Assembly (NCBI RefSeq): GCF_014697575.1
Contig: NZ_JACJSC010000008.1
Location: forward strand, 93,075 to 157,074
Reading direction: 5' to 3'
DNA length: 64,000 bases
Origin: Planktothrix sp. FACHB-1365
GTDB lineage: Bacteria > Cyanobacteriota > Cyanobacteriia > Cyanobacteriales > Microcoleaceae
The notes beneath the pieces were generated by a model. That model was not told the DNA's origin and searched no databases. It saw only the letters and a list, made by a program, of their open reading frames with translations. A program made the position numbers and the translations under genes. The stretch's first letter is position 1. Each line of letters opens with the position of its first letter. Below, piece by piece: positions 1-64,000 of this stretch.

Positions 1-546
1 GCGAATTCCTTGTTTATCCGTAAAGGTTTGCCAAATTTCTCCTTGATAACGAGGAAATAAATCACGATGATGGGTTCCGGTAAATGCTACTAATTTCCCT
101 GAATTATTAAATAAACGAATTAAATAATAATTACTATGATAGGGTGCTAACCGATGAAACTCTTTGCCCTTTTCATTAAGAATAGGTAAGCAATTAACTT
201 CTAAGTTTGGATTAGTTAAAATATTGTTTTTATTAGATTTATTGTTGGGATAGTGAGTAAAAACAAACCGAATATCATCAGTTTTTTTAGAATCTATAAA
301 ACATAAATCAGGAATAATTCTTAACACATCGGGTTCTAACTGTCCGGGTTGTTTTAAAACCGTTTCTAAACTATCATGTAATGCGCCAGCAACGGATTCT
401 ATTTCTCGATCTAAGGTAATCCAATGGGCATGGGCGATCGCTTCATAAACCCCTAAACCACAAATACTAAGAATCACTCCCATCACCCCAGCATAGTAAC
501 AAGTGAAGCGTAATTTTGTCCGTTTAAACAGTGAGTTTTGATTCAT
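1..546 (-). CDS. Sensor histidine kinase, N-terminal part (partial; runs off the window edge). Probable cognate of the adjacent response regulator.
   Basis: The reverse-complement reading from 546 downward is open to the window edge. It begins MNQNSLFKRTKLRFTCYYAGVMGVILSICGLGVY..., a TM helix followed by a periplasmic-type segment. The ATG at 546-544 overlaps the response-regulator TGA stop at 545-543 (ATGA coupling), which implies an RR-HK operon. Confidence 0.45.
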   Translation of the reverse strand, partial: MNQNSLFKRTKLRFTCYYAGVMGVILSICGLGVYEAIAHAHWITLDREIESVAGALHDSLETVLKQPGQLEPDVLRIIPDLCFIDSKKTDDIRFVFTHYPNNKSNKNNILTNPNLEVNCLPILNEKGKEFHRLAPYHSNYYLIRLFNNSGKLVAFTGTHHRDLFPRYQGEIWQTFTDKQGIR

Positions 547-1244
547 GAATTATTATCTATTAAAAAACGATATCCTAAACCATAAACCGTTTCAATCAAA
601 TGATCACAACCAATTTCCGAAAGTTTCCGTCTGAGTAAGCGAATTTGAGCCGCTACAACATTACTTTCCGGTTCAGATCCGATTTCCCAAAGTTGAGCCA
701 AAAGTTGATCGCGGTTAACAATTTGGTTCGGATGTCGCATAAAATAATCTAACAGTTGAAATTCTTTATTGGTTAAACTAATTGTTAAAGGATAATTAGG
801 ATTTTTTTGATCAGAAAATGTATAAAATTGATAATCTAATATAAAATGATTTAATTGTAATTTTTGGGGTTGAAGTTGGGGAGAGCGCCTTTGTAAAGCG
901 CGTAAACGAGCTAATAATTCTCCCATGCCAAAAGGCTTTACTAAATAATCATCTGCCCCGGCATCTAACCCCATAATTTTATCCGCTTCCGTATCTTTTG
1001 CGGTTAAAATTAAAATCGGAATAAAACTACCTTGGTGTCGAAGTTTTTGACACAATTCAATTCCCGATAACCCCGGTAATAACCAATCAAAAATTGCTAA
1101 AGTGTATTGTGTCCATTGATTTTCCAAATAACCCCAAGCTTCTCTGCCATCCTGAACCCAATCTACAACGTAGGCTTTTTGGGTTAATATTCGTTTAATG
1201 GCTTTCCCTAAATCGGGTTCATCTTCCACTAATAAAATTCTCAT
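543..1244 (-). CDS. Two-component response regulator, OmpR family (REC domain + winged-helix DNA-binding domain)
   Basis: N-terminal MRILLVEDEPDLGKAI...ILTAKD...DDYLVKPF is a canonical receiver domain (phospho-acceptor Asp, conserved Lys). C-terminal ...TNKEFQLLDYFMRHPNQIVNRDQLL...YGLGYRF is an OmpR/PhoB winged helix. Confidence 0.85.
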   Translation of the reverse strand: MRILLVEDEPDLGKAIKRILTQKAYVVDWVQDGREAWGYLENQWTQYTLAIFDWLLPGLSGIELCQKLRHQGSFIPILILTAKDTEADKIMGLDAGADDYLVKPFGMGELLARLRALQRRSPQLQPQKLQLNHFILDYQFYTFSDQKNPNYPLTISLTNKEFQLLDYFMRHPNQIVNRDQLLAQLWEIGSEPESNVVAAQIRLLRRKLSEIGCDHLIETVYGLGYRFLIDNNS

Positions 1245-1304
1245 GGGTTACAATCCCTAAAAGGATATAAAATTTTTTTCAGTATAACCCACAAGAATAG
1301 TGTT

Positions 1305-2207
1305 ATGATTCGCCGACGTTCAACCCCTTGGATTCAGCAAAAATCAAGATTTATCATTGCTAGTCTCGCTACCGTTGGTGCAGTGATTACTGCCTATTTA
1401 ACCCTTGTTAAACTGACCGGGGGAACAGCGGCTTGCCCGATCACAGGTTGTGATAAAGTTCTGTCAAGTCCCTATGCGGTTGTCTTTGGTTTACCTCTAG
1501 CTTTGTTTGGATTTTTAGCGTATACAATCATGGCTGGGATGGCTGTTTCGCCTTGGTTAATTAACCCAGAAACCCACAAAAGTTTAAGAACAAAAACCGA
1601 AGATTGGACATGGCTGTTGATATTTGCTCAAGCGTCCGCCATGATGGTTTTCAGTGGCTATCTCATGTATTTAATGGCATTTGTCATTAAATCTTTGTGT
1701 ATTTATTGTATTGCCTCTGCTGTTTGTTCAATCAGTTTATTCATTTTAGCTTTATTAGGTCGAGATTGGGAAGATCGAGGTCAACTCTTTTTTATTACCG
1801 TTGTTGTGGGAATGATCACGTTAATTGGAACCTTAGCGGTTTATTCCCCCATTAATAGCCCTCGTGTTGAAAAAAATCCCTTTAATATCACAACAATTTC
1901 TAACCCGGCAAATATCGAACTAGCTCAATATTTAACGCAGTCTGGAGCTAAAATGTATGGAGCATTTTGGTGTGCTCACTGTCATGAACAGAAAGAATTA
2001 TTTGGCAAACAAGCTGTGGAGAAACTGTCTTATATTGAATGTGAAGAAGGCGGAAAAGATCCTCAACCTGATGTGTGTAAAGCCAAAAATATTCAAGGCT
2101 ATCCGACCTGGGAAGTTAAGGGCCAGATGTATTCAGGAGTCCAAAGTTTAGAAAAGTTAGCAGAGGTTTCAGGATATCCTGGAACTCGTGATTTTGGTTC
2201 GCGTTAA
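1305..2207 (+). CDS. Vitamin K epoxide reductase (VKOR) homologue fused to a C-terminal thioredoxin-like domain
   Basis: Polytopic membrane N-terminus with a CPITGCDKVL CxxC and a second CIYC pair typical of VKOR. The C-terminal domain carries FWCAHCHEQKELFG, a thioredoxin-like CxxC. This fusion is the known cyanobacterial/bacterial VKOR architecture. Confidence 0.75.
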   Translation: MIRRRSTPWIQQKSRFIIASLATVGAVITAYLTLVKLTGGTAACPITGCDKVLSSPYAVVFGLPLALFGFLAYTIMAGMAVSPWLINPETHKSLRTKTEDWTWLLIFAQASAMMVFSGYLMYLMAFVIKSLCIYCIASAVCSISLFILALLGRDWEDRGQLFFITVVVGMITLIGTLAVYSPINSPRVEKNPFNITTISNPANIELAQYLTQSGAKMYGAFWCAHCHEQKELFGKQAVEKLSYIECEEGGKDPQPDVCKAKNIQGYPTWEVKGQMYSGVQSLEKLAEVSGYPGTRDFGSR

Positions 2208-2218
2208 TAGACATAAAA

Positions 2219-2243
2219 TAGAGACGTGCCAAGCGCGTCTCTA
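2219..2243. terminator. Palindromic hairpin TAGAGACG-(9 nt)-CGTCTCTA between convergent genes; candidate bidirectional terminator and a member of the GTAGAGACG palindrome family
   Basis: It lies 12 nt after the VKOR stop and about 70 nt after the end of the convergent 2314..3348 gene. The stem sequence is shared with palindromes at 4418, 47021 and 49945. Confidence 0.35.
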
Positions 2244-2313
2244 CAAGAACCTATTGTGTGAAAATGCGAGTTAAATGAGATGAAAATTCTGAATAGCGTG
2301 GGATTTTAAGCGT

Positions 2314-3348
2314 TTATTTTTGAGAAGCCATTTGAGTTTGCAGTTGTTTTTTAGCGTCTTTGAACTGAGTCGCTAACTGTTCTTGTTCACTGGTCGAGAA
2401 ATTTTTCCGAATCACCGCAAAGACATCATTTTCTTCTTCACGAGTATGGTGGTTAACCATATCTTTGACTTGCTTAATTTTATCTTTGAACAGTGCAGAA
2501 CTCGGACTCAGAGATTTCAGTTCTTCTAAAACCCCTTTCAATTCAGCTTGTTCATTATACAGATTTTGAGTATCATCATAGAAAGAACGAACTTTAGGAT
2601 AAAGGATTTGTTCTTCAGCTTCGGAATGGACACTTAAATCTTTGTATAATTGTCCGAAATATTCTTGAATTTTTTGAGAATCATTGCAATTTTCAATTTC
2701 AGCAATTAACGTTTTAGCCTTCTGATGATCCATCCGAATTACATCTTGAATATTCATATCGGACTTATCAGAACTTTGGGTAACAGCACTTCCCATCACC
2801 CCAGATAAGGCTGCGATCGCATCTTGAACCCGTCCCCAAATGCTTTGATCAGGAGCTTGACCCGTTAATTCTTGGGTTCCTAAATATTCTAAAATTCCTT
2901 TGAGTTTTTCTTGATGAGCGCGGTTTTCAAAGTTAACTGTATTTAAAGGTGTAATAGCAGCTTCCACATCAGCACCGACCACTTGAGCCGCTTTATGAAC
3001 CAATAAACCAGACATGACTTGTTCATGCTTCAGCAGTTCATGTTGAGCCACTTTTTCATAGAAAGTTAAGTCAGATTTATTCATCATCTCTTTGGCGAGA
3101 TCAATCATTTTCGTGGCTTGTTCTTTCGGTTGAGATTGAATGCCATATTGGGTAATAACCGTATCAATGATGCCAATATTTTTGTGGTCATCATCTAACA
3201 TTTCTTGGAATTGTTGACGAATTTCAGGGACATTACACTCCCGAACAAACATCTGTTCAGTTTCGATCAGAAGTTGTTGCACGGTTTTCATGGTCGCCAG
3301 TTTTTGACCAATTGCTTCGCGTTTTGCATCCGTTAAAGTCGTTACCAT
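2314..3348 (-). CDS. Hypothetical protein; possible hemerythrin-like (HHE) metal-binding repeats
   Basis: 344-aa soluble, helical, acidic protein. It has two segments with H...HxxxE/H...AEEQILYP spacing reminiscent of hemerythrin-like cation-binding domains. The assignment is weak. Confidence 0.3.
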   Translation of the reverse strand: MVTTLTDAKREAIGQKLATMKTVQQLLIETEQMFVRECNVPEIRQQFQEMLDDDHKNIGIIDTVITQYGIQSQPKEQATKMIDLAKEMMNKSDLTFYEKVAQHELLKHEQVMSGLLVHKAAQVVGADVEAAITPLNTVNFENRAHQEKLKGILEYLGTQELTGQAPDQSIWGRVQDAIAALSGVMGSAVTQSSDKSDMNIQDVIRMDHQKAKTLIAEIENCNDSQKIQEYFGQLYKDLSVHSEAEEQILYPKVRSFYDDTQNLYNEQAELKGVLEELKSLSPSSALFKDKIKQVKDMVNHHTREEENDVFAVIRKNFSTSEQEQLATQFKDAKKQLQTQMASQK

Positions 3349-3611
3349 GTTGTGTTCTCCAAACTTCTAAATTTCATTTTCATAGATTCTAATTTTGCAT
3401 AGAAAAAACAGGAATTCCTCATCCATAAGACAGATCTACTGTTAAAGCCTTTACAAATAAATCGTTCAGTTTGTCCAAGAAAATTGTTCAGTTTGCAATC
3501 TACAATAAGTTGTAATTGATATTAAATTAATTAAGGCGGGTTGCGATAAGGCTCACCCACCCAACAAAACTTGATGATGCTTTAATTTATGATAAAAAAC
3601 CGAAAAAATCC

Positions 3612-3809
3612 TTATTTTTCATGCCAATTTCCGTCTTCTCCTTTGTCATAATTCCGTTTAACAGCACTCCAAGCAACGCGAAAAGCAATTTCTTCTTGAT
3701 GATATTCATCTAAGGCGTGATTAAAGGCAGCCCGAAAAATTTCTTGAGCGTGCTCTGGTAAATGGGATTTGACAGAATCCGGTAACTCTTCTAAATTTTG
3801 ATAGGGCAT
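3612..3809 (-). CDS. ChaB family protein (putative cation-transport regulator ChaB-like)
   Basis: MPYQNLEELPDSVKSHLPEHAQEIFRAAFNHALDEY...VAWSAVKRNYDKGEDGNWHEK closely parallels enterobacterial ChaB (MPY..SDLPESVK..LP.HAQDIY..AFNSAW......AHKVAWAAVK..Y.KGDD..WHKK). Confidence 0.7.
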   Translation of the reverse strand: MPYQNLEELPDSVKSHLPEHAQEIFRAAFNHALDEYHQEEIAFRVAWSAVKRNYDKGEDGNWHEK

Positions 3810-3843
3810 AAATCCCCCTTCAACTTGTTAAAATTAACAGAAT

Positions 3844-4206
3844 TTACCACCAAATTCGATTTCCATTTTCATCCATCCTCGCCTGACGAATTACATCAGA
3901 AATCTCTTCCGCATCTCTAACATGATGAAGAGCTTTTCTTTCCCCATCGGGATATTCAACCATAAAATAAGTCGGAACAACAATATGATCTCCGGTAATA
4001 TCTGGAGCATCTACCGCAACTTGTTTCGCTTTTTCTGCTAAGGTTTTAGAGTTATCAATCCGGTCTCCAGGGTTAGCCGTGAGTGTTTTGCCATTTTTTT
4101 CTAACTCTTCCTTTTGCCAACGTTTTTGTTGAGGATCAACTTCCTGGGGACTCATCGGTTGTTCAAATTCTTTTAAATTCGCTCTAGGTTCAGAATCACG
4201 ATTCAT
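3844..4206 (-). CDS. Hypothetical protein (small, acidic, conserved-looking C-terminus ...NGNRIWW)
   Basis: 120-aa ORF co-oriented with and immediately upstream of the ChaB-like gene. No recognisable motif. Confidence 0.4.
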   Translation of the reverse strand: MNRDSEPRANLKEFEQPMSPQEVDPQQKRWQKEELEKNGKTLTANPGDRIDNSKTLAEKAKQVAVDAPDITGDHIVVPTYFMVEYPDGERKALHHVRDAEEISDVIRQARMDENGNRIWW

Positions 4207-4370
4207 TTTAAATCTCCTGATTTTAAGGCTTTTTTAACTATTTATACTTTAATCAATTCAAGATCTAACCTTCATCTTTCGTGGGGAATAACCTATACAA
4301 GTTCTACAATTACTGTTATAAAGTTGAGGCTGATTTTTCCTATTTTAATTCATAATAAACTATCTAATTA

Positions 4371-4481
4371 TATGAAATCCCATTATGAACGCTACAGATG
4401 ATCCCCCCAACCCCCCTGTAGAGACGTTGCATGCAACGTCTCTACAGGGGGATTTGTAGCCAACATTTAGGGATTTCATAT
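4371..4481. mobile_element. MITE-like ~110-bp element, copy A: terminal inverted repeats TATGAAATCCC / GGGATTTCATA around a perfect 40-bp palindrome CCCCCTGTAGAGACGTTGCATGCAACGTCTCTACAGGGGG
   Basis: The element is almost entirely self-complementary, giving a long hairpin. A near-identical copy sits in inverted orientation at 49913..50023. It is intergenic between two minus-strand genes. Confidence 0.55.
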
Positions 4482-4597
4482 TATTTCCAATAAATTGTAA
4501 TATTTTATTGTAGAGGCTGGGTTTTTAATCCTAAGTAAAGATGGGGTTGGAAGGGACACCACCCCTACAGTTTTTTTGAATGATTGAGGATTTCTCT

Positions 4598-6289
4598 TTA
4601 ACTTCCTAATACCGAATTGGTAATGGATTTAAGCGATTGATAAGCTTCAGTCAAAGTTTGAGAAACGGGTTGTTGATGGTGTAAAAATACCCTGGCACAA
4701 TTGCGACCCGGTAAGCCAGAAATTGAGCCGCCTGGATGGGTTCCGGCTCCCGTTAAAAATAGCCCTTTAATGGGAGTGTGATAATTTGCGATTTCTGGTA
4801 AAGGACGGAAGAAGATCATTTGTTCTAAGGTCATATCAATATGATAGTAATTCCCATTCAAAGCTCCTAATCTTTCTCCTAATTCTGCTGGACTTTCAAC
4901 TCGACGAGCAATAATCGATTGTTTTAAATTCGGGGAATAGTCCGCTAATTTATCTAAAACTCGATCTGCTACTTTATGTTTTAATTCATCTGTCCAACCT
5001 GTTCCTTTTAATCCTGTACCTTCGGCTCCAGCGATTTGATAAGGGGCAAAAAATTCAATCCACAGGGTATGTTTTCCTTCAGGTGCCATCGTTGGATCAA
5101 GCATTGTTGGAACCACAACATACATCGAAGGATCAGCATCAGGAATTTTGCCTAAAGTAGTATCATGGTGAGCAATTTCCACCTGTTTAACCGAGTCCGC
5201 AATTAATACAGAACCTATCAAATATTCATCTCGATGATCATGATGTTCAAACCGCAAAGGTTCCGATAATGCACAATCAATTTTGAGAATTGTTTCATTA
5301 TTATTAACAATTCGCCGTTCTAACCGTTCTCGCAATTCAGAATCGGCATCATCGACATCCGCAGCATCCATTAAATGCAGAAATAATCGTTTCGCATCAA
5401 TATTAGAAATTACTCCTTTATTAGCTCGATATTCTTTGCCATTGGCAACTCTAACTCCAATGGCTTTTCCATCATCAACTAATACTTTTTCAACGTGTTG
5501 ATCCGTTAAAATTTCACCGCCATGAGCTTGAATTAAATTTAATAAAGCTTGAACTAATGCTCCTGTTCCTCCTTTCGGTCTAGCCATTCCTGGATGGTGT
5601 CGCATGGTCATCATCATCGCACCAACGGCGAGATTTTTTTGTGACGGTGGCGTTCCTAATTCTGATGCTAACCGAGCTAAAGGTGCTTTGAGAAATTCCT
5701 CATCAAACCATTCATTTAATAAGTCCTCAGCACTGCTTAACATGGTTCGAGCAAAATCGAGGGCTTTTTCCGGGGAACCCAAAACAGAAAACAAATCTTT
5801 CAGTTTACTAATATTGTAGTTTCCAGCAATATCAATAACAGATTGAGGGGGAGCGCTAAAAATGGGAATTGCAGCATTAATAAACCGTTGCCAAAATCCG
5901 ACAAAATCTCGATATTTAGCGGCATCTCTGGCATTATATCGTCCAATTTCAGCACAGGTTTCTTCAATGGATTTATGGGCTAAAAAGTATTTACCATCAG
6001 GATGAGGACAAAATACAATCGGATCACAAAATAAATATTCTAATCCATATTTATGCAGTTCTAATTCCTCTACTACTGGCCCTAAATGAATAAATTCATG
6101 ATCAATCGCACACAGATTAAATTTAAACCCCGGAGCTTCTTGAGGAAGGGCTTCTTCTGTCGTAGCAGCCCCCCCAGGAACAGAACGTTTTTCGAGTAAT
6201 AAAACACTGTATCCTGCTTTTAAAAGATAGGAAGCACAAGTTAAACCGTTGTGACCTGCTCCAATGATAATAACGTCGTAACTGTCCAT
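4598..6289 (-). CDS. FAD-dependent oxidoreductase of the phytoene desaturase / carotenoid isomerase (CrtI/CrtH-like) family
   Basis: N-terminal dinucleotide-binding motif DVIIIGAGHNGLTCASYLLKAGYSVLLLEKRSVPGGAATT. The 563-aa length and C-terminal GTHPGGSISG motif are typical of this amine-oxidase-fold family. Confidence 0.65.
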   Translation of the reverse strand: MDSYDVIIIGAGHNGLTCASYLLKAGYSVLLLEKRSVPGGAATTEEALPQEAPGFKFNLCAIDHEFIHLGPVVEELELHKYGLEYLFCDPIVFCPHPDGKYFLAHKSIEETCAEIGRYNARDAAKYRDFVGFWQRFINAAIPIFSAPPQSVIDIAGNYNISKLKDLFSVLGSPEKALDFARTMLSSAEDLLNEWFDEEFLKAPLARLASELGTPPSQKNLAVGAMMMTMRHHPGMARPKGGTGALVQALLNLIQAHGGEILTDQHVEKVLVDDGKAIGVRVANGKEYRANKGVISNIDAKRLFLHLMDAADVDDADSELRERLERRIVNNNETILKIDCALSEPLRFEHHDHRDEYLIGSVLIADSVKQVEIAHHDTTLGKIPDADPSMYVVVPTMLDPTMAPEGKHTLWIEFFAPYQIAGAEGTGLKGTGWTDELKHKVADRVLDKLADYSPNLKQSIIARRVESPAELGERLGALNGNYYHIDMTLEQMIFFRPLPEIANYHTPIKGLFLTGAGTHPGGSISGLPGRNCARVFLHHQQPVSQTLTEAYQSLKSITNSVLGS

Positions 6290-6372
6290 AATTGTTGCTT
6301 TTTTTGAATTAGTTTAATGAAAACTTTAGGGCGCATTAGGAGTTTTTATAATGCACCCTAGCTAGAATTTTT

Positions 6373-6951
6373 TTAAGCTTGGTGAGGATTTCCATCTCCG
6401 ATAACAGCAATTTTATGGCGATAGACTAATTCACCACCATACCATCCTGTAATTCCTAAAAGTCCAGCCACAACTAAAGACAGAATAATTCCCCAAGGAG
6501 CAATACTATCAATAACATTATCCCACCGTAAAAATAAACTAATTCCTGATAATACTAACGCAGTAATATTACCGACCATGTGAATCCATCCCGCTTTATG
6601 TTCTCGGACTCGATGAATTTTAAAGAAATCTAACATTCCTGTTAATCCAGCTAAAATTCCAGTTAAAATTCCACCTACAATTAACCAAAATGATGCGGTT
6701 GCCCAAAATGAGGAATTGGTTAATAAAAATAGAATATCTGTCAATAAAGCTGTTGTTAAAAAAGCAACGGGAAAGGTAACAATTAAAGGATGCAGAGGAT
6801 GTCCTAAAATTGCAACACTACTGGGAATACCACTATCATAATATTCCCGTTCGTTGCCTTCAATTAAAGGTTCTAAATGAGTAATGCGGGTCATGAGTTG
6901 ATCTCCAATGGTAAATGTAGGTAAATGTCTGAGGTTGAGCATAAACTTCAA
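6373..6951 (-). CDS. Integral membrane protein (4-5 TM helices), function unknown
   Basis: Hydrophobic helices throughout (FLTTALLTDILFLL..., FWLIVGGILTGILAGLTG..., ALVLSGISLFL..., LSLVVAGLLGITGWYGG). Confidence 0.45.
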   Translation of the reverse strand: MKFMLNLRHLPTFTIGDQLMTRITHLEPLIEGNEREYYDSGIPSSVAILGHPLHPLIVTFPVAFLTTALLTDILFLLTNSSFWATASFWLIVGGILTGILAGLTGMLDFFKIHRVREHKAGWIHMVGNITALVLSGISLFLRWDNVIDSIAPWGIILSLVVAGLLGITGWYGGELVYRHKIAVIGDGNPHQA

Positions 6952-6957
6952 CCAAAA

Positions 6958-7704
6958 CTAACTAGCTGATGGAAAAGATTCAACATCGGCTTCTGCTAAC
7001 AAGGTGATTTTTTGAGGCTCTAAATTTAAGCGTTGAATGCGAAGATTTACCCCTTTCAAGTTAAAATTATCTAAATTTAAGAGTTCGCTAGATTCATCAA
7101 TTAACGCCTGAGTTAATTCAGGAGAAACATTTCCTCCTTGAGAATATTGAATATCCTTGAGTTGAATCGTTTTGCGATCTGAACTGACCTCCGGTAAAGC
7201 TGTAAATGCAATTTTTGAGGATTCTCCCTTGGGGTGTGAAATCAGATAAGCTTGGAGAAAAAATCGACCATCTCCAGGGAGTTTGAATTCAACCGCTTGA
7301 GTATCAATAATGTTCTGATTTCCCTCAACTGCAATTTCTAAACCTTGCAGTTTTTTGAGAATATAATCAGAATTAAAAGCCCGATTAATATCGGCTTCTG
7401 TTAACACAACTTCAGCCGTTGCTTGGGTCGGATGTTTAAGTTCAATTTGTCCGAAAGCAACACTCAGGGGATTAATAGAAATTTCAGAAGTTTTCATTTC
7501 CATTTTTTCCATTCTCAAGTCGCTTTTCATCACCATTCCTGTTCCTGAAATTGTGGCGGAGTCAACTTGACCCTGAACTAACTTAATCGGATCAGTATTA
7601 ACATTGACATCCAGTTCTTCAACTTCATCTAATTGACTAGCTAGAGTCATTTCTGCTAGTTTGCTTAAGGCTTGTTCTCCTAAATCATCGTGTTTCTGAC
7701 TCAC
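6958..7704 (-). CDS. Hypothetical protein, possibly DUF2993/LmeA-like
   Basis: 248-aa soluble protein. The N-terminal region with ALSKLAEMTLASQLDEVEELDVNVNTDPIKLVQGQVDSATISGTG resembles the conserved start of DUF2993 proteins. This is a recollection, not verified. Confidence 0.35.
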   Translation of the reverse strand: MSQKHDDLGEQALSKLAEMTLASQLDEVEELDVNVNTDPIKLVQGQVDSATISGTGMVMKSDLRMEKMEMKTSEISINPLSVAFGQIELKHPTQATAEVVLTEADINRAFNSDYILKKLQGLEIAVEGNQNIIDTQAVEFKLPGDGRFFLQAYLISHPKGESSKIAFTALPEVSSDRKTIQLKDIQYSQGGNVSPELTQALIDESSELLNLDNFNLKGVNLRIQRLNLEPQKITLLAEADVESFPSAS

Positions 7705-7915
7705 TCAAATTATCCTCAGTCTGGGTTGAGGATATTGTATGGAATTGGAGCCAACTGTTAATCTATATTTAGGTAGAGAACCGGATTAAGTTTATGCTTC
7801 CTGATGGAGAAATATCGAGATATTTTTCATAATCTATTCCTGAAGAAAGAGGAGAACAATATTGTTTTTGATAATAGTAGTTTTAGTAATGCTTATTTTT
7901 TGGGAGAATAAAAAA

Positions 7916-8245
7916 ATGCCTCATCAAAATCATAAATCTGGACTTGAAATTGTCCTACAATGTGCAGTTGAGTGTGAACACTGTGCCGATGAATGTATCG
8001 GAAATATGCCAGAATGCGCTCGTTTATGCCGAGATTGTTCTCAACTCTGTTGGGCAATTGCAGGGTTTATGAGTCGCGGTTCCCGCTTTATTGCGCCTCT
8101 GTGTCGGACTTGTTTAGAAATTTGTGAAGCTTGCGCTAAAGAATGTCAAAAACACAATAACACTCACTGTCAAAACTGTGCTAAAGCTTGCCAAAATGTG
8201 GCTGAAGAATACCGCAAAATTGCAATGGTGGGTGCTGCGATTTAA
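7916..8245 (+). CDS. Cys-rich four-helix-bundle protein (DUF326-like, copper-storage/ferredoxin-like Cys repeats)
   Basis: Repeated CxxxC / CxxC spacing (CAVECEHCADEC, CARLCRDCSQLC, CRTCLEICEACAKEC, CQNCAKACQN), about 18 Cys in 110 aa. The start was moved to the internal Met (MPHQNH); the listed ORF began 18 codons earlier in a hydrophobic, AT-rich stretch. Confidence 0.6.
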   Translation: MPHQNHKSGLEIVLQCAVECEHCADECIGNMPECARLCRDCSQLCWAIAGFMSRGSRFIAPLCRTCLEICEACAKECQKHNNTHCQNCAKACQNVAEEYRKIAMVGAAI

Positions 8246-8286
8246 GGTTGTCTTTTAATCATAATAACGAAATCTCTAGCTATTCT

Positions 8287-10125
8287 CTAACTCTGTTTCC
8301 AAATTTTAATGCTTCCATCTCCATGACTACTGGCGAAAGTATGACCATCGGGGGTAATAAAAGTAACGGAATAAATCGCGCCACCTTGAGGGTTTAAACT
8401 CTCGATTAATTCTCCGGTGTGTAAATTCCAGATATTAATCGTTTGATCAGAGCTACCACTGGCTATTCTATTACCATCAGGACTAATTGCAACGGTATAA
8501 ACGCAATTTTTATGGTGATTTAACGTGCGAATCAGTTGACCTTTTTGCAGATTCCAAATAAACAGTTTACCATCATCGCTACTCGTGACAATAAATTGAT
8601 TATCGGGACTAATGGCTAAAGATCGGATATAAAATCGTTGAACTAAAGTTCGGCAAATTTTCATATTTCTCAAGTCCCAAATCATCACTTTTCTATCCCT
8701 TCCGCCACTAACAATAAAATCCCAATTAGAAGTCATATCGACACAATCAACAGCCCCAGAATGTTTATAAAGGGTTCTGAGGTTTTCTCCGGTGGCGACT
8801 TTCCATAACTGCACGGTATAATCCCAACAGCCACTAATTAAGTTTTCGCCATCGGGAGTAAATTTTAAACTGGTAATATAATGAGAATGAACTTTAATAG
8901 TTTTGATTAATGCTCCGGTTTGTAAATTCCAAAGTTTTATAGTATTATCACAACTCCCACTGGCTATTATAGAAGAATTGGGACTAATAGCAACGGCATA
9001 AATATGATCGTGATGTCCAGTAAAGGTGTGTAACAATTCTCCGGTTTGAGGATTTAAAACTTTAACACTTTTATCTTTACTTCCGGTGACTAAAATTTGA
9101 CCGTTGGTGCTGATAGTACAGCAAAAAATATTAGCGGAATGGAGTTTTAGAGTTTGGATACAATTCCATTTTTCGACGGTTGAGAGAGGTTCATTAATTT
9201 TTTGAACATCTCGAATCATCAAATTAATTTCTTGAACTGCATTAATATTCCCTTGTTTAGAATATAAATCGGAAGCATCTAATAAATTATCAATAGCTGC
9301 CTGTTTTTGACCTATTTTAAAGTAAGCTATTCCGCGATAACGATAAGCATCTGCATAAGTAGGTTGTAGTTGTAATGCTTTCGTATAATTTTTAATGGCG
9401 GTTTGATAATCTCCCTGTTGTTCAGCACAATTTAACCCAGATTCTAGGTAAAAATCGGGATTATTGGTTAAGCCTTTTAAGAAATTCCTTAGACCGTCGC
9501 CATAATGTAAGTCATTAATCTGCAATTTAACAATACTGTGATTTTGATAATATTCTAAAGGGATTTCTTTTTGTTCAATGCGTTTCTGAAGTAAACGAGC
9601 GGGAAGAAACCCAGCAATAATAGCAGAATATTCGGATTTAAACTCATCAAATTTAACAATAGTCTGAGAATTAGAATAAATTAAGATACAAACAATAGCT
9701 TGATTTTTAGTAATTTCTTCCCAACTTACCCACCATTGCGCCATTGTTGGAGAACTATAGCGAGTTTTCACTTGAATTCCAATCGAATAATCCGTACTAA
9801 TACGGAGATCAATCAGACCATCGCCAGTTTCTGGGATAATTTCATAGTTAATATTACCGACCAAATCTCCTAAATATTTCTTAACGATTTCTTCTCCCAG
9901 TTTTCCCATCATCGTATTTCTGAAAACCACTTGCGGGTCAACTTTCCGATATTTTCTAACCATATCCCAAGCGTGTTGACGAATGGGGTTTAAGTCCTGA
10001 CCCGAAAGGGTTTTAATCTCTCCATAAATTCCCGGTCTTTCATAACAGAGTAAACTATTTAATCCATTTTTGAGACGATGAATAAACTCGGCTTGTTTGT
10101 CTTTGAGATAATCATTTAGGTACAT
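8287..10125 (-). CDS. WD40-repeat protein with TPR region and an N-terminal ~230-aa domain of unknown function (possible PD-(D/E)xK-like)
   Basis: The C-terminal ~320 aa hold at least 7 WD repeats (GHHDHIYAVAISPNSSIIASGSCDNTIKLWNL..., repeated WD dipeptides). The middle has TPR-like YRYRGIAYFKIGQKQAAIDNL. The N-terminus has GDGLIDLRISTDYSIGIQVKTR, a D...D...QVK pattern like a degenerate nuclease core. Confidence 0.8.
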   Translation of the reverse strand: MYLNDYLKDKQAEFIHRLKNGLNSLLCYERPGIYGEIKTLSGQDLNPIRQHAWDMVRKYRKVDPQVVFRNTMMGKLGEEIVKKYLGDLVGNINYEIIPETGDGLIDLRISTDYSIGIQVKTRYSSPTMAQWWVSWEEITKNQAIVCILIYSNSQTIVKFDEFKSEYSAIIAGFLPARLLQKRIEQKEIPLEYYQNHSIVKLQINDLHYGDGLRNFLKGLTNNPDFYLESGLNCAEQQGDYQTAIKNYTKALQLQPTYADAYRYRGIAYFKIGQKQAAIDNLLDASDLYSKQGNINAVQEINLMIRDVQKINEPLSTVEKWNCIQTLKLHSANIFCCTISTNGQILVTGSKDKSVKVLNPQTGELLHTFTGHHDHIYAVAISPNSSIIASGSCDNTIKLWNLQTGALIKTIKVHSHYITSLKFTPDGENLISGCWDYTVQLWKVATGENLRTLYKHSGAVDCVDMTSNWDFIVSGGRDRKVMIWDLRNMKICRTLVQRFYIRSLAISPDNQFIVTSSDDGKLFIWNLQKGQLIRTLNHHKNCVYTVAISPDGNRIASGSSDQTINIWNLHTGELIESLNPQGGAIYSVTFITPDGHTFASSHGDGSIKIWKQS

Positions 10126-10218
10126 AGGTCTTGTGATTCCCTCTGAATTGGTGCAATCCCTGGTTTTATTTTATAGTGATAGGGAGGATAAAGTGATAAT
10201 AAATATAATAGCCACACC

Positions 10219-10854
10219 CTACAAAGTTTTGATCCAGGTTCTAAATTGTTTCATAGTGGCATTTCGTCCTGATGTTTGAATTTGTTGTAAATATTGAGGA
10301 ATAATATCGGTTAAGGGTAAATTGGGGAAGGTGGGACTGTATTGCGTTTCTTGATAGTCTCCATTTTGCAAAATATAAATTTTTAAGATCCTGTTTTCAA
10401 ACCGCCAGAGTTCAGGAACCCCTAACGCAGCATAAATCTGAGGATGGGTGCGGGAAGTAATATCAATTTCTAAGGCTAAATCTGGAGGGGGATCAACGGT
10501 TAAATCTAATCGTTTTTTAGTTCTGACTAACGCTTCATGTTGAATATAAAAACAGTTATCGGGTTCTATTCCTTGCTGCATGAGTTGATTTTTGAAAGTC
10601 GTAGAACCCAAAGGAAAAAATTCGATATCGAGTTCTTCTAGTAACGCTTTAATTAAATCACTCACTAATTCTTTACTAGATTCGTGTTCAGGTAAGGGAG
10701 TCCTAATTTCTAAGGTTTCATTTGCATAAGCAATTCGGGATGAACGATGTTCGCCTAATTCTTCTAATATGGTTTCAAATTCTTGCCAAGTAATATGATT
10801 CAAGAACACCGTTTGTCCGGGGGGAACTGTGATCCGATTCAGTGCTAACAACAT
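10219..10854 (-). CDS. Uma2 family endonuclease (DUF820, restriction-endonuclease-like fold)
   Basis: The ~210-aa size and HITWQEFETILEELGEHRSSRIAYANETLEIRTPLPEHE...LALEIDITS...ELWRFEN match the family signature recalled for cyanobacterial Uma2 proteins. Confidence 0.7.
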   Translation of the reverse strand: MLLALNRITVPPGQTVFLNHITWQEFETILEELGEHRSSRIAYANETLEIRTPLPEHESSKELVSDLIKALLEELDIEFFPLGSTTFKNQLMQQGIEPDNCFYIQHEALVRTKKRLDLTVDPPPDLALEIDITSRTHPQIYAALGVPELWRFENRILKIYILQNGDYQETQYSPTFPNLPLTDIIPQYLQQIQTSGRNATMKQFRTWIKTL

Positions 10855-11047
10855 TGTTAAACCTTCTGTAACAATCAGGATAAATTAAGTTAAGCCTAGT
10901 TTAAATTGTAGAATAAATTCCGCCTTTCCTGCCTAAGCGACTTGATGATCCGCAATGGGAATTCCATAAATGCCCCTTTTATGGCAATCTATTAGTTAAT
11001 AGGAGACACCATTCTGATCGCTGATTGACAGAAATCTATTATTAACT

Positions 11048-12268
11048 ATGCAAACTTTACCTGTTCCAACTCAACCGACATCCGATCAAACTCCGGTGGA
11101 TACGATGATTCACCGCCGCAAGACTCGCCCTGTCCAGGTGGGAACTGTTACCATTGGGGGGGGTCATCCGGTTGTTGTCCAATCGATGATTAATGAAGAT
11201 ACGATGGATATTGATGGGGCGACGGCTGCGGTACGTCGTTTACATGAAATCGGGTGTGAAATTGTGCGGGTGACAGTTCCCAGTGTGGGTCATGCGACGG
11301 CTGTTGGTAAAATTAAACAGAAATTAGCCGAAACGTATCAACCTGTTCCCTTAGTGGCGGATGTTCATCATAATGGCATGAAAATCGCCCTGGAAGTGGC
11401 AAAATATGTGGATAAAGTGCGAATTAATCCAGGGTTATATGTATTTGAAAAACCCAAAAGCGATCGCACCGAATATACTCAATCTGAATTTGATGAAATT
11501 GGCGATAAAATTAGGCAAACCTTAGAACCTTTAGTGGTTTCTTTGCGTGATCAAGGAAAAGCCATGCGAATTGGGGTAAATCATGGTTCTTTAGCCGAAA
11601 GAATGTTATTTACCTATGGCGATACTCCAGAAGGCATGGTAGAATCGGCGTTAGAATTTATTAAAATTTGTGAATCTTTGGATTTTCAAAATATTGTGAT
11701 TTCCCTCAAAGCCTCACGGGTTCCGGTGATGGTAGCAGCGAACCGTTTAATGGTCAAACGGATGGATGAATTAGGCATGGATTATCCCTTACATTTAGGG
11801 GTGACAGAAGCCGGAGATGGAGAATATGGTCGGATTAAATCAACGGCTGGAATTGGTACGTTATTAGCCGGGGGAATTGGGGATACGATTCGAGTTTCTT
11901 TAACCGAAGCGCCTGAAAAAGAAATTCCCGTTTGTTATAGTATTCTGCAAGCTTTAGGACTGCGGAAAACGATGGTGGAATATGTCGCTTGTCCGTCCTG
12001 CGGTCGTACTTTATTTAACTTAGAAGAAGTCTTACATCAAGTCCGCGAAGCCACAAAACATTTAACAGGTTTAGATATTGCGGTGATGGGATGTATTGTC
12101 AATGGCCCCGGAGAAATGGCGGATGCAGACTATGGTTATGTGGGTAAACAACCGGGTTTTATTTCTCTTTATCGCGGTCGAGAAGAGATTAAAAAAGTCC
12201 CTGAAACTCAAGGGGTAGAAGAATTAATTAACTTAATTAAAGCGGATGGCCGTTGGGTTGATCCTTAA
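11048..12268 (+). CDS. ispG: 4-hydroxy-3-methylbut-2-en-1-yl diphosphate synthase (flavodoxin/ferredoxin type), MEP pathway
   Basis: [19 protein letters not shown]..., [25 protein letters not shown] and the C-terminal [4Fe-4S] Cys cluster (ACPSCGRT...GCIVNGPGE) are all diagnostic GcpE/IspG motifs. Confidence 0.92.
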
Positions 12269-12280
12269 GGGTCGTGTTAA

Positions 12281-12314
12281 CGGTTGGCTATCAACAGTCC
12301 ACCGTTAACAATCA
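12281..12314 (+). terminator. Hairpin GTTAACGGT-(16 nt)-ACCGTTAAC downstream of ispG (candidate terminator, no U-tract)
   Basis: 9-bp perfect stem read directly; it starts 13 nt after the ispG stop. Confidence 0.3.
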
Positions 12315-12389
12315 ACACCCGAAATCTGAAACCTATGCTAAATTGGGCGTATTGATATTGAAATTTATATTTTCTGGTTCAGCAAACAG

Positions 12390-13676
12390 ATGGTTATTTC
12401 AAGAAGTGGGCTTGTTCTTGGTGCAACGGCAGTGATGTTAACGGCTGTGGCGGTTGCAGGGGCGGGAATTCATCTTTCGAGTCAAGCATCCTTTCGGGAA
12501 AGTCCCAAGGAGTTAATTGACGAAGTTTGGCAGGTGATCCATAAAAGTTATGTGGATGGAACCTTTAATCAAGTGGACTGGACGGCTGTTCGCACTGAAT
12601 ATTTAAACCGCAACTACACCAGCGACGAACAAGCCTACACCGCTATTCGGGAAATGTTGAAGAAGCTCGATGACCCCTACACGCGCTTCATGAACCCCGA
12701 AGAATTTAAAAATATGCAAATTGATACGTCTGGGGAATTAACCGGGGTCGGGATTCAATTAACCCAAGATGAAGAAACGAAAAAATTAGTGGTGATTTCT
12801 CCCATTGAAGGTTCTCCTGCATTTACCGCCGGAGTTCAAGCCCAAGATATTATTAGTGAAATTGATGGTCGCAGCACCGAGGGAATGGATATTAATGAAG
12901 CGGTGACTTTAATTCGCGGGCCAGTGGGAACAAAAGTTAATATTAAAATATTACGGGGAGATAAACCTTTAGATTTTAATATTACTCGCGATCGCATTGA
13001 AATTCATCCGGTTCGTGCGTCTAAAAATACAAGTTCGGCGGGAGAAATTGGTTATATTCGCTTAAATACTTTTAGCGCGAATGCGTCTGAAGAAATGCGC
13101 GAAGCCATTAACGATTTAGAGAAACAAAATGTGGCGGGTTATATCCTTGATTTACGTTCAAATCCGGGGGGATTACTCTATTCTAGCATTGAAATTGCTC
13201 GAATGTGGTTAAATCAAGGAGATATTGTTTCTACGGTTGATCGTCAAGGGGAAACAGACCGTCAAAAAGCCAATAATCGGGCGTTAACCAATAAACCCTT
13301 AGTGGTTTTAGTAGATGGGGGTTCAGCCAGCGCCAGTGAAATTTTATCCGGTGCATTACAAGATAACAAACGAGGGGTTATAGTGGGAACAAAAACCTTT
13401 GGGAAAGGGTTAGTTCAATCTGTCCGAGGAGTGGGAAATGGTTCGGGTTTAGCTGTCACCATTGCGAAATATTTTACCCCCAGTGGTCGAGATATTAACC
13501 ATGAAGGAATTCAACCGGATATTAAAGTTGAACTCACCGAAGCCCAACGAGATGAGTTAAGAAAAGATCGGACAAAAGTAGGAACAACGGCTGATCCTCA
13601 ATATGTTAAAGGGTTAGAAATTCTCAAGGGCGAAATTGCTAAAACAAAACAAGGAACTCAAGCTCAATCTAAGTAA
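12390..13676 (+). CDS. ctpA: Carboxyl-terminal processing protease (S41 family, PDZ + peptidase)
   Basis: N-terminal TM/signal anchor. PDZ region (GVGIQL...VISPIEGSPA..AGVQAQDIISEIDG). Catalytic region with LVVLVDGGSASASEILSGALQDNKRGVIVGTKTFGKGLVQ (Ser/Lys dyad context). Confidence 0.88.
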   Translation: MVISRSGLVLGATAVMLTAVAVAGAGIHLSSQASFRESPKELIDEVWQVIHKSYVDGTFNQVDWTAVRTEYLNRNYTSDEQAYTAIREMLKKLDDPYTRFMNPEEFKNMQIDTSGELTGVGIQLTQDEETKKLVVISPIEGSPAFTAGVQAQDIISEIDGRSTEGMDINEAVTLIRGPVGTKVNIKILRGDKPLDFNITRDRIEIHPVRASKNTSSAGEIGYIRLNTFSANASEEMREAINDLEKQNVAGYILDLRSNPGGLLYSSIEIARMWLNQGDIVSTVDRQGETDRQKANNRALTNKPLVVLVDGGSASASEILSGALQDNKRGVIVGTKTFGKGLVQSVRGVGNGSGLAVTIAKYFTPSGRDINHEGIQPDIKVELTEAQRDELRKDRTKVGTTADPQYVKGLEILKGEIAKTKQGTQAQSK

Positions 13677-13796
13677 TTAGAAGCCAGAAGATAGGGGCGA
13701 GAACACTCGCCCTTAATGATTAATGATAACATTTTCTGTGAAAATTCTGAGAAAATTGAAGATGAAATCCTTAAAGGGGCGCTACAGATAAAATTT

Positions 13797-14186
13797 ATGG
13801 CTAGCAAATTCCGCAAATCTGGTTATCATCCGATTCGCAAGCTCAAAGTAATCTTAGCAGGTCTTCATATTGCGATCGCAACGGAGTTTAGTGTTGCTTA
13901 CAAAGTCATTTTATCTGTCGTCGTCTTAGTTATTGCTGTGATTTTTAGCCAATGGCCGGATCTCATATTTATTTTTTTAGTGACGGGGCTAATGTTAATC
14001 GCTGAATTATTCAATAGTGCCATTGAAGGTTTATGTGATTTTTTGGAACAACAGTATGATGAGAAAATTCGCGCTATCAAAGACATTTCTGCTGCTGCTG
14101 TTGGCATCAGTATTTTAATTTGGGCAGTGGCTTTAATTTTTGAAAGCCACCATCTGTGGTCATTATTCAATTTGTTGATTCCCTAG
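13797..14186 (+). CDS. dgkA: Diacylglycerol kinase (prokaryotic DgkA family)
   Basis: Three TM helices and ELFNSAIEGLCDFL...EKIRAIKDISAAAVGISIL match the DgkA ELLNSAIE...D.GSAAV signature. The start was moved to the internal Met (MASKFRKSGYHPIRKL). Confidence 0.7.
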   Translation: MASKFRKSGYHPIRKLKVILAGLHIAIATEFSVAYKVILSVVVLVIAVIFSQWPDLIFIFLVTGLMLIAELFNSAIEGLCDFLEQQYDEKIRAIKDISAAAVGISILIWAVALIFESHHLWSLFNLLIP

Positions 14187-15579
14187 AAAATTTTTCAAAC
14201 AACCAAACACCATCTCGATAATATTTTAATTTAAAATGAGGGTGATTTTGTAAACGTTTTACTAACCCGATGATTAATTCAGGAGAACTCGGCCATCCGG
14301 GGTGACGTTGGTTTAATAAGACGTATTGAAAGGGTTCTAAATCGAGTTTTTCTCGTCCTTCAATGGCTAACTCTAGGCGAGGACGATGGGTGAGATGGGG
14401 GGCGATTTTATCCGTTGTTAAGACATTATCCTGAGTTTTAATATAGCTGAGGGCTTCCCGTGTTGCTTGCCAATTATCCAGGGTTGTTAAATATTTAGAG
14501 GTAAAATAACCATATTTTGCTAATGCAAAAAAGGCGATTAACGACCATAAAATTATCCATTTTCTCTGTTTAAACCATCCTTCACCGTTCGCTAAATTTT
14601 CAATAACTGCTAACATCAGAAAGGGTAAAATCGCTAAGGAATATTGTTGCGTTAAGTTCTTCATTTGCGGATTTTCGGCTAACAGATTTAAAAATAAAAT
14701 CGGTGTAGCAGAAACTAGGGGGGTTAAATGTCGTCCCCATAAGCCCCAAATTAAAGGAATTAGAAGTAAAATTAAGTATTCTAAATTGGCTAAGGTTAAA
14801 ATTTTACTTAATACTAATCCCGGTTTTAAAATAATATTTAAGGTGATTTCAGGTAAAGAATTTCCGAGGAAACTATAAACCCCAACGGCGATAGGAGGGG
14901 CTTGGGAAAAGTGGGGGATAATGAATTCTGTAGAGATGAAAAACCACAAGAGTCCTAAAATTATTGAGAGAATAGCATAACGCCATTTTTTCTCAAATAT
15001 TAATAGCCAAATTCCCATTGCGATTAATAATACAGATAAAACTTCTTTGCAACCTAAAATAATAAAAATTGTGAAAATAAATCCTAAAATATTATTGCTT
15101 CTAGCAAATAAAACGGCATATAAAATTGCAGGTAAAGCGATGACTTCGGGGTGAAAATCAAATAAATTAACATTAAAAATTAATGGATATAATAAATACA
15201 CAAAAGCTAAGGTTTGAGCTTGGGTTTCCTTTAAACCCGCTTGTAACGATAGCTGATAAGTCGGTAACGCACCCAAGGACAGGGAAAAAGCTTGAATCGC
15301 AAATAACCAATGAACATCAGGATAAATTTTATAAAATAAGGCAATAATATACAGAATATAAGCGGCATGATCTCCTAAAATATGTAATCCTCGAAAAGAT
15401 ACAAAGGGTTCTTTTCCTTGGCTGATTAAATAAATACCATTATCAAAAATTCCTAAATCATAAGCATTAGATTGAAATAAAGCATGACGTAAACTGCTAG
15501 AAATAAATAAAATAAAACTACTAATAATAATTGCTGTTATGACTGAATGAATTTTAATTATTTTAAAGGAAATATTCAT
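14167..15579 (-). CDS. Polytopic integral membrane protein (>=10 TM), possible GT-C-type glycosyltransferase / DUF2079-like
   Basis: 470 aa, hydrophobic throughout. It is co-oriented with a polysaccharide deacetylase and another GT-C-like membrane protein. Confidence 0.45.
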   Translation of the reverse strand: MNISFKIIKIHSVITAIIISSFILFISSSLRHALFQSNAYDLGIFDNGIYLISQGKEPFVSFRGLHILGDHAAYILYIIALFYKIYPDVHWLFAIQAFSLSLGALPTYQLSLQAGLKETQAQTLAFVYLLYPLIFNVNLFDFHPEVIALPAILYAVLFARSNNILGFIFTIFIILGCKEVLSVLLIAMGIWLLIFEKKWRYAILSIILGLLWFFISTEFIIPHFSQAPPIAVGVYSFLGNSLPEITLNIILKPGLVLSKILTLANLEYLILLLIPLIWGLWGRHLTPLVSATPILFLNLLAENPQMKNLTQQYSLAILPFLMLAVIENLANGEGWFKQRKWIILWSLIAFFALAKYGYFTSKYLTTLDNWQATREALSYIKTQDNVLTTDKIAPHLTHRPRLELAIEGREKLDLEPFQYVLLNQRHPGWPSSPELIIGLVKRLQNHPHFKLKYYRDGVWLFEKFSRESTN

Positions 15580-15583
15580 ATTA

Positions 15584-16339
15584 TTAGGGTTTAATTTTGT
15601 TCATCCAGTCGGAAATTGTTGAAAATTCGGCTTGCTTTTTTAACCAAATTAAATACTTTTCTAACCGATTTAATAATTGAATTCCTGATAGACGTTTCAT
15701 AGAATTAGGAAGTTTAAATTTAGAAATATCCGTAAATTCCCAAGGATGAAAATTGAGATTGAGATAGCGATCGCTATCAAGAGTCATTTTAGAAGCAAAC
15801 TGAATTAACGGAAAGGGAAGGTTTTTGAAACTTAACCCAAAGAGGGGAAACCGGACAAAGGGTGTTACAGAGAGGGGAAGATTGAGTAAATGATCACAAT
15901 AATGAACTGTGCGACGTTTACCCTGATAATAATTCGAATTGAAGGAAGAATGGTATTGATATCCTGATGCTAAAATCGCTTGTTCATTAATGATTTGCTG
16001 TTCTCCCATACGGAACCCAGAAACCGTTTGTCCCGAAATTTCTTCTAACACTTGTTTAGATTTCCACAAATCTTCCGGGGAAAATTTAGAATGATAAAAA
16101 CCGTGAGAAGCGATTTCATGGGTTCTCGCGATCGCTTCTATTAATTCAGGATGATTCAATGCAAAATTAGCCGTGACAAAAAAGGTAGCCCTAATGTGTA
16201 AATGTTCGAGTAAAGATAGGATATTTCTTAATCCCATTAAAGAAATATCAAACTGGACAGAAGGTTTAATTTTCTCCCCATATTTCAGGGGAGCATCAAA
16301 TTCTTCTACATCAAAATTCAGGAGAATATACTTCGTCAT
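15584..16339 (-). CDS. Polysaccharide deacetylase family protein (NodB-like/DUF3473 type)
   Basis: LLNFDVEEFD...ATFFVTANFALNHPELIEAIARTHEIASHGFYH has the Asp-Asp and His-His motifs of the carbohydrate esterase 4 fold. Confidence 0.7.
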   Translation of the reverse strand: MTKYILLNFDVEEFDAPLKYGEKIKPSVQFDISLMGLRNILSLLEHLHIRATFFVTANFALNHPELIEAIARTHEIASHGFYHSKFSPEDLWKSKQVLEEISGQTVSGFRMGEQQIINEQAILASGYQYHSSFNSNYYQGKRRTVHYCDHLLNLPLSVTPFVRFPLFGLSFKNLPFPLIQFASKMTLDSDRYLNLNFHPWEFTDISKFKLPNSMKRLSGIQLLNRLEKYLIWLKKQAEFSTISDWMNKIKP

Positions 16340-16354
16340 AACACCCTAAATCAT

Positions 16355-17122
16355 CTAATTAAGCTGTTGTACAATCACTTCAATATTATTAGGATACCCT
16401 CTCGTAATTACCCGATCTTGACCCATATTTGCCCAAGTTAATCGACCATTAACATAAATTTCTGCCCGAATTCTATAAATCCCATTCTGTTGAATTTGGG
16501 CGGGATTATAAATCAAAGAAAAGGGAACCGGAACCTGTTGACCCCGTAACGGAATGGTTTGTTGAGCAATATTTCGAGGTGCACGATTTGGACTGGTTGT
16601 ATCTTGTAATGTAACAACAACAGTTGAATTTGGAGGTAATGCAATGCGTTGACGGTAAGTAATTGTTCCAGTTACTTTTGATTCTTGGGGTCGTTGATTT
16701 CCTTGGGTTCTGAGTACCCGTTCTGTAATTGGTCTTTGATTATTATTCGGTTGAATTGTGAAGCTTCTGGAGTTCACTTGATAGGATGCTTTTTGAGAAT
16801 TTCCCGCATAACCGTCTCGCTGTTGTTGCACAGAAAAGCGATCAAACAGTTGTCCATTACGATAACTGACCGCCATGAATAAACCCGATTGTCCTTGACA
16901 AATATTAATGTGATAATTCTCTGTCATAAAATATGCTTCCTGGGGAACACCGCGACAACCTTGAGTCGCAAAATCTATTTCTCGTTGTGCGAGGACGGGA
17001 GGAATAATATTAAGGGCTGATGTTAGAGTTAATAATGTAGACGTTAGGAATAAACGGACAAGAAATGGACTTTTTTGTTGATTTTGGGTGCTGATCATCT
17101 TTTTCCATTGTAATCTGCTCAA
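16355..17122 (-). CDS. Secreted protein with C-terminal YbaY-like lipoprotein domain
   Basis: Signal peptide (FLVRLFLTSTLLTLTSALNIIPPVLA). The C-terminus ITYRQRIALPPNSTVVVTLQDTTSPNRAPRNIAQQTIPLRGQQVPVPFSLIYNPAQIQQNGIYRIRAEIYVNGRLTW parallels E. coli YbaY (VWIRQKVALPPDAVLTVTLSDASLADAPSKVLAQKAV...FSFVLPFNPADVQPNARILLSAAITVNDKL). An alternative start at the Met of MISTQN (17098) is likely. Confidence 0.55.
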   Translation of the reverse strand: MSRLQWKKMISTQNQQKSPFLVRLFLTSTLLTLTSALNIIPPVLAQREIDFATQGCRGVPQEAYFMTENYHINICQGQSGLFMAVSYRNGQLFDRFSVQQQRDGYAGNSQKASYQVNSRSFTIQPNNNQRPITERVLRTQGNQRPQESKVTGTITYRQRIALPPNSTVVVTLQDTTSPNRAPRNIAQQTIPLRGQQVPVPFSLIYNPAQIQQNGIYRIRAEIYVNGRLTWANMGQDRVITRGYPNNIEVIVQQLN

Positions 17123-17160
17123 ATTGATATTATATCATTATTGTTTCATCCCATAAACCC

Positions 17161-18480
17161 TTAAGCTACCCAAAGATGTTGAGCAAAGCGAACTGAAAAA
17201 ATAATCAGTAACAGGGTAAAAAATCCCAAGGTGACATAACCCCAACGACGATGATGGGATAGCATTACCCCTAAAGCTAAACTAACAGAAACAATCCCAT
17301 AAGCTAAACGACTGAGGGAAATTGTACCGCCAGACGCTAATAATAAACCTAACGCACAGAAGCCATAATTTACTGCGACTAAACTAAGTTCATGGCGTAA
17401 ATACCACAGTAAATAACCTCCGCCTAAAATAATCGCTGTATTGAGTAAGGGATCACCTGCAATTAACCATAAAATAAACAGTAAAAAACAAAAACTATAA
17501 TCAAATTTTATCTCTCCTAATTGATCACGATATCGCCAAATAAAATAACCGATTATAGCAATAATTATAACTAAAAGTGGATGCCAAGGATCAACAATTG
17601 TACCTTTTTTCCAATTTTGAGAACCGATTAAAATTTGCATCACCATTTTTAACCAGCCTTGACTATCAAATCCGGTTTGGCGTTGCCATTGGGTGTGTTG
17701 AACGGTAATAAAAGCAATAGGATTATTGAATTTTATCCAACAATAGAGGCTATAAAATAATAAACCACAGCCACTTAATAAGCCGGATAAATAAGCGATC
17801 GCAGGTTTTCGTTTTTGCCAAGCTGTAATTAGAAAAGCAGGAATTAAAGCAATTCCAGTAATGCGCGTTGTGGTGGCTAAACTCCCCCATAAAATCACTT
17901 GAGGATACTTTTCTAAATCAAAGGCTTTTAAGGTAGCAATACTCAAGAATAAAAATAAACCTTCCGTATAAATAACAGTACCAAAAATCGATAAAGGACA
18001 CCAAGCTAATATAGCTGTTGCCCAACGGGCAGCTTGAGGATTATTGGTGATTTCCACCCATTGATACAGTAAAATCAAAGCTCCAAAAAAAGCCAAATTA
18101 TTAATTAAAACCCCTGCCACTTCAAAGGATAAGCCTAAATTCATTAATCCTCGAATTAATAACGGAAATAATGGAAAAAATGCCACATTTCCGCCCGGTT
18201 CTTTCTGATTAATAATTTCATATCCCGAAGTTGCAATAATTTGATAGAGGGGACTATCCCAAGCAGAAAAAACTCCCCAGCCCCACTGAGAAGAAACGGG
18301 AGAAAAGAAAGCAATTGCAAAAAACGTCAACAGAATCATACTGCGACTCAGTATCCCCATTGTTAAGGCAAAAATAATCCCATTAGATTGACAAATTGTG
18401 GCAATTTGAGTTAAAAAATCTAGTAATTTAGCAAAAAGTTGAGTTAGCACCTTCCGATAATTCATAGGTTGTTTTTTCAC
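17161..18480 (-). CDS. Polytopic integral membrane protein, possible GT-C glycosyl/mannosyltransferase-like (DUF2029-type)
   Basis: 439 aa with >=10 TM helices and short loops. Its context suggests envelope glycan modification. Confidence 0.4.
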   Translation of the reverse strand: MKKQPMNYRKVLTQLFAKLLDFLTQIATICQSNGIIFALTMGILSRSMILLTFFAIAFFSPVSSQWGWGVFSAWDSPLYQIIATSGYEIINQKEPGGNVAFFPLFPLLIRGLMNLGLSFEVAGVLINNLAFFGALILLYQWVEITNNPQAARWATAILAWCPLSIFGTVIYTEGLFLFLSIATLKAFDLEKYPQVILWGSLATTTRITGIALIPAFLITAWQKRKPAIAYLSGLLSGCGLLFYSLYCWIKFNNPIAFITVQHTQWQRQTGFDSQGWLKMVMQILIGSQNWKKGTIVDPWHPLLVIIIAIIGYFIWRYRDQLGEIKFDYSFCFLLFILWLIAGDPLLNTAIILGGGYLLWYLRHELSLVAVNYGFCALGLLLASGGTISLSRLAYGIVSVSLALGVMLSHHRRWGYVTLGFFTLLLIIFSVRFAQHLWVA

Positions 18481-18678
18481 GCCCTTATTTACAATTCAAT
18501 TAAAAATCAACTTTAATTTACAATTAGAGAAATTCTACCAAGGATCAGGCAAAATTGACATTTTTAATAAAAATTGCAGATTCAGATAAATTATGCTAGA
18601 AAAATGAATAAGGGAAGAAAAAGCTGACCCGTGCTTTCTCTGTAACTCAAAACCTCGATTTGTGCCAGGAAATGTCCT

Positions 18679-19533
18679 ATGTTTTTTAATGCAACTCAAC
18701 TTTTAATTGATAACTTTGTTGAACAACTTCGCTCAGGATATCATCATACCTATGGGGGATTTAATGCCCATTATGGGGATATTGTCGCTTGGGCTGGAGG
18801 GATGGCTTTAGAAAATATTGCCAATAGCGATGCCCTCTATCATGATGTTGAACATACCATAATCGTTACATTAGTCGGTCAGGAAATTTTACGCGGAAAA
18901 CATATCCGTGAAGGTGGGGTTTCTAGCGAAGATTGGCTGCATTTTATGATCTCTCTAGTTTGTCATGATATTGGTTATGTTAAAGGGGTTTGTCGCCAAG
19001 ATCGAGAGGGATATTATGCCACAGGATGTGATGAAAACAGGGTACTTTTGCCCTTTGGATGTACAGATGCGAGTTTAATGCCTTATCATGTTGATCGGGC
19101 TAAATTGTTTATTAAAGAACGATTTGGGGGACATCCTTTAATTGATGCAAAAGTCATTCAATCTAATATTGAACTGACGCGATTTCCAGTTCCTCAAAAA
19201 TCCGATCATCAAGATACAATCCATTATCCCGGTTTAGTGCGGGCGGCGGATTTAATTGGTCAATTAAGTGATCCTCGATATCTTCAAAAAATTAGTGCCT
19301 TATTTTATGAGTTTGAAGAAACAGGATTTAATCAAAAAGCAGGCTATCATAATCCCGGAGAGTTGCGAAGAAATTACCCTCAATTTTATTGGCATAAAGT
19401 TTATCCCTATATTAAAGATAGTCTACGGTACTTATCTTTAACTCAGCAAGGCCAACAAATTATTGCCAATCTGCACGCCAATGTCTTCCTGGTTGAACAT
19501 GAGGAAACCATCAAGGAGGTTGTTATGGTTTAA
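18679..19533 (+). CDS. Hypothetical protein with probable HD-domain metal-dependent phosphohydrolase motif
   Basis: YHDVEHTIIV...LVCHDIGYVKG gives the H..HD...H/D spacing of HD-superfamily hydrolases. Confidence 0.4.
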   Translation: MFFNATQLLIDNFVEQLRSGYHHTYGGFNAHYGDIVAWAGGMALENIANSDALYHDVEHTIIVTLVGQEILRGKHIREGGVSSEDWLHFMISLVCHDIGYVKGVCRQDREGYYATGCDENRVLLPFGCTDASLMPYHVDRAKLFIKERFGGHPLIDAKVIQSNIELTRFPVPQKSDHQDTIHYPGLVRAADLIGQLSDPRYLQKISALFYEFEETGFNQKAGYHNPGELRRNYPQFYWHKVYPYIKDSLRYLSLTQQGQQIIANLHANVFLVEHEETIKEVVMV

Positions 19534-19623
19534 TCTGTTTAATCGTTGAAGGACAAGATTTTAATGTTCCATCAGGTCATCTATCCCAAAATAGGGTAAA
19601 CTACTTTATATTTTAAATTTTTC

Positions 19624-20766
19624 ATGAGTTCCATGACGAATTCTGTTTTTTCGCCTTTACAAAGTCGTTTACTCACGGGGTTACTGATTTTAGTCGTGAG
19701 TTGGTTAAGCTTTCAATTTTTAGGTTATGTTGGCGAATTAATCAGTATATTAGTTACCTCTGGATTAATTGCCTTTCTTCTGAACTACGCCGTAGCAAAA
19801 TTAGAACGCTTTATTCCGCGAGGAATTGCCGCCGCTTTAGTGTATTTAATTGCCATTGTAACCTTTGTAATTATTGCCTTAACTCTTGTCCCCCCTGTCT
19901 TTAATCAAGGACGACAATTAATTACCCGATTACCGGAATTAATCGAATCAGGACGGCAACAGTTAGCCGAATTTCAAGTCTGGAGTGTTGAGCGTAATTT
20001 ACCCTTTGATGTGGGAATTTTACAACAGCAACTGTTGTCTCGAATTCAATCAACCATTGAACCCATCCTGACCGGAAGTTTAGGCTTAGTTCTGGGAACC
20101 TTTAATTGGTTTTTTGACTTAATTTTTATTTTGGTCATTGCCTTTTATATGTTATTAGATGGGGAACGGTTATGGAACCTCCTAATCACTATTTTATCTC
20201 CCCAAATTCGAGAGGTTTTAACCTTTTCACTAGAACGAAATTTGAAAAAATTTGTTTTAGGACAAACCTTGCAGGGAATTTTTATGGCAATCACCTTAAC
20301 CTTTGCCTTTTTAATGTTAAAAGTTCCCTATTTCCTATTATTTGCCGTTGTGATTGGATTATTGGAAATTATTCCATTTGTGGGAGCCACATTAGGAATT
20401 GGAACTGTCACTATTATCGTCGCTTTTATTGATTGGTGGCTGGCTTTACAAGTGTTAGCGGTTGCCATTGCAATTCAACAAGTGAAGGATAATATTGTTG
20501 CCCCTCGAATTATGGGAGATTTAACCGGATTAAGCCCTGTGATTATTTTTAGTGCTTTATTATTAGGAGGAAAAATAGCCGGATTATTAGGATTTATTCT
20601 GGCGATTCCGATGGCTGGGGTGGTTAAAAGTATTATTGAAGTGGTTGTTGATCCCACTTTACCTCCTCAAACCGGTTCCTTCTTTTATAATCCTTTAGAT
20701 TCAAAAGTTAACTTAACGCCAACGGAAACTTTATCTCTAGCCGAACAAGAACGCTTGAAGGTGTAA
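19624..20766 (+). CDS. AI-2E family transporter (PerM/YdiK-like permease)
   Basis: 380 aa with ~8 TM helices. The topology and C-terminal GxxG-rich helices (ALLLGGKIAGLLGFILAIPMAGVV) are typical of the family. Confidence 0.7.
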   Translation: MSSMTNSVFSPLQSRLLTGLLILVVSWLSFQFLGYVGELISILVTSGLIAFLLNYAVAKLERFIPRGIAAALVYLIAIVTFVIIALTLVPPVFNQGRQLITRLPELIESGRQQLAEFQVWSVERNLPFDVGILQQQLLSRIQSTIEPILTGSLGLVLGTFNWFFDLIFILVIAFYMLLDGERLWNLLITILSPQIREVLTFSLERNLKKFVLGQTLQGIFMAITLTFAFLMLKVPYFLLFAVVIGLLEIIPFVGATLGIGTVTIIVAFIDWWLALQVLAVAIAIQQVKDNIVAPRIMGDLTGLSPVIIFSALLLGGKIAGLLGFILAIPMAGVVKSIIEVVVDPTLPPQTGSFFYNPLDSKVNLTPTETLSLAEQERLKV

Positions 20767-20782
20767 AATAAAAAAATAGAGA

Positions 20783-20806
20783 CACAACTCTACACGTTTT
20801 TCAACA
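20783..20806 (+). terminator. Hairpin TAGAG-ACACAA-CTCTA followed by GTTTTTC after the AI-2E transporter gene
   Basis: A stem-loop with a downstream T-run, 17 nt past the stop. Confidence 0.3.
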
Positions 20807-20831
20807 ATTCTTTGAGTGAAAAATCTGAACT

Positions 20832-21899
20832 ATGAAATGGTGGCAACGACTTAAAACTAATCCTTTAGCTCAATTTGGAGCCGGAATTTTATTGTTATTT
20901 TATGTGATCGTCATTGCAGCAGATTTTGTTGCGCCTTATAGTCCTTATGAATCGCAACTGAACGCTTCATTATTGCCACCGACTCAAATTTATTGGTATA
21001 ACCAACAAGGGGAATGGATTGGCCCCCATGTTTACCCCACAACTCAAGGCCCGGTGGATATTGAAACGGGAATTCGTCAACTTAATGTTGATAAAAGTCA
21101 GCCGAGTCCTGTCCGATTTTTTGTCCAGGGAGAACCCTATAAAATATTAGGAATTATCCCGTTTAATCGACATTTATTTGGCACAATTGGAGCCGGACAA
21201 ATTAACCTAGTGGGAACCGATGAACAAGCCAGAGATCAATTTAGTCGGATTATTTTTGGAGGTCGAATTAGTCTCACTATTGGATTAGTAGGAATTCTAA
21301 TTTCGTTCCCGTTAGGAATGATTTTTGGAGGAATTTCTGGTTATTTTGGCGGATGGTTAGATACTTTTATTATGCGAAGTGTTGAAGTATTAATGATAAT
21401 TCCTGGGTTATATTTGTTGGTGGCATTAGTAGGGGTATTACCCCCGCAAATAACCAGTACCCAGCGTTTTTTATTGATTGTGGTGATTATTTCCTTTATT
21501 AGTTGGGCTGGGTTAGCACGAGTAATTCGAGGACAAGTTTTATCGATTAAAGAACAACAATTTGTTCAAGCTTCACGGGCTATAGGAGCTAATTCTTTCT
21601 ATATTATTACTCGTCATATTTTACCCCAAACCGCAACCTATCTCATTATTTCGGCTACATTATCAATTCCCAGTTTCATCATTGCAGAATCAGTTTTAAG
21701 CTTTTTAGGTTTAGGAATTCAACAACCCGATCCCTCTTGGGGAAACTTACTTTCTTCGGCAACAAATGCCTCAATTTTAGTGTTACAACCTTGGTTAATT
21801 TGGCCTCCTGCTATTTTAATTATTTTAACGGTATTAGCTTTTAATTTATTAGGAGATGGGTTAAGAGATGCCCTTGATCCTCGGAGTCTGCAACGATAA
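20832..21899 (+). CDS. ABC transporter permease (oligopeptide/dipeptide OppC/DppC-type)
   Basis: N-terminal TM anchor plus periplasmic loop, then the EAA-like motif region SRAIGANSFYIITRHILP. It ends ...LGDGLRDALDPRS, the characteristic OppC/DppC C-terminus. Confidence 0.85.
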   Translation: MKWWQRLKTNPLAQFGAGILLLFYVIVIAADFVAPYSPYESQLNASLLPPTQIYWYNQQGEWIGPHVYPTTQGPVDIETGIRQLNVDKSQPSPVRFFVQGEPYKILGIIPFNRHLFGTIGAGQINLVGTDEQARDQFSRIIFGGRISLTIGLVGILISFPLGMIFGGISGYFGGWLDTFIMRSVEVLMIIPGLYLLVALVGVLPPQITSTQRFLLIVVIISFISWAGLARVIRGQVLSIKEQQFVQASRAIGANSFYIITRHILPQTATYLIISATLSIPSFIIAESVLSFLGLGIQQPDPSWGNLLSSATNASILVLQPWLIWPPAILIILTVLAFNLLGDGLRDALDPRSLQR

Positions 21900-21921
21900 A
21901 CACAATTGAATTCAAGTTCTA

Positions 21922-23379
21922 GTGATGTTAACTGATAAATCTGGATGTCGAAATGTTGTGATTGTTGGAGGCGGCCCATCGGGACTAGCGATCGCTTTAA
22001 TGTTAGCAAAACGGGGCTGGACAGAAATTACTGTTTTAGAAAAACGAAAAACGGCTGACTATTACGAACCGGATAAAGCGTTTAACTATCAAATTGATGG
22101 TCGAGGTCAAAAATTATTAGATTGGCTAGGATTAACCCCAAACCTAGCAGAAATGAGTGTTTCTAGTCAAGAATTTTACTTAACGATAATTCAACTTAAT
22201 GGAAAGCGAAAAACGATAAAATTACCCTTTATTAATCCTAATCGAAAAACAGCTTATTGGTTGCCTCGAAGAACCTTTGTTTCTTTACTTTATGAAGAAA
22301 TTGAACGCAATTGGCAACAGCAAATCACTGTTTTATTTGAAACAAAATGTATTGAATTAAATCAGAAACAGGAACAATTGCAGGTCATTGTTGAATTAAA
22401 AAATAGCGAATTAAAGCGTTTTACACCTGGTTTTGTAGTCGGTTGTGATGGTTTAAATTCTATTGTTCGTCAAACCCTAAACGACTGGGAAAAACCTGAT
22501 AATCATCGCTTTGAAATGCAATATTTTCCCTCGCCTAGTTCAGGACTGCGCTATCAAGTTTTAACCTTACCGCCTCAATTTCCGCTTTCAAACCAGCTAG
22601 ATGATCAATCTGTCTGTACAATGGCTTATGCAATTCGGGGTAAAGCCGTAGAAGGTCAGAAGAAAATTTCTTTGGGTTTATTACCGATGAAAAATCCCGA
22701 TGAACCTCGAACTGCTAATATTATTACTTATCCTCATCATAAAATTTGGACTCTAAAAACAAATCAAGAATTATATCGTTTTTTAGAACAATCTTTCCCT
22801 CAATTATCCATTCGTGATATTATTTCTGAGTCTGAAATTACACGATTTGTCAACAGTCAAGGTGGTGTTTTTCCCGTTCCTCAATTTTGTTCAGGATTAC
22901 ACTTTTTATTAAAATCTGATCAAACTTTCTCTGCCATCCTCTTATTAGGAGATGCAGTCCATTGTTTTCCCCCGGATATTGGTCAAGGGGTCAACTCAGC
23001 GTTAGAAGATGTCTATATTTTACAACAGATTCTCGAAGAAACTCAAGATGATTTATTGTTAGCTTTACCGCTATATGAAGCTCGACGTTCTGGAGATATT
23101 GAAGCGTTAATTCGTTTAGCTCAAACGACTTTTCCTTGGCAATATAACCAAAATGGGTTCCGTCGAAAGTTATGGGATATAAACTTTTTAATTAGACTGC
23201 TTCTGAATCGATTTTTGCCTTTCTTTTTCAGTCCTCCTGCATTTTTAATGATTCAAGATTATCAACTCAGTTATCAAGAAATTTGGCATCAAAACCAACG
23301 CACAAATCAACGTTTTCTCATCCTCGGTGTAACGCTGTTAGGCCTATTATTTCTTCTGGGATTCAGTTTTAACGTCTAA
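21922..23379 (+). CDS. FAD-dependent monooxygenase (kynurenine-3-monooxygenase-like fold) with C-terminal membrane anchor
   Basis: VVIVGGGPSGLAIALMLAKRGWTEITVLEKR is a GxGxxG Rossmann motif. GCDGLNSIVR and LLGDAVHCFPPDIGQGVNSALEDV are the DG and GD FAD-binding motifs of class A flavin monooxygenases. Confidence 0.7.
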   Translation: MMLTDKSGCRNVVIVGGGPSGLAIALMLAKRGWTEITVLEKRKTADYYEPDKAFNYQIDGRGQKLLDWLGLTPNLAEMSVSSQEFYLTIIQLNGKRKTIKLPFINPNRKTAYWLPRRTFVSLLYEEIERNWQQQITVLFETKCIELNQKQEQLQVIVELKNSELKRFTPGFVVGCDGLNSIVRQTLNDWEKPDNHRFEMQYFPSPSSGLRYQVLTLPPQFPLSNQLDDQSVCTMAYAIRGKAVEGQKKISLGLLPMKNPDEPRTANIITYPHHKIWTLKTNQELYRFLEQSFPQLSIRDIISESEITRFVNSQGGVFPVPQFCSGLHFLLKSDQTFSAILLLGDAVHCFPPDIGQGVNSALEDVYILQQILEETQDDLLLALPLYEARRSGDIEALIRLAQTTFPWQYNQNGFRRKLWDINFLIRLLLNRFLPFFFSPPAFLMIQDYQLSYQEIWHQNQRTNQRFLILGVTLLGLLFLLGFSFNV

Positions 23380-23410
23380 CTCAGATTGGCTTAAGAAGCT
23401 AACTTCTACC

Positions 23411-23725
23411 CTATTCACCGAGATAGGACGTTAAAGTTTGATAATCTGAAAAATCTGAACAGTTAATAGCTTGTTCTGTTAACGCAATTTTGGGATTAAT
23501 GGTACATTTTAATTGATAATTTCCGGTAAAAAATTTACAGGTTGAACAAGGAATTTTATGTAATTCTTTAACGCTGGTTATTCCTTGTGTCAGTGTTCTA
23601 TAGGTACTCCAGATTAACGAAAAAACAAATAACCAAGCAACACTAAAGCAAACAATCTGCAATAGGATCGGTGAAATAAGATTAAAAAAATATAGAATTT
23701 GAGACATGGCAGTTAGGAATAACAA
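23411..23725 (-). CDS. Small hypothetical membrane protein with Cys-rich C-terminus
   Basis: 104 aa with two N-terminal TM helices, then CSTCKFF...C...C. No known family recognised. Confidence 0.3.
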   Translation of the reverse strand: MLFLTAMSQILYFFNLISPILLQIVCFSVAWLFVFSLIWSTYRTLTQGITSVKELHKIPCSTCKFFTGNYQLKCTINPKIALTEQAINCSDFSDYQTLTSYLGE

Positions 23726-24280
23726 AGAGGTAAGCTAAAGCTAATACTCATCTATTCTGAAGGGATGACTGTTTCCCCTCATCTAACTTCAGCATGATCT
23801 GTTTGTGAATTCGGTTTGTAAATTAAGCGATAAAACTCATCCATTGAAGAAGTCTCATCATTGATTACAACCGAAATTAACAAAATCTCTACCTTAAGTT
23901 AGAAAATGAATTGATCAGAAATCGGTAAAGTATTGATTACTTCTCTATGAAGTTAAGCTTGGGAATTGAAATTTTCTGGATTCATATTGCTAAATATCCC
24001 TTAACTCCTTTTTGGATTATTTAATGGGATTTTTAAGTAAAAAATGTCCTCTTTTGAGGGTTGAGATTGCCATCTTTATCGATAAAGTTGGTGATGAATT
24101 GTAGCGTTTCGTTTCAACGCTGAAACACAATTTCTCCAAAGTTGGGTGTTGCTAGTGCAGTCGGGTTTGATTTTTTTTCTATCCCTTTCTCTGATTCATG
24201 AATGGTTTTTTTAATATTAACCCGGATGCACTGGCTCATCTTTAGCAACTTGGATTCGCTCTGATGGAGTCAGTAAATAC

Positions 24281-26512
24281 ATGGCAGCGAAATTCCCAAA
24301 ATTTGATCAAGGTCTTGCTCAAGACCCAACCACTCGCCGAATTTGGTACGGGATTGCCACGGCCCATGATTTTGAAAGCCATGATGGCATGAACGAGGAA
24401 AATCTCTATCAAAAGATTTTTGCCTCTCATTTTGGTCATTTGGCGATTATTTTTTTATGGACATCCGGCAACCTGTTCCATGTCGCTTGGCAAGGAAATT
24501 TTGAACAGTGGATTCGAGATCCCCTGCACATTCGTCCCATTGCCCATGCCATCTGGGACCCCCAATTTGGCAAACCGGCAGTGGAAGCCTTCTCCCAAGC
24601 CGGAGCTATAAACCCCGTTAATATTGCCTATTCGGGCGTTTATCATTGGTGGTATACCATTGGGATGAGAACCAACGCCGAGCTTTATCAAGGCGCTGTT
24701 TTCCTCCTGCTTTTGGCGGCATTGTTTCTATTTGCGGGCTGGTTACACCTTCAACCCAAATATCGTCCGAGTTTGTCTTGGTTCAAAAATGCGGAGTCCC
24801 GCCTTAACCACCACTTAGCGGGTTTATTTGGGGTCAGTTGTCTAGCCTGGACAGGCCATTTAGTTCATGTTGCCATTCCTGAATCCCGTGGCCAGCACGT
24901 CGGATGGGATAACTTCTTGACCACGTTACCCCATCCGGCCGGACTCAAACCCTTCTTTACTGCAAATTGGGGGGTTTATGCCCAAAATCCTGATACGGCG
25001 CAGCACGTTTTTGGCTCATCGGACGGGGCAGGAACGGCGATTTTAACGTTTTTGGGTGGGTTTCATCCCCAAACTGAATCGTTATGGCTGACGGATATTG
25101 CTCATCACCATTTAGCGATCGCGGTGATCTTTATTATTGCGGGTCATATGTACCGAACCAACTTCGGCATTGGCCACAGTATTAAAGAGATGTTGAACTC
25201 GAAAGATCCGTTGTTTGGGGTTCCCACTGAAGGACAGTTCAACTTACCCCACCAAGGTTTGTATGATACCTATAACAACTCCCTGCATTTTCAGTTAGGA
25301 ATTCACCTGGCTGCGTTGGGGGTGGTGACATCGCTGGTGGCGCAGCATATGTATTCCATGCCACCCTATGCGTTTATCGCCAGGGATTATACAACCCAAT
25401 CGGCACTGTATACCCATCATCAATATATTGCTGGGTTCCTCATGGTCGGAGCCTTTGCCCATGCGGCTATCTTCTGGGTTCGAGACTATGACCCCGACCA
25501 AAACAAAGGCAACGTTTTAGATCGGGTTTTGAATCACAAAGAAGCGATTATTTCCCATTTAAGTTGGGTGTCTCTATTTTTGGGATTCCATACCCTGGGT
25601 ATATACGTTCACAATGATGTCGTCGTTGCCTTTGGGACACCGGAAAAGCAAATTTTGATTGAACCTGTATTTGCTCAGTTCATTCAAGCGGCTCATGGTA
25701 AAGCCCTTTATGCAATGGATGTGTTACTGGCGAACCCAGACAGTATTGCCCATACTGCTTGGCCAAATCATGGGAATGTTTGGCTACCCGGTTGGTTAGA
25801 TGCGATTAATTCCGGTAAGAATTCATTGTTTTTAACCATTGGCCCTGGGGACTTCTTAGTTCACCATGCGATCGCTTTGGGTCTACACACCACCACCTTA
25901 ATTTGTGTCAAAGGTGCGTTAGATGCCCGTGGCACTAAACTGATGCCTGATAAAAAAGACTTCGGTTTTACCTTCCCTTGTGATGGCCCTGGACGGGGGG
26001 GCACTTGTCAAACGTCGGCTTGGGAGCAATCGTTCTTCCTAGCAACTTTCTGGATGTTGAATACCCTCGGTTGGATCACGTTCTATTTCCACTGGAAACA
26101 TTTAGGGGTGTGGCAAGGAAACGTTGCTCAATTTAATGAAAGCTCAACCTATATTATGGGTTGGTTTCGGGATTACCTCTGGCTGTATTCGGCTCAGGTG
26201 ATCAATGGTTACAACCCCTACGGAACCAGTAACCTCTCGGTTTGGGCCTGGATGTTTCTGTTCGGACATTTGGTTTGGGCCACTGGGTTTATGTTCTTGA
26301 TCTCTTGGCGAGGCTATTGGCAAGAACTGATTGAAACGTTAGTTTGGGCCCATGAACGCACCCCTCTGGCGAACCTTGTGATCTGGAAAGACAAACCGGT
26401 TTCGCTGTCAATTGTTCAAGGATGGTTAACGGGTTTAGTTCACTTTACGGTGGGCTATATCCTCACCTATGCCGCGTTCCTACTGGCTTCAACGGCTGGA
26501 AAATTTGGCTGA
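24281..26512 (+). CDS. psaB: Photosystem I P700 chlorophyll a apoprotein A2 (PsaB), stand-alone and somewhat divergent copy
   Basis: The N-terminus [36 protein letters not shown] matches PsaB ([36 protein letters not shown]). The FX loop [19 protein letters not shown] is present. It is 743 aa and ends ...GKFG. Confidence 0.93.
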
Positions 26513-26540
26513 TCATCCCTGAAAGGGTGAATGATTAACT

Positions 26541-26573
26541 ATAGGGGTGACGACAGTTGCCCCTATGTTTTTG
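26541..26573 (+). terminator. Intrinsic terminator of psaB: ATAGGGG-(12 nt)-CCCCTAT then GTTTTTG
   Basis: 7-bp GC-rich stem plus T-tract about 30 nt after the psaB stop, read directly. Confidence 0.55.
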
Positions 26574-26633
26574 TGCTTCAGTATTAGAAATCAGGTTAGC
26601 TATTATAGGGATGAACCTTGTTGCAACACCACA

Positions 26634-26888
26634 ATGAGCATCAATCTCACCTCTGACCAAGAACAATTTATTCAAACTCAACTAGAATCTGGAAAATATC
26701 AAACCCCTGAACAAGTCATCTCAACTGCGTTGCGCCTACTGGATGAATGGCAAAGGGCTGAGGCAGAATGGGCTAAAGATGTGGCAGCTAAAATCGATGC
26801 GGCTGTATCCACCTCTGAAGAAAATCCTCCCCTTGATGGTGAAACTTTTATCAATGAGATTTTAGAACGGTTTAAGCCAACCCATTAG
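26634..26888 (+). CDS. ParD/CopG-like ribbon-helix-helix antitoxin (type II TA antitoxin), orphan
   Basis: MSINLTSDQEQFIQTQLESGKYQTPEQVISTALRLLDEW matches the ParD-family N-terminus pattern (..L.pe.e.Fi..qv.sGrY.sasEVvReaLRLLee). The start was moved downstream of the psaB terminator. No toxin ORF follows. Confidence 0.55.
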   Translation: MSINLTSDQEQFIQTQLESGKYQTPEQVISTALRLLDEWQRAEAEWAKDVAAKIDAAVSTSEENPPLDGETFINEILERFKPTH

Positions 26889-27109
26889 GATACAACGATG
26901 CTGCTTGCTAGTTACCAGGAGCGTCGCACAAGTCGCTCACTGGATCAAACTGCATTGTTGGATAGTGTATATTTATAATCTATAGAAGGATTTTAATGGC
27001 AACAGCGCAATGGACTATTCCCGACTGGTAAAACTCAGCCAAGAACTGTTAACCAGAACTGCCCTTCTGAGCTTAAGCTATTCGGCTCTAGTAAGGAGAA
27101 GTAATATCA

Positions 27110-30100
27110 ATGACCGTTTTTTATGTTTGTCTCACAGAGCAGTGTAGAATTGATGCTACTAAGTATGGTGTCATTCAAGATATTGAAAAGTTTGCTGAAA
27201 AGCTAAAAAAAGACCAAAGTACGAGAGGACTTGATCGATTTCCAAAACCCTATTGGAAGAAATCAATGGCAAGAGGTCGTATTGTTATTGAAGAGTATCC
27301 TCTGAGTGAAGACAAGATCATCCTCGGCCTGTCCCGATTTTTCATGCGAGGGTCTGATGATCGAGAATATGAGCCTTCTTATAAAGACACAGAATCTTTT
27401 TGGAATAAAAACAAGGTTTCTGGTTCTGAAATAGAAGCATTTCTTGACACCATAAAAAAAACACCAATTCCTCCCAAAAAACAGTTATCAGAAATTGAGA
27501 GTCAGTATCTTCAATCGATATCAAGTTCTTACTTGACTGATGAACCTGTATTCTTAGAAAGTTATGACTGGGTTGATCGTATATCTCAGGATTATATCAA
27601 ACATCATATTTCACGCTATTCCGATTTAAGCAAGAATATTGCATTTGAAGAATTTGCGCCTAATCAAGATTTGATCAAGCACGCAACAAATCCTAACATT
27701 CAAATTCTATATCGGTATTTTCCAGAACATAAGAGAATATTATTAATATCTCCCCTAAACAAAAATAAACAAGACGATGAAAAAGAGTTACGAGAGAAGT
27801 ATAAAGATATTTTAGTTAATTCACAAGTCGAACTTGACACAATTATCCGTTGGAGTCGGCGTGCCTACCCTTCGATCATTGTCTGTGATGAGGAAGTGTG
27901 GATACAGGTTCAGAACACTGCTGAGGCTAATTTAGCATTATCGCCTGAAGAAGAGAAAATTCTTGAAAAAATATCAAATCCTGCTCATGGAGAACCAAGA
28001 TATCCATTATTTATCAATGGACGACCAGGTAGTGCTAAATCAACTATCCTTCAGTATTTATTTAGTGAGCATTTAACTCACTATAAAGACGAGGCTGGCT
28101 CATTAGTCAATCCACCATTGTACTTGACTTACAGCACTCCACTTTTGGAGAAAGCTCGTTCATCTGTAAAAGATATTTTACTCTGTGGTGCAAAACATCT
28201 TGAGCATGGATCTAATTCCAAAGAGAATCCAAAATTGAAGCAGATATTAGATCAGAGTTTTCGCACTTTTCGTGACTTTTTGCGTGAGAAACTTCCTCAT
28301 GAAGTGAAGGCTGATTTTGTGGATGCTAAGTATATAAACTTTGAGCAGTTCCGCAAGGAGTGGGATAAGGCACGAGAAAAACTACCTAAATCTGAAGAGC
28401 AACGTAATATTAGTTCAGGGCTTGCATGGCACGCCATAAGAACCTTTATTAAGGGTATGCAAAACGAATTGGGTGCTGAAATCGATCCTGAATTTTACGA
28501 ATGTGAATTACCTCGCAATTTAAAATCCATCTCAGATAACACCTTTCAATTAATTTACGAGAAAATTTGGCAACGTTGGTATAAACCACTTTGCGGAAAA
28601 GAAGGCTTTTGGGATGACCAAGACTTAGCTCATGCAGTTTTAGAGTATTCAGCCAACGAATTATCACAATACCCGGCAGTGTTCTGTGATGAAGCTCAAG
28701 ATTTCACCAGCGTTGAACTTGAGTTGATTCAACGTTTATCTCTTTACTCTGATCGCCAAATACCTAGCCATCTTGCTAAGGATGTTCCGTTTGCCTTTGC
28801 AGGCGATCCTTTTCAAACTTTAAACCCCACAGGGTTCAACTGGACTGCAACACAGGCGAGTTTTCATAAAAACATTGTTCAGAAGTTCGACGATAGCAGT
28901 GGTTCTGCCAAATTAGAGTTTAATTATCAAGAACTATCCTTCAACTACCGTTCATCAGAACAAATTGTCAAGTTAGCTAATTTAATTCAACTTCTACGAG
29001 GGAAACTGCTAGATATTAAAGGCTTGCGTCCACAGCAAAGTTGGACAAGACAAGAAACAAGTAGTCCTGTATGGTTCCGAGCAGAAGATGCAGCTTGTAA
29101 AGACAAAATTCGAGAACAAAAGGAACTGATTATCATTATTCCTTGTGAAGAGAACGGTGAAGTGGAGTATATTAAAGGTGATCCTTTTCTGTCTAGCTTT
29201 GCGTTAGGGAATGATGAGAAGGTTTCAAGAAACATTTTAAGCCCAGCAAGAGCTAAAGGATTGGAGTATAAGCGTGTATTGCTATACAAGTTTGGTGAAG
29301 AAGCAAGAAAAAAAGTGCCAGAATTTCTGAAATATCTTAAAAATATTAATGATCCAAAACTTGAGCCTCCTGAGATTGAAGAGTGTTTGGCATGGGAGTA
29401 TTTTCTTAACCAGTTTTATGTTGCAGTAAGTCGCGCTCGCAAACGTTTGTTTATCGTAGATTCTGATCAGGCACTAGAAGAGTTCTGGAAATTATTTACA
29501 GATATCCAAAAACAACGTGAACTACTTGACTTATATCAAAGTATCAATAGTAATGAACAGTGGAGCCTTGAAAACATAGGTGGCATGATACAAGGTGACG
29601 AAGACAGCTGGTCAGCTGATCGTGATGATCCGTATAAGTTAGCTCAGAATTATGAGGCTCAAGGTCGTAGCTCAAGAGATCCCGATCTGCTAGATCTTGC
29701 TAGCTGGAACTATCATCTTGCTAACTGTCCTGACAAAGCCAAGCTTTGTCAAGCAGCCGCCTACGAATTTAGGGAACATTTTGCAAATGCAGGTAATTTA
29801 TTCAAAGAGTTAAAGCAAGCCAATGATGCTTGTCGGTGCTATTGGGCTGGAAAAGATGTAGATGCAATTATCGATTTAGTTAAGCAACTTCCTGAAATTG
29901 ATACAAACCCGCGCGTTACAGCAGCAAGAGTCATCAAACGAGATCAAAATACTAGGCAAGACATTGACAATCTGCTGACTGCTTTACAAAAGGTTGAACC
30001 TATAAGATCAGATGATTCCACTAAAATCGAAAGTAGCGCATGGCAGTGGTTTTTTAAGGAACTGATTATTAAAGTCGATCAGGCAATTACATCGAGTGGC

Positions 30101-31573
30101 GAAGCTCATCTTTTAGGCTGGAAACCGTTAATTGAAGGTATAGTCAAAACTTTAAGTCACCTCAATTTTTCCTCCAAAGATTATCCAGATATCGGCAAGT
30201 TGTACTTCTTGGTTGGAGAATTTCAAGAAGCTGTCACACATTGGGATAAATGTTCTGCCATTCAGAAACAGTCTCAGAAGTCACCAACGTGGCTTCTTCG
30301 ATCACGGGCTAAAATAGAAGGTTATCCAGACAATCTCCAATATTATCATCAACTGAAAGATGACAATGCTGTAATAGAGGCTTGGCGAAGTGCTGGGAGT
30401 CCTATTCCTAGAGAAACACCCGTCGTCAACAGAATTCTCGAATCTGCTGTAAAAATTGGTAATGTTGAGGCTATCCGATCCCTACTTCCTGTCTGCAATG
30501 ACATTGCAAAAGTAAGGGACTTGGTTAGGGATAGCAAGAATGAGGTACTCCGTGAACTGCGTGGTAGTATTTCTGTTGCTATTAACCAATGCTTGGAAGC
30601 CGATAGCGAATGGGAAGAAATTGTCAACTTTACCCAGACTTACGAGATTAGTCATTTGCTGATTGGAAAATCACGAAATATTCCATATAGTTCGCTCAAT
30701 GAGGAGTTGAAAAAAGCGAAAATTGAGTGGGATCAATCAATTGCTATTGCCGCTGCTGTGCGCGTGCTTGCCAGATCCGAGCGACTTGTTAAGGAGAATT
30801 TTAAGTCTCAACAAATCATTTCAGAATTCCTGAAGCAACATCTCATCATTGACAATAATAGTAGCCCAGAACAACACAAAATCATGCGGGAAGTTCATCA
30901 AATATTGAGTGTAGATGAGGTTGGGTCTGCTTTTGAAAGGGCATTCAAACTCACTTTTGCCTTTGAATATTACGAACAATGGTACAAGAGCAATAGTCCA
31001 GCCCAAGAACTTCACCTGATTTCTCCATCATCTAAGGATATCAATCTTGCCAAGCGACGCTGGATGAAATGCAAATATATCCTCGCTGAGACAGAACAAA
31101 ACGCACGAAGCCCTCAACTGAAAGAGGAAGCTCAAAAGATGGCTGATCAATTAAACGTGTCTATTGATGATGAGCCAAAATACTTAGAACTTCCTGACAT
31201 CACTGAGTTGAATATTCCAAGTTCTTCAGAAGCAATAACACCAAAAGCTTTGATTCTAACAAAAGATATGAACGAAGAACTAACCATTAAAGGCTTAAAT
31301 TTCATCGTGAAGACAGACCATATCCAGAAGCAGCGTATTTCTCTTAAACGAGTCGATAATGGGGATAATGTTTTGTTCAGTCTAAACAAGGTAAGCAGTG
31401 ATGATGTATCAGTCAAAGAGTTGGCAGAAACTCCTACACTAAAAGTTTGGGTAATTGAGGAATGGGATATTAACATTGAAAGTCAAACTAATACAGGTGA
31501 TTCTATCATTTCGTTAAAAACGAGTGAAGGCAACCCGATTATTCGTATTGAATTACCGAAAATATCAAACTGA
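27110..31573 (+). CDS. 1487-aa multidomain protein: ~270-aa N-terminal domain of unknown function, SF1 (UvrD/PcrA-like) helicase core, ~680-aa helical (TPR-like) C-terminal region
   Basis: Q-motif-like LALSPEEEKIL. Walker A LFINGRPGSAKSTIL. Motif II VFCDEAQDFTSVE. Motif VI-like YVAVSRARKRLFIVD. The codon usage (AGA/AGG, AAG, CTT/CTA, GGA) differs from neighbouring native genes (TTA, AAA, CGT/CGA, GGG/GGT). Confidence 0.8.
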   Translation: MTVFYVCLTEQCRIDATKYGVIQDIEKFAEKLKKDQSTRGLDRFPKPYWKKSMARGRIVIEEYPLSEDKIILGLSRFFMRGSDDREYEPSYKDTESFWNKNKVSGSEIEAFLDTIKKTPIPPKKQLSEIESQYLQSISSSYLTDEPVFLESYDWVDRISQDYIKHHISRYSDLSKNIAFEEFAPNQDLIKHATNPNIQILYRYFPEHKRILLISPLNKNKQDDEKELREKYKDILVNSQVELDTIIRWSRRAYPSIIVCDEEVWIQVQNTAEANLALSPEEEKILEKISNPAHGEPRYPLFINGRPGSAKSTILQYLFSEHLTHYKDEAGSLVNPPLYLTYSTPLLEKARSSVKDILLCGAKHLEHGSNSKENPKLKQILDQSFRTFRDFLREKLPHEVKADFVDAKYINFEQFRKEWDKAREKLPKSEEQRNISSGLAWHAIRTFIKGMQNELGAEIDPEFYECELPRNLKSISDNTFQLIYEKIWQRWYKPLCGKEGFWDDQDLAHAVLEYSANELSQYPAVFCDEAQDFTSVELELIQRLSLYSDRQIPSHLAKDVPFAFAGDPFQTLNPTGFNWTATQASFHKNIVQKFDDSSGSAKLEFNYQELSFNYRSSEQIVKLANLIQLLRGKLLDIKGLRPQQSWTRQETSSPVWFRAEDAACKDKIREQKELIIIIPCEENGEVEYIKGDPFLSSFALGNDEKVSRNILSPARAKGLEYKRVLLYKFGEEARKKVPEFLKYLKNINDPKLEPPEIEECLAWEYFLNQFYVAVSRARKRLFIVDSDQALEEFWKLFTDIQKQRELLDLYQSINSNEQWSLENIGGMIQGDEDSWSADRDDPYKLAQNYEAQGRSSRDPDLLDLASWNYHLANCPDKAKLCQAAAYEFREHFANAGNLFKELKQANDACRCYWAGKDVDAIIDLVKQLPEIDTNPRVTAARVIKRDQNTRQDIDNLLTALQKVEPIRSDDSTKIESSAWQWFFKELIIKVDQAITSSGEAHLLGWKPLIEGIVKTLSHLNFSSKDYPDIGKLYFLVGEFQEAVTHWDKCSAIQKQSQKSPTWLLRSRAKIEGYPDNLQYYHQLKDDNAVIEAWRSAGSPIPRETPVVNRILESAVKIGNVEAIRSLLPVCNDIAKVRDLVRDSKNEVLRELRGSISVAINQCLEADSEWEEIVNFTQTYEISHLLIGKSRNIPYSSLNEELKKAKIEWDQSIAIAAAVRVLARSERLVKENFKSQQIISEFLKQHLIIDNNSSPEQHKIMREVHQILSVDEVGSAFERAFKLTFAFEYYEQWYKSNSPAQELHLISPSSKDINLAKRRWMKCKYILAETEQNARSPQLKEEAQKMADQLNVSIDDEPKYLELPDITELNIPSSSEAITPKALILTKDMNEELTIKGLNFIVKTDHIQKQRISLKRVDNGDNVLFSLNKVSSDDVSVKELAETPTLKVWVIEEWDINIESQTNTGDSIISLKTSEGNPIIRIELPKISN

Positions 31574-31861
31574 TCTCAAATTAAAGAATGTGAAGCCTTC
31601 TATAAAAAGCTGCACCATTGCCTGCGATGAGCATACAGTGGTGGCAGCTAACTGATTGGGATCGGTCTATTTTCTGTGTTTGCAGGCTGTGTTATAGCAC
31701 TACGGAAAAAAGTAAACCAGTATTCTTCTCAAACCGATTGACCCAAACCTCAACACAACCGTGATCCCTATCACACAACTCTAATTCGTATCAGAAGATA
31801 GTGGATTTACAGTATTTAGGCCACAACCATGTTGACTGGAGAACGCAAGGCGGACAACCGG

Positions 31862-32173
31862 ATGGATAGTCCTGAAACCGCCAGTGGAGTTATTCGCCTC
31901 AAACCCCAACAATACATCCATATTCTCGATACCAATACCGGGGTCACTCGCTTAGAAGTTGGCCCCCAAACCATTACGCTTCGGGATCATGATCGCCTTG
32001 CCTTACGTCCAGAGTCCATGATCGTTGTCCCCCCTCGCTATTATTGCATCATTACTAATCCGGTTTTGCGAGATGAAGACGGTCAACCCTTGGCGGATCA
32101 ACATGGTCAAATTCGGCTCCGCTATCAAGCTAATTCCATGACGACATCAATTGTATGTCCTAACACTTCATAA
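31862..32173 (+). pseudogene. Truncated major-vault-protein (MVP)-like gene: only the N-terminal ~100 codons (first vault repeat) remain
   Basis: MDSPETASGVIRLKPQQYIHILDTNTGVTRLEVGPQTITLRDHDRLALRPESMIVVPPRYYCIITNPVLRDEDGQPLADQHGQIRLRYQ aligns with vertebrate MVP [86 protein letters not shown] (~45% identity, no gaps). Homology stops at codon ~100 (nt ~32128), exactly at the stop codon of the convergent HD-GYP gene. Confidence 0.6.
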
Positions 32174-33768
32174 ACTTTTCGTTGTTTAAAGAGTTCTAAA
32201 CAATCAGCATTAATTTTATTGTTGGCGGCTTCTTGTTGTAAGATTTTTAAAGCTGTTACAGTAGGTAATCCGCTTTTATAAGGGCGATCGCCGGCTGTTA
32301 GGGCATCATAAATATCTGCAATAGTAATAATTTGAGCTTGGATGGGAATTTCGGGGAATTTTAATCCCAAAGGATATCCGGTTCCATCCAGTTTTTCATG
32401 ATGTCGATAAGCAATTGTGGGAATATTTTTTAAGTCATTTGTCCAGGGAATTTGCTTTAAGAATTCATAAGTATAACTAACATGGGATTCAATCTTTTCT
32501 CGTTCTTCTGGGGTTAAATTTCCTCGTTCTACTAACAGTTGATTAATTTCTTCTGAAGTTAATAAAGGTTTTATTTGTCCATCTAAATCTCGATAGGTCA
32601 TTTGAGCCAGTTCCCGCAGATGGTTTAAGGGATCTTCTGCTAAAACTCTGGGTTCATTTGCTTCTAACAAAACGGCCCAATATTGGCTTAATTTAGCAAT
32701 TGATTCTGATAATTTTGTATCTAATTCTGGGATAGATTTACAAAATTGACATTCCGTTTCTGGGGATAATTTATGGGCGGAATGCTGCAACAAATGTTCG
32801 TATTTAGTTTGGGTACATTCTAATTCTAAGGTGCGTTGTGCTAAGGCAAATCGATGACGGATAACCTCTAATTGCAGCGAATAAAGTTTTTTCGGTTTGG
32901 TTAAAATTGCTTCAGGAACACCCACTTTCCCAAAATCATGTAATAATGCAGCATAGCGAAGTTCTTGAAGTTGACGTTCACTAAAACAAAAAGGTGCTAA
33001 GGAACCTGAATTAACCGTATTAACTTCTTGACTTAAACGAACTGCTAATTCTGCCACTCGTTCTGAGTGACCAAAGGTACAAGGATCACGAGCTTCAATC
33101 ACTTGTACAGATGTGCGAACAAACCCCTCAAATAGATGTTCAATACTTTCTTGTAAGTGATTTCGTTCAATGGAAATAGCGGCTTGGGAGGCGAGCGATC
33201 GCAAAATTCGCTCTTCCCAAATCGAATAAGGTTGGGTCATTTCTACTGCATTTTCAGCCGTAATTGCTACATCCGGGTTGATTTTGCGGTTAATGAGTTG
33301 TAGAACCCCAATCACTTCTCCTTTGCGATTTTGCATCGGAACCACTAATACCGAACGAGTCCGATAACTAATATTTTCATCAAAACTACGATCCAGTTGA
33401 TAGGGTTCATGTTCTGGTAAATTATAGGCATCGGGAATATTTAATGAAACGGATTTTAACGCCACATATCCAGCTAAACTTCGAGGAGTTAAAGGAATGG
33501 CAAATTCTTTAAAGGATAAATTGGGTAAAGACGCATTTTGGGCAACTTTAAACAGCAATTTGGGGTTGTTATCACTGTTATCGATGAGATAGACACTTCC
33601 CGCATCACTCCAAGTAATTTCCCGACTTTTTGTTAATATTAAATTCAGCAGGGTACTTAACTCTTGAGTTCCAGATAGAGCCGTACCAATATCAAGCAGT
33701 TTCTCAATGAGTTCGGCTTGCTCATCGAAGTTATGGAACAATTCGGGTTTCTCAAAAATTATTTTCAT
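32125..33768 (-). CDS. GAF-domain / HD-GYP-domain protein (probable cyclic-di-GMP phosphodiesterase)
   Basis: HD-GYP signature LLHDFGKVGVPEAIL ... HHEKLDGTGYPLGL. The N-terminal ~200 aa are GAF-like (LSGTQELSTLLNLIL...AGSVYLID...VPMQNRKGEVIGVLQLINR). Confidence 0.8.
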   Translation of the reverse strand: MKIIFEKPELFHNFDEQAELIEKLLDIGTALSGTQELSTLLNLILTKSREITWSDAGSVYLIDNSDNNPKLLFKVAQNASLPNLSFKEFAIPLTPRSLAGYVALKSVSLNIPDAYNLPEHEPYQLDRSFDENISYRTRSVLVVPMQNRKGEVIGVLQLINRKINPDVAITAENAVEMTQPYSIWEERILRSLASQAAISIERNHLQESIEHLFEGFVRTSVQVIEARDPCTFGHSERVAELAVRLSQEVNTVNSGSLAPFCFSERQLQELRYAALLHDFGKVGVPEAILTKPKKLYSLQLEVIRHRFALAQRTLELECTQTKYEHLLQHSAHKLSPETECQFCKSIPELDTKLSESIAKLSQYWAVLLEANEPRVLAEDPLNHLRELAQMTYRDLDGQIKPLLTSEEINQLLVERGNLTPEEREKIESHVSYTYEFLKQIPWTNDLKNIPTIAYRHHEKLDGTGYPLGLKFPEIPIQAQIITIADIYDALTAGDRPYKSGLPTVTALKILQQEAANNKINADCLELFKQRKVYEVLGHTIDVVMELA

Positions 33769-33868
33769 TCGACACTTTCACTCCACTTCCCTCGAACTAT
33801 TAATACGGTGAAATTTAGTTACTCTATCCTAAAGTTATTCAGAAAAAAAATCAGCACTGATGTTATGA

Positions 33869-34150
33869 TTAACCCAGTGCTGAAATTTGTTGAGCTAAAG
33901 CAAAATCTTTCTCGGTTAACCCCCCAGCGTCATGAGTTGTTAGACTAATGGTGACTTTATTATAAGAAATCTCTAAATCGGGGTGATGTCCAGCAACTTC
34001 TGAAGGTTCGACTAACTTGTTTACAAATTCAATCGCTTCAATAAAATTTTTAAATCGTTTGACTAATTTTAAATAGTTTCCCTCCACTGTCCAAGCTGGA
34101 ACTTGCTGGGAAAGGCGTTGAATTTCGCTATTACTGAGTCGTCCTACCAT
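33869..34150 (-). CDS. Pterin-4a-carbinolamine dehydratase (PCD/DCoH)
   Basis: 93 aa with W..E...L...F.F..F..A..F.N.V...AE...HHPD (EVAGHHPDLEISYNKVTISLTTHDAGGLT), the canonical PCD motif. Confidence 0.88.
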   Translation of the reverse strand: MVGRLSNSEIQRLSQQVPAWTVEGNYLKLVKRFKNFIEAIEFVNKLVEPSEVAGHHPDLEISYNKVTISLTTHDAGGLTEKDFALAQQISALG

Positions 34151-34644
34151 GGGCTACTTTAAAATGATAATAAATGTAGGATTAAAATAACTATCCGCTC
34201 TCACCCAGAGTTTGTGTTAGCAGTTGCCTTCACAATAGGGTAAGAGCGGTCTAGCGGGTCTCCTGGATTAGAACCTGACTGCCGGAAGATCATTTAGTAT
34301 GAGTCCGGTTATCTAGGTCAGCGAGTGTCCTGAATGAACACAAACTTTAGACTAGATGACAGCCCCGGCGCACAGTCGGCATTTTCCAATCCGGTGACCC
34401 ATGGGTTTACTACTTTCAATCATGGGCATCACCTCCTTGGCTCCCTAAACGGTTTAATGCGTTCAGTGTTTACGCTTTTTAAGATAACACAGGATTTTAA
34501 AATTGTGTGTTCCCCAGATGTTAAGAAAATCAAATATTTTACATCGATAAAATTAAGATTTTGCAATCTATCTACAGGAAGAGGGAACAGAAGGGAAAAG
34601 AAAATAGGGAATAGGGGGTGAGAAACAGTGATGAGTTATCTTGC

Positions 34645-35184
34645 TTAACCCTGTTGTTCCAACTCGGCTAAATTCAGGTTTTCATAACATTCAAAGGGTT
34701 GATGAATCCAAGGGTTATCCGCTAGATAATCAACAAAATAATCGGGAGTCATTACTGAACAACTTTTATACCAGAGAACGGCCGTTTTCATCTCTTGGAT
34801 TTGAGGATAACGAGATTGCAACCAACGGATAGATTCTTGTAAACTAATCCCAGAATCCACTAAATCATCCACTAATAAAACGTGACTTCCCAAGGTGTCC
34901 GTCGTCATGGTTAAGTGTTCAGCAATTTTGATCGCGCCTCGAACTTTTCCCCCTGGCCCATGATAGGATGATGTTGCTAAAATCGCCATCGGTTGTTCAA
35001 AAATCCGAGACAGAATATCCCCGACTCGTAACCCTCCCCTCGCTAAACAGACAATTTGATTAAATTGCCATTGAGACTGATAAATTTTGATGGCTAAGGT
35101 TTCAATTTTGTGGTGGTATTCCGTCGCTGAAATATACAAATCGCTCATACTGGGTAATGGTTCAACACACAAAGGATTGTTCAA
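34645..35184 (-). CDS. Phosphoribosyltransferase, xanthine-guanine PRTase (Gpt)-like
   Basis: PRPP-binding motif VLLVDDLVDSGISL. Overall parallel to E. coli Gpt (ISSY..., VIDDLVDTG, WIEQPW vs WIHQPF). Confidence 0.7.
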   Translation of the reverse strand: MNNPLCVEPLPSMSDLYISATEYHHKIETLAIKIYQSQWQFNQIVCLARGGLRVGDILSRIFEQPMAILATSSYHGPGGKVRGAIKIAEHLTMTTDTLGSHVLLVDDLVDSGISLQESIRWLQSRYPQIQEMKTAVLWYKSCSVMTPDYFVDYLADNPWIHQPFECYENLNLAELEQQG

Positions 35185-35198
35185 ATCATATCAAAGAC

Positions 35199-38100
35199 TT
35201 AGGACATTTTAGATAAACAGCGTTCTAAATAAATTTGAGCCACTTTATCCATCGGAAGATAATGTAGACATTCTTGGAATAATCTAGCAGCCTCGGAGTA
35301 ACGTTCTAAATAATATTGCATTAATCCATATTCAAAGGTGGTTTTTGTCCGAAGTTTTCCGGCTTTTATTTCCGGCAAATCTGAATCAAATACTTCATAT
35401 ACCGTTACCGCATCGGATTTTCCTTTGACTTTGACTCGATCAATAATCCGAATTGCATACTCGTTGGCATTTCCTAAAGCCATAAAAGTAGGATGGGTAA
35501 TTAATAAAGACACCCCATAATTTTTTGTTAAATTTTCAATGCGAGAAGCTACATTAACAGAATCACTAATCACTGTACTATCCAGTCGATTTTTACCCCC
35601 CACAATTCCTAACATTAATCCTCCGGTATTAATACCAATTCCAATTTTAATCGGGGGACGTTCGGGGCGTTGTCGGGTTTCATTATACTCATTCAGTCGG
35701 CTAATCATTGAAATCCCAGCCCGAACTGCATCATCAGCAGACCCGCCAAATAATGCCATAATTTCATCCCCAATATATTTATCAATAAAACCATAATTTT
35801 CGACGATGGCAGGTTCCATGCGACTTAAAAACGCATTAATAAATTTAAAATTATCTTCAGGAGTCATCCCTTCAGAAAGGCTGGTAAAGTCCCGAATATC
35901 AGCAAATAAAATCGACATTTCCTTTTGAACTGCCGCCCCTAACTGAACTTCTACAATACTTTCATAACCTAAAAAAGATAAAAATTCATGGGGAACGAAT
36001 CGCGCCGCCGCATCCGTTAGTTCAAATTCCGAATCTAACGCTTCATCTAAATGATGATTCAATTCTGAAAGTTTTGCCATAAATTGTAAGCGTTCTTCTT
36101 CGGCAGTTTTTCGTTCCGTAATATCAACGACAAACCCTTCATAATACAGTAATTCATTCTGATCATTAAAGACAGCCCGTGCATTTTCTGAAATCCAAAT
36201 AATGCTACCATCTTTGCGGTAGGCTTTAAATTCAAATCCTGAAACTTCCCCTTGTTGATCAATTAATTGTATAAAATCTAATCGGCGTTGAGAATCTACA
36301 TAAATTTGTTCTTCAACATTCATCACCGTTGACATTAAATCCCAAGGAGAATCATAACCTAAAATCTTCGCTAAGGCAGGATTTGCACTGATATAATGCC
36401 CCTCCCTGGTGGTTTGAAATAAGCCTTCACTGGCATTTTCAAATATACTGCGATATTTTTCTTCGGCTTGTCTTAAAGCCAGTTCTGTTTGCTGACGTTT
36501 TGTGATATCTTGAAACGCCAGAATCGCATACATTAAATCCCCCTCTTCATCATAAGTCGGTGTTACCCAATTTTCAAGCAATATCGTTTGTTCTCCTTGA
36601 TTCACTTCTAAAAGAAACGTGGTATCGGGTGTAGGATTATATAAATCACAATAAGGTGTTAATTGATCAAATTGATGCTGTTGACACCAATTAAGATAAG
36701 CTTGATAAATATTAGATAAAGCTTCACAAAATAATCCAGGAGTGACTTTAGTTTTGAGCAATTGTTGAGCTTTTTGATTGGTAAAATAGGGTTTACCCGT
36801 AGGGTCTAAAACAGCAACGCCAACCGGAATTCCTTCTAAGAATTGCGTCATCTGTTGTTCATTATTACGAACTTGAGAATAAAGTTTAGCATTATCAATG
36901 GAAATCGCGGCTTGAGAAAACAGAATTTTGAGGACTTCTAATCGTTCTGGAGTAAACACTGCGGTTGCTAAGTTATTTTCAAGGTATAGAATTCCAATCA
37001 ATTTTCCTCGATTTTGAATGGGAGTCATGAGGATTGATTTGGATTGATGTTCTATTAAATAAGGATCATTACGATACCGAGATTCTTGACGAGCATCTGC
37101 TAAAATTAGAAACTCTTGGGTTTGAATCACGGTATTCAGAATTAACAAAGGTAAAACATTACTCTGTTCTACAGAAACAGATTTTAATAAGGATTCAATC
37201 TCAATAGACCCTCCTTTCGTCGGGTTTAAACTGGCTATTGCTTCTATCGCTAATTTTCCCGATTTAGATAAAAGAATACAACATTTTTCGGCTCCTGCGT
37301 TTTCAATTACCACTTGAATTAATCGTTTCAAAAGTTGTTCTAAATCGATTTCTTGAGATAAAGCTTGAGAAGCTTTTGTTACCGTTGCTAAATCGAGAGC
37401 AGCCGAACCTCCATGACTACTAGAAATAATGGTTTCTGTCGTATTATTACTGATTGTTGTGCCTGTTGTGGGAATAACAAGTTGTGATAAAATAGAATGT
37501 AAAAGTTGAGGATAACGAGATTCTAAATCTTTGACTTTTGCCAAAGCACCCCAATGAGCATAACTATAATAGGCATCAATTAAATAAACCCTGGCTATTT
37601 TTTCTTTCCCCCAATCTAAATAAAATTTAGCCGCTAATTCCTCTGCTAACGCTTCTTCTTGAATAAATTGATAGGTTTTAGCCAAAGTAATCGCTTGTTC
37701 ATAGGCTTCAATGGCTTTAATATAATCTCCTTGAATGTGGTTAAATTCGGCCTCCACCAAATAAAATAGATGGGAAAAGTTCATCGGAGTCCCCTGAGAA
37801 AAAGCTTTTAATTTTTCTTGATTTTGAGTTACTTTTTCTAAAATTTTAACTTGGTCTTCTGGCGATAACTCCGGGTAGATTGCTAAATTAATTAAAGATT
37901 GATAACAATAAAAAAACGGTTGTAAAACAAAATAGGTGTCTTGGTTTAAATAGTATTCAGCTTGCTGAGACCATTCCTTCGCCTGCTGTAATTGATCTAA
38001 TCTATAATTCAGAACCATGAAATTTAAACTAAGTTCAAAAGAAATTTCCTGGGTCGAATATCCAATTTCAGTCGTTCCTATTGTGCCGTTTTCAGCATGA

Positions 38101-41100
38101 CCTGTAAAATTTAATGAGGTGTCTCCCTCTAATTTTCCATTTAAAATTTGCAAGCTTTGATAATAGGTGGTCAAAATTAATAGTTCTGACGGAGGTTTAA
38201 AATTTTGTAATTGATTTAAACACTGACTCAATTCAAACTCCAATTCAGAGACATCGTTTCCCGTGAAATAAGCGATTTCAAGATAAGCTTGAGCGAGACA
38301 ATAAGCTTCATCAATTTTCCCAGCTTCTTGAGCTTGTAAATAGCAAGTTTTGAGGGGAGATAAAACCTGCTTTAAGGAAGTTTTCCAAGGTTTAATAAAC
38401 CGATAAACCAGTTGTTTAACTTTGATAATTAATGCGGAATTTGCTTGTTTTTGCGATAATTCTAAAGCTAATTCTCCCATTTGATTCCCGAACTCAATTT
38501 CCCCTTGGGTACAAAGAATAAATCCAAAGACAGCATAGACAAAACTTGATAACGTTGTATTTCCTTGTTGATACGATAAATGAATCAGTTTTAAAACCCA
38601 AAATGGGAATTGTTCGGGAATTACCCGATAAGCGGAAGGAAAAGCAGAGGTTAAAATTGTAAATAAATTTACTAAATTAGTATCGGATAATTCCGGTAAA
38701 TCTAATAACGCTAAGGGTGTTCTTCCCCCTAAATCATTCATAAAATTATGCTTAAATTTTTGCCAACTTTCTTGACTAAAATTATCACCCCAGGTAAACC
38801 CTAATTGTTGACAAACAGCTAACGCAAGATTGACCGCATTGTCATCTTGATTTTGAATTCTATAAGCTTGAATCATTAACTCATAAATTCTGACTTTATG
38901 TCCTAATGTTTGAGCATTTTCTAAAACAATATTTCCCCACTTCTGTAAATTTTCCCAATCTTGACTAAGATAAGCAATTTCTGCTGCTTCTGTGTATAAT
39001 TCTAAGGTTAATTGATAGTCTCGTTCCCAACTCTCCGTTGTCAATAGCCCCAGACCAATTGCTAAATGTCCAATGGCTGTCGGATAGGCGGTGGCAATTT
39101 TGGCTTTTCGTCCGGCTATTAAATTAAATAAGGCTAATTGATCTCGTTCTTTTTGATCCTGAATTAAGCCGACTCCTAAATTAAGTTGATTAATGATATT
39201 TAATAAAACTTCGGTTGAAATTTTATTTAAAATCATCTTAATGGATTGATTAAAATATTGTTTTTTAATTTGATTTAAAAGGGAATTTCCGATTTTCAAA
39301 TGGGTCGCTTGTCGTTGATGAGTGGGAATTAAAAGATAAGCAGCTTGTTGAACCCGGTCATGAATAAATTGGTATTTATCAATACCGGGTTGTAACAACG
39401 GTAAGGTTTCATTCGGATCAAAGTGTGAAGGGTAAGATACTTCAGTTTCTAAGGAATAAAAGGGATAAATATCTCTAGCAATAACAATAAATTGAGCCTG
39501 TAAAGCAATTTCTAAAGCTTTTAATGTTTCTAAATAAGTTTTTTGAGTTGCGGTGGCTAAATCTACTGCATTAAATTGATTTCCTAAACAAGCCGCAATT
39601 TTTAAAATTTCTTGGGTGTTTGGCGGTAATTGTTGTAATTGATGAAGAATTAAATCTAAAATATTAGAGTTAATAGAACGGGTTTTAATTTGAGTTAAAT
39701 TACATTGCCAACCTCCGAATAAATTTCGATTTTTCAACGAAGATTGAGGCGGATTAAACCAAATTAGTTTTTCTGTATATAAGGATTGGAGAAATTGACG
39801 AACAAAAAAAGGATTTCCTTGAGTTTTTTGACTGACTAATTCTGCCAAAGGTTTAGCCCGGTCTAAGGAACAAACTAATGTTTCTGCTATTAGTTGATTA
39901 ATGGCAGAATCTTCTAAAGCATTTAAAGGAATTCGATGTAAGGGAATTCCTGAATTTTCTAAGGTTTCTAAGATTTTAATTAAAGGATGTGTTTCCCCGA
40001 TCTCGTCATCCCGATACGCTAAAATTAGCACTAAGGTTGGAGGTGTAGAATAAATATTTTGTTCAGGACTCATCAAAACCTGAATTAATCGTAAGGATTC
40101 AACATCAGCCCATTGTAAATCATCTAAAAAAATGACTAAGGGATGATGAGGTTGGGCAAAAGTTTGAATGAGCTTTTGAATTAAGCGATTAAACTGATTC
40201 AGGTCAATTTTGACCTCTAATTCAGTCAGGGAAGACTGTTGATTTAATAAAACTTTCAGTTCAGGAATAACAGCCATTAAAACCGGGGCTTGATCTCCGA
40301 GTCCATTTAAAAGTTTCTTTTTCCAAGCTTCTACCTGTTCCAAAGGTTCAGTTAACACTTGTTGAATTAATTGTTTAATTCCTTGTACCCACCCCCAGAA
40401 AGGCGTATTCGTTTTAAATTGATCAAATTTTCCGGTGATAAAATAACTGTGAATAAAGGTGACGCAAGGAGTTACGGGCAGAACTCCTGTTCGACAATAT
40501 GCCACGGTTTGATAGAATTCTTGAACGAGGGCGGACTTGCCTATTCCTGATTGACCTGTAATTACAATAATTTCTGATTGAGCCTTGTTTAAAATCGAGG
40601 TTAAACGCTTAATTTCTGGCTCTCGCCCATAAAATTTATTCGGAATAATAAATCGATCATTTAAGTCAATCGTCGCCAAAGGAAACGGAGGAATGTCCCC
40701 CAGTTTTTCCCATTGTTCTAAACAATTTTCTAAATCATAGCGCAGTCCTAATGGTGTTTGATAACGCTCGTCTGGATTTTTAGCCATCAATTTTAAGATA
40801 ATATTATTGAGCATTATCGGTAAGGTTGGTTTAATTTTGCTTAAAGGCTGAGGAAGCAGGGCTAAGTGAGCATGGATTAATTCTAGGGGATCGGAGGATG
40901 GAAACGGAAGTTTTCGAGTTAATAATTGATAAAGGGTTACTCCTAAAGAGTACAAATCTGTGCGATAATCAATACCCCAATGGGTTCGTCCGGTTTGTTC
41001 GGGAGACATATAAGCTAAAGTTCCTTCTAATCCTTGAGAATTAACAACTTCTTGATGGGAATGGTTGAGTTGAATAGAAATACTGAAGTCAATTAGTTGA

Positions 41101-41567
41101 ACCCTCAAAGTTTCCGGGTGAATTAAAATATTTTGCAGCTTAACATCTTTATGAATCACCCGATGTTGATACAATTGTTCTAAAATTTGAGTAATTTCAA
41201 TGGCAATTTTTAATAATTCACTGAGGGTTAGTTCTCGCTGTACCAAATAATCGGCTAGGGAAATATAGCCTTGATCAGCCATAATCAAGGCAAACCCATT
41301 ACAATAGGGTTCTAAATCCAGAATCGGAACAATACCGGATATATTAAGAGCTTTGGCGATGCGATATTGATTTCTAAATTCAATCAAAGAAGGTACGGTT
41401 GGATATTCACTGCGTAATAGTTTAATCACAACCGGGTAATTATCAGATAAACGAATCCCACGATAAACCAGTGTTCTCGAACCATTATAAATCGGGTTAA
41501 GAATCTGATAGCCAGGTAGGGTGATCATAGCGGGGTTTTTGTTTATCGAAGCGGGGAAGGGTGTCAT
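35199..41567 (-). CDS. 2122-aa multidomain signalling protein: Ser/Thr protein kinase - AAA/NB-ARC-like ATPase - TPR array - GAF (x2) - PAS - class III adenylate/guanylate cyclase
   Basis: Kinase: HKDVKLQNILI catalytic loop, LIDFSIS (DFG variant), GTLAYMSPEQ. P-loop VITGQSGIGKS with hhhhDD (FLDDLQWAD). Long helical TPR-like middle. PAS (QTTREGHYISANPALAKILGY). Cyclase FADIRDFTSLSE ... KYIGDEIMALFG ... VNVASRIE. Confidence 0.85.
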   Translation of the reverse strand: MTPFPASINKNPAMITLPGYQILNPIYNGSRTLVYRGIRLSDNYPVVIKLLRSEYPTVPSLIEFRNQYRIAKALNISGIVPILDLEPYCNGFALIMADQGYISLADYLVQRELTLSELLKIAIEITQILEQLYQHRVIHKDVKLQNILIHPETLRVQLIDFSISIQLNHSHQEVVNSQGLEGTLAYMSPEQTGRTHWGIDYRTDLYSLGVTLYQLLTRKLPFPSSDPLELIHAHLALLPQPLSKIKPTLPIMLNNIILKLMAKNPDERYQTPLGLRYDLENCLEQWEKLGDIPPFPLATIDLNDRFIIPNKFYGREPEIKRLTSILNKAQSEIIVITGQSGIGKSALVQEFYQTVAYCRTGVLPVTPCVTFIHSYFITGKFDQFKTNTPFWGWVQGIKQLIQQVLTEPLEQVEAWKKKLLNGLGDQAPVLMAVIPELKVLLNQQSSLTELEVKIDLNQFNRLIQKLIQTFAQPHHPLVIFLDDLQWADVESLRLIQVLMSPEQNIYSTPPTLVLILAYRDDEIGETHPLIKILETLENSGIPLHRIPLNALEDSAINQLIAETLVCSLDRAKPLAELVSQKTQGNPFFVRQFLQSLYTEKLIWFNPPQSSLKNRNLFGGWQCNLTQIKTRSINSNILDLILHQLQQLPPNTQEILKIAACLGNQFNAVDLATATQKTYLETLKALEIALQAQFIVIARDIYPFYSLETEVSYPSHFDPNETLPLLQPGIDKYQFIHDRVQQAAYLLIPTHQRQATHLKIGNSLLNQIKKQYFNQSIKMILNKISTEVLLNIINQLNLGVGLIQDQKERDQLALFNLIAGRKAKIATAYPTAIGHLAIGLGLLTTESWERDYQLTLELYTEAAEIAYLSQDWENLQKWGNIVLENAQTLGHKVRIYELMIQAYRIQNQDDNAVNLALAVCQQLGFTWGDNFSQESWQKFKHNFMNDLGGRTPLALLDLPELSDTNLVNLFTILTSAFPSAYRVIPEQFPFWVLKLIHLSYQQGNTTLSSFVYAVFGFILCTQGEIEFGNQMGELALELSQKQANSALIIKVKQLVYRFIKPWKTSLKQVLSPLKTCYLQAQEAGKIDEAYCLAQAYLEIAYFTGNDVSELEFELSQCLNQLQNFKPPSELLILTTYYQSLQILNGKLEGDTSLNFTGHAENGTIGTTEIGYSTQEISFELSLNFMVLNYRLDQLQQAKEWSQQAEYYLNQDTYFVLQPFFYCYQSLINLAIYPELSPEDQVKILEKVTQNQEKLKAFSQGTPMNFSHLFYLVEAEFNHIQGDYIKAIEAYEQAITLAKTYQFIQEEALAEELAAKFYLDWGKEKIARVYLIDAYYSYAHWGALAKVKDLESRYPQLLHSILSQLVIPTTGTTISNNTTETIISSSHGGSAALDLATVTKASQALSQEIDLEQLLKRLIQVVIENAGAEKCCILLSKSGKLAIEAIASLNPTKGGSIEIESLLKSVSVEQSNVLPLLILNTVIQTQEFLILADARQESRYRNDPYLIEHQSKSILMTPIQNRGKLIGILYLENNLATAVFTPERLEVLKILFSQAAISIDNAKLYSQVRNNEQQMTQFLEGIPVGVAVLDPTGKPYFTNQKAQQLLKTKVTPGLFCEALSNIYQAYLNWCQQHQFDQLTPYCDLYNPTPDTTFLLEVNQGEQTILLENWVTPTYDEEGDLMYAILAFQDITKRQQTELALRQAEEKYRSIFENASEGLFQTTREGHYISANPALAKILGYDSPWDLMSTVMNVEEQIYVDSQRRLDFIQLIDQQGEVSGFEFKAYRKDGSIIWISENARAVFNDQNELLYYEGFVVDITERKTAEEERLQFMAKLSELNHHLDEALDSEFELTDAAARFVPHEFLSFLGYESIVEVQLGAAVQKEMSILFADIRDFTSLSEGMTPEDNFKFINAFLSRMEPAIVENYGFIDKYIGDEIMALFGGSADDAVRAGISMISRLNEYNETRQRPERPPIKIGIGINTGGLMLGIVGGKNRLDSTVISDSVNVASRIENLTKNYGVSLLITHPTFMALGNANEYAIRIIDRVKVKGKSDAVTVYEVFDSDLPEIKAGKLRTKTTFEYGLMQYYLERYSEAARLFQECLHYLPMDKVAQIYLERCLSKMS

Positions 41568-41718
41568 CTGAAAATAGGACGTGTGGTGATTAATTCTTCA
41601 CTCCTTCACGTCCGAAAGGCAAGTTACGAGGCGGTTTGTTGGGTACGCGGTGGCGGGCGGGGGGGTAGCAAAGTACCAGAACGTACTTGCGTTCCAATTC
41701 TCGGTGTTCGAAATCATC

Positions 41719-44535
41719 TCAACTTATTATAGTTGATTCGGTGAGGGTCGTCCGTGAGCATCCTGCAAATATCCAACCTTCGGGTAATATTGCCCCCGTT
41801 AGGATTACTTCTGTGCAGTTGACTTCATTGACAACAGCACCCTGGAGAGTAGCATCGGAAAGATCGACCTGTGTTAAATTTGTCCCACTCAAATTAGCAT
41901 CCTTTAAGTTAGCGCGAACCAATGCTGCCATACTCAAATCAGCATCACTGAGATCTGCACGACTCAAATCACAAGAATTCAATTGAGCCTGTTGTAAATT
42001 AGTCCCAACACATTTGACTCGCTGTAGATTAGCACCTGTCAGGTTAGCTCGGCTTAAATTCGCTACTACTAATTTAGCGTAATTTAAGTTAGCATGGGTG
42101 AGGTTGGTTTGTTGAAGATTGGCTCCTATTAAATTAGCATGACTTAAATTAACTCCTGTTAAATCGAGAGCGGATAGATTTGCGCCTTGAAAATTGCGAT
42201 CGCCATTCTGATATCTTCGCAGCAGTTCTCCGCCATCGGTGATGCTGATATCTCGTTGGGGGGGAAACCGTAAACGAAAGGTTAAAGTATTTCCACTTTC
42301 AATCACTCGTGCTAATTCTTCATAAAAAGGATAGGAACCTAAACCGCTTAACCTCAACCAACCCCGTGAACGAGTCATGGCGACAAATAATTGATTACGG
42401 AAATTAAGATTATTTTCAGCAATTGCAATTTGATCTAATCCCACTAAATAAACCATATCGGCTTCGTGTCCTTTGGCGCGATGAATACGAGAAATCGTTA
42501 CCCCGCCTTCACACCAAAATTGATTAGCATGGGCATTATTAGAGGTGGGTTTGAGAATGTTACAGTCTGGTGTTCCAGGGATAAAAATATCAATTCCTTG
42601 CTGGATTAAACAACGAGCAATCTGGGTTTCAAGTTCTATGGCTTCCCATCCCATTCCTAAAACAATCACTAATATTTCTCGACTGGGACGTAAGCCATCA
42701 ATTTTTAAGTTGTATAGAATGCGATCGCTTAAACTAATTAATTCTTCCGAACGAGAACGATAGGCTTCAAATTCAATTAATGGTTGTTTCCATAATGCTG
42801 CTATAGGATTAGGTGAGTTGTGTTCAGGACGATGAAGGGTAATGGTTTCACCCAACTTTAAAGGAGAGTTGTAGGGAGAGTTTTCGGGTTCTTTTAAGTT
42901 TGTTAATCTGACGTTATACCCGATCATTTCCCAATCTTCTGCCCACTGCATTCCGGTTAATAATCCTTGCGGACGCAATAACCCTAAACCAATGCCGTGA
43001 GCGGCTGTTAAAATGGGGGCTGGAATCCGATAGGATCGAGACATAATCTCGGTTTTTTTAATGCCGTTGCTATATTCTCCTGTAACTAATTGTCCCCACT
43101 CATCTCCAAATAATTCGCTGGCTGTTGGTACTTTTAAAGTTTCTAAACTTTGAATTTCATCATAAGCCCAAATCAAGCGTTTTTGAGGAATTTCAGGGTT
43201 ATTGTCTTTTTCTCGATTAACAGGACGTAAGGCTTGCACTGCCATCCAATAAAAAGGCTGTTTTCCCTCAAATTTTAAATCTTCATCAACGATAAAATCC
43301 TGACCTTCATCTATTAAAATAGCATCAAAGATGGCGGGAATTGTTGCCGATGCTAATAAATGATAACACGCTTCTGCTAAGGCTTCATTGGCAGTTGAAC
43401 GAGTGGTTTGTTGAACACTTTGGCTCCAAACTCCGGCAGCTTGACAAAGGGTACGATAAAAACCAGGTTGATCTTTTGCTCCCCAAGCATGGAGCACTTT
43501 TAATTTAGAATTCTGGGGATTATACCCAATTTGATTACAACTAAATCGCTTTAACCATTGATCAATATATTGTAAAATTGGATCATATAAACTGCGACTA
43601 AAAAATACAATGGCAATATCCCATTCAGGATGTTTTAGGTGCATTTGGGCGGCTTTTTGACACAGTAATACTGTTTTTCCTGAACCTGCAATTCCCCGAA
43701 TTCGTTGGGGCCCTGGGGGGATGACCTTGGCAATTTGTTCCTGTTGTAAATCTAGTTCAGAAACCCGTTTTCTAGCAATAGCTAACACCGCACTGCGGGT
43801 TAAAGCAGGTTCTAAGTTATCCCAATTTGTTAAGAAAAAGCGACGACTGGGTGGACGAAATAAGGGTGTTCCACTAATGACGGCTTTTAATAGTGCCCAT
43901 TGTTCGGAGGAAAGTTCACTTCCCGGCGTGACTAACGGTGCATTCTCAATTTTTTCAATTAAACTAGAGTGTTGACCGTTGACGGGTGAAGGTTCCGAGA
44001 AAAAGGGTGTGTTTGCTGTAAACCCTAGATCTTCTTGAAATAGAATAGGAGGAGAACTGGGCAACCGATCAAATCCCCGGTGTTGCCATTGAGAGTGAAG
44101 AATGCGAGGTAAGGCGACGAGGACACGACCGGGAACTTGATGATGCAGGCTCTCTTCTAAGTTGCAATAGTCCAGTAGGGCAAAGAGTTGATGTTCTGCC
44201 TGTTGATAGGGGTTCGCCCGGGTGGTATAAAAGTTTTGGAGTTGCCAGTGATGACCTGTAATTCCTAGAATTTGCTCAATTGTTATTGATTTCACTTCAA
44301 TAATAATTAATCCCAATTCTGCATCTACGATTAATATATCTGGTTCTTTCCGAAAGGTTCCCAATTTTTTCGAGAAAATCGGAAACTGCCAATAGGCAAT
44401 ACAATCTCGTGGCTCAAAGCTTCGGCAAATCGCCATCCAGACTTGAGATTCGGCTTTTTCTCCTGCTATAAACAGGGGCTCAGTGGTAATAAATTTACGA
44501 TCTGGGGACAAGGGGACAAGGGGATGGGGGGACAA
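41719..44535 (-). CDS. 938-aa NERD domain - SF1 (UvrD-like/DUF2075-type) helicase - C-terminal pentapeptide-repeat protein
   Basis: NERD: KEPDILIVDAELGLIIIEVKS. Walker A IRGIAGSGKTVLL. Motif II AILIDEGQDF. Motif VI FVAMTRSRGWLRLSG. The C-terminal ~170 aa are tandem A(N/D)LSx pentapeptides (GANLSALDLTGVNLSHANLIGANLQQTNLTHANL...). Its first ~11 codons are STRR-like GGGGACA heptamer repeats (44504..44537), so the true start is probably the internal Met (MAICRSF). Confidence 0.8.
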   Translation of the reverse strand: MSPHPLVPLSPDRKFITTEPLFIAGEKAESQVWMAICRSFEPRDCIAYWQFPIFSKKLGTFRKEPDILIVDAELGLIIIEVKSITIEQILGITGHHWQLQNFYTTRANPYQQAEHQLFALLDYCNLEESLHHQVPGRVLVALPRILHSQWQHRGFDRLPSSPPILFQEDLGFTANTPFFSEPSPVNGQHSSLIEKIENAPLVTPGSELSSEQWALLKAVISGTPLFRPPSRRFFLTNWDNLEPALTRSAVLAIARKRVSELDLQQEQIAKVIPPGPQRIRGIAGSGKTVLLCQKAAQMHLKHPEWDIAIVFFSRSLYDPILQYIDQWLKRFSCNQIGYNPQNSKLKVLHAWGAKDQPGFYRTLCQAAGVWSQSVQQTTRSTANEALAEACYHLLASATIPAIFDAILIDEGQDFIVDEDLKFEGKQPFYWMAVQALRPVNREKDNNPEIPQKRLIWAYDEIQSLETLKVPTASELFGDEWGQLVTGEYSNGIKKTEIMSRSYRIPAPILTAAHGIGLGLLRPQGLLTGMQWAEDWEMIGYNVRLTNLKEPENSPYNSPLKLGETITLHRPEHNSPNPIAALWKQPLIEFEAYRSRSEELISLSDRILYNLKIDGLRPSREILVIVLGMGWEAIELETQIARCLIQQGIDIFIPGTPDCNILKPTSNNAHANQFWCEGGVTISRIHRAKGHEADMVYLVGLDQIAIAENNLNFRNQLFVAMTRSRGWLRLSGLGSYPFYEELARVIESGNTLTFRLRFPPQRDISITDGGELLRRYQNGDRNFQGANLSALDLTGVNLSHANLIGANLQQTNLTHANLNYAKLVVANLSRANLTGANLQRVKCVGTNLQQAQLNSCDLSRADLSDADLSMAALVRANLKDANLSGTNLTQVDLSDATLQGAVVNEVNCTEVILTGAILPEGWIFAGCSRTTLTESTIIS

Positions 44536-44693
44536 GGGTTAACGCTCAACTTTCCCTAGTTCTACCTTAAAATCTGGGGAAAAGGGTGATTTTTTGGAAG
44601 ATAATGACCCTTAAGCAAGACTCTTGCAACAACAGGACATCTTGGGACACTAGCCCTAAAATTGTTTCTGACACCATTTTGATGATCTAGGTT

Positions 44694-45842
44694 TTGACCT
44701 CCCTCGGTGTGTCAACTTATTCACAAACTCAGTTGAGTCTCATGGCTCCTTTTTATCGCCTGACCTTATTTATATTCGCTTGTATTGCCTACTGCGGTGG
44801 AACGTTCTGCTTCAGTGGAGGTGCGGTTGCGAAGGTTGAGACCGAAACCCAACATCTCACAGACACAAACGGCTATCTCTTTACCCGACCCCTCACGGCT
44901 GGGTCTGATTTAGAGCGTGCTGCTGTGTCCCGGCAAGTTGCCCAAAATAACCCTGAAAAACCGCCAGCCAAAGAGCCTAAAAAACCGCCGAAACCTAAAA
45001 AATCATCTTTCCGCTTCCCCTCAAAGATGTTAATTCTAGGGGTAGGAGCTTTTGTGATTACGCTCGGAGCTATTTTAATCTTAATTCGGCTGATGAGTCC
45101 TCCTAATGAGGAGGAGGGTACGGTGGTGGATATTGAGGCGCAAACGGTTCCAGAAAATCTTCCTGAACCCCCCCAATCCCCCCCGCCATCGGTGGAGGTT
45201 GCCATTACCCAGGGACAGATGCAAGTTTCTCCCACGGTTCTGCAACGGTCACAGCCTCCGGCGCCTGTGGAACAGAATGGTTATGGAGACGCGACGTTAC
45301 GGGTTTCTCCTCCCGTACTGCCATCGGACAAACCGACGACCTCTGAAAACCCCCTAGGGGCGAATATCCCCGTAACGGATACGGTGAATCTTAATCCACA
45401 GTCCGATGGACTGAAACTTGATCCCCAGGACAAATGGATTAATGATTTAAAACAGACCAGTCCTGATATTAGAAGTAATGCAATTTGGGAACTGGCGCAA
45501 GCAGGAGATTCGAGGGCGATTCAACCGTTATTGGAGTTATTAATTTATTCGGATTCTAATCAACGTAGTTTAGTTTTAGCTGCTCTCTCAGAAATAGGAA
45601 CTCGCACGTTAAAACCCCTGAGTCGCGCCTTAAGTTTGTCTCTCCAAGATGAAAATGCTGAAGTTAGAAAAAATGCTATTCGAGATTTAACCCGAATTTA
45701 TGATTTAGCAACACAAATGAATCAAATCTTACAACGAGCTATGGATGATCCTGATCCTGAAGTTAAAGAACTGGCTAAATGGGCAACTAATCGATTAAGC
45801 CGCCTCCGTTCTGTTTCGACCCACGATGAACCTCCGAGTTGA
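44694..45842 (+). CDS. Membrane-anchored Pro-rich protein with C-terminal HEAT-type (PBS-lyase-like) repeats
   Basis: N-terminal hydrophobic segments. Pro/Lys-rich linker (PEKPPAKEPKKPPKPKK...PEPPQSPPPS). C-terminal AIWELAQAGDSRAIQPLLELL..., EVRKNAIRDL..., PEVKELAKWA HEAT-like repeats. Confidence 0.55.
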   Translation: MTSLGVSTYSQTQLSLMAPFYRLTLFIFACIAYCGGTFCFSGGAVAKVETETQHLTDTNGYLFTRPLTAGSDLERAAVSRQVAQNNPEKPPAKEPKKPPKPKKSSFRFPSKMLILGVGAFVITLGAILILIRLMSPPNEEEGTVVDIEAQTVPENLPEPPQSPPPSVEVAITQGQMQVSPTVLQRSQPPAPVEQNGYGDATLRVSPPVLPSDKPTTSENPLGANIPVTDTVNLNPQSDGLKLDPQDKWINDLKQTSPDIRSNAIWELAQAGDSRAIQPLLELLIYSDSNQRSLVLAALSEIGTRTLKPLSRALSLSLQDENAEVRKNAIRDLTRIYDLATQMNQILQRAMDDPDPEVKELAKWATNRLSRLRSVSTHDEPPS

Positions 45843-45969
45843 AGGTAAGGCGGTAGAACAGGGAATTTCAAGTTAGTTTTTTCTGAAAAAAATTATAGCA
45901 ACCGCCCAAGCTTTGTTAGGACATAGACTGATGCTCAAACCTACAGGGTAAACTCTTCTCCTCCCTATT

Positions 45970-46026
45970 CGTAATTCGTAATTCGTAATTCGTAATTCGT
46001 AATTCGTAATTCGTAATTCGTAATTC
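45970..46026. repeat. STRR-type heptanucleotide tandem repeat (CGTAATT)x8
   Basis: Direct reading shows 8 perfect copies immediately downstream of the alpha/beta hydrolase gene. Confidence 0.85.
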
Positions 46027-46039
46027 CCTGTTCCCCGCT

Positions 46040-46885
46040 CTAAACCACCGTTTTCCGCAAAAATAAGATTAAAGCTTCACTAATTTCTTGAGGCCAATGT
46101 TCTTGGGGATAATGTCCGGCTTTTTCTAATGTCACAATTTCAGCCCCAGAAATTCCGTTTGCAAAGGTTTCCACATCGGTAAAGTCTAACCAAGGATCGA
46201 TTAATCCCCAAATAATTTGAGTCGGATGATGCCAATTTTTAAACCCAGATTCAATTTCTGTTAGGGCATCTTTTAACCGTAAATTTTTTAAGGTTGCTAA
46301 GAGCGATCGCCCCGCCGCCGAAGCTTTTAAAAACGGACTGCGATAAACTTCTAAAACTTTATCCTCAATCACATATTTACTGCCACCTTCCAAGGTTCGA
46401 TCCACTAATAAGGGATCTTGAGTGATCATATCCCCGACAAACGGTAACGCCATTTGCTGTAATTTCCAGGGGAGTTTAGCTGATGTGGAAATAGGAGTAT
46501 TGAGAATAATTAGTTTTTCAATTTTTTCAGGATAACGTAAAGCATATTGTAATCCCATTGAACCTAAAAAACCTTGCACAACTAAATGAAACTTTTCTAT
46601 TTTTAATTGTTCTAAAAATCCTCCTAACCCTTGAATAAACGCATCAGGAGTATAAGCAAAATCTCGTTTATCTGGTTTTCCTGAATATCCCGATCCAATC
46701 CAGTCCGGTGCGATCGCTTTATATCCTTGTTTTTCTAATTCATCCATAATCACCAACCAACTGTAGCTTTGAGAAACTAATCCATGCAATAACACCACAG
46801 GAATTTTATCAGTTGTTTCGGGATTTGTTTCCCGATAAAACCACTCTAAAGAGCCAACTTTGATTTCGTTTTTAGTAATTGACAT
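46040..46885 (-). CDS. Alpha/beta-hydrolase fold protein
   Basis: VVLLHGLVSQSYSW (oxyanion HG motif). Nucleophile-elbow-like VVQGFLGSMG. C-terminal GHYPQEHWPQE (catalytic His). Confidence 0.8.
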   Translation of the reverse strand: MSITKNEIKVGSLEWFYRETNPETTDKIPVVLLHGLVSQSYSWLVIMDELEKQGYKAIAPDWIGSGYSGKPDKRDFAYTPDAFIQGLGGFLEQLKIEKFHLVVQGFLGSMGLQYALRYPEKIEKLIILNTPISTSAKLPWKLQQMALPFVGDMITQDPLLVDRTLEGGSKYVIEDKVLEVYRSPFLKASAAGRSLLATLKNLRLKDALTEIESGFKNWHHPTQIIWGLIDPWLDFTDVETFANGISGAEIVTLEKAGHYPQEHWPQEISEALILFLRKTVV

Positions 46886-46894
46886 AATATAGCA

Positions 46895-47004
46895 GGGAAC
46901 AGGGAACAGGGAACACTTCGACAGGCTCAGTGCTTCGCAGGGAATAGGGAATATTACCCCTTCGTAATTCGTAATTCGTAATTCGTAATTCGTAATTCGT
47001 AATT
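46895..47004. repeat. Second STRR block on the other flank of the hydrolase gene: (GGGAACA)x3 at 46895-46916 and (CGTAATT)x6 at 46963-47004
   Basis: Read directly. The same CGTAATT heptamer as at 45970-46026 brackets the hydrolase gene. The 68-aa ORF 46872..47078 is an artefact of translating these repeats (ITNYELRITNYELR). Confidence 0.8.
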
Positions 47005-47020
47005 ACCCACTTAAAAAAAG

Positions 47021-47052
47021 TTGTAGAGACGTTAAATTTAACGTCTCTACAA
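47021..47052. terminator. Perfect palindrome TTGTAGAGACGTT-AAATTT-AACGTCTCTACAA 30 nt downstream of petA; candidate petCA operon terminator and a GTAGAGACG-family element
   Basis: 13-bp perfect stem read directly. The stem sequence is identical to the core of the MITE palindrome. Confidence 0.45.
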
Positions 47053-47081
47053 AGGGTGAAATCATGAAAATGACTCAAAAT

Positions 47082-48104
47082 TTAGAAGTTCATTTCAGCT
47101 GCTTGAACTTTCTCAATCTGTTTCTTCTTCATCACCAACATAACTTGAGTTAACATCACCAAGGCGATAAACGCAATTAACCCGGTAACGCGAGTGGAAC
47201 TTTGCAGAACGATTTCGGTATCATGTTGACCAAAGCCACCCACGTTGGGGTTATCGGTTAAAGCATCACCGACGGCGACAGTTTGGCCTTCAGACACAAT
47301 CACAGAAGGGCCAGGAGGAATTTCATCGACAACGGTTTGACCGTCCGCCGTTTGAATGGTAACTTGAGAACCCGATCCCTCTTCAGAGGTCACTTGGGTA
47401 ATGGTTCCAGCAACGGAAGCTTTATAAAGCGTATTATTGCTAGAATTTCCAGCCGGATAGACTTGACCGCGACCCCGGTTTCCGCCGACATGAATCGCAA
47501 ATTTACCATAGTGAACGGATTTATCCGTTGCAGGGTCAGGAGACAACACCGGGAAGATAATTTCCTGATGTTCTTCTCCAGGTAAGGGCCCGACAATGAC
47601 CACATTTTCTTGATCTTCGCGATAGGGTTGGAAATAAAGATCCCCAATTTCCTCTTTCCATTCTTCAGGAATGCGATCTTCAGGAGCAATCTTAAAGCCT
47701 TCGGGGAGCATTAACACTGCACCGACGTTTAAACCGCCTTTGCTACCATCTCCGAGAACTTGCTGAACGTTGGTATCGTAAGGAATTTTAACAACGGCTT
47801 TAAAAACAGTATCCGGTAGAACGGAATGGGGAACTTCAATTTCTGTCTGCTTTGCAGCTAGGTGACAGTTCGCACAAACAATTCGTCCCGTCGCTTCACG
47901 GGGAGTTAAGGGAGCCGTTTCTTGCGCCCAAAAAGGATAAGCCGCTGCTGACTGGGGTAGGGCAAAATCACTGGTTAGGAAGAAAGCAACCGTTGCTACG
48001 ACAACCCAAAGGATTTTCCAAGCCCGCAAACGAGGCATTTTTACTAATTGATCAATTGGTTGCATTACTATTGTTCTATTTCTGGTCAAAGTCAACAGAA
48101 TCAA
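47082..48104 (-). CDS. petA: Apocytochrome f (cytochrome b6f complex)
   Basis: The mature N-terminus [28 protein letters not shown] carries the CxxCH haem site with Tyr1 ligand. A C-terminal TM anchor is present ([17 protein letters not shown]). It lies downstream of petC as in cyanobacterial petCA operons. The true start is probably an internal Met (MQPIDQ... or MPRLRAWK...). Confidence 0.9.
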
Positions 48105-48167
48105 TCATCACAGATTTTAGATTTCAGATGTTGATCTAAAATCCAAAATCCTTGTATCTAAAATTTA

Positions 48168-48707
48168 TTAAGACCACCAGGGATTTTCACCCGTGCGGAA
48201 GTCGGTTTCTGTCCAAGTCGTAAAGCTCAATTTGTCATCCGCAACAGTGGCGTGAACCAATGCTAAGGATAAGGGGGCTGGCCCACGAACGACTTTACCC
48301 GCCGCGTCATATTGAGAACCGTGACAGGGACACATAAATTTGTTTTCGCTGTTGTTCCAAGGCACAACACACCCTAAGTGGGTACAAACGGCGTTAATTC
48401 CATAGTCCGCTAAAGTAGCATCGCCTTCTACCACCATGTAGGTCGGATCGCCTTTTAAACCTTGAGCTAAAACGCGATCGCCGGGTTTATGGGTGGATAA
48501 AAATTCACTGACGATAACATCGTTACCCAGAGCATCTTTAGCCGTAACGCCACCGCCTGCGGCACCACTAGCGGGAGGCAGAAGATATTTGACAAACGGA
48601 TACAGCACACCCAGAGCAACGCCTGTGGCTGAACCGAAGGTCAGTAAGTTCATGAATTGACGACGCCCCATGCTTGGAACATCAGGGTTCGAGGAAATTT
48701 GAGTCAT
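48168..48707 (-). CDS. petC: Cytochrome b6f Rieske iron-sulfur subunit
   Basis: Rieske boxes [10 protein letters not shown] and [10 protein letters not shown]-terminal Tat-like/anchor [19 protein letters not shown]. Confidence 0.92.
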
Positions 48708-48845
48708 CTCAACCTTACTGGAGAACGGAAACCGCGATGTTTTAACTCGCGGAGGAAGTTTTACGCGCAGTTTAAAAACTGCGTCCCCTGTTTGGGGGGT
48801 GAATAGTAAGCATTATCACATTATTTGCACCCATGTTTATCGGGT

Positions 48846-48890
48846 GTTGACGGTTGAGGTGTTGGCTGTTGACGGTTGAGGTGTTGACTG
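48846..48890. promoter_or_regulatory. Tandem 22-23-bp direct repeat (GTTGACGGTTGAGGTGTTGRCT)x2 with four TTGAC boxes, in the divergent petC / ABC-permease intergenic region
   Basis: Read directly. It lies 57-101 nt upstream of the permease start and ~140 nt upstream of petC. Function is inferred only. Confidence 0.3.
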
Positions 48891-48946
48891 TCTCGCTCTG
48901 TGGCTTTTTTTGGTAATCTAATCTCAAATACAAGATCCTAAATTGA

Positions 48947-49822
48947 ATGAGTGTTACATCTTTTCGCCCTTTGAGAGAGTTTCGTGTTCCTTCGGTATCA
49001 ACGGCTATGACCTTTTGTGGATTAGTCATCACAATTTTATTTTTATTAATTGCAATATTATCGCCCTTATTTTCAACTTGGGGATGGATACAAAGTCCTA
49101 CAGAATTTCTGTCTAATCCTATCCATCAACCGCCTTCTCCTCAACATTGGTTGGGAACCAGTCGTTTAGGATATGATGTCTTTTCTCGAACGTTATTTGG
49201 AACTCAAGTTGCTTGGAAAGTGGTGTTATTAGCAACCCTTTTGAGTGTGGGAATTGGTGTGCCTTTGGGAATGGTGAGTGGATATTTAGGCGGAAAAATA
49301 GATCGGGTTTTATTATTTTTAATGGATACGATTTATACGTTACCTGGATTATTACTTTCCATTACTTTAGCATTTGTTGTTGGCAAAGGGGTTTTAAATG
49401 CAGCGCTGGCTTTAAGTGTCGCTTATGTTCCTCAATATTATCGAGTGGTTCGTAATCATACAACTTCGGTTAAAACCGAGTTATTTATTGAAGCCGCCCA
49501 AGCGTTAGGCGCAAATACCTGGACAATTTTAACTCGTTATTTATTTTTAAATGTCATCCAAAGTGTTCCGGTATTATTTACATTAAATGCGGCGGATGCA
49601 ATTTTAACGTTAGGAGGATTAGGATTTTTAGGGTTAGGTTTACCGGATGAAGTTCCCGAATGGGGTCATGATTTAAGAATCGCCTTAGAAGCCTTACCTA
49701 CAGGGATTTGGTGGACAACTTTATTTCCGGGTTTAGCGTTAACTATTATGGTCGTTGGTTTATCTCTATTAGGAGAAGGATTAAATGATTTTCTTAATCC
49801 TCGTCTTCGCAATCAACGTTAA
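48947..49822 (+). CDS. ABC transporter permease (DppC/NikC/OppC-type)
   Basis: Six TM helices. EAA-type region AAQALGANTWTILTRYLFLNV. C-terminus LGEGLNDFLNPRLR typical of DppC-family permeases. Confidence 0.8.
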   Translation: MSVTSFRPLREFRVPSVSTAMTFCGLVITILFLLIAILSPLFSTWGWIQSPTEFLSNPIHQPPSPQHWLGTSRLGYDVFSRTLFGTQVAWKVVLLATLLSVGIGVPLGMVSGYLGGKIDRVLLFLMDTIYTLPGLLLSITLAFVVGKGVLNAALALSVAYVPQYYRVVRNHTTSVKTELFIEAAQALGANTWTILTRYLFLNVIQSVPVLFTLNAADAILTLGGLGFLGLGLPDEVPEWGHDLRIALEALPTGIWWTTLFPGLALTIMVVGLSLLGEGLNDFLNPRLRNQR

Positions 49823-49912
49823 CCAAATCAGAATATTTCCCCTCTTCATCATCCCCTAAAAAAATAGCTGTCCTGGATTAAGTGGGACAGCTTTGAAAAT
49901 CAAGAATTTTTA

Positions 49913-50023
49913 TATGAAATCCCTAAATGTTTGCTACAAATCCCCCCTGTAGAGACGTTGCATGCAACGTCTCTACAGGGGGGTTGGGGGGGATCATCTG
50001 TAGCGTTCATAATGGGATTTCAT
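49913..50023. mobile_element. MITE-like element, copy B (inverted relative to copy A at 4371..4481)
   Basis: Its reverse complement matches copy A apart from a 1-nt indel and a 1-nt substitution. It has the same TATGAAATCCC TIRs and CCCCCCTGTAGAGACGTTGCATGCAACGTCTCTACAGGGGGG core. It sits between convergent genes. Confidence 0.55.
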
Positions 50024-50165
50024 ATTACTTTTTAAATTTTGATTAAAACACTGTTTTTTACCCTAAAAAAATTATCTCCCGCTAATCCTGGTGAATGTAA
50101 CGGGAGTCAAGAACGCTGTAATTTAGATAGGGTTTTTATTCTAAGCACACTTAAGATGGCTTGAA

Positions 50166-50363
50166 TCACGATTCTACCGTTTCCTCCGAAACTTCTGTAT
50201 CTAAGTTATCAGGATCAACGTAATAACAAACAGTATCATCAACGCAGATCAAGGCCCAGCCCGATTCATCAATTGTTTTCAATTTATAGGCTCCTTGTTT
50301 AACAAAAAAGCCTTTGTGGTTGCGGGTTTCAGGTTTGACATAAACTTGGCTATCCATAGTCAT
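50166..50363 (-). CDS. Small hypothetical protein (65 aa, acidic C-terminus)
   Basis: An ORF only. No motif recognised. Confidence 0.3.
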   Translation of the reverse strand: MTMDSQVYVKPETRNHKGFFVKQGAYKLKTIDESGWALICVDDTVCYYVDPDNLDTEVSEETVES

Positions 50364-50653
50364 CTCATCTCCTTATTTATTATCAATTTTTTGTGAACGG
50401 TTGATTATGATTGTTAATGACTGAAGTTACCAAATACTATCACTGTTTTCCGCTTTTGTTTATGAATTTATGTAATTTTTTGTTACATTTTCTCAATACT
50501 TCCTAAGAGTTCCTGGATTTTTAGCCCTTTTCAGTCATTAACAGCCATTTTCCCCCAATTCACCGCAACCGAAATTTCTCAAATATTGTCTTAGTTTCTG
50601 TGCATAATTACCTAGATTATTTCATCAGATACACAAAAATAGGTAAAAGTTCC

Positions 50654-51091
50654 TTAACCTCCAAACAACCATTGTTTAACTTTTATTAAGGATTTCCAAT
50701 CCGGTTTGCGAGTTAATCCATCTTCAAAATTTTTAGTGATTTCCTGCTGCCAATCCGTATCGACTAATACCAGTTGACTCGCAAGTTCAACGTGGGAACG
50801 CACCCCGGTTTTCCCTAACTCCAACATCGCCGTCGCCAAATTCACTCTGGCTTGAGGATCATGGGGATTGAGTTTAACGGCTGATTTCGCTGCGTTATAA
50901 GCTAATTTGGGTTTATCTGCTAACAAATATAACCACGCTAAACTTGTCCAAGCATTACTATTTTTAGGAGCCTGATTACAAATTTCTTTAAACACCGGAA
51001 TCAAGGTTTCTGGGTCTTCACCCGCTTGATACCGTTCAAAACCGTCCTTAAATAATTCTTCTGGAGTTGCCATGAGTCGTTGTACATTCAA
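50654..51091 (-). CDS. TPR-repeat protein
   Basis: WTSLAWLYLLADKPKLAYNAAKSAVKLNPHDPQARVNLATAMLELGK shows the TPR W-LG-Y / A-F-A-P pattern. Confidence 0.55.
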   Translation of the reverse strand: MNVQRLMATPEELFKDGFERYQAGEDPETLIPVFKEICNQAPKNSNAWTSLAWLYLLADKPKLAYNAAKSAVKLNPHDPQARVNLATAMLELGKTGVRSHVELASQLVLVDTDWQQEITKNFEDGLTRKPDWKSLIKVKQWLFGG

Positions 51092-51190
51092 AATATAGCG
51101 ATAGGCTAAACCGGGTGATTTCTGCCGGATTCATGACTGATCGCAAATTGCCAACCTTTAATTTTAATCTAAAACGCGAAAGCCGTCTAT

Positions 51191-51231
51191 AAAAATTTTT
51201 ATAATTCAGACAGAAACCGAGTTTCTGAATC
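51191..51231 (-). terminator. Hairpin (TTCAGA...GAAACCGAGTTTC...TCTGAA) followed on the minus strand by a T-run; probable terminator of the IscA/HesB gene
   Basis: Reverse-complement reading is CTGATTCAGAAACTCGGTTTCTGTCTGAATTATAAAAATTTTT. A second GAAACCGGGTTTC hairpin lies at ~51258-51270. Confidence 0.4.
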
Positions 51232-51285
51232 AGAAAGGTTGATGGTCATCAAACAACAACTGCTAGAAACCCGGTTTCTTAACTC

Positions 51286-51642
51286 TTAGGTCGCAAAGGA
51301 TTTACCACAACCACAGGTTTGAGTGGCTTGAGGATTGGTAAACTGGAACCCACCCCCAATCAAAGCATCTGTATAATCGAGGACTAGGCCGTAAATGTAG
51401 AGTAAGCTTTTGCGATCGCAAACCACCTGAAACCCTTCATAATCAAAGACTTCATCATCCTCGCGAATGGTGCTAGGGTCAGCAAAATCCATTAAATATG
51501 ACATTCCAGAACAACCGCCTTGGCGGACTCCCACCCGCAGACAAAGATCTTTTCCTTGCTTTTCGCGCAGAAATTGAACTTGCTTAATCGCTGATTCCGT
51601 CATCTGAACCCCTTGGGTTGGGGTTTGAGTCGCTTGTGTCAT
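51286..51642 (-). CDS. Iron-sulfur cluster assembly accessory protein, HesB/IscA/SufA family
   Basis: C-terminal CGCGKSF plus the internal Cys (GGCSGMSY) form the 3-Cys signature of A-type carriers. Length is 118 aa. Confidence 0.88.
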   Translation of the reverse strand: MTQATQTPTQGVQMTESAIKQVQFLREKQGKDLCLRVGVRQGGCSGMSYLMDFADPSTIREDDEVFDYEGFQVVCDRKSLLYIYGLVLDYTDALIGGGFQFTNPQATQTCGCGKSFAT

Positions 51643-52025
51643 GGGTTGGCCTGACTCCTTTTGTAATGTTTTAAACTGATCAAAAAATAATGGCGTTTTG
51701 ATCCGGTTTCTGTATTACTGAATATTTTATCGCAGACAACAGCATCCTTGCAGCACTTGAGCTTTCTGATCTTGGCACTAAACCTCAATCCTGGACTTTT
51801 TTCTAACCAACAGGCTTAATGTAGGATCGCGATCGCTTTTAATTGATTGTAACTTTTGTTTAAAAAATGGAAACTTTTATCAATTTTTGAATTGAACATT
51901 TTTGGCTCAAATCTCTAATAAATAAGGCTTTCAAGCGTTTTGATAAAAAACCTCTATTTTTCTGGCAATGATAGATTATTAATTAGAGATCAGTTTCCTG
52001 ATTTGTTAGCTCCCGGTACAAATTT

Positions 52026-55000
52026 ATGAACAGTGCGAATAGACAGCCTACTTTCAAGGTTTTGTCTTCTATTTTCGTGGGCTTTTTCCTCAGCGCGAAT
52101 CCCGGTTTAACTCAACCCATTACCCCCGCTAACGACGGCACAAATACGATTATTACTCCCAATGGCAATCAATTTAATATTAATGGGGGAACTCGTTCAG
52201 TAGATGGGAATAATTTATTTCATAGTTTTGAAAGGTTTGGTTTAGAACCCGGACAAATTGCTAACTTCCTTTCTGACCCTGCTATTCGCAACATTTTAGG
52301 ACGAGTCACCGGAGGAGAAGCTTCAATTATTCAAGGGTTGATTCAAATTACGGGGGGAAATTCTAACTTATTTTTAATGAACCCTGCGGGAATTATTTTT
52401 GGTGCAGGTGCAAGTTTAAATGTTCCGGCTGATTTTACCGCGACAACGGCTACGGGAATTAGTTTTAATAATAATTGGTTTAATGTTAGTGGTAATACCG
52501 ATTATAACAGTTTTAACGGAAATCCAAGCGGTTATGCTTTTGCGGTGACTCAACCCGGAGTGATTCTCAATGAAGGAAATTTAACGTTATCTTCCGGTCA
52601 CAATTTAACCTTATTGGGAGGAACTGTTATTAATACGGGGGAACTTTCTACACCCGAAGGAACTATTAATATTGTTGCGGTTGAAGGCGATAGTTTAGTT
52701 CGGATTTCTCAAGAAGGACAATTGCTGAATTTAGAAGTTTCTCCTTTGAATTTAACGACCCCAGAATCAACCATTACCCCCTTAACATTACCCCAATTAT
52801 TAACGGGGTCTAAAGCTTATAGTGCCACAAATGTAACAGTTAATGATCAGGGTCAGGTGATTTTAACGGGTTCTAATACGATTATTCCAGAACAATCGGG
52901 AGTTGCGATCGCTTCTGGGGATATGAAAGGAAATATTGTCCTACAAGCGGATAATGATATTACGGTCAATGAAACTATAGAAACCAGTGAATCTGTCGAA
53001 TTAAAAGCGGGACGAAGTATTAATATTAATGCTGATATTAATAGGACTGAAGGTAATGGAGATATTATAATTCAGGGAAATTTTGATAAGGGAAATGCAG
53101 AAAATCGAGCCGAAGGTGCAGCCAATATTAATCAACAAGATGGAACTACTTTAAATGCAGCAAGTGGCAATATTTTAATTGAGTTAGGGAAATTAGGAGA
53201 AGTTGGAGATATTAATTTAGCCAATATTAATACAACAGGGGAAGTTGTTGTTAATGCTAATGGCGGTAATATTAATCGAGTTTCAGAAGATTCTTTAATT
53301 ATTGGTGCTAATGCTCTATTTAAAACGACAGAAACCGGAGGAATTGGAACGGAAACTGAACCCTTAAGAATTCAAGCAAATAATTTAGAAGCGATATCAG
53401 GAAGCGGGGGAATATTTGTTGATGCTTTGCAAGGATTAACAATTGGGGGTGTGGATGATAACATCAAAGGACTTTCAACTCAGAATGGGGGTGATATTGT
53501 TCTGAATGTTGACGGAGATTTAACCGTTAATGAAGTTATTTCAACTCAATTCACCAAGAATCAAGATGCTGGAGATATTACGATTATAACTCAGGGAAAT
53601 TTTAATAGTTCTCAAGCTCCAATTATTAGCGATCCTTCGTTTGTTGATTGGGAAAATGGAGAAAATTGGGAAAATTTAGGAGATGGGGGAAATGTAACGA
53701 TTAAAGCTGATGGCAATATTATTGCAAGTGATATTTATTCCTCTTCAAATCAGGGAAATGGAGGAGATATTAACCTTGACAGTCAAAATGGTTATATTGA
53801 TACTAGCTTAGGAGGGTTAAGCTCTTCTTCCTATGGAGATGGAGGAAATATCAATTTAACGTCTAATGGTAATATTATTATAAATAATATTGATTCTTCT
53901 TCAATTAAAAATGGAGGAAATATTAACCTTGAAAGTACAAATGGTTACATTAGCTTAGGAGGTTTAAAATCTTATTCTTTGGAAGGAGAGGGTGGAAAGA
54001 TCAATTTAACGGCTAATGGTAATATTACTACAGGTGAAATTAATTCCTATTCAGAGAATGGAAATGGAGGAGATATTAGCCTTGAAAGTACAAATGGTTA
54101 TATTGATACTAGCTTAGGATGGTTAACCTCTGGTTACAGATTTTTTGGAAGAGATGGAGGCAACATTAATTTAACAGCTTATGGAAATATTATTACAAAT
54201 AATATTTATTCTTTTTCAGACAATGGAAATGGAGGAAATATTACCCTTAAAAGTACAAATGGCAATATTGATACTAGCTTAGGATCGTTAATTTCTTATT
54301 CCTGGCTCTGGGAACAAGAAACAGATGGAGGAAAGATCAATTTAACGGCTAATGGTAATATTACTACAAATTCCATTGATTCTTATTCATATCAGGGAAG
54401 TGGAGGTGATATTAACCTTGAAAGTAAAAATGGTTATATTGATACTCACTCAGGAGATTTAAACTCTTCTTCTGACGGAGGAGGAAATGGAGGAAACATT
54501 AACTTAAATGCTAAAGGTATTGTCATTACAGGTAATATTTATGCAGGTGGGAATACACAAGGTGGAGATATTGCTCTGACCAGTCGTTTTAATGACGTGG
54601 TAACGTTAGGCAACTTGGTGCGTGGATCATCAAAAGCCACTATTAGTGCGTTTGGTAATATTGACTTAGGAACAATCACAGGAGATAGCATCAATTTAAG
54701 TCCTGATGACAATAATTTAGATCCCAAAGATGGGGAAGTTCAACTACAAGCTCATAATGATATTACCATTCGAGAACCTCTAAATCTTGAGCAAGTTTCT
54801 AACTTAGAAATTCGAGCCGGACGCAATATTAATATTAAGGCAGATATCGATACTTCTGAAGGAAATGGTAATATCTTTTTACAAGCGAATGACAAAGGTG
54901 CTGAAGCGAGTTTACGAGGGGAAGGAACCGGAAATATTATTATGGCAGAGGGAACAACCCTGAATGCGGGTAGTGGAGATATTACCCTGCAATTAGGAAA

Positions 55001-58000
55001 TTTTGGAGATGAAAGTAATATCGGTAATATTATTATTAATAACCTTGAAACAACAGGAAATATAACCGTTAATGCTCTAGGAGGGAATATTTTACAAAGT
55101 TCTCCCAGTGCATTAATTCAAGCTGAAAATGCGATTTTTCAAACAAACGAAACAGGGGAAATGGGTCAATCTGAAAACCCTATCCGTTTAGATGTTAATT
55201 ATTTAGAAGCCGTTACAGGACAAGGAGGAGCCTATTTCTACTCACCCCAAGGTAATCTAAATATAGGAGGAGCTAATTCTTTGTTACGTGGAATTACTGC
55301 TTTTGAAGGGGGTGATATTGAACTCCAAGTTGGGGGTGATCTTAAAGTACAAGAACCCCTGATTACAAATCGGGGTAATATTACTTTAAATGCAGAAGGT
55401 TCTATTAATACAACACAAGCTGATATTAGTTCTTCTTCATATAACGGCAATGCCGGAAATATTATGCTGTCGGCAAGGGGTGATATTCACACTGGTTCTA
55501 TTTCTTCATCTTATTATTCTGAGAACTCTGACACAGGTGATGCCGGAAATATCAAAATCGAAAGTACCACAGGTTCTATTAATACAACACAAGGTAATAT
55601 TAGTTCTTCTTCAAATTCATATAACAGCACTGCCGGAAATATTACACTGTCGGCAGGGGATGATATTCAAACAGGTTATATTTCTTCATCAATCTATGGC
55701 GCAGGTGATGCCGGAAATATCAAAATCGAAAGTACCGCAGGTTCTATTAATACAACACAAGGTGATATTAGTTCTTCTTCATCTACTGGCAATGCTGGAA
55801 ATATTACGCTGTTAGCAAGCGGTGATATTCAAACAAGTAATATTCATTCATCAAGCGCTTTCCTCGGTAATGCCGGAAATATCCAAATTGAAAGTACGGC
55901 AGGTTCTATTAATACAACACAAGGTGATATTAGTTCTTTACAAGGTGATATTACTTCTTCTTCATTGTCATATGACGGTGCTACCGGAAATATTACACTG
56001 TCGGCAGAGGGTGATATTCAAACTGGTTTTATTAATTCATCAATCTATACCACAGGTGATGCCGGAAATATCAAAATCGAAAGTACCGCAGGTTCTATTA
56101 ATACAACACAAGGTGATATTAGTTCTTCTTCATCTGGTGGCAATGCTGGAAATATTACACTGTCAGCAAGCGGTGATATTCAAACAGGTTCTATTTCTTC
56201 ATTCAGCGATGGCACAGGTGATGCCGGAAATATCAAAATCGAAAGTACCGCAGGTTCTATTGATACAACACAAGGTGATATTATTTCTGCTTATAATGGA
56301 AATGCCCAAAATATTACACTGTCGGCAAGGGGTGATATTCAAACAGGTTCTATTTCTTATTTATCAAGCGATGGCACAGGTGATGCCGGAAATATCAAAA
56401 TCGAAAGTACCGCAGGTTCTATTGATACAACACAAGGTGATATTACTTCTTCTTCTTGGAGTGGCAATGCTGGAGATATTATTCTATCGGCTAAAAATAA
56501 TATTATTACAGCGAATATTTATTCCTTGATTTCGCAAAATAGTGACTTCAATGTTGATGATTCTCAAGGAAATGCAGGGAATATTATATTAGAAAGTCGT
56601 GATGGGAGTATTGATACAACATCAGGTTACATTTTTTCATCTTCTCCCAATGGAAATTCAGGAAGTATTAGCCTTTCTGCTTTGGGTGATATTCGGACTG
56701 GTAAGATTGATGTTTTATCGGCTTTTAATATAACGTTTGAACCTAACCCTAATCCAGAAATTCCTACACCTCCTGTGATGGTGATAGATTTTGATCATCC
56801 AATTTCACGAACCAGTGGACTTGCTGGGGATATTTCAATTAGTAGTACAAACGGAAGTATTAATACAACAGGTGGTGCAATTAACTCTCAATCTCCCGAT
56901 GGTTCAGGGAATATTATCCTTAATGCGAATGGTGATATTACAACAGGTTTAATGACTGCGGCTGCTTTAAATTCTTCTAAAGCAACAACAGGAGGAGATG
57001 TTACGATTAACAGTGATGCAGGAAATATTAATATTACCCAAAATTTAGAAACATTCTCAGAAAAAGGAACGGCTGGAAATGTTAACCTCAACACATCAGG
57101 AGGGAATATTACCACTCAAGAAATTCTATCGAATGGTGATCAACAAGGTGGTAATATTACGATTGGAAGTAGCGATACTAACGCCATTAATCTGCAAGGT
57201 TCCTTAACCACTTTATCTGAAAATGGAATTGCTGGGGATGTTAACCTTACGGCTAATAATGGAATTACCATTAATAGCATTAATTCAACAGGGTTACAAC
57301 AAGGCGGTAATCTTGAAATTATTTCAAAAAATGGTAATATTGATGCTACAGGAGGCAATTTAGAAACCTTATCAACACAAGGAACAGCCGGAAATGTCAT
57401 CCTCAGCACATCGGGAAATATTACCACTCAAGCAATTGAATCAAATGGATATGAACAAGGCGGTAATATTACCATTGGAAATGGCGATACTAACGCCATT
57501 AATCTACAAGGTTCCTTAACCACTTTATCTGAAAAGGGGATAGCTGGAGATGTTAATCTCACGGCTAATGAGGGAATTACAGTTAATGGCATTCATTCAG
57601 AAGGATTACAACAAGGGGGAAATATTGAAATTTTTGCTGAGAATGGGAATATTGATGCGACGAGAAATAATTTAGAAACTTTTTCTGAGGAAGGAATTGC
57701 TGGAAATGTTACGTTAAACGCTATCGGTTCTGTTAATACCAGTAATATTACTTCATTCGGCTCTACTGAAAGCGGAGATGTCACCATTACCAGTGGTAGT
57801 ATTATAACAGGAAATATTACAACCCAATCCGATAACGGCCCCTCTGGAAATATTTTCCTCAATTCTATTGCACTTCAAGGCAATATTGAATCTGCTAATC
57901 TTTCTTCTATTGGTAACACCCAATCTGGAGATATTACCATTAAAGCTGAGGATGGTTCTATTCAAACTGAAAATATTGGTTCCCAGTCAGAAGCAGGAGA

Positions 58001-60095
58001 TTCTGGAAATGTTAATGTTAACGGTGGGGATGATGTAACAACAGATAATATTACCACCCAAGGGGAAACAGGAAGTGGCGATGTTAATGTGAATAGTCAA
58101 GAAGGTTCTGCTACGACGGAAGATGTGACTTCCAGTTCTAATAACGGCAATTCTGGTAATATTAATGTGGATGCTGCGAATGATATTAAAACAGACAATA
58201 TTACCACCCAAGGAGAAGCTGGGAGCGGAGATATTAATATTAATAGTCAACAAGGTTCTGCTACGACCGCAGATGTGACTTCCATTTCTAATTCAGGAGA
58301 TAGTGGGAATGTTAATATTCAAGCTTCAGAAGAGATTAATTTGGGAAATGTCCAAACTCTAGCAGGGGAAAATAGCGGTAATATTAATATTGATTCTACT
58401 AACGGGGGCGTGAATGCCGGAAATATAGAAAGTATTGCGGAAACAGGAAGTTCTGGGAATATTGATATTAATGCTCAAAATAATATTGAAGTCGGAAAGA
58501 TCATAACAAATGGAGCCATCAGTAGTGGAAGTGTTAACCTCAATAGTGAAGCAGGAGAAATTAATCATCAAGGAATCCAAATTGGCAATAATTTACCTAA
58601 CTCTTCCATTGATAGTATTAACAATACTCCCGCTTCTGTTTTGACTCAGCCTGCTCAAAATTTCCCTGATAACTCTTCAAATAGTGCTAATAATACATCA
58701 ACTACTCAAATTCCAGAAAACTCTACTCTTGTCAGCACAGAAAACTCTACTCTTGTCAGCACAGAAAACTCTACTCTTGTCAGTGCAGAAAACTCTACTC
58801 TTGTCAGTAATAGCTTTCATGAAAATTTTGATTTAGCTCAACAAAATTTACAACTGAATAGTTATAGTTCTTTCATCACGGAAATGAACGCAGCATTTCT
58901 GGAAGTTGAACAAAATCGCACCCAGGAATTCAAAACTTACTTAGGAGAAGGATTTTCTAATCTTTTGGTAACAACAGCCAGTGTCCGAAATGTCTTAAAA
59001 ACGATTCAGGAGCAAACTGGAAATCATTCAGCAGTGGTTTATGTGTCTGTTAAACCTCAACAAATAGAACTCATTGTATTTGATGCAACGGGTCAGCCAC
59101 ACTTACAAACTGTTCCTGTTTCACAAGATGAATTATTAAAGGTAAAACGGGAATTTATGGAAACCATTACTTCTCCTCGTTTCCGTGAATCTGATGCTTA
59201 CCTCGCTCCGGCTCAAAAACTCTATCAATGGTTAATTCAACCCATAGAAGCTCATCTGAAAGAGGCAAAAATTGATACTCTACTATTAAGTATGGATTCA
59301 GGATTACGCGGTTTACCTATTGCAGCCTTACACGATGGAAAACAGTTTTTAGTTGAAAAATATAGCTTGAGTTTAATTCCCAGTATTAGTTTAATGGATA
59401 CTCAATATCGTAGTGTCGAGGATGCACCTGTATTAGGAATGGGCGCAAGTGAATTTATTGATGAGCAAGCCTTACCTGCGGTTCCCTTAGAGTTAGCGAT
59501 TATTACGGAAAAATTACGGAAAGGTCAAAGCTTTCTTAATGAAGAATTTACCAAAAATAATCTAATAAAACAGCGTCAAACTTATCCTTATCGGATTGTG
59601 CATTTAGCAACTCACACAGAGTTTTTACCGGGAAGTTTAGAGCATTCTTATATTCAATTGTGGCAGGATGAGAAGCTCTATTTTAATCAATTTCGACAAT
59701 TAAAATTGAATAATCCCCCGGTAGATTTATTAGTCTTATCTTCTTGTCGAACTGCTATTGGTAATGAACAAGCCGAATTAGGGTTTGCGGGATTAGCGGT
59801 ACAAACGGGGGTGAAGTCGGTCTTAGCAAGTTTGTGGTATGTTAACGATCAAGGAACATTAGGGTTAATGAGTGAGTTTTATACCCATCTCAATCAAAGC
59901 CCGATTAAGGCAGAAGCATTAAGACAGGCGCAAATTTCGATGATTCAAGGTCAAGCCAACATTGAACTTGAGGCGTTACAAGGATCTTCTATACAAGTGG
60001 ATGAAAAGTCCCCGATTCAGTTACCTGACATGAACCGGGATTTTTCCCATCCCTACTATTGGTCAGGGTTTACAATGGTTGGGAGTCCTTGGTAA
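52026..60095 (+). CDS. 2689-aa secreted giant: signal peptide + TPS (filamentous haemagglutinin N-terminal) domain + ~2000-aa Gly/Asn/Ser-rich beta-helical repeat shaft + C-terminal CHAT (caspase-like protease) domain
   Basis: TPS domain: ...NGNQFNINGGTRSVDGNNLFHSFERFGLEPGQIANF...GGEASIIQGLIQITGGNSNLFLMNPAGIIFGAGASLNVPADFTATTA (NPxGI motif). Shaft: degenerate ~20-aa and highly regular ~57-60-aa repeats (GDAGNIKIESTAGSINTTQGDISSSS...GNAGNITLSASGDIQTG...). CHAT: ...YRIVHLATHTEF... and ...DLLVLSSCRTAIG... (His/Cys dyad context), ending YYWSGFTMVGSPW. Confidence 0.85.
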   Translation: MNSANRQPTFKVLSSIFVGFFLSANPGLTQPITPANDGTNTIITPNGNQFNINGGTRSVDGNNLFHSFERFGLEPGQIANFLSDPAIRNILGRVTGGEASIIQGLIQITGGNSNLFLMNPAGIIFGAGASLNVPADFTATTATGISFNNNWFNVSGNTDYNSFNGNPSGYAFAVTQPGVILNEGNLTLSSGHNLTLLGGTVINTGELSTPEGTINIVAVEGDSLVRISQEGQLLNLEVSPLNLTTPESTITPLTLPQLLTGSKAYSATNVTVNDQGQVILTGSNTIIPEQSGVAIASGDMKGNIVLQADNDITVNETIETSESVELKAGRSININADINRTEGNGDIIIQGNFDKGNAENRAEGAANINQQDGTTLNAASGNILIELGKLGEVGDINLANINTTGEVVVNANGGNINRVSEDSLIIGANALFKTTETGGIGTETEPLRIQANNLEAISGSGGIFVDALQGLTIGGVDDNIKGLSTQNGGDIVLNVDGDLTVNEVISTQFTKNQDAGDITIITQGNFNSSQAPIISDPSFVDWENGENWENLGDGGNVTIKADGNIIASDIYSSSNQGNGGDINLDSQNGYIDTSLGGLSSSSYGDGGNINLTSNGNIIINNIDSSSIKNGGNINLESTNGYISLGGLKSYSLEGEGGKINLTANGNITTGEINSYSENGNGGDISLESTNGYIDTSLGWLTSGYRFFGRDGGNINLTAYGNIITNNIYSFSDNGNGGNITLKSTNGNIDTSLGSLISYSWLWEQETDGGKINLTANGNITTNSIDSYSYQGSGGDINLESKNGYIDTHSGDLNSSSDGGGNGGNINLNAKGIVITGNIYAGGNTQGGDIALTSRFNDVVTLGNLVRGSSKATISAFGNIDLGTITGDSINLSPDDNNLDPKDGEVQLQAHNDITIREPLNLEQVSNLEIRAGRNINIKADIDTSEGNGNIFLQANDKGAEASLRGEGTGNIIMAEGTTLNAGSGDITLQLGNFGDESNIGNIIINNLETTGNITVNALGGNILQSSPSALIQAENAIFQTNETGEMGQSENPIRLDVNYLEAVTGQGGAYFYSPQGNLNIGGANSLLRGITAFEGGDIELQVGGDLKVQEPLITNRGNITLNAEGSINTTQADISSSSYNGNAGNIMLSARGDIHTGSISSSYYSENSDTGDAGNIKIESTTGSINTTQGNISSSSNSYNSTAGNITLSAGDDIQTGYISSSIYGAGDAGNIKIESTAGSINTTQGDISSSSSTGNAGNITLLASGDIQTSNIHSSSAFLGNAGNIQIESTAGSINTTQGDISSLQGDITSSSLSYDGATGNITLSAEGDIQTGFINSSIYTTGDAGNIKIESTAGSINTTQGDISSSSSGGNAGNITLSASGDIQTGSISSFSDGTGDAGNIKIESTAGSIDTTQGDIISAYNGNAQNITLSARGDIQTGSISYLSSDGTGDAGNIKIESTAGSIDTTQGDITSSSWSGNAGDIILSAKNNIITANIYSLISQNSDFNVDDSQGNAGNIILESRDGSIDTTSGYIFSSSPNGNSGSISLSALGDIRTGKIDVLSAFNITFEPNPNPEIPTPPVMVIDFDHPISRTSGLAGDISISSTNGSINTTGGAINSQSPDGSGNIILNANGDITTGLMTAAALNSSKATTGGDVTINSDAGNINITQNLETFSEKGTAGNVNLNTSGGNITTQEILSNGDQQGGNITIGSSDTNAINLQGSLTTLSENGIAGDVNLTANNGITINSINSTGLQQGGNLEIISKNGNIDATGGNLETLSTQGTAGNVILSTSGNITTQAIESNGYEQGGNITIGNGDTNAINLQGSLTTLSEKGIAGDVNLTANEGITVNGIHSEGLQQGGNIEIFAENGNIDATRNNLETFSEEGIAGNVTLNAIGSVNTSNITSFGSTESGDVTITSGSIITGNITTQSDNGPSGNIFLNSIALQGNIESANLSSIGNTQSGDITIKAEDGSIQTENIGSQSEAGDSGNVNVNGGDDVTTDNITTQGETGSGDVNVNSQEGSATTEDVTSSSNNGNSGNINVDAANDIKTDNITTQGEAGSGDININSQQGSATTADVTSISNSGDSGNVNIQASEEINLGNVQTLAGENSGNINIDSTNGGVNAGNIESIAETGSSGNIDINAQNNIEVGKIITNGAISSGSVNLNSEAGEINHQGIQIGNNLPNSSIDSINNTPASVLTQPAQNFPDNSSNSANNTSTTQIPENSTLVSTENSTLVSTENSTLVSAENSTLVSNSFHENFDLAQQNLQLNSYSSFITEMNAAFLEVEQNRTQEFKTYLGEGFSNLLVTTASVRNVLKTIQEQTGNHSAVVYVSVKPQQIELIVFDATGQPHLQTVPVSQDELLKVKREFMETITSPRFRESDAYLAPAQKLYQWLIQPIEAHLKEAKIDTLLLSMDSGLRGLPIAALHDGKQFLVEKYSLSLIPSISLMDTQYRSVEDAPVLGMGASEFIDEQALPAVPLELAIITEKLRKGQSFLNEEFTKNNLIKQRQTYPYRIVHLATHTEFLPGSLEHSYIQLWQDEKLYFNQFRQLKLNNPPVDLLVLSSCRTAIGNEQAELGFAGLAVQTGVKSVLASLWYVNDQGTLGLMSEFYTHLNQSPIKAEALRQAQISMIQGQANIELEALQGSSIQVDEKSPIQLPDMNRDFSHPYYWSGFTMVGSPW
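55390..56520 (+). repeat. Near-identical ~170-180-bp tandem repeats (~6-7 copies) inside the giant TPS-CHAT gene
   Basis: Recurring nucleotide block gatgccggaaatatcaaaatcgaaagtaccgcaggttctattaatacaacacaaggtgatatt... seen directly at ~55540, 55710, 55870, 56050, 56220, 56390. The repeats keep two alternative frames open, which yields the artefactual ORFs 55390..55815 and 55822..56529. Confidence 0.6.
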
Positions 60096-60887
60096 AAGCT
60101 AAGGGTAAGATTTTGGCTCTCCTACCCCAAAGTGACAAAGTTTTCAGGAATTTTTCTTTTGACACTCACCGACCTAAAGGTACGGTGATTCTTGGGCTGA
60201 ATCTTGCCTCTACCAGGAATGCCAGTTTTGGTCTTACAGTTTCATGTCTAGTCCGACTACACCTTTTACAGCAAGCACTCTTAAAGACTACTCCCCAAGC
60301 GTAAATTTGGGTATGCCCTACCCTATTTGATTTTTTTTACTCTCCCACCTATGCCATATTTTTTAGAGGGCACTCAGGTATTGGGGCAACCCATGAGGGC
60401 TGGTGACATTAGTTTTTATACAGCGTGTGAGTTCGTATGCCACGACTACATCTACGTTCCCGCTTATTTTCAATTCTAACAGAAATCCGTCGTAGAACGA
60501 TAGGGTTTTAGACCCATTTTTTCGATAAGATGGAGAAAGCATTGCATTATAATATGGCAGGTTCAGCCATTGGTTGTGCGGCATCATCATAACTGGTCAG
60601 CACCCCGCTCTGAAGAGACGGGCCTTCATGCCTCTAACTTTAGATAGCTGACCAGCCTCAGCCTAACGGCTACGTTTTCTGGATCATAATACCCACGAAT
60701 GCGACGCTAGTTTGTGGCTCTATTGTTAACAATTAAACAGTTTTACGAGGGGTAAGACAGTGTTGTTAGCGCAAAAAGTTCAGAAAACATGGGCGAAGCG
60801 AACATTACCCTAGAAATAGGAGTTATTTCATGTCTAATAAGGATGGTTATTCTTATGGATTCTAAAAAAACAGGCGGTTAAAACCGT

Positions 60888-62624
60888 TTGGGAAGGTTTT
60901 CCTCCTCGCTCGCTTATAGACGAGGCTTCCAACCTTCCCATGTTTTTCTTGTGAAACTACCCAACGAGAAGATTAATTTGATGGCACGTCTCAATCACTC
61001 AACCCTTCGTCGGCTTCAAAATTTACCCCAAATTCCCAGTGTGTGGGAAGGGGATCGACGTCCCATGGCGACGGATACGAATCCCAGTATTGATGCAGAC
61101 TCCGAAGCACCGGGCGAATGTATTATTTGGGTGGACGGTTCTCAGGGGATGGTGCGAGCAATGGATATGGTTCCAACGGATATGGGGCCAGAAGCAATTG
61201 TGCGGACGTTACTACGAGCAATGGAACATCCCCAAAGTCCCGCACCTGTGGCTCGTCCTCAAAAAATAGTCGTTAAAGATCGCGAAATTCAATTTTTCCT
61301 GCGGGGTGTTCTGCAAGATTTAGAAATTGTGATTGAATATGTCCCGGATTTACCTCTAATTGATGAAATTTTTCGGGGGTTGCAAGAAGTAGCGGAAAGT
61401 CGCCCCCCTCAACTCCCCCTGCAATATGCGGAAATTGTTACAGAAAAAGCTTATCAGATTTGGAAAGATGCGCCTTGGGAACGCTTAGGAGAACATCAAA
61501 TTATTTCCATTGAATTGAATCTCTTTGGAATTGATACCTTATATATCTCTACCTTGGGTAAACTGGGGATGGATTATGGGGTATTAATGTATCGTTCTTT
61601 GGACTCGTTAAAACGGTTTCGAGAGCGAGTTGTGAAAAATAAATCCTATGATAATTTAGAAGAAGCTTTTTTAACTCAAGATTGTTTATTTGTCACCTTT
61701 GATCGAGAAGATGATTTGGATGAAGATGAAGATGAAGATGATTTTATTAACCTCGCCAGCTTACCTTTATCGGAAATTCAACCCAATTTTGGTAATCTTC
61801 ATCCCTTAGAAGGATTACGTTCAATTTTGTATGATGAAGAAGCGGCTGTTGTTTTAGTGGCATTAGAAGCACTACATCGATTTTTACGCGATAATAGTCA
61901 AAAATTAGTTCGATATCAATTCCCCAGTCTTAACCGTCGATATCGGATTCCGATTAATTTACCCGATGGGGAGAAAAAACAGGTATCGGTGAAGGTAGAA
62001 ACCTTACCTGATATTGCCGATGAATTAGCTGCAATGACTTCTGATGACGAATCAGAAGACGAAGAACTAGAGGTCGAAGTTCCTCGGTTACGCGATGATT
62101 TAGTTCCTCCTAAATCGTTCTTAAGTTTAGGTGTTGTTCCTTGGGAAACTGCCAAATATTTACGGAGTAATACCCAATTTCATCAAGCCGCCGAGGGGGA
62201 AATTCCTGAAGTTGGAGATGGTTTACCTGTGGTTGTTATTCAAACCTCTAAACCCAAAGCAGAACTGTTAATTCGCAGTTTACAAGAAGCGGGAGGGCTC
62301 GAAGGCATTTGTTTTAATCCCGGTGAAGACCCCATGGCGGGACGCAATTATGATTTAGGAATTTTGAAAACGGAAGATGGAGATTTACATTTATTTGGAG
62401 AGTTTATCGAAGATGATCCCGTTCATCAAGAAGCGCGCAAAAAATGGGAACAACGGTGTAAAAAAACCAAAGGTTGGTGTGGTTTAATTATTGCCATGGG
62501 ATTAACCGGGGCTTCACGGGGTCAACCTCAATTTAAGGATATGATGGCATTGTTAGAAGTTCGTTCTATTCCTTCTCAAGAGTTAGGTTTAGGGCCATTA
62601 CAATTAATTCCAGCCCCGTTTTAA
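60888..62624 (+). CDS. Hypothetical acidic protein (578 aa), no recognised domain
   Basis: A long ORF with a native-like TTA/AAA bias and D/E-rich stretches (DREDDLDEDEDEDDF; SDDESEDEELEVE). The true start is likely internal (MARLNHSTLRRL... at ~60981). Confidence 0.5.
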   Translation: MGRFSSSLAYRRGFQPSHVFLVKLPNEKINLMARLNHSTLRRLQNLPQIPSVWEGDRRPMATDTNPSIDADSEAPGECIIWVDGSQGMVRAMDMVPTDMGPEAIVRTLLRAMEHPQSPAPVARPQKIVVKDREIQFFLRGVLQDLEIVIEYVPDLPLIDEIFRGLQEVAESRPPQLPLQYAEIVTEKAYQIWKDAPWERLGEHQIISIELNLFGIDTLYISTLGKLGMDYGVLMYRSLDSLKRFRERVVKNKSYDNLEEAFLTQDCLFVTFDREDDLDEDEDEDDFINLASLPLSEIQPNFGNLHPLEGLRSILYDEEAAVVLVALEALHRFLRDNSQKLVRYQFPSLNRRYRIPINLPDGEKKQVSVKVETLPDIADELAAMTSDDESEDEELEVEVPRLRDDLVPPKSFLSLGVVPWETAKYLRSNTQFHQAAEGEIPEVGDGLPVVVIQTSKPKAELLIRSLQEAGGLEGICFNPGEDPMAGRNYDLGILKTEDGDLHLFGEFIEDDPVHQEARKKWEQRCKKTKGWCGLIIAMGLTGASRGQPQFKDMMALLEVRSIPSQELGLGPLQLIPAPF

Positions 62625-62703
62625 AAACATCCCCCCTAAAAAAGGGGGGGAATTGATGGATTAGGAGTTAGGAAAATATTGATTTTCCTATTAATTCCTG
62701 TTT

Positions 62704-63666
62704 CTAAAAATCCCACATCACTGGATTATCATCTAAATGATCTGTAACAGTGCGCCCAATTTGGTCGATTTCTGCTAAATCTTCGGGGGTGATTTTAATA
62801 GTACCAGCATGAGTATTTTGTTCAGCTTGTTCTGCATTTCTAAACCCGACAATTGCATGAGTTTGGGGTTGAGAAATTAACCAAGCGATCGCTAATTCCC
62901 CTAATGTACATTGATAACGTTCTGCAATGGGTCGCAATTGTTCTAAGGCATTTTGTACCCGTTGATAATGATCTTTATTCGCAAATAATTTATTTTTAGA
63001 TCGATGATCTCCTTCCGCAAATTGATGATTGGGGCCGAATTTTCCCGTTAATAATCCTTGAGCTAGGGGAGAATAAGCTAAAATTGAAATCTTTTGTTCA
63101 ATACAATAAGACATGGCATCTTGTTCGACCTTTCGCCAGAATAAAGAATAGGGGGGCTGTAAACTTTCAATTCTTCCATATTGGCTGGCTTCTTCCAATT
63201 GTGTTCGGGAAAAATTAGAAACCCCAATCCCTCGAATTTTTCCTTGTTCTTTTAAGTGATTTAAGGCTTTCATTGTTTCTTCAATCGGGACTATTTCTGA
63301 ATTGAAAGAGCCTGATGGCCAGTGTATTTGATATAAATCAATATAATCGGTATTCAGATTTTTTAAAGATTGTTCACAAGCTGCAATCACTTGATCATAT
63401 TTCAAATGATTAGCAAATACTTTACTCGCATAAACGACTTGATCTCGGACATCAGATAAAGCTTGGGCTACAATTTGTTCCGAGTGCCCTTCTCCATAGA
63501 CTTCTGCTGTATCAATGGTTGTAATTCCCGCCTCAAAACCAGCACGAATTGCTTTAATGGTTTCTGCATCTTCAATTCCTACCCACATTCGTTTTCCGGC
63601 TTGCCAAGTTCCGATTAAAAGGGGAGTAATTAGAATATCAGATTGACCTAGAGTTCGTTTTTCCAT
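62704..63666 (-). CDS. Aldo/keto reductase family oxidoreductase
   Basis: GTWQAG...IDTAEVYGEGHSEQIV (catalytic Asp/Tyr region), ...HWPS..., GVSNFS and the 320-aa length are typical of the AKR (Tas/YghZ-like) family. Confidence 0.88.
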   Translation of the reverse strand: MEKRTLGQSDILITPLLIGTWQAGKRMWVGIEDAETIKAIRAGFEAGITTIDTAEVYGEGHSEQIVAQALSDVRDQVVYASKVFANHLKYDQVIAACEQSLKNLNTDYIDLYQIHWPSGSFNSEIVPIEETMKALNHLKEQGKIRGIGVSNFSRTQLEEASQYGRIESLQPPYSLFWRKVEQDAMSYCIEQKISILAYSPLAQGLLTGKFGPNHQFAEGDHRSKNKLFANKDHYQRVQNALEQLRPIAERYQCTLGELAIAWLISQPQTHAIVGFRNAEQAEQNTHAGTIKITPEDLAEIDQIGRTVTDHLDDNPVMWDF

Positions 63667-63734
63667 ATTGAGTTTCCTAGTTTCAGGTTATTATTATATA
63701 TAATATAATAGAAAATCAGCATCTATAATTATAA

Positions 63735-64000
63735 TGATGAACACTTTAACAAATCATGCTCTTAAAGAATGGAATATTACCATTCAAGCCTTAGAACAAG
63801 GTGAAACAATTATGTTATTGAGAAAAGGAGGAATTCGGGAACAAAACGGAAAATTCAAGGTTGATCAGAACAAAATTCTGCTCTATCCCACCTTTGAACA
63901 TCAAAAACCCACTTTATTAAAACCTAAATATTCTCATCTTGTACAACCTGTTTCTTCAGGTTGGCATCCTGAAACAGTTAAAATTAGTAGTTTTGCAGAA
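63735..64000 (+). CDS. Conserved hypothetical protein, 5' part (partial; runs off the window edge)
   Basis: Open frame from ATG at 63735 to the edge: MMNTLTNHALKEWNITIQALEQGETIMLLRKGGIREQNGKFKVDQNKILLYPTFEHQKP... It resembles a cyanobacterial DUF-type (DUF1802-like) family from memory only. Confidence 0.35.

Follow-up and report, generated by a model that had tools for sequence, protein, structure and literature searches.

To our knowledge, nearly all work on two-partner secretion (TPS) concerns pathogenic proteobacteria, and the CHAT proteases known so far (separase, Craspase, CBASS) all act as switches inside the cell. TpsA proteins of the HMW1, EtpA and HxuA type carry an N-terminal Sec leader, a TPS domain with an NPxG turn and a long right-handed beta-helical passenger, and are exported by a partner with POTRA_2 domains and a ShlB barrel. 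FhaB/FHA of Bordetella, a member of the NPNL-containing TPS subfamily, is a very large TpsA with a C-terminal region outside the adhesive shaft; fhaC shares a locus with fhaB. Export of a protease by this route has precedent, since LepA of Pseudomonas aeruginosa (the LepA/LepB system) goes out through a TpsB, but LepA does not belong to the CHAT proteins and lacks a stalk of 2,000 aa. The NPNG-type beta-turn of TpsA proteins is required for their secretion, many TpsA proteins are adhesins, and it is established that one TpsB can serve several TpsAs and that the genes need not form an operon (PMC5422565). CdiA combines a TPS domain and a long beta-helix with a C-terminal enzymatic domain; CdiA C-termini are polymorphic, demarcated by VENN and followed by an immunity gene, and cdiB is adjacent (PMC5422565).

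The gene considered here lies in a 64-kb stretch of DNA from Planktothrix sp. FACHB-1365 (64,000 nucleotides, hereafter the window). We lean, on a balance only slightly in its favour, towards reading it as the gene of a TpsA-type giant exoprotein, a fibre with a terminal CHAT protease, whose TpsB is encoded elsewhere. The gene and the features of its N-terminal end are as follows.

52026..60095, + strand: complete tpsA-type gene, 2,689 aa (ORF call and identical NCBI entry)
52026..52112, + strand: putative Sec-type signal peptide, about aa 1-29 (sequence, hydropathy, family consensus)
52134..52724, + strand: TPS domain, aa 37-233 (Pfam PF05860, E=1.8e-37; TIGR01901)
52380..52391, + strand: NPAG turn motif, aa 119-122, counterpart of the TpsA NPNG motif (relatives' alignment)

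The ORF is intact from its ATG start, with the coordinates, strand and length given by the first-pass annotation of this DNA, and encodes a protein of ~279 kDa with a pI of 4.1, which NCBI already lists in identical form as 'CHAT domain-containing protein [Planktothrix sp. FACHB-1365]'. The putative leader consists of MNSANRQPTFK, the hydrophobic core VLSSIFVGFFLSA and NPGLTQ, that is, a basic n-region and, by hydropathy, a 13-residue hydrophobic core. In relatives this region closes with an AxA-Q consensus directly before the conserved PITPAxDGTGT, and cleavage would fall at about aa 29. The TPS domain, which the first-pass annotation had recognised from the NPAGIIF stretch (aa 119-125), matches PF05860 with 130 bits against a cut-off of 33.5, and NCBIfam TIGR01901 (adhes_NPXG) over aa 65-142 with 76.5 bits against a cut-off of 29.1. 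A TPS profile built from the relatives matches the solved TPS domains of EtpA, HMW1 and HxuA, and N119, P120 and G122 are invariant across 16 diverse relatives. The domain thus resembles those of the HMW1/EtpA/HxuA type and, unlike FhaB, matches the subfamily other than the NPNL-containing one.

Downstream of the TPS domain extends a stalk of ~2,000 aa, described in the first-pass annotation as Gly/Asn/Ser-rich beta-helix repeats. Its predominant residues are G, N, S, I and T, and its repeats have periods of 165, 162, 312, 150 and 24 nt, in addition to a duplicated module of ~280 aa:

52782..53630, + strand: stalk module A, copy 1, aa 253-535 (40-43% identical to copy 2)
53706..54446, + strand: array of ~55-aa (165-nt) stalk repeats, 4.6 copies (repeat analysis, AlphaFold2)
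54600..55433, + strand: stalk module A, copy 2, aa 859-1136 (repeat analysis)
55532..56481, + strand: array of ~54-aa (162-nt; also 351-nt) stalk repeats (repeat analysis)
57042..57709, + strand: 104-aa (312-nt) stalk repeats, 2.1 copies (repeat analysis)
57994..58316, + strand: 50-aa (150-nt) stalk repeats, 2.2 copies (repeat analysis)
58714..58807, + strand: low-complexity linker, ENSTLVS(T/A) four times (24-nt period, 97% matches)

The similarity of the ~54-aa repeats reaches across ~aa 1040-1560 and that of the 104-aa repeats across ~aa 1640-1940. The stalk has no Pfam match at all, Fil_haemagg_2 included, which sets it apart from the passengers of HMW1, EtpA and HxuA. For aa 296-760, about a fifth of the stalk, the AlphaFold2 model (pLDDT 91.6) consists exclusively of short, evenly spaced strands. 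Its Foldseek neighbours are right-handed beta-helices only, HMW1, EtpA, HxuA and FHA among them, none of them significant (all E>0.07). The stalk is accordingly predicted to be an all-beta solenoid, and the description given in the first-pass annotation agrees with the repeats, the composition and the model. Taken with the N-terminal features, this supports the assignment of the protein as a TpsA-type secretion substrate with a beta-helical stalk.

At its C-terminal end the protein carries a CHAT module, which HMW1, EtpA and HxuA all lack.

58863..60092, + strand: conserved C-terminal module, aa 2280-2689 (AlphaFold2, Foldseek, relatives' identity)
59205..60086, + strand: CHAT domain, aa 2394-2687 (Pfam PF12770, E=1.1e-70)
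59601..59624, + strand: HLATHTEF, aa 2526-2533, with predicted catalytic His2530 (relatives' alignment, model)
59736..59756, + strand: LSSCRTA, aa 2571-2577, with predicted catalytic Cys2574 (relatives' alignment, model)

The PF12770 match covers profile positions 2-289 of 289. According to the AlphaFold2 model (pLDDT 85.3, pTM 0.89), the 410-aa module would comprise a long N-terminal helix, a pseudo-caspase-like half and an active CHAT half, with a CHAT/caspase-hemoglobinase fold in which His2530 sits just after a beta-strand and Cys2574 at the C-terminal end of another, as do the dyad residues of clan CD enzymes, characterised CHAT proteases among them. The best PDB matches by Foldseek are Csx29/TPR-CHAT (Craspase; E ~1e-14), SAVED-CHAT, DdvA, separase, gingipain and caspase-1; the first four share the same two-lobed fold of pseudo-protease and active protease (E ~1e-14 to 1e-6), and ciliary central-pair proteins are also among the fold matches. 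The characterised relatives of this fold differ in setting. Csx29, SAVED-CHAT, DdvA and separase reside in the cytoplasm or nucleus, and RNA, nucleotide or protein ligands activate them, whereas the CHAT module of the window protein is fused to a secretion substrate and depleted in cysteine. Gingipain R, a cysteine protease of clan CD, is secreted, but gingipains use type IX secretion and belong to another clan CD family.

Across 27 diverse sequences H2526, H2530 and C2574 do not vary, and the motifs HLATH[GAST]xF and LVLS[AS]C[RQ]TA occur in 98 of 120 relatives. The residue following the catalytic His is Thr (T2531) here and Gly, Ala or Ser in relatives, a substitution that could influence activity. 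Single-sequence and profile searches of PDB sequences returned spurious adenylate-kinase matches or none, the similarity to characterised CHAT proteases being too low for profile detection there; the equivalence of the dyad to that of a solved CHAT protease rests for this reason on the Pfam alignment, the invariance and the strand-end positions. The evidence upholds the C-terminal CHAT domain and dyad proposed in the first-pass annotation and supports a CHAT (clan CD, caspase-like) module with an intact, family-invariant His/Cys dyad and a predicted peptidase role. A CHAT effector of a defence system, as in Craspase or SAVED-CHAT, was considered and rejected: PADLOC gave a weak generic match only (BovA, E=9e-6, across the active half), and Pfam scans of the larger ORFs found no CRISPR type III-E or CBASS sensor genes in the window.

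The architecture as such is already on record, in an experimentally unstudied family: besides the identical entry, more than 1,700 relatives of the protein are annotated, nearly all of them with both TPS and CHAT. A TPS-domain scan of reference genomes yielded at least 598 loci of the family, and the 80 loci fetched contain 55 single ORFs with both domains. All family matches seen are cyanobacterial, often with several paralogs in one genome, and the family is specific to filamentous cyanobacteria. The two ends of the protein evolve differently from its middle: median identity to 95 relatives is 63% for the N-terminal end and 56% for the C-terminal module, and ~36% for the stalk. The stalk thus appears to be the fast-evolving part, with the ends carrying conserved functions predicted to be export and catalysis. 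No VENN or [VIL]ENN motif and no PT-VENN Pfam match is present in the window protein, VENN occurs in 2 of 120 relatives, and no recurring, immunity-like downstream gene emerged across 82 homologous loci. C2574 is the sole cysteine among the 2,689 residues; exactly one cysteine follows the leader in 79 of 96 relatives, against ~28 expected. Depletion of cysteine with retention of the active-site thiol fits unfolded passage through an oxidising compartment together with selection for the thiol, and fits a periplasmic and an outside location equally well. It is this single catalytic cysteine, and the conserved ends flanking a variable stalk with neither VENN nor a recurrent downstream gene, that are new here.

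With regard to the partner, Pfam scans of all larger ORFs detected no POTRA_2 or ShlB protein in the window, and a purpose-built TpsB HMM, run in six frames with filters off, gave nothing at E<=10. The first-pass statement that no TpsB lies within 8 kb on either side therefore stands upstream, where 52 kb are clear; downstream it stands over 3.9 kb only, because the window ends at 64000. That a TpsA without a linked TpsB is anomalous, however, was not borne out. TpsB is likewise missing from the fetched flanks in 58 of the 82 loci, genomes often carry multiple paralogs, and Lyngbya aestuarii BL J has its TpsB on a contig other than that of a TPS-CHAT gene. In 14 of the 82 loci TpsB adjoins the TPS-CHAT gene, and it is from these that a POTRA_2 and ShlB-barrel partner like that of HMW1, EtpA and HxuA can be deduced for the family. 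Where found, TpsB is either next to the gene, mostly in Nostocales, or part of a separate TpsB-DUF928-CHAT/CHASE2 module, in Oscillatoriales. An unlinked TpsB is typical of the TPS-CHAT family, a further difference from the HMW1/EtpA/HxuA type, as is the restriction to cyanobacteria. This locus is of value chiefly because it shows the 'missing TpsB' to be ordinary and the gene to belong to an already annotated family.

Under the reading we prefer, the precursor would cross the inner membrane via Sec, and its TPS domain would bind the POTRA domains of a TpsB of the ShlB/FhaC type, whose gene would lie elsewhere in the genome and which several TpsA paralogs probably share. The cysteine-free chain would be threaded out unfolded and would then fold into a long surface fibre. 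The CHAT module would emerge last and act outside the cytoplasm as a cysteine protease borne by the fibre, and its targets may be the cell's own or neighbouring surface or matrix proteins, as opposed to those of an injected polymorphic toxin. The first-pass wording of a protease at the tip of a fibre was overstated, this being one of two topologies that precedent permits: a CHAT module retained in the periplasm is equally possible on that score, because the FhaB prodomain, by the title of Noel et al. 2012, stays inside the cell and influences the mature C-terminal domain.

A folded 410-aa alpha/beta module would be an unusual cargo for a TpsB pore, which counts against the preferred model.

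The retained topology forms the core of an explanation that we take seriously yet consider unlikely overall. According to it, the stalk is exported, but the CHAT module takes up its fold in the periplasm and is unable to go through the TpsB pore; there it tethers the fibre and either cleaves its own chain or is cleaved, so that the fibre is released or matured, and the protease would therefore never work at the fibre tip. To judge by that same title, FhaB is a precedent for a C-terminal module that steers maturation from the periplasm, and PMC4542190 describes removal of the prodomain during secretion; unlike the CHAT module, the FhaB prodomain has no enzyme fold and is degraded. The compact alpha/beta fold of the C-terminal module and its position after a low-complexity linker fit retention, and the depletion in cysteine suits the periplasm no less than the outside. 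Most caspase-like domains in large secreted bacterial proteins have moreover been proposed to act as autoprocessing 'releasing peptidases' (Zhang et al. 2012, PMC3482391), but these normally precede a further cargo domain (PMC3482391), whereas CHAT is the last domain here. The strong conservation of a two-lobed module of 410 aa also seems to exceed what a plug would need.

The remaining explanations change either what the CHAT module does or how the protein leaves the cell. The layout of TPS domain, long beta-helix and C-terminal enzyme resembles that of CdiA, many genomes hold multiple paralogs, and Zhang et al. count C-terminal caspase-like domains among possible toxins and cyanobacteria among the lineages (PMC3482391); the fibre might accordingly bind a neighbouring cell and deliver the CHAT protease, with an immunity protein shielding kin. 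Against such a toxin, and against the contact-dependent effector envisaged in the first-pass annotation, speaks the absence of the hallmarks of CdiA. The C-terminal module is conserved where it should be polymorphic, at 56% identity against ~36% for the stalk and with the same module family in 98 of 120 relatives; VENN is missing; no cdiB-like gene is adjacent; and no downstream gene recurs among the 82 loci, the gene being followed here by a HEARO RNA and an unrelated DUF6930 gene. Conserved ends, a variable stalk and the lack of both VENN and a recurrent downstream gene argue against a CDI-type polymorphic toxin, which we regard as very improbable. A purely structural or adhesive fibre, in which CHAT is a pseudo-enzyme for binding or oligomerisation and the protein an adhesin or a sheath or matrix scaffold, is a distinctly improbable alternative. 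It would be in keeping with the adhesin role of many TpsA proteins, with the existence of CHAT-fold proteins without protease roles, such as the ciliary central-pair proteins among the fold matches, and with the Thr that follows the catalytic His, where a small residue is usual. The His and Cys are nevertheless invariant across diverse members, and the retention of the catalytic Cys as the single cysteine in 79 of 96 proteins of ~2,500 aa is difficult to account for unless the thiol has a chemical role. Finally, the strain might have no dedicated TpsB, the TPS domain being handled by another Omp85-family protein or route. This would agree with the lack of a TpsB in the window, and none from Planktothrix sp. 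FACHB-1365 was present in the NCBI clusters checked or among the best 120 of more than 2,500 cyanobacterial homologues matched by the TpsB of a Microcoleaceae locus; as these are the best 120 of more than 2,500 matches only, the absence carries little weight. TpsB genes accompany the TPS-CHAT genes in every lineage examined, and we consider export independent of TpsB very improbable.

A broader proposal, in our estimate improbable, is that TPS-CHAT fibres form the secreted arm of an undescribed cyanobacterial multi-gene system, in which a TpsB, a secreted DUF928 protein and a membrane CHASE2 sensor fused to a second CHAT protease, all encoded together, serve several dispersed fibre paralogs with fast-evolving stalks, and extracellular proteolysis by the CHAT module of the fibre is sensed via CHASE2 and relayed by the cytoplasmic CHAT protease. 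In Calothrix PCC 7103 the genes for TPS-CHAT, TpsB, DUF928 and CHASE2-CHAT stand in physical linkage, and at least six further loci show part of it. We found nothing experimental in the searchable literature on any family member, nor on TPS-CHAT, DUF928 or CHASE2-CHAT. If this proposal were true, multicellular bacteria would have a caspase-like circuit for proteolytic signalling or kin recognition, triggered, for example, by contact with another filament or the matrix. Under the narrower reading preferred here, the family is of interest as a very large one, with several copies per genome, that fuses a CHAT protease to a secretion substrate in multicellular cyanobacteria. Should the CHAT module prove active beyond the cytoplasm, no CHAT protease would have been known to work there before, and it would be a candidate for a part in contacts between filaments, in the remodelling of sheath or matrix, or in the signalling of cell death in bloom- and mat-forming cyanobacteria.

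In the immediate surroundings of the gene, the next ORF (60888-62624) is acidic (pI 4.76), has zero transmembrane segments and carries DUF6930 and DUF7309 by Pfam, consistent with the first-pass view that it encodes no beta-barrel. The HEARO RNA downstream of the gene is the sole Rfam match in the window, which thus yields no upstream regulatory RNA such as a c-di-GMP riboswitch by Rfam. Promoter and terminator scans around the gene scored no better than shuffled sequence, and no synteny was found between the flanking genes of the window and the loci of relatives. Among those loci, an apparent GGDEF-EAL neighbour in 22 cases was rejected as an artefact of single-linkage clustering, which had mixed CHAT-TPR, CHAT-CHASE2, histidine-kinase and true GGDEF-EAL proteins, as seen with Pfam; Pfam-confirmed GGDEF-EAL neighbours of TPS-CHAT genes occur in two Nostoc loci only.

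The open reading frame lies at 52026-60095 (+), as the first-pass annotation had it, and is an intact gene of 2,689 codons with an ATG start in a region of 37% G+C. Pfam recognizes a two-partner-secretion (TPS) domain and a CHAT domain in its product and nothing else; no Pfam family was matched in the stalk of ~2,000 residues between them. The three motifs quoted in the first pass all lie at the expected sites.

Features of the window protein
aa 37-233: TPS secretion domain (Pfam PF05860, E=1.8e-37)
aa 119-125: motif NPAGIIF
aa 253-535 and 859-1136: two copies of a ~280-aa stalk module, 40-43% identical to each other
stalk: repeat arrays with unit lengths of ~55, ~54, 104 and 50 aa
stalk: short linker ENSTLVS(T/A), four copies
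aa 2394-2687: full-length CHAT domain (Pfam PF12770, E=1.1e-70)
aa 2526-2533: motif HLATHTEF
aa 2571-2577: motif LSSCRTA

The proposed TPS domain was also recovered by the NCBIfam filamentous-haemagglutinin N-terminal model 'adhes_NPXG'. Furthermore, a profile of the N-termini of the TPS-CHAT family, that is, the window protein and its relatives in filamentous cyanobacteria, matched three TPS domains of known structure, those of EtpA, HMW1 and HxuA, which, at the sequence level, places the window domain in the TPS subfamily without the NPNL hairpin (PMC5422565). The putative leader consists of basic residues and a hydrophobic core of 13 residues, and the conserved mature start PITPAxDGT follows it at the same spacing in the window protein and its relatives.

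The gene is already annotated and is not a new object: an identical sequence is present in NCBI, UniRef and nr, where it is titled 'CHAT domain-containing protein [Planktothrix sp. FACHB-1365]' and assigned to a contig of 194 kb. The family is very large and functionally unexplored. At E<=1e-10, its relatives in the databases number more than 1,700; the named ones among the matches listed come from filamentous cyanobacteria throughout (Okeania, Trichodesmium, Dapis, Kamptonema, Oscillatoria, Planktothricoides, Laspinema and Coleofasciculus), and nearly all relatives listed have PF05860+PF12770 as their precomputed architecture and bear names like 'filamentous hemagglutinin family protein'. Scanning one genome per species with a TPS profile gave at least 598 loci. 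In the 82 loci analyzed (80 fetched and two more), 55 single ORFs carry both domains, and most of the others are interrupted by contig ends or frameshifts. Several genomes, e.g., those of Oscillatoria princeps, Dapis BLCC M126 and Okeania, encode many paralogs; a tandem pair of TPS-CHAT genes in Planktothricoides raciborskii (CP159837.1, locus L001, 2929-18922; 2,070 and 2,973 aa), with no TpsB transporter gene within 10 kb, shows local paralog expansion. The best full-length identity of any relative to the window protein is 33-36%, and the latter is without a close ortholog. Conserved ends flank a variable stalk, the median identity to relatives being 63% at the N-terminal end, 56% at the C-terminal end and about 36% in the stalk. 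In some relatives, mainly from Okeania, Trichodesmium (e.g., T. erythraeum IMS101) and Dapis, the stalk contains a proprotein-convertase P-domain (PF01483; database matches P0037, P0050, P0051, P0053, P0067, P0074, P0099, P0107-P0109 and P0118), which is not found in the window protein. Literature searches for CHAT with TPS, filamentous haemagglutinin or cyanobacteria, for DUF928 and for CHASE2+CHAT retrieved no study of the family; caspase-like releasing and toxin peptidases of polymorphic toxins have been described in general terms (Zhang et al. 2012, PMC3482391).

The stalk, in which G, N, S, I and T predominate, had been proposed to be a beta-helix, and modelling supports this for the approximately one-fifth that was covered. 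Eight homologous segments went into an AlphaFold2 model of aa 296-760, which has very high confidence (pLDDT 91.6, pTM 0.91) and consists of short, evenly spaced strands only. Foldseek found no significant match to it in the PDB; the ranked list is composed almost entirely of right-handed parallel beta-helices, including HMW1, EtpA, HxuA and FHA.

At the other end, the final 410 residues form a single conserved unit. In the PDB, no solved CHAT protease was matched by this module, whether searched by sequence or by profile. Its model (27 diverse sequences; pLDDT 85.3, pTM 0.89) resembles in fold the characterized CHAT proteases, with Csx29/TPR-CHAT of the type III-E Craspase as the top Foldseek match (E about 1e-14), followed by separase, the anti-sigma factor DdvA and SAVED-CHAT and, more distantly, gingipain R and caspase-1. 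The His and Cys reported in the first pass, whose absence would have refuted it, are both present: H2526 and the predicted dyad, H2530 and C2574, are invariant across the 27 sequences, and the model puts the His after one strand and the Cys at the end of the next but one, the clan CD arrangement. Of the 120 best relatives (out of >1,700), 98 have the motifs HLATH[G/A/S/T]xF and LVLS[A/S]C[R/Q]TA; the other 22 are truncated entries. A feature that had escaped the first pass is that C2574 is the sole cysteine among the 2,689 residues. Such depletion would be the mark of a chain that passes unfolded through an oxidizing compartment. Exactly one cysteine after the leader is retained in 79 of 96 full-length relatives (median 2,468 aa), against about 28 expected per relative from local proteome frequency, which is strong indirect evidence that the retained thiol is functional.

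The absence of a nearby TpsB, singled out in the first pass, holds for the window, which covers 3.9 kb downstream of the gene, and is not unusual. Pfam scans of all sizeable ORFs in the window detected no POTRA_2/ShlB protein, and a TpsB HMM built from 15 neighbour genes, run in six frames with filters off, found nothing at E<=10. Similarly, TpsB, DUF928 and a second CHAT gene are all missing from the fetched flanks in 58 of the 82 loci. A genuine TpsB (ShlB and POTRA_2) adjoins the TPS-CHAT gene in 14 loci, 12 of them from Nostocales, and is usually divergent, 0.1-0.4 kb upstream. In Oscillatoriales, TpsB resides in a separate, apparently undescribed conserved module together with a CHAT-CHASE2 membrane protein and a DUF928 protein that has a signal peptide; the module occurs both with and without an adjoining TPS-CHAT gene.

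TpsB-DUF928-CHAT/CHASE2 genes in relatives (fetched loci)
Lyngbya aestuarii BL J, L083/L084, 10001-15592: module with no TpsA (TPS substrate) adjoining; a TPS-CHAT gene of this strain (L035) is on a different contig
assembly GCA_050485465.1, L086, 3594-8976: the same module
Capilliphycus salinus, L085, 6372-11743: module adjoining the gene for a 3,909-aa CHAT protein
Calothrix PCC 7103, L053, 6293-17766: CHAT-CHASE2, DUF928, TPS-CHAT and TpsB all adjoining

In proteobacteria, tpsB can be unlinked and a single TpsB can serve several TpsAs (PMC5422565). Given this precedent and the lack of a flanking TpsB in most of the 82 loci, the surroundings of the window gene are ordinary. Microcoleus-type loci encode, upstream of TPS-CHAT, a CHAT-TPR protein (just upstream), a 384-aa protein without a Pfam match and a DUF1822 protein.

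Thus, the first-pass observation is confirmed and its interpretation partly supported. The gene is best described as a variant TPS substrate with a CHAT protease as cargo, and we lean towards a fibre-borne protease acting outside the cytoplasm: the protein would be exported via Sec and recognized by an unlinked TpsB, the stalk would fold vectorially outside the cell, and the C-terminal protease would act beyond the cytoplasm. FhaB provides a precedent for a C-terminal module that stays periplasmic, and a similar arrangement, with the CHAT module tethering the fibre or processing it in cis, is possible, if less likely. An adhesin-only role or a pseudo-enzyme is improbable, since neither agrees well with an invariant dyad and the retention of just one cysteine.

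The contact-dependent (CDI-type) effector suggested in the first pass is unlikely indeed, because relatives share a conserved C-terminus and not a polymorphic one, VENN and PT-VENN motifs are absent from the window protein, no immunity-like gene recurs downstream in the 82 loci, and no cdiB adjoins the window gene. Least probable is export independent of TpsB. The window adds nothing unusual to the family; it is the family as a whole, with its TpsB-DUF928-CHAT/CHASE2 companions, that deserves experimental work.

Other features of the window
24281-26512 (+): PsaA/PsaB-family photosystem I core gene (743 aa, 1,287 bits), alone, with no partner psaA/psaB adjoining
26547-26888 (+): ParD-antitoxin-like ORF, directly after the preceding gene
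27110-31573 (+): large uncharacterized protein of 1,487 aa, downstream of the ParD-like ORF
31829-32173 (+): 114-aa ORF with a Major Vault Protein repeat (Pfam Vault_2, E=1.3e-12), partially overlapping the 3' end of the convergent HD-GYP/GAF gene 32125-33768
35199-41567 (-): 2,122-aa signalling protein with Ser/Thr kinase, AAA_16 STAND ATPase, GAF, PAS and adenylate/guanylate cyclase domains
41719-44535 (-): 938-aa protein with a UvrD-like helicase C-terminal domain and pentapeptide repeats, adjoining the signalling gene
60596-60808 (+): full-length HEARO RNA (Rfam RF02033, 155.6 bits, E=7e-33)

A defence-system role is unsupported by gene context in the window or by PADLOC. HEARO is a class of HNH-endonuclease-associated RNAs; this one falls within the 793 nt that separate the stop codon of the TPS-CHAT gene from the ORF that follows (60888-62624). 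That ORF encodes a DUF6930 and DUF7309 protein and not an HNH/IscB protein. As Pfam scans found no HNH ORF in the window, it looks like an orphan copy. Nothing in NCBIfam matches the 1,487-aa protein, and its Pfam matches, all below threshold, are to families of helicases (Schlafen group 3 helicase, UvrD_C_2). The stretch 24281-26888 has the highest G+C of the window (0.46).
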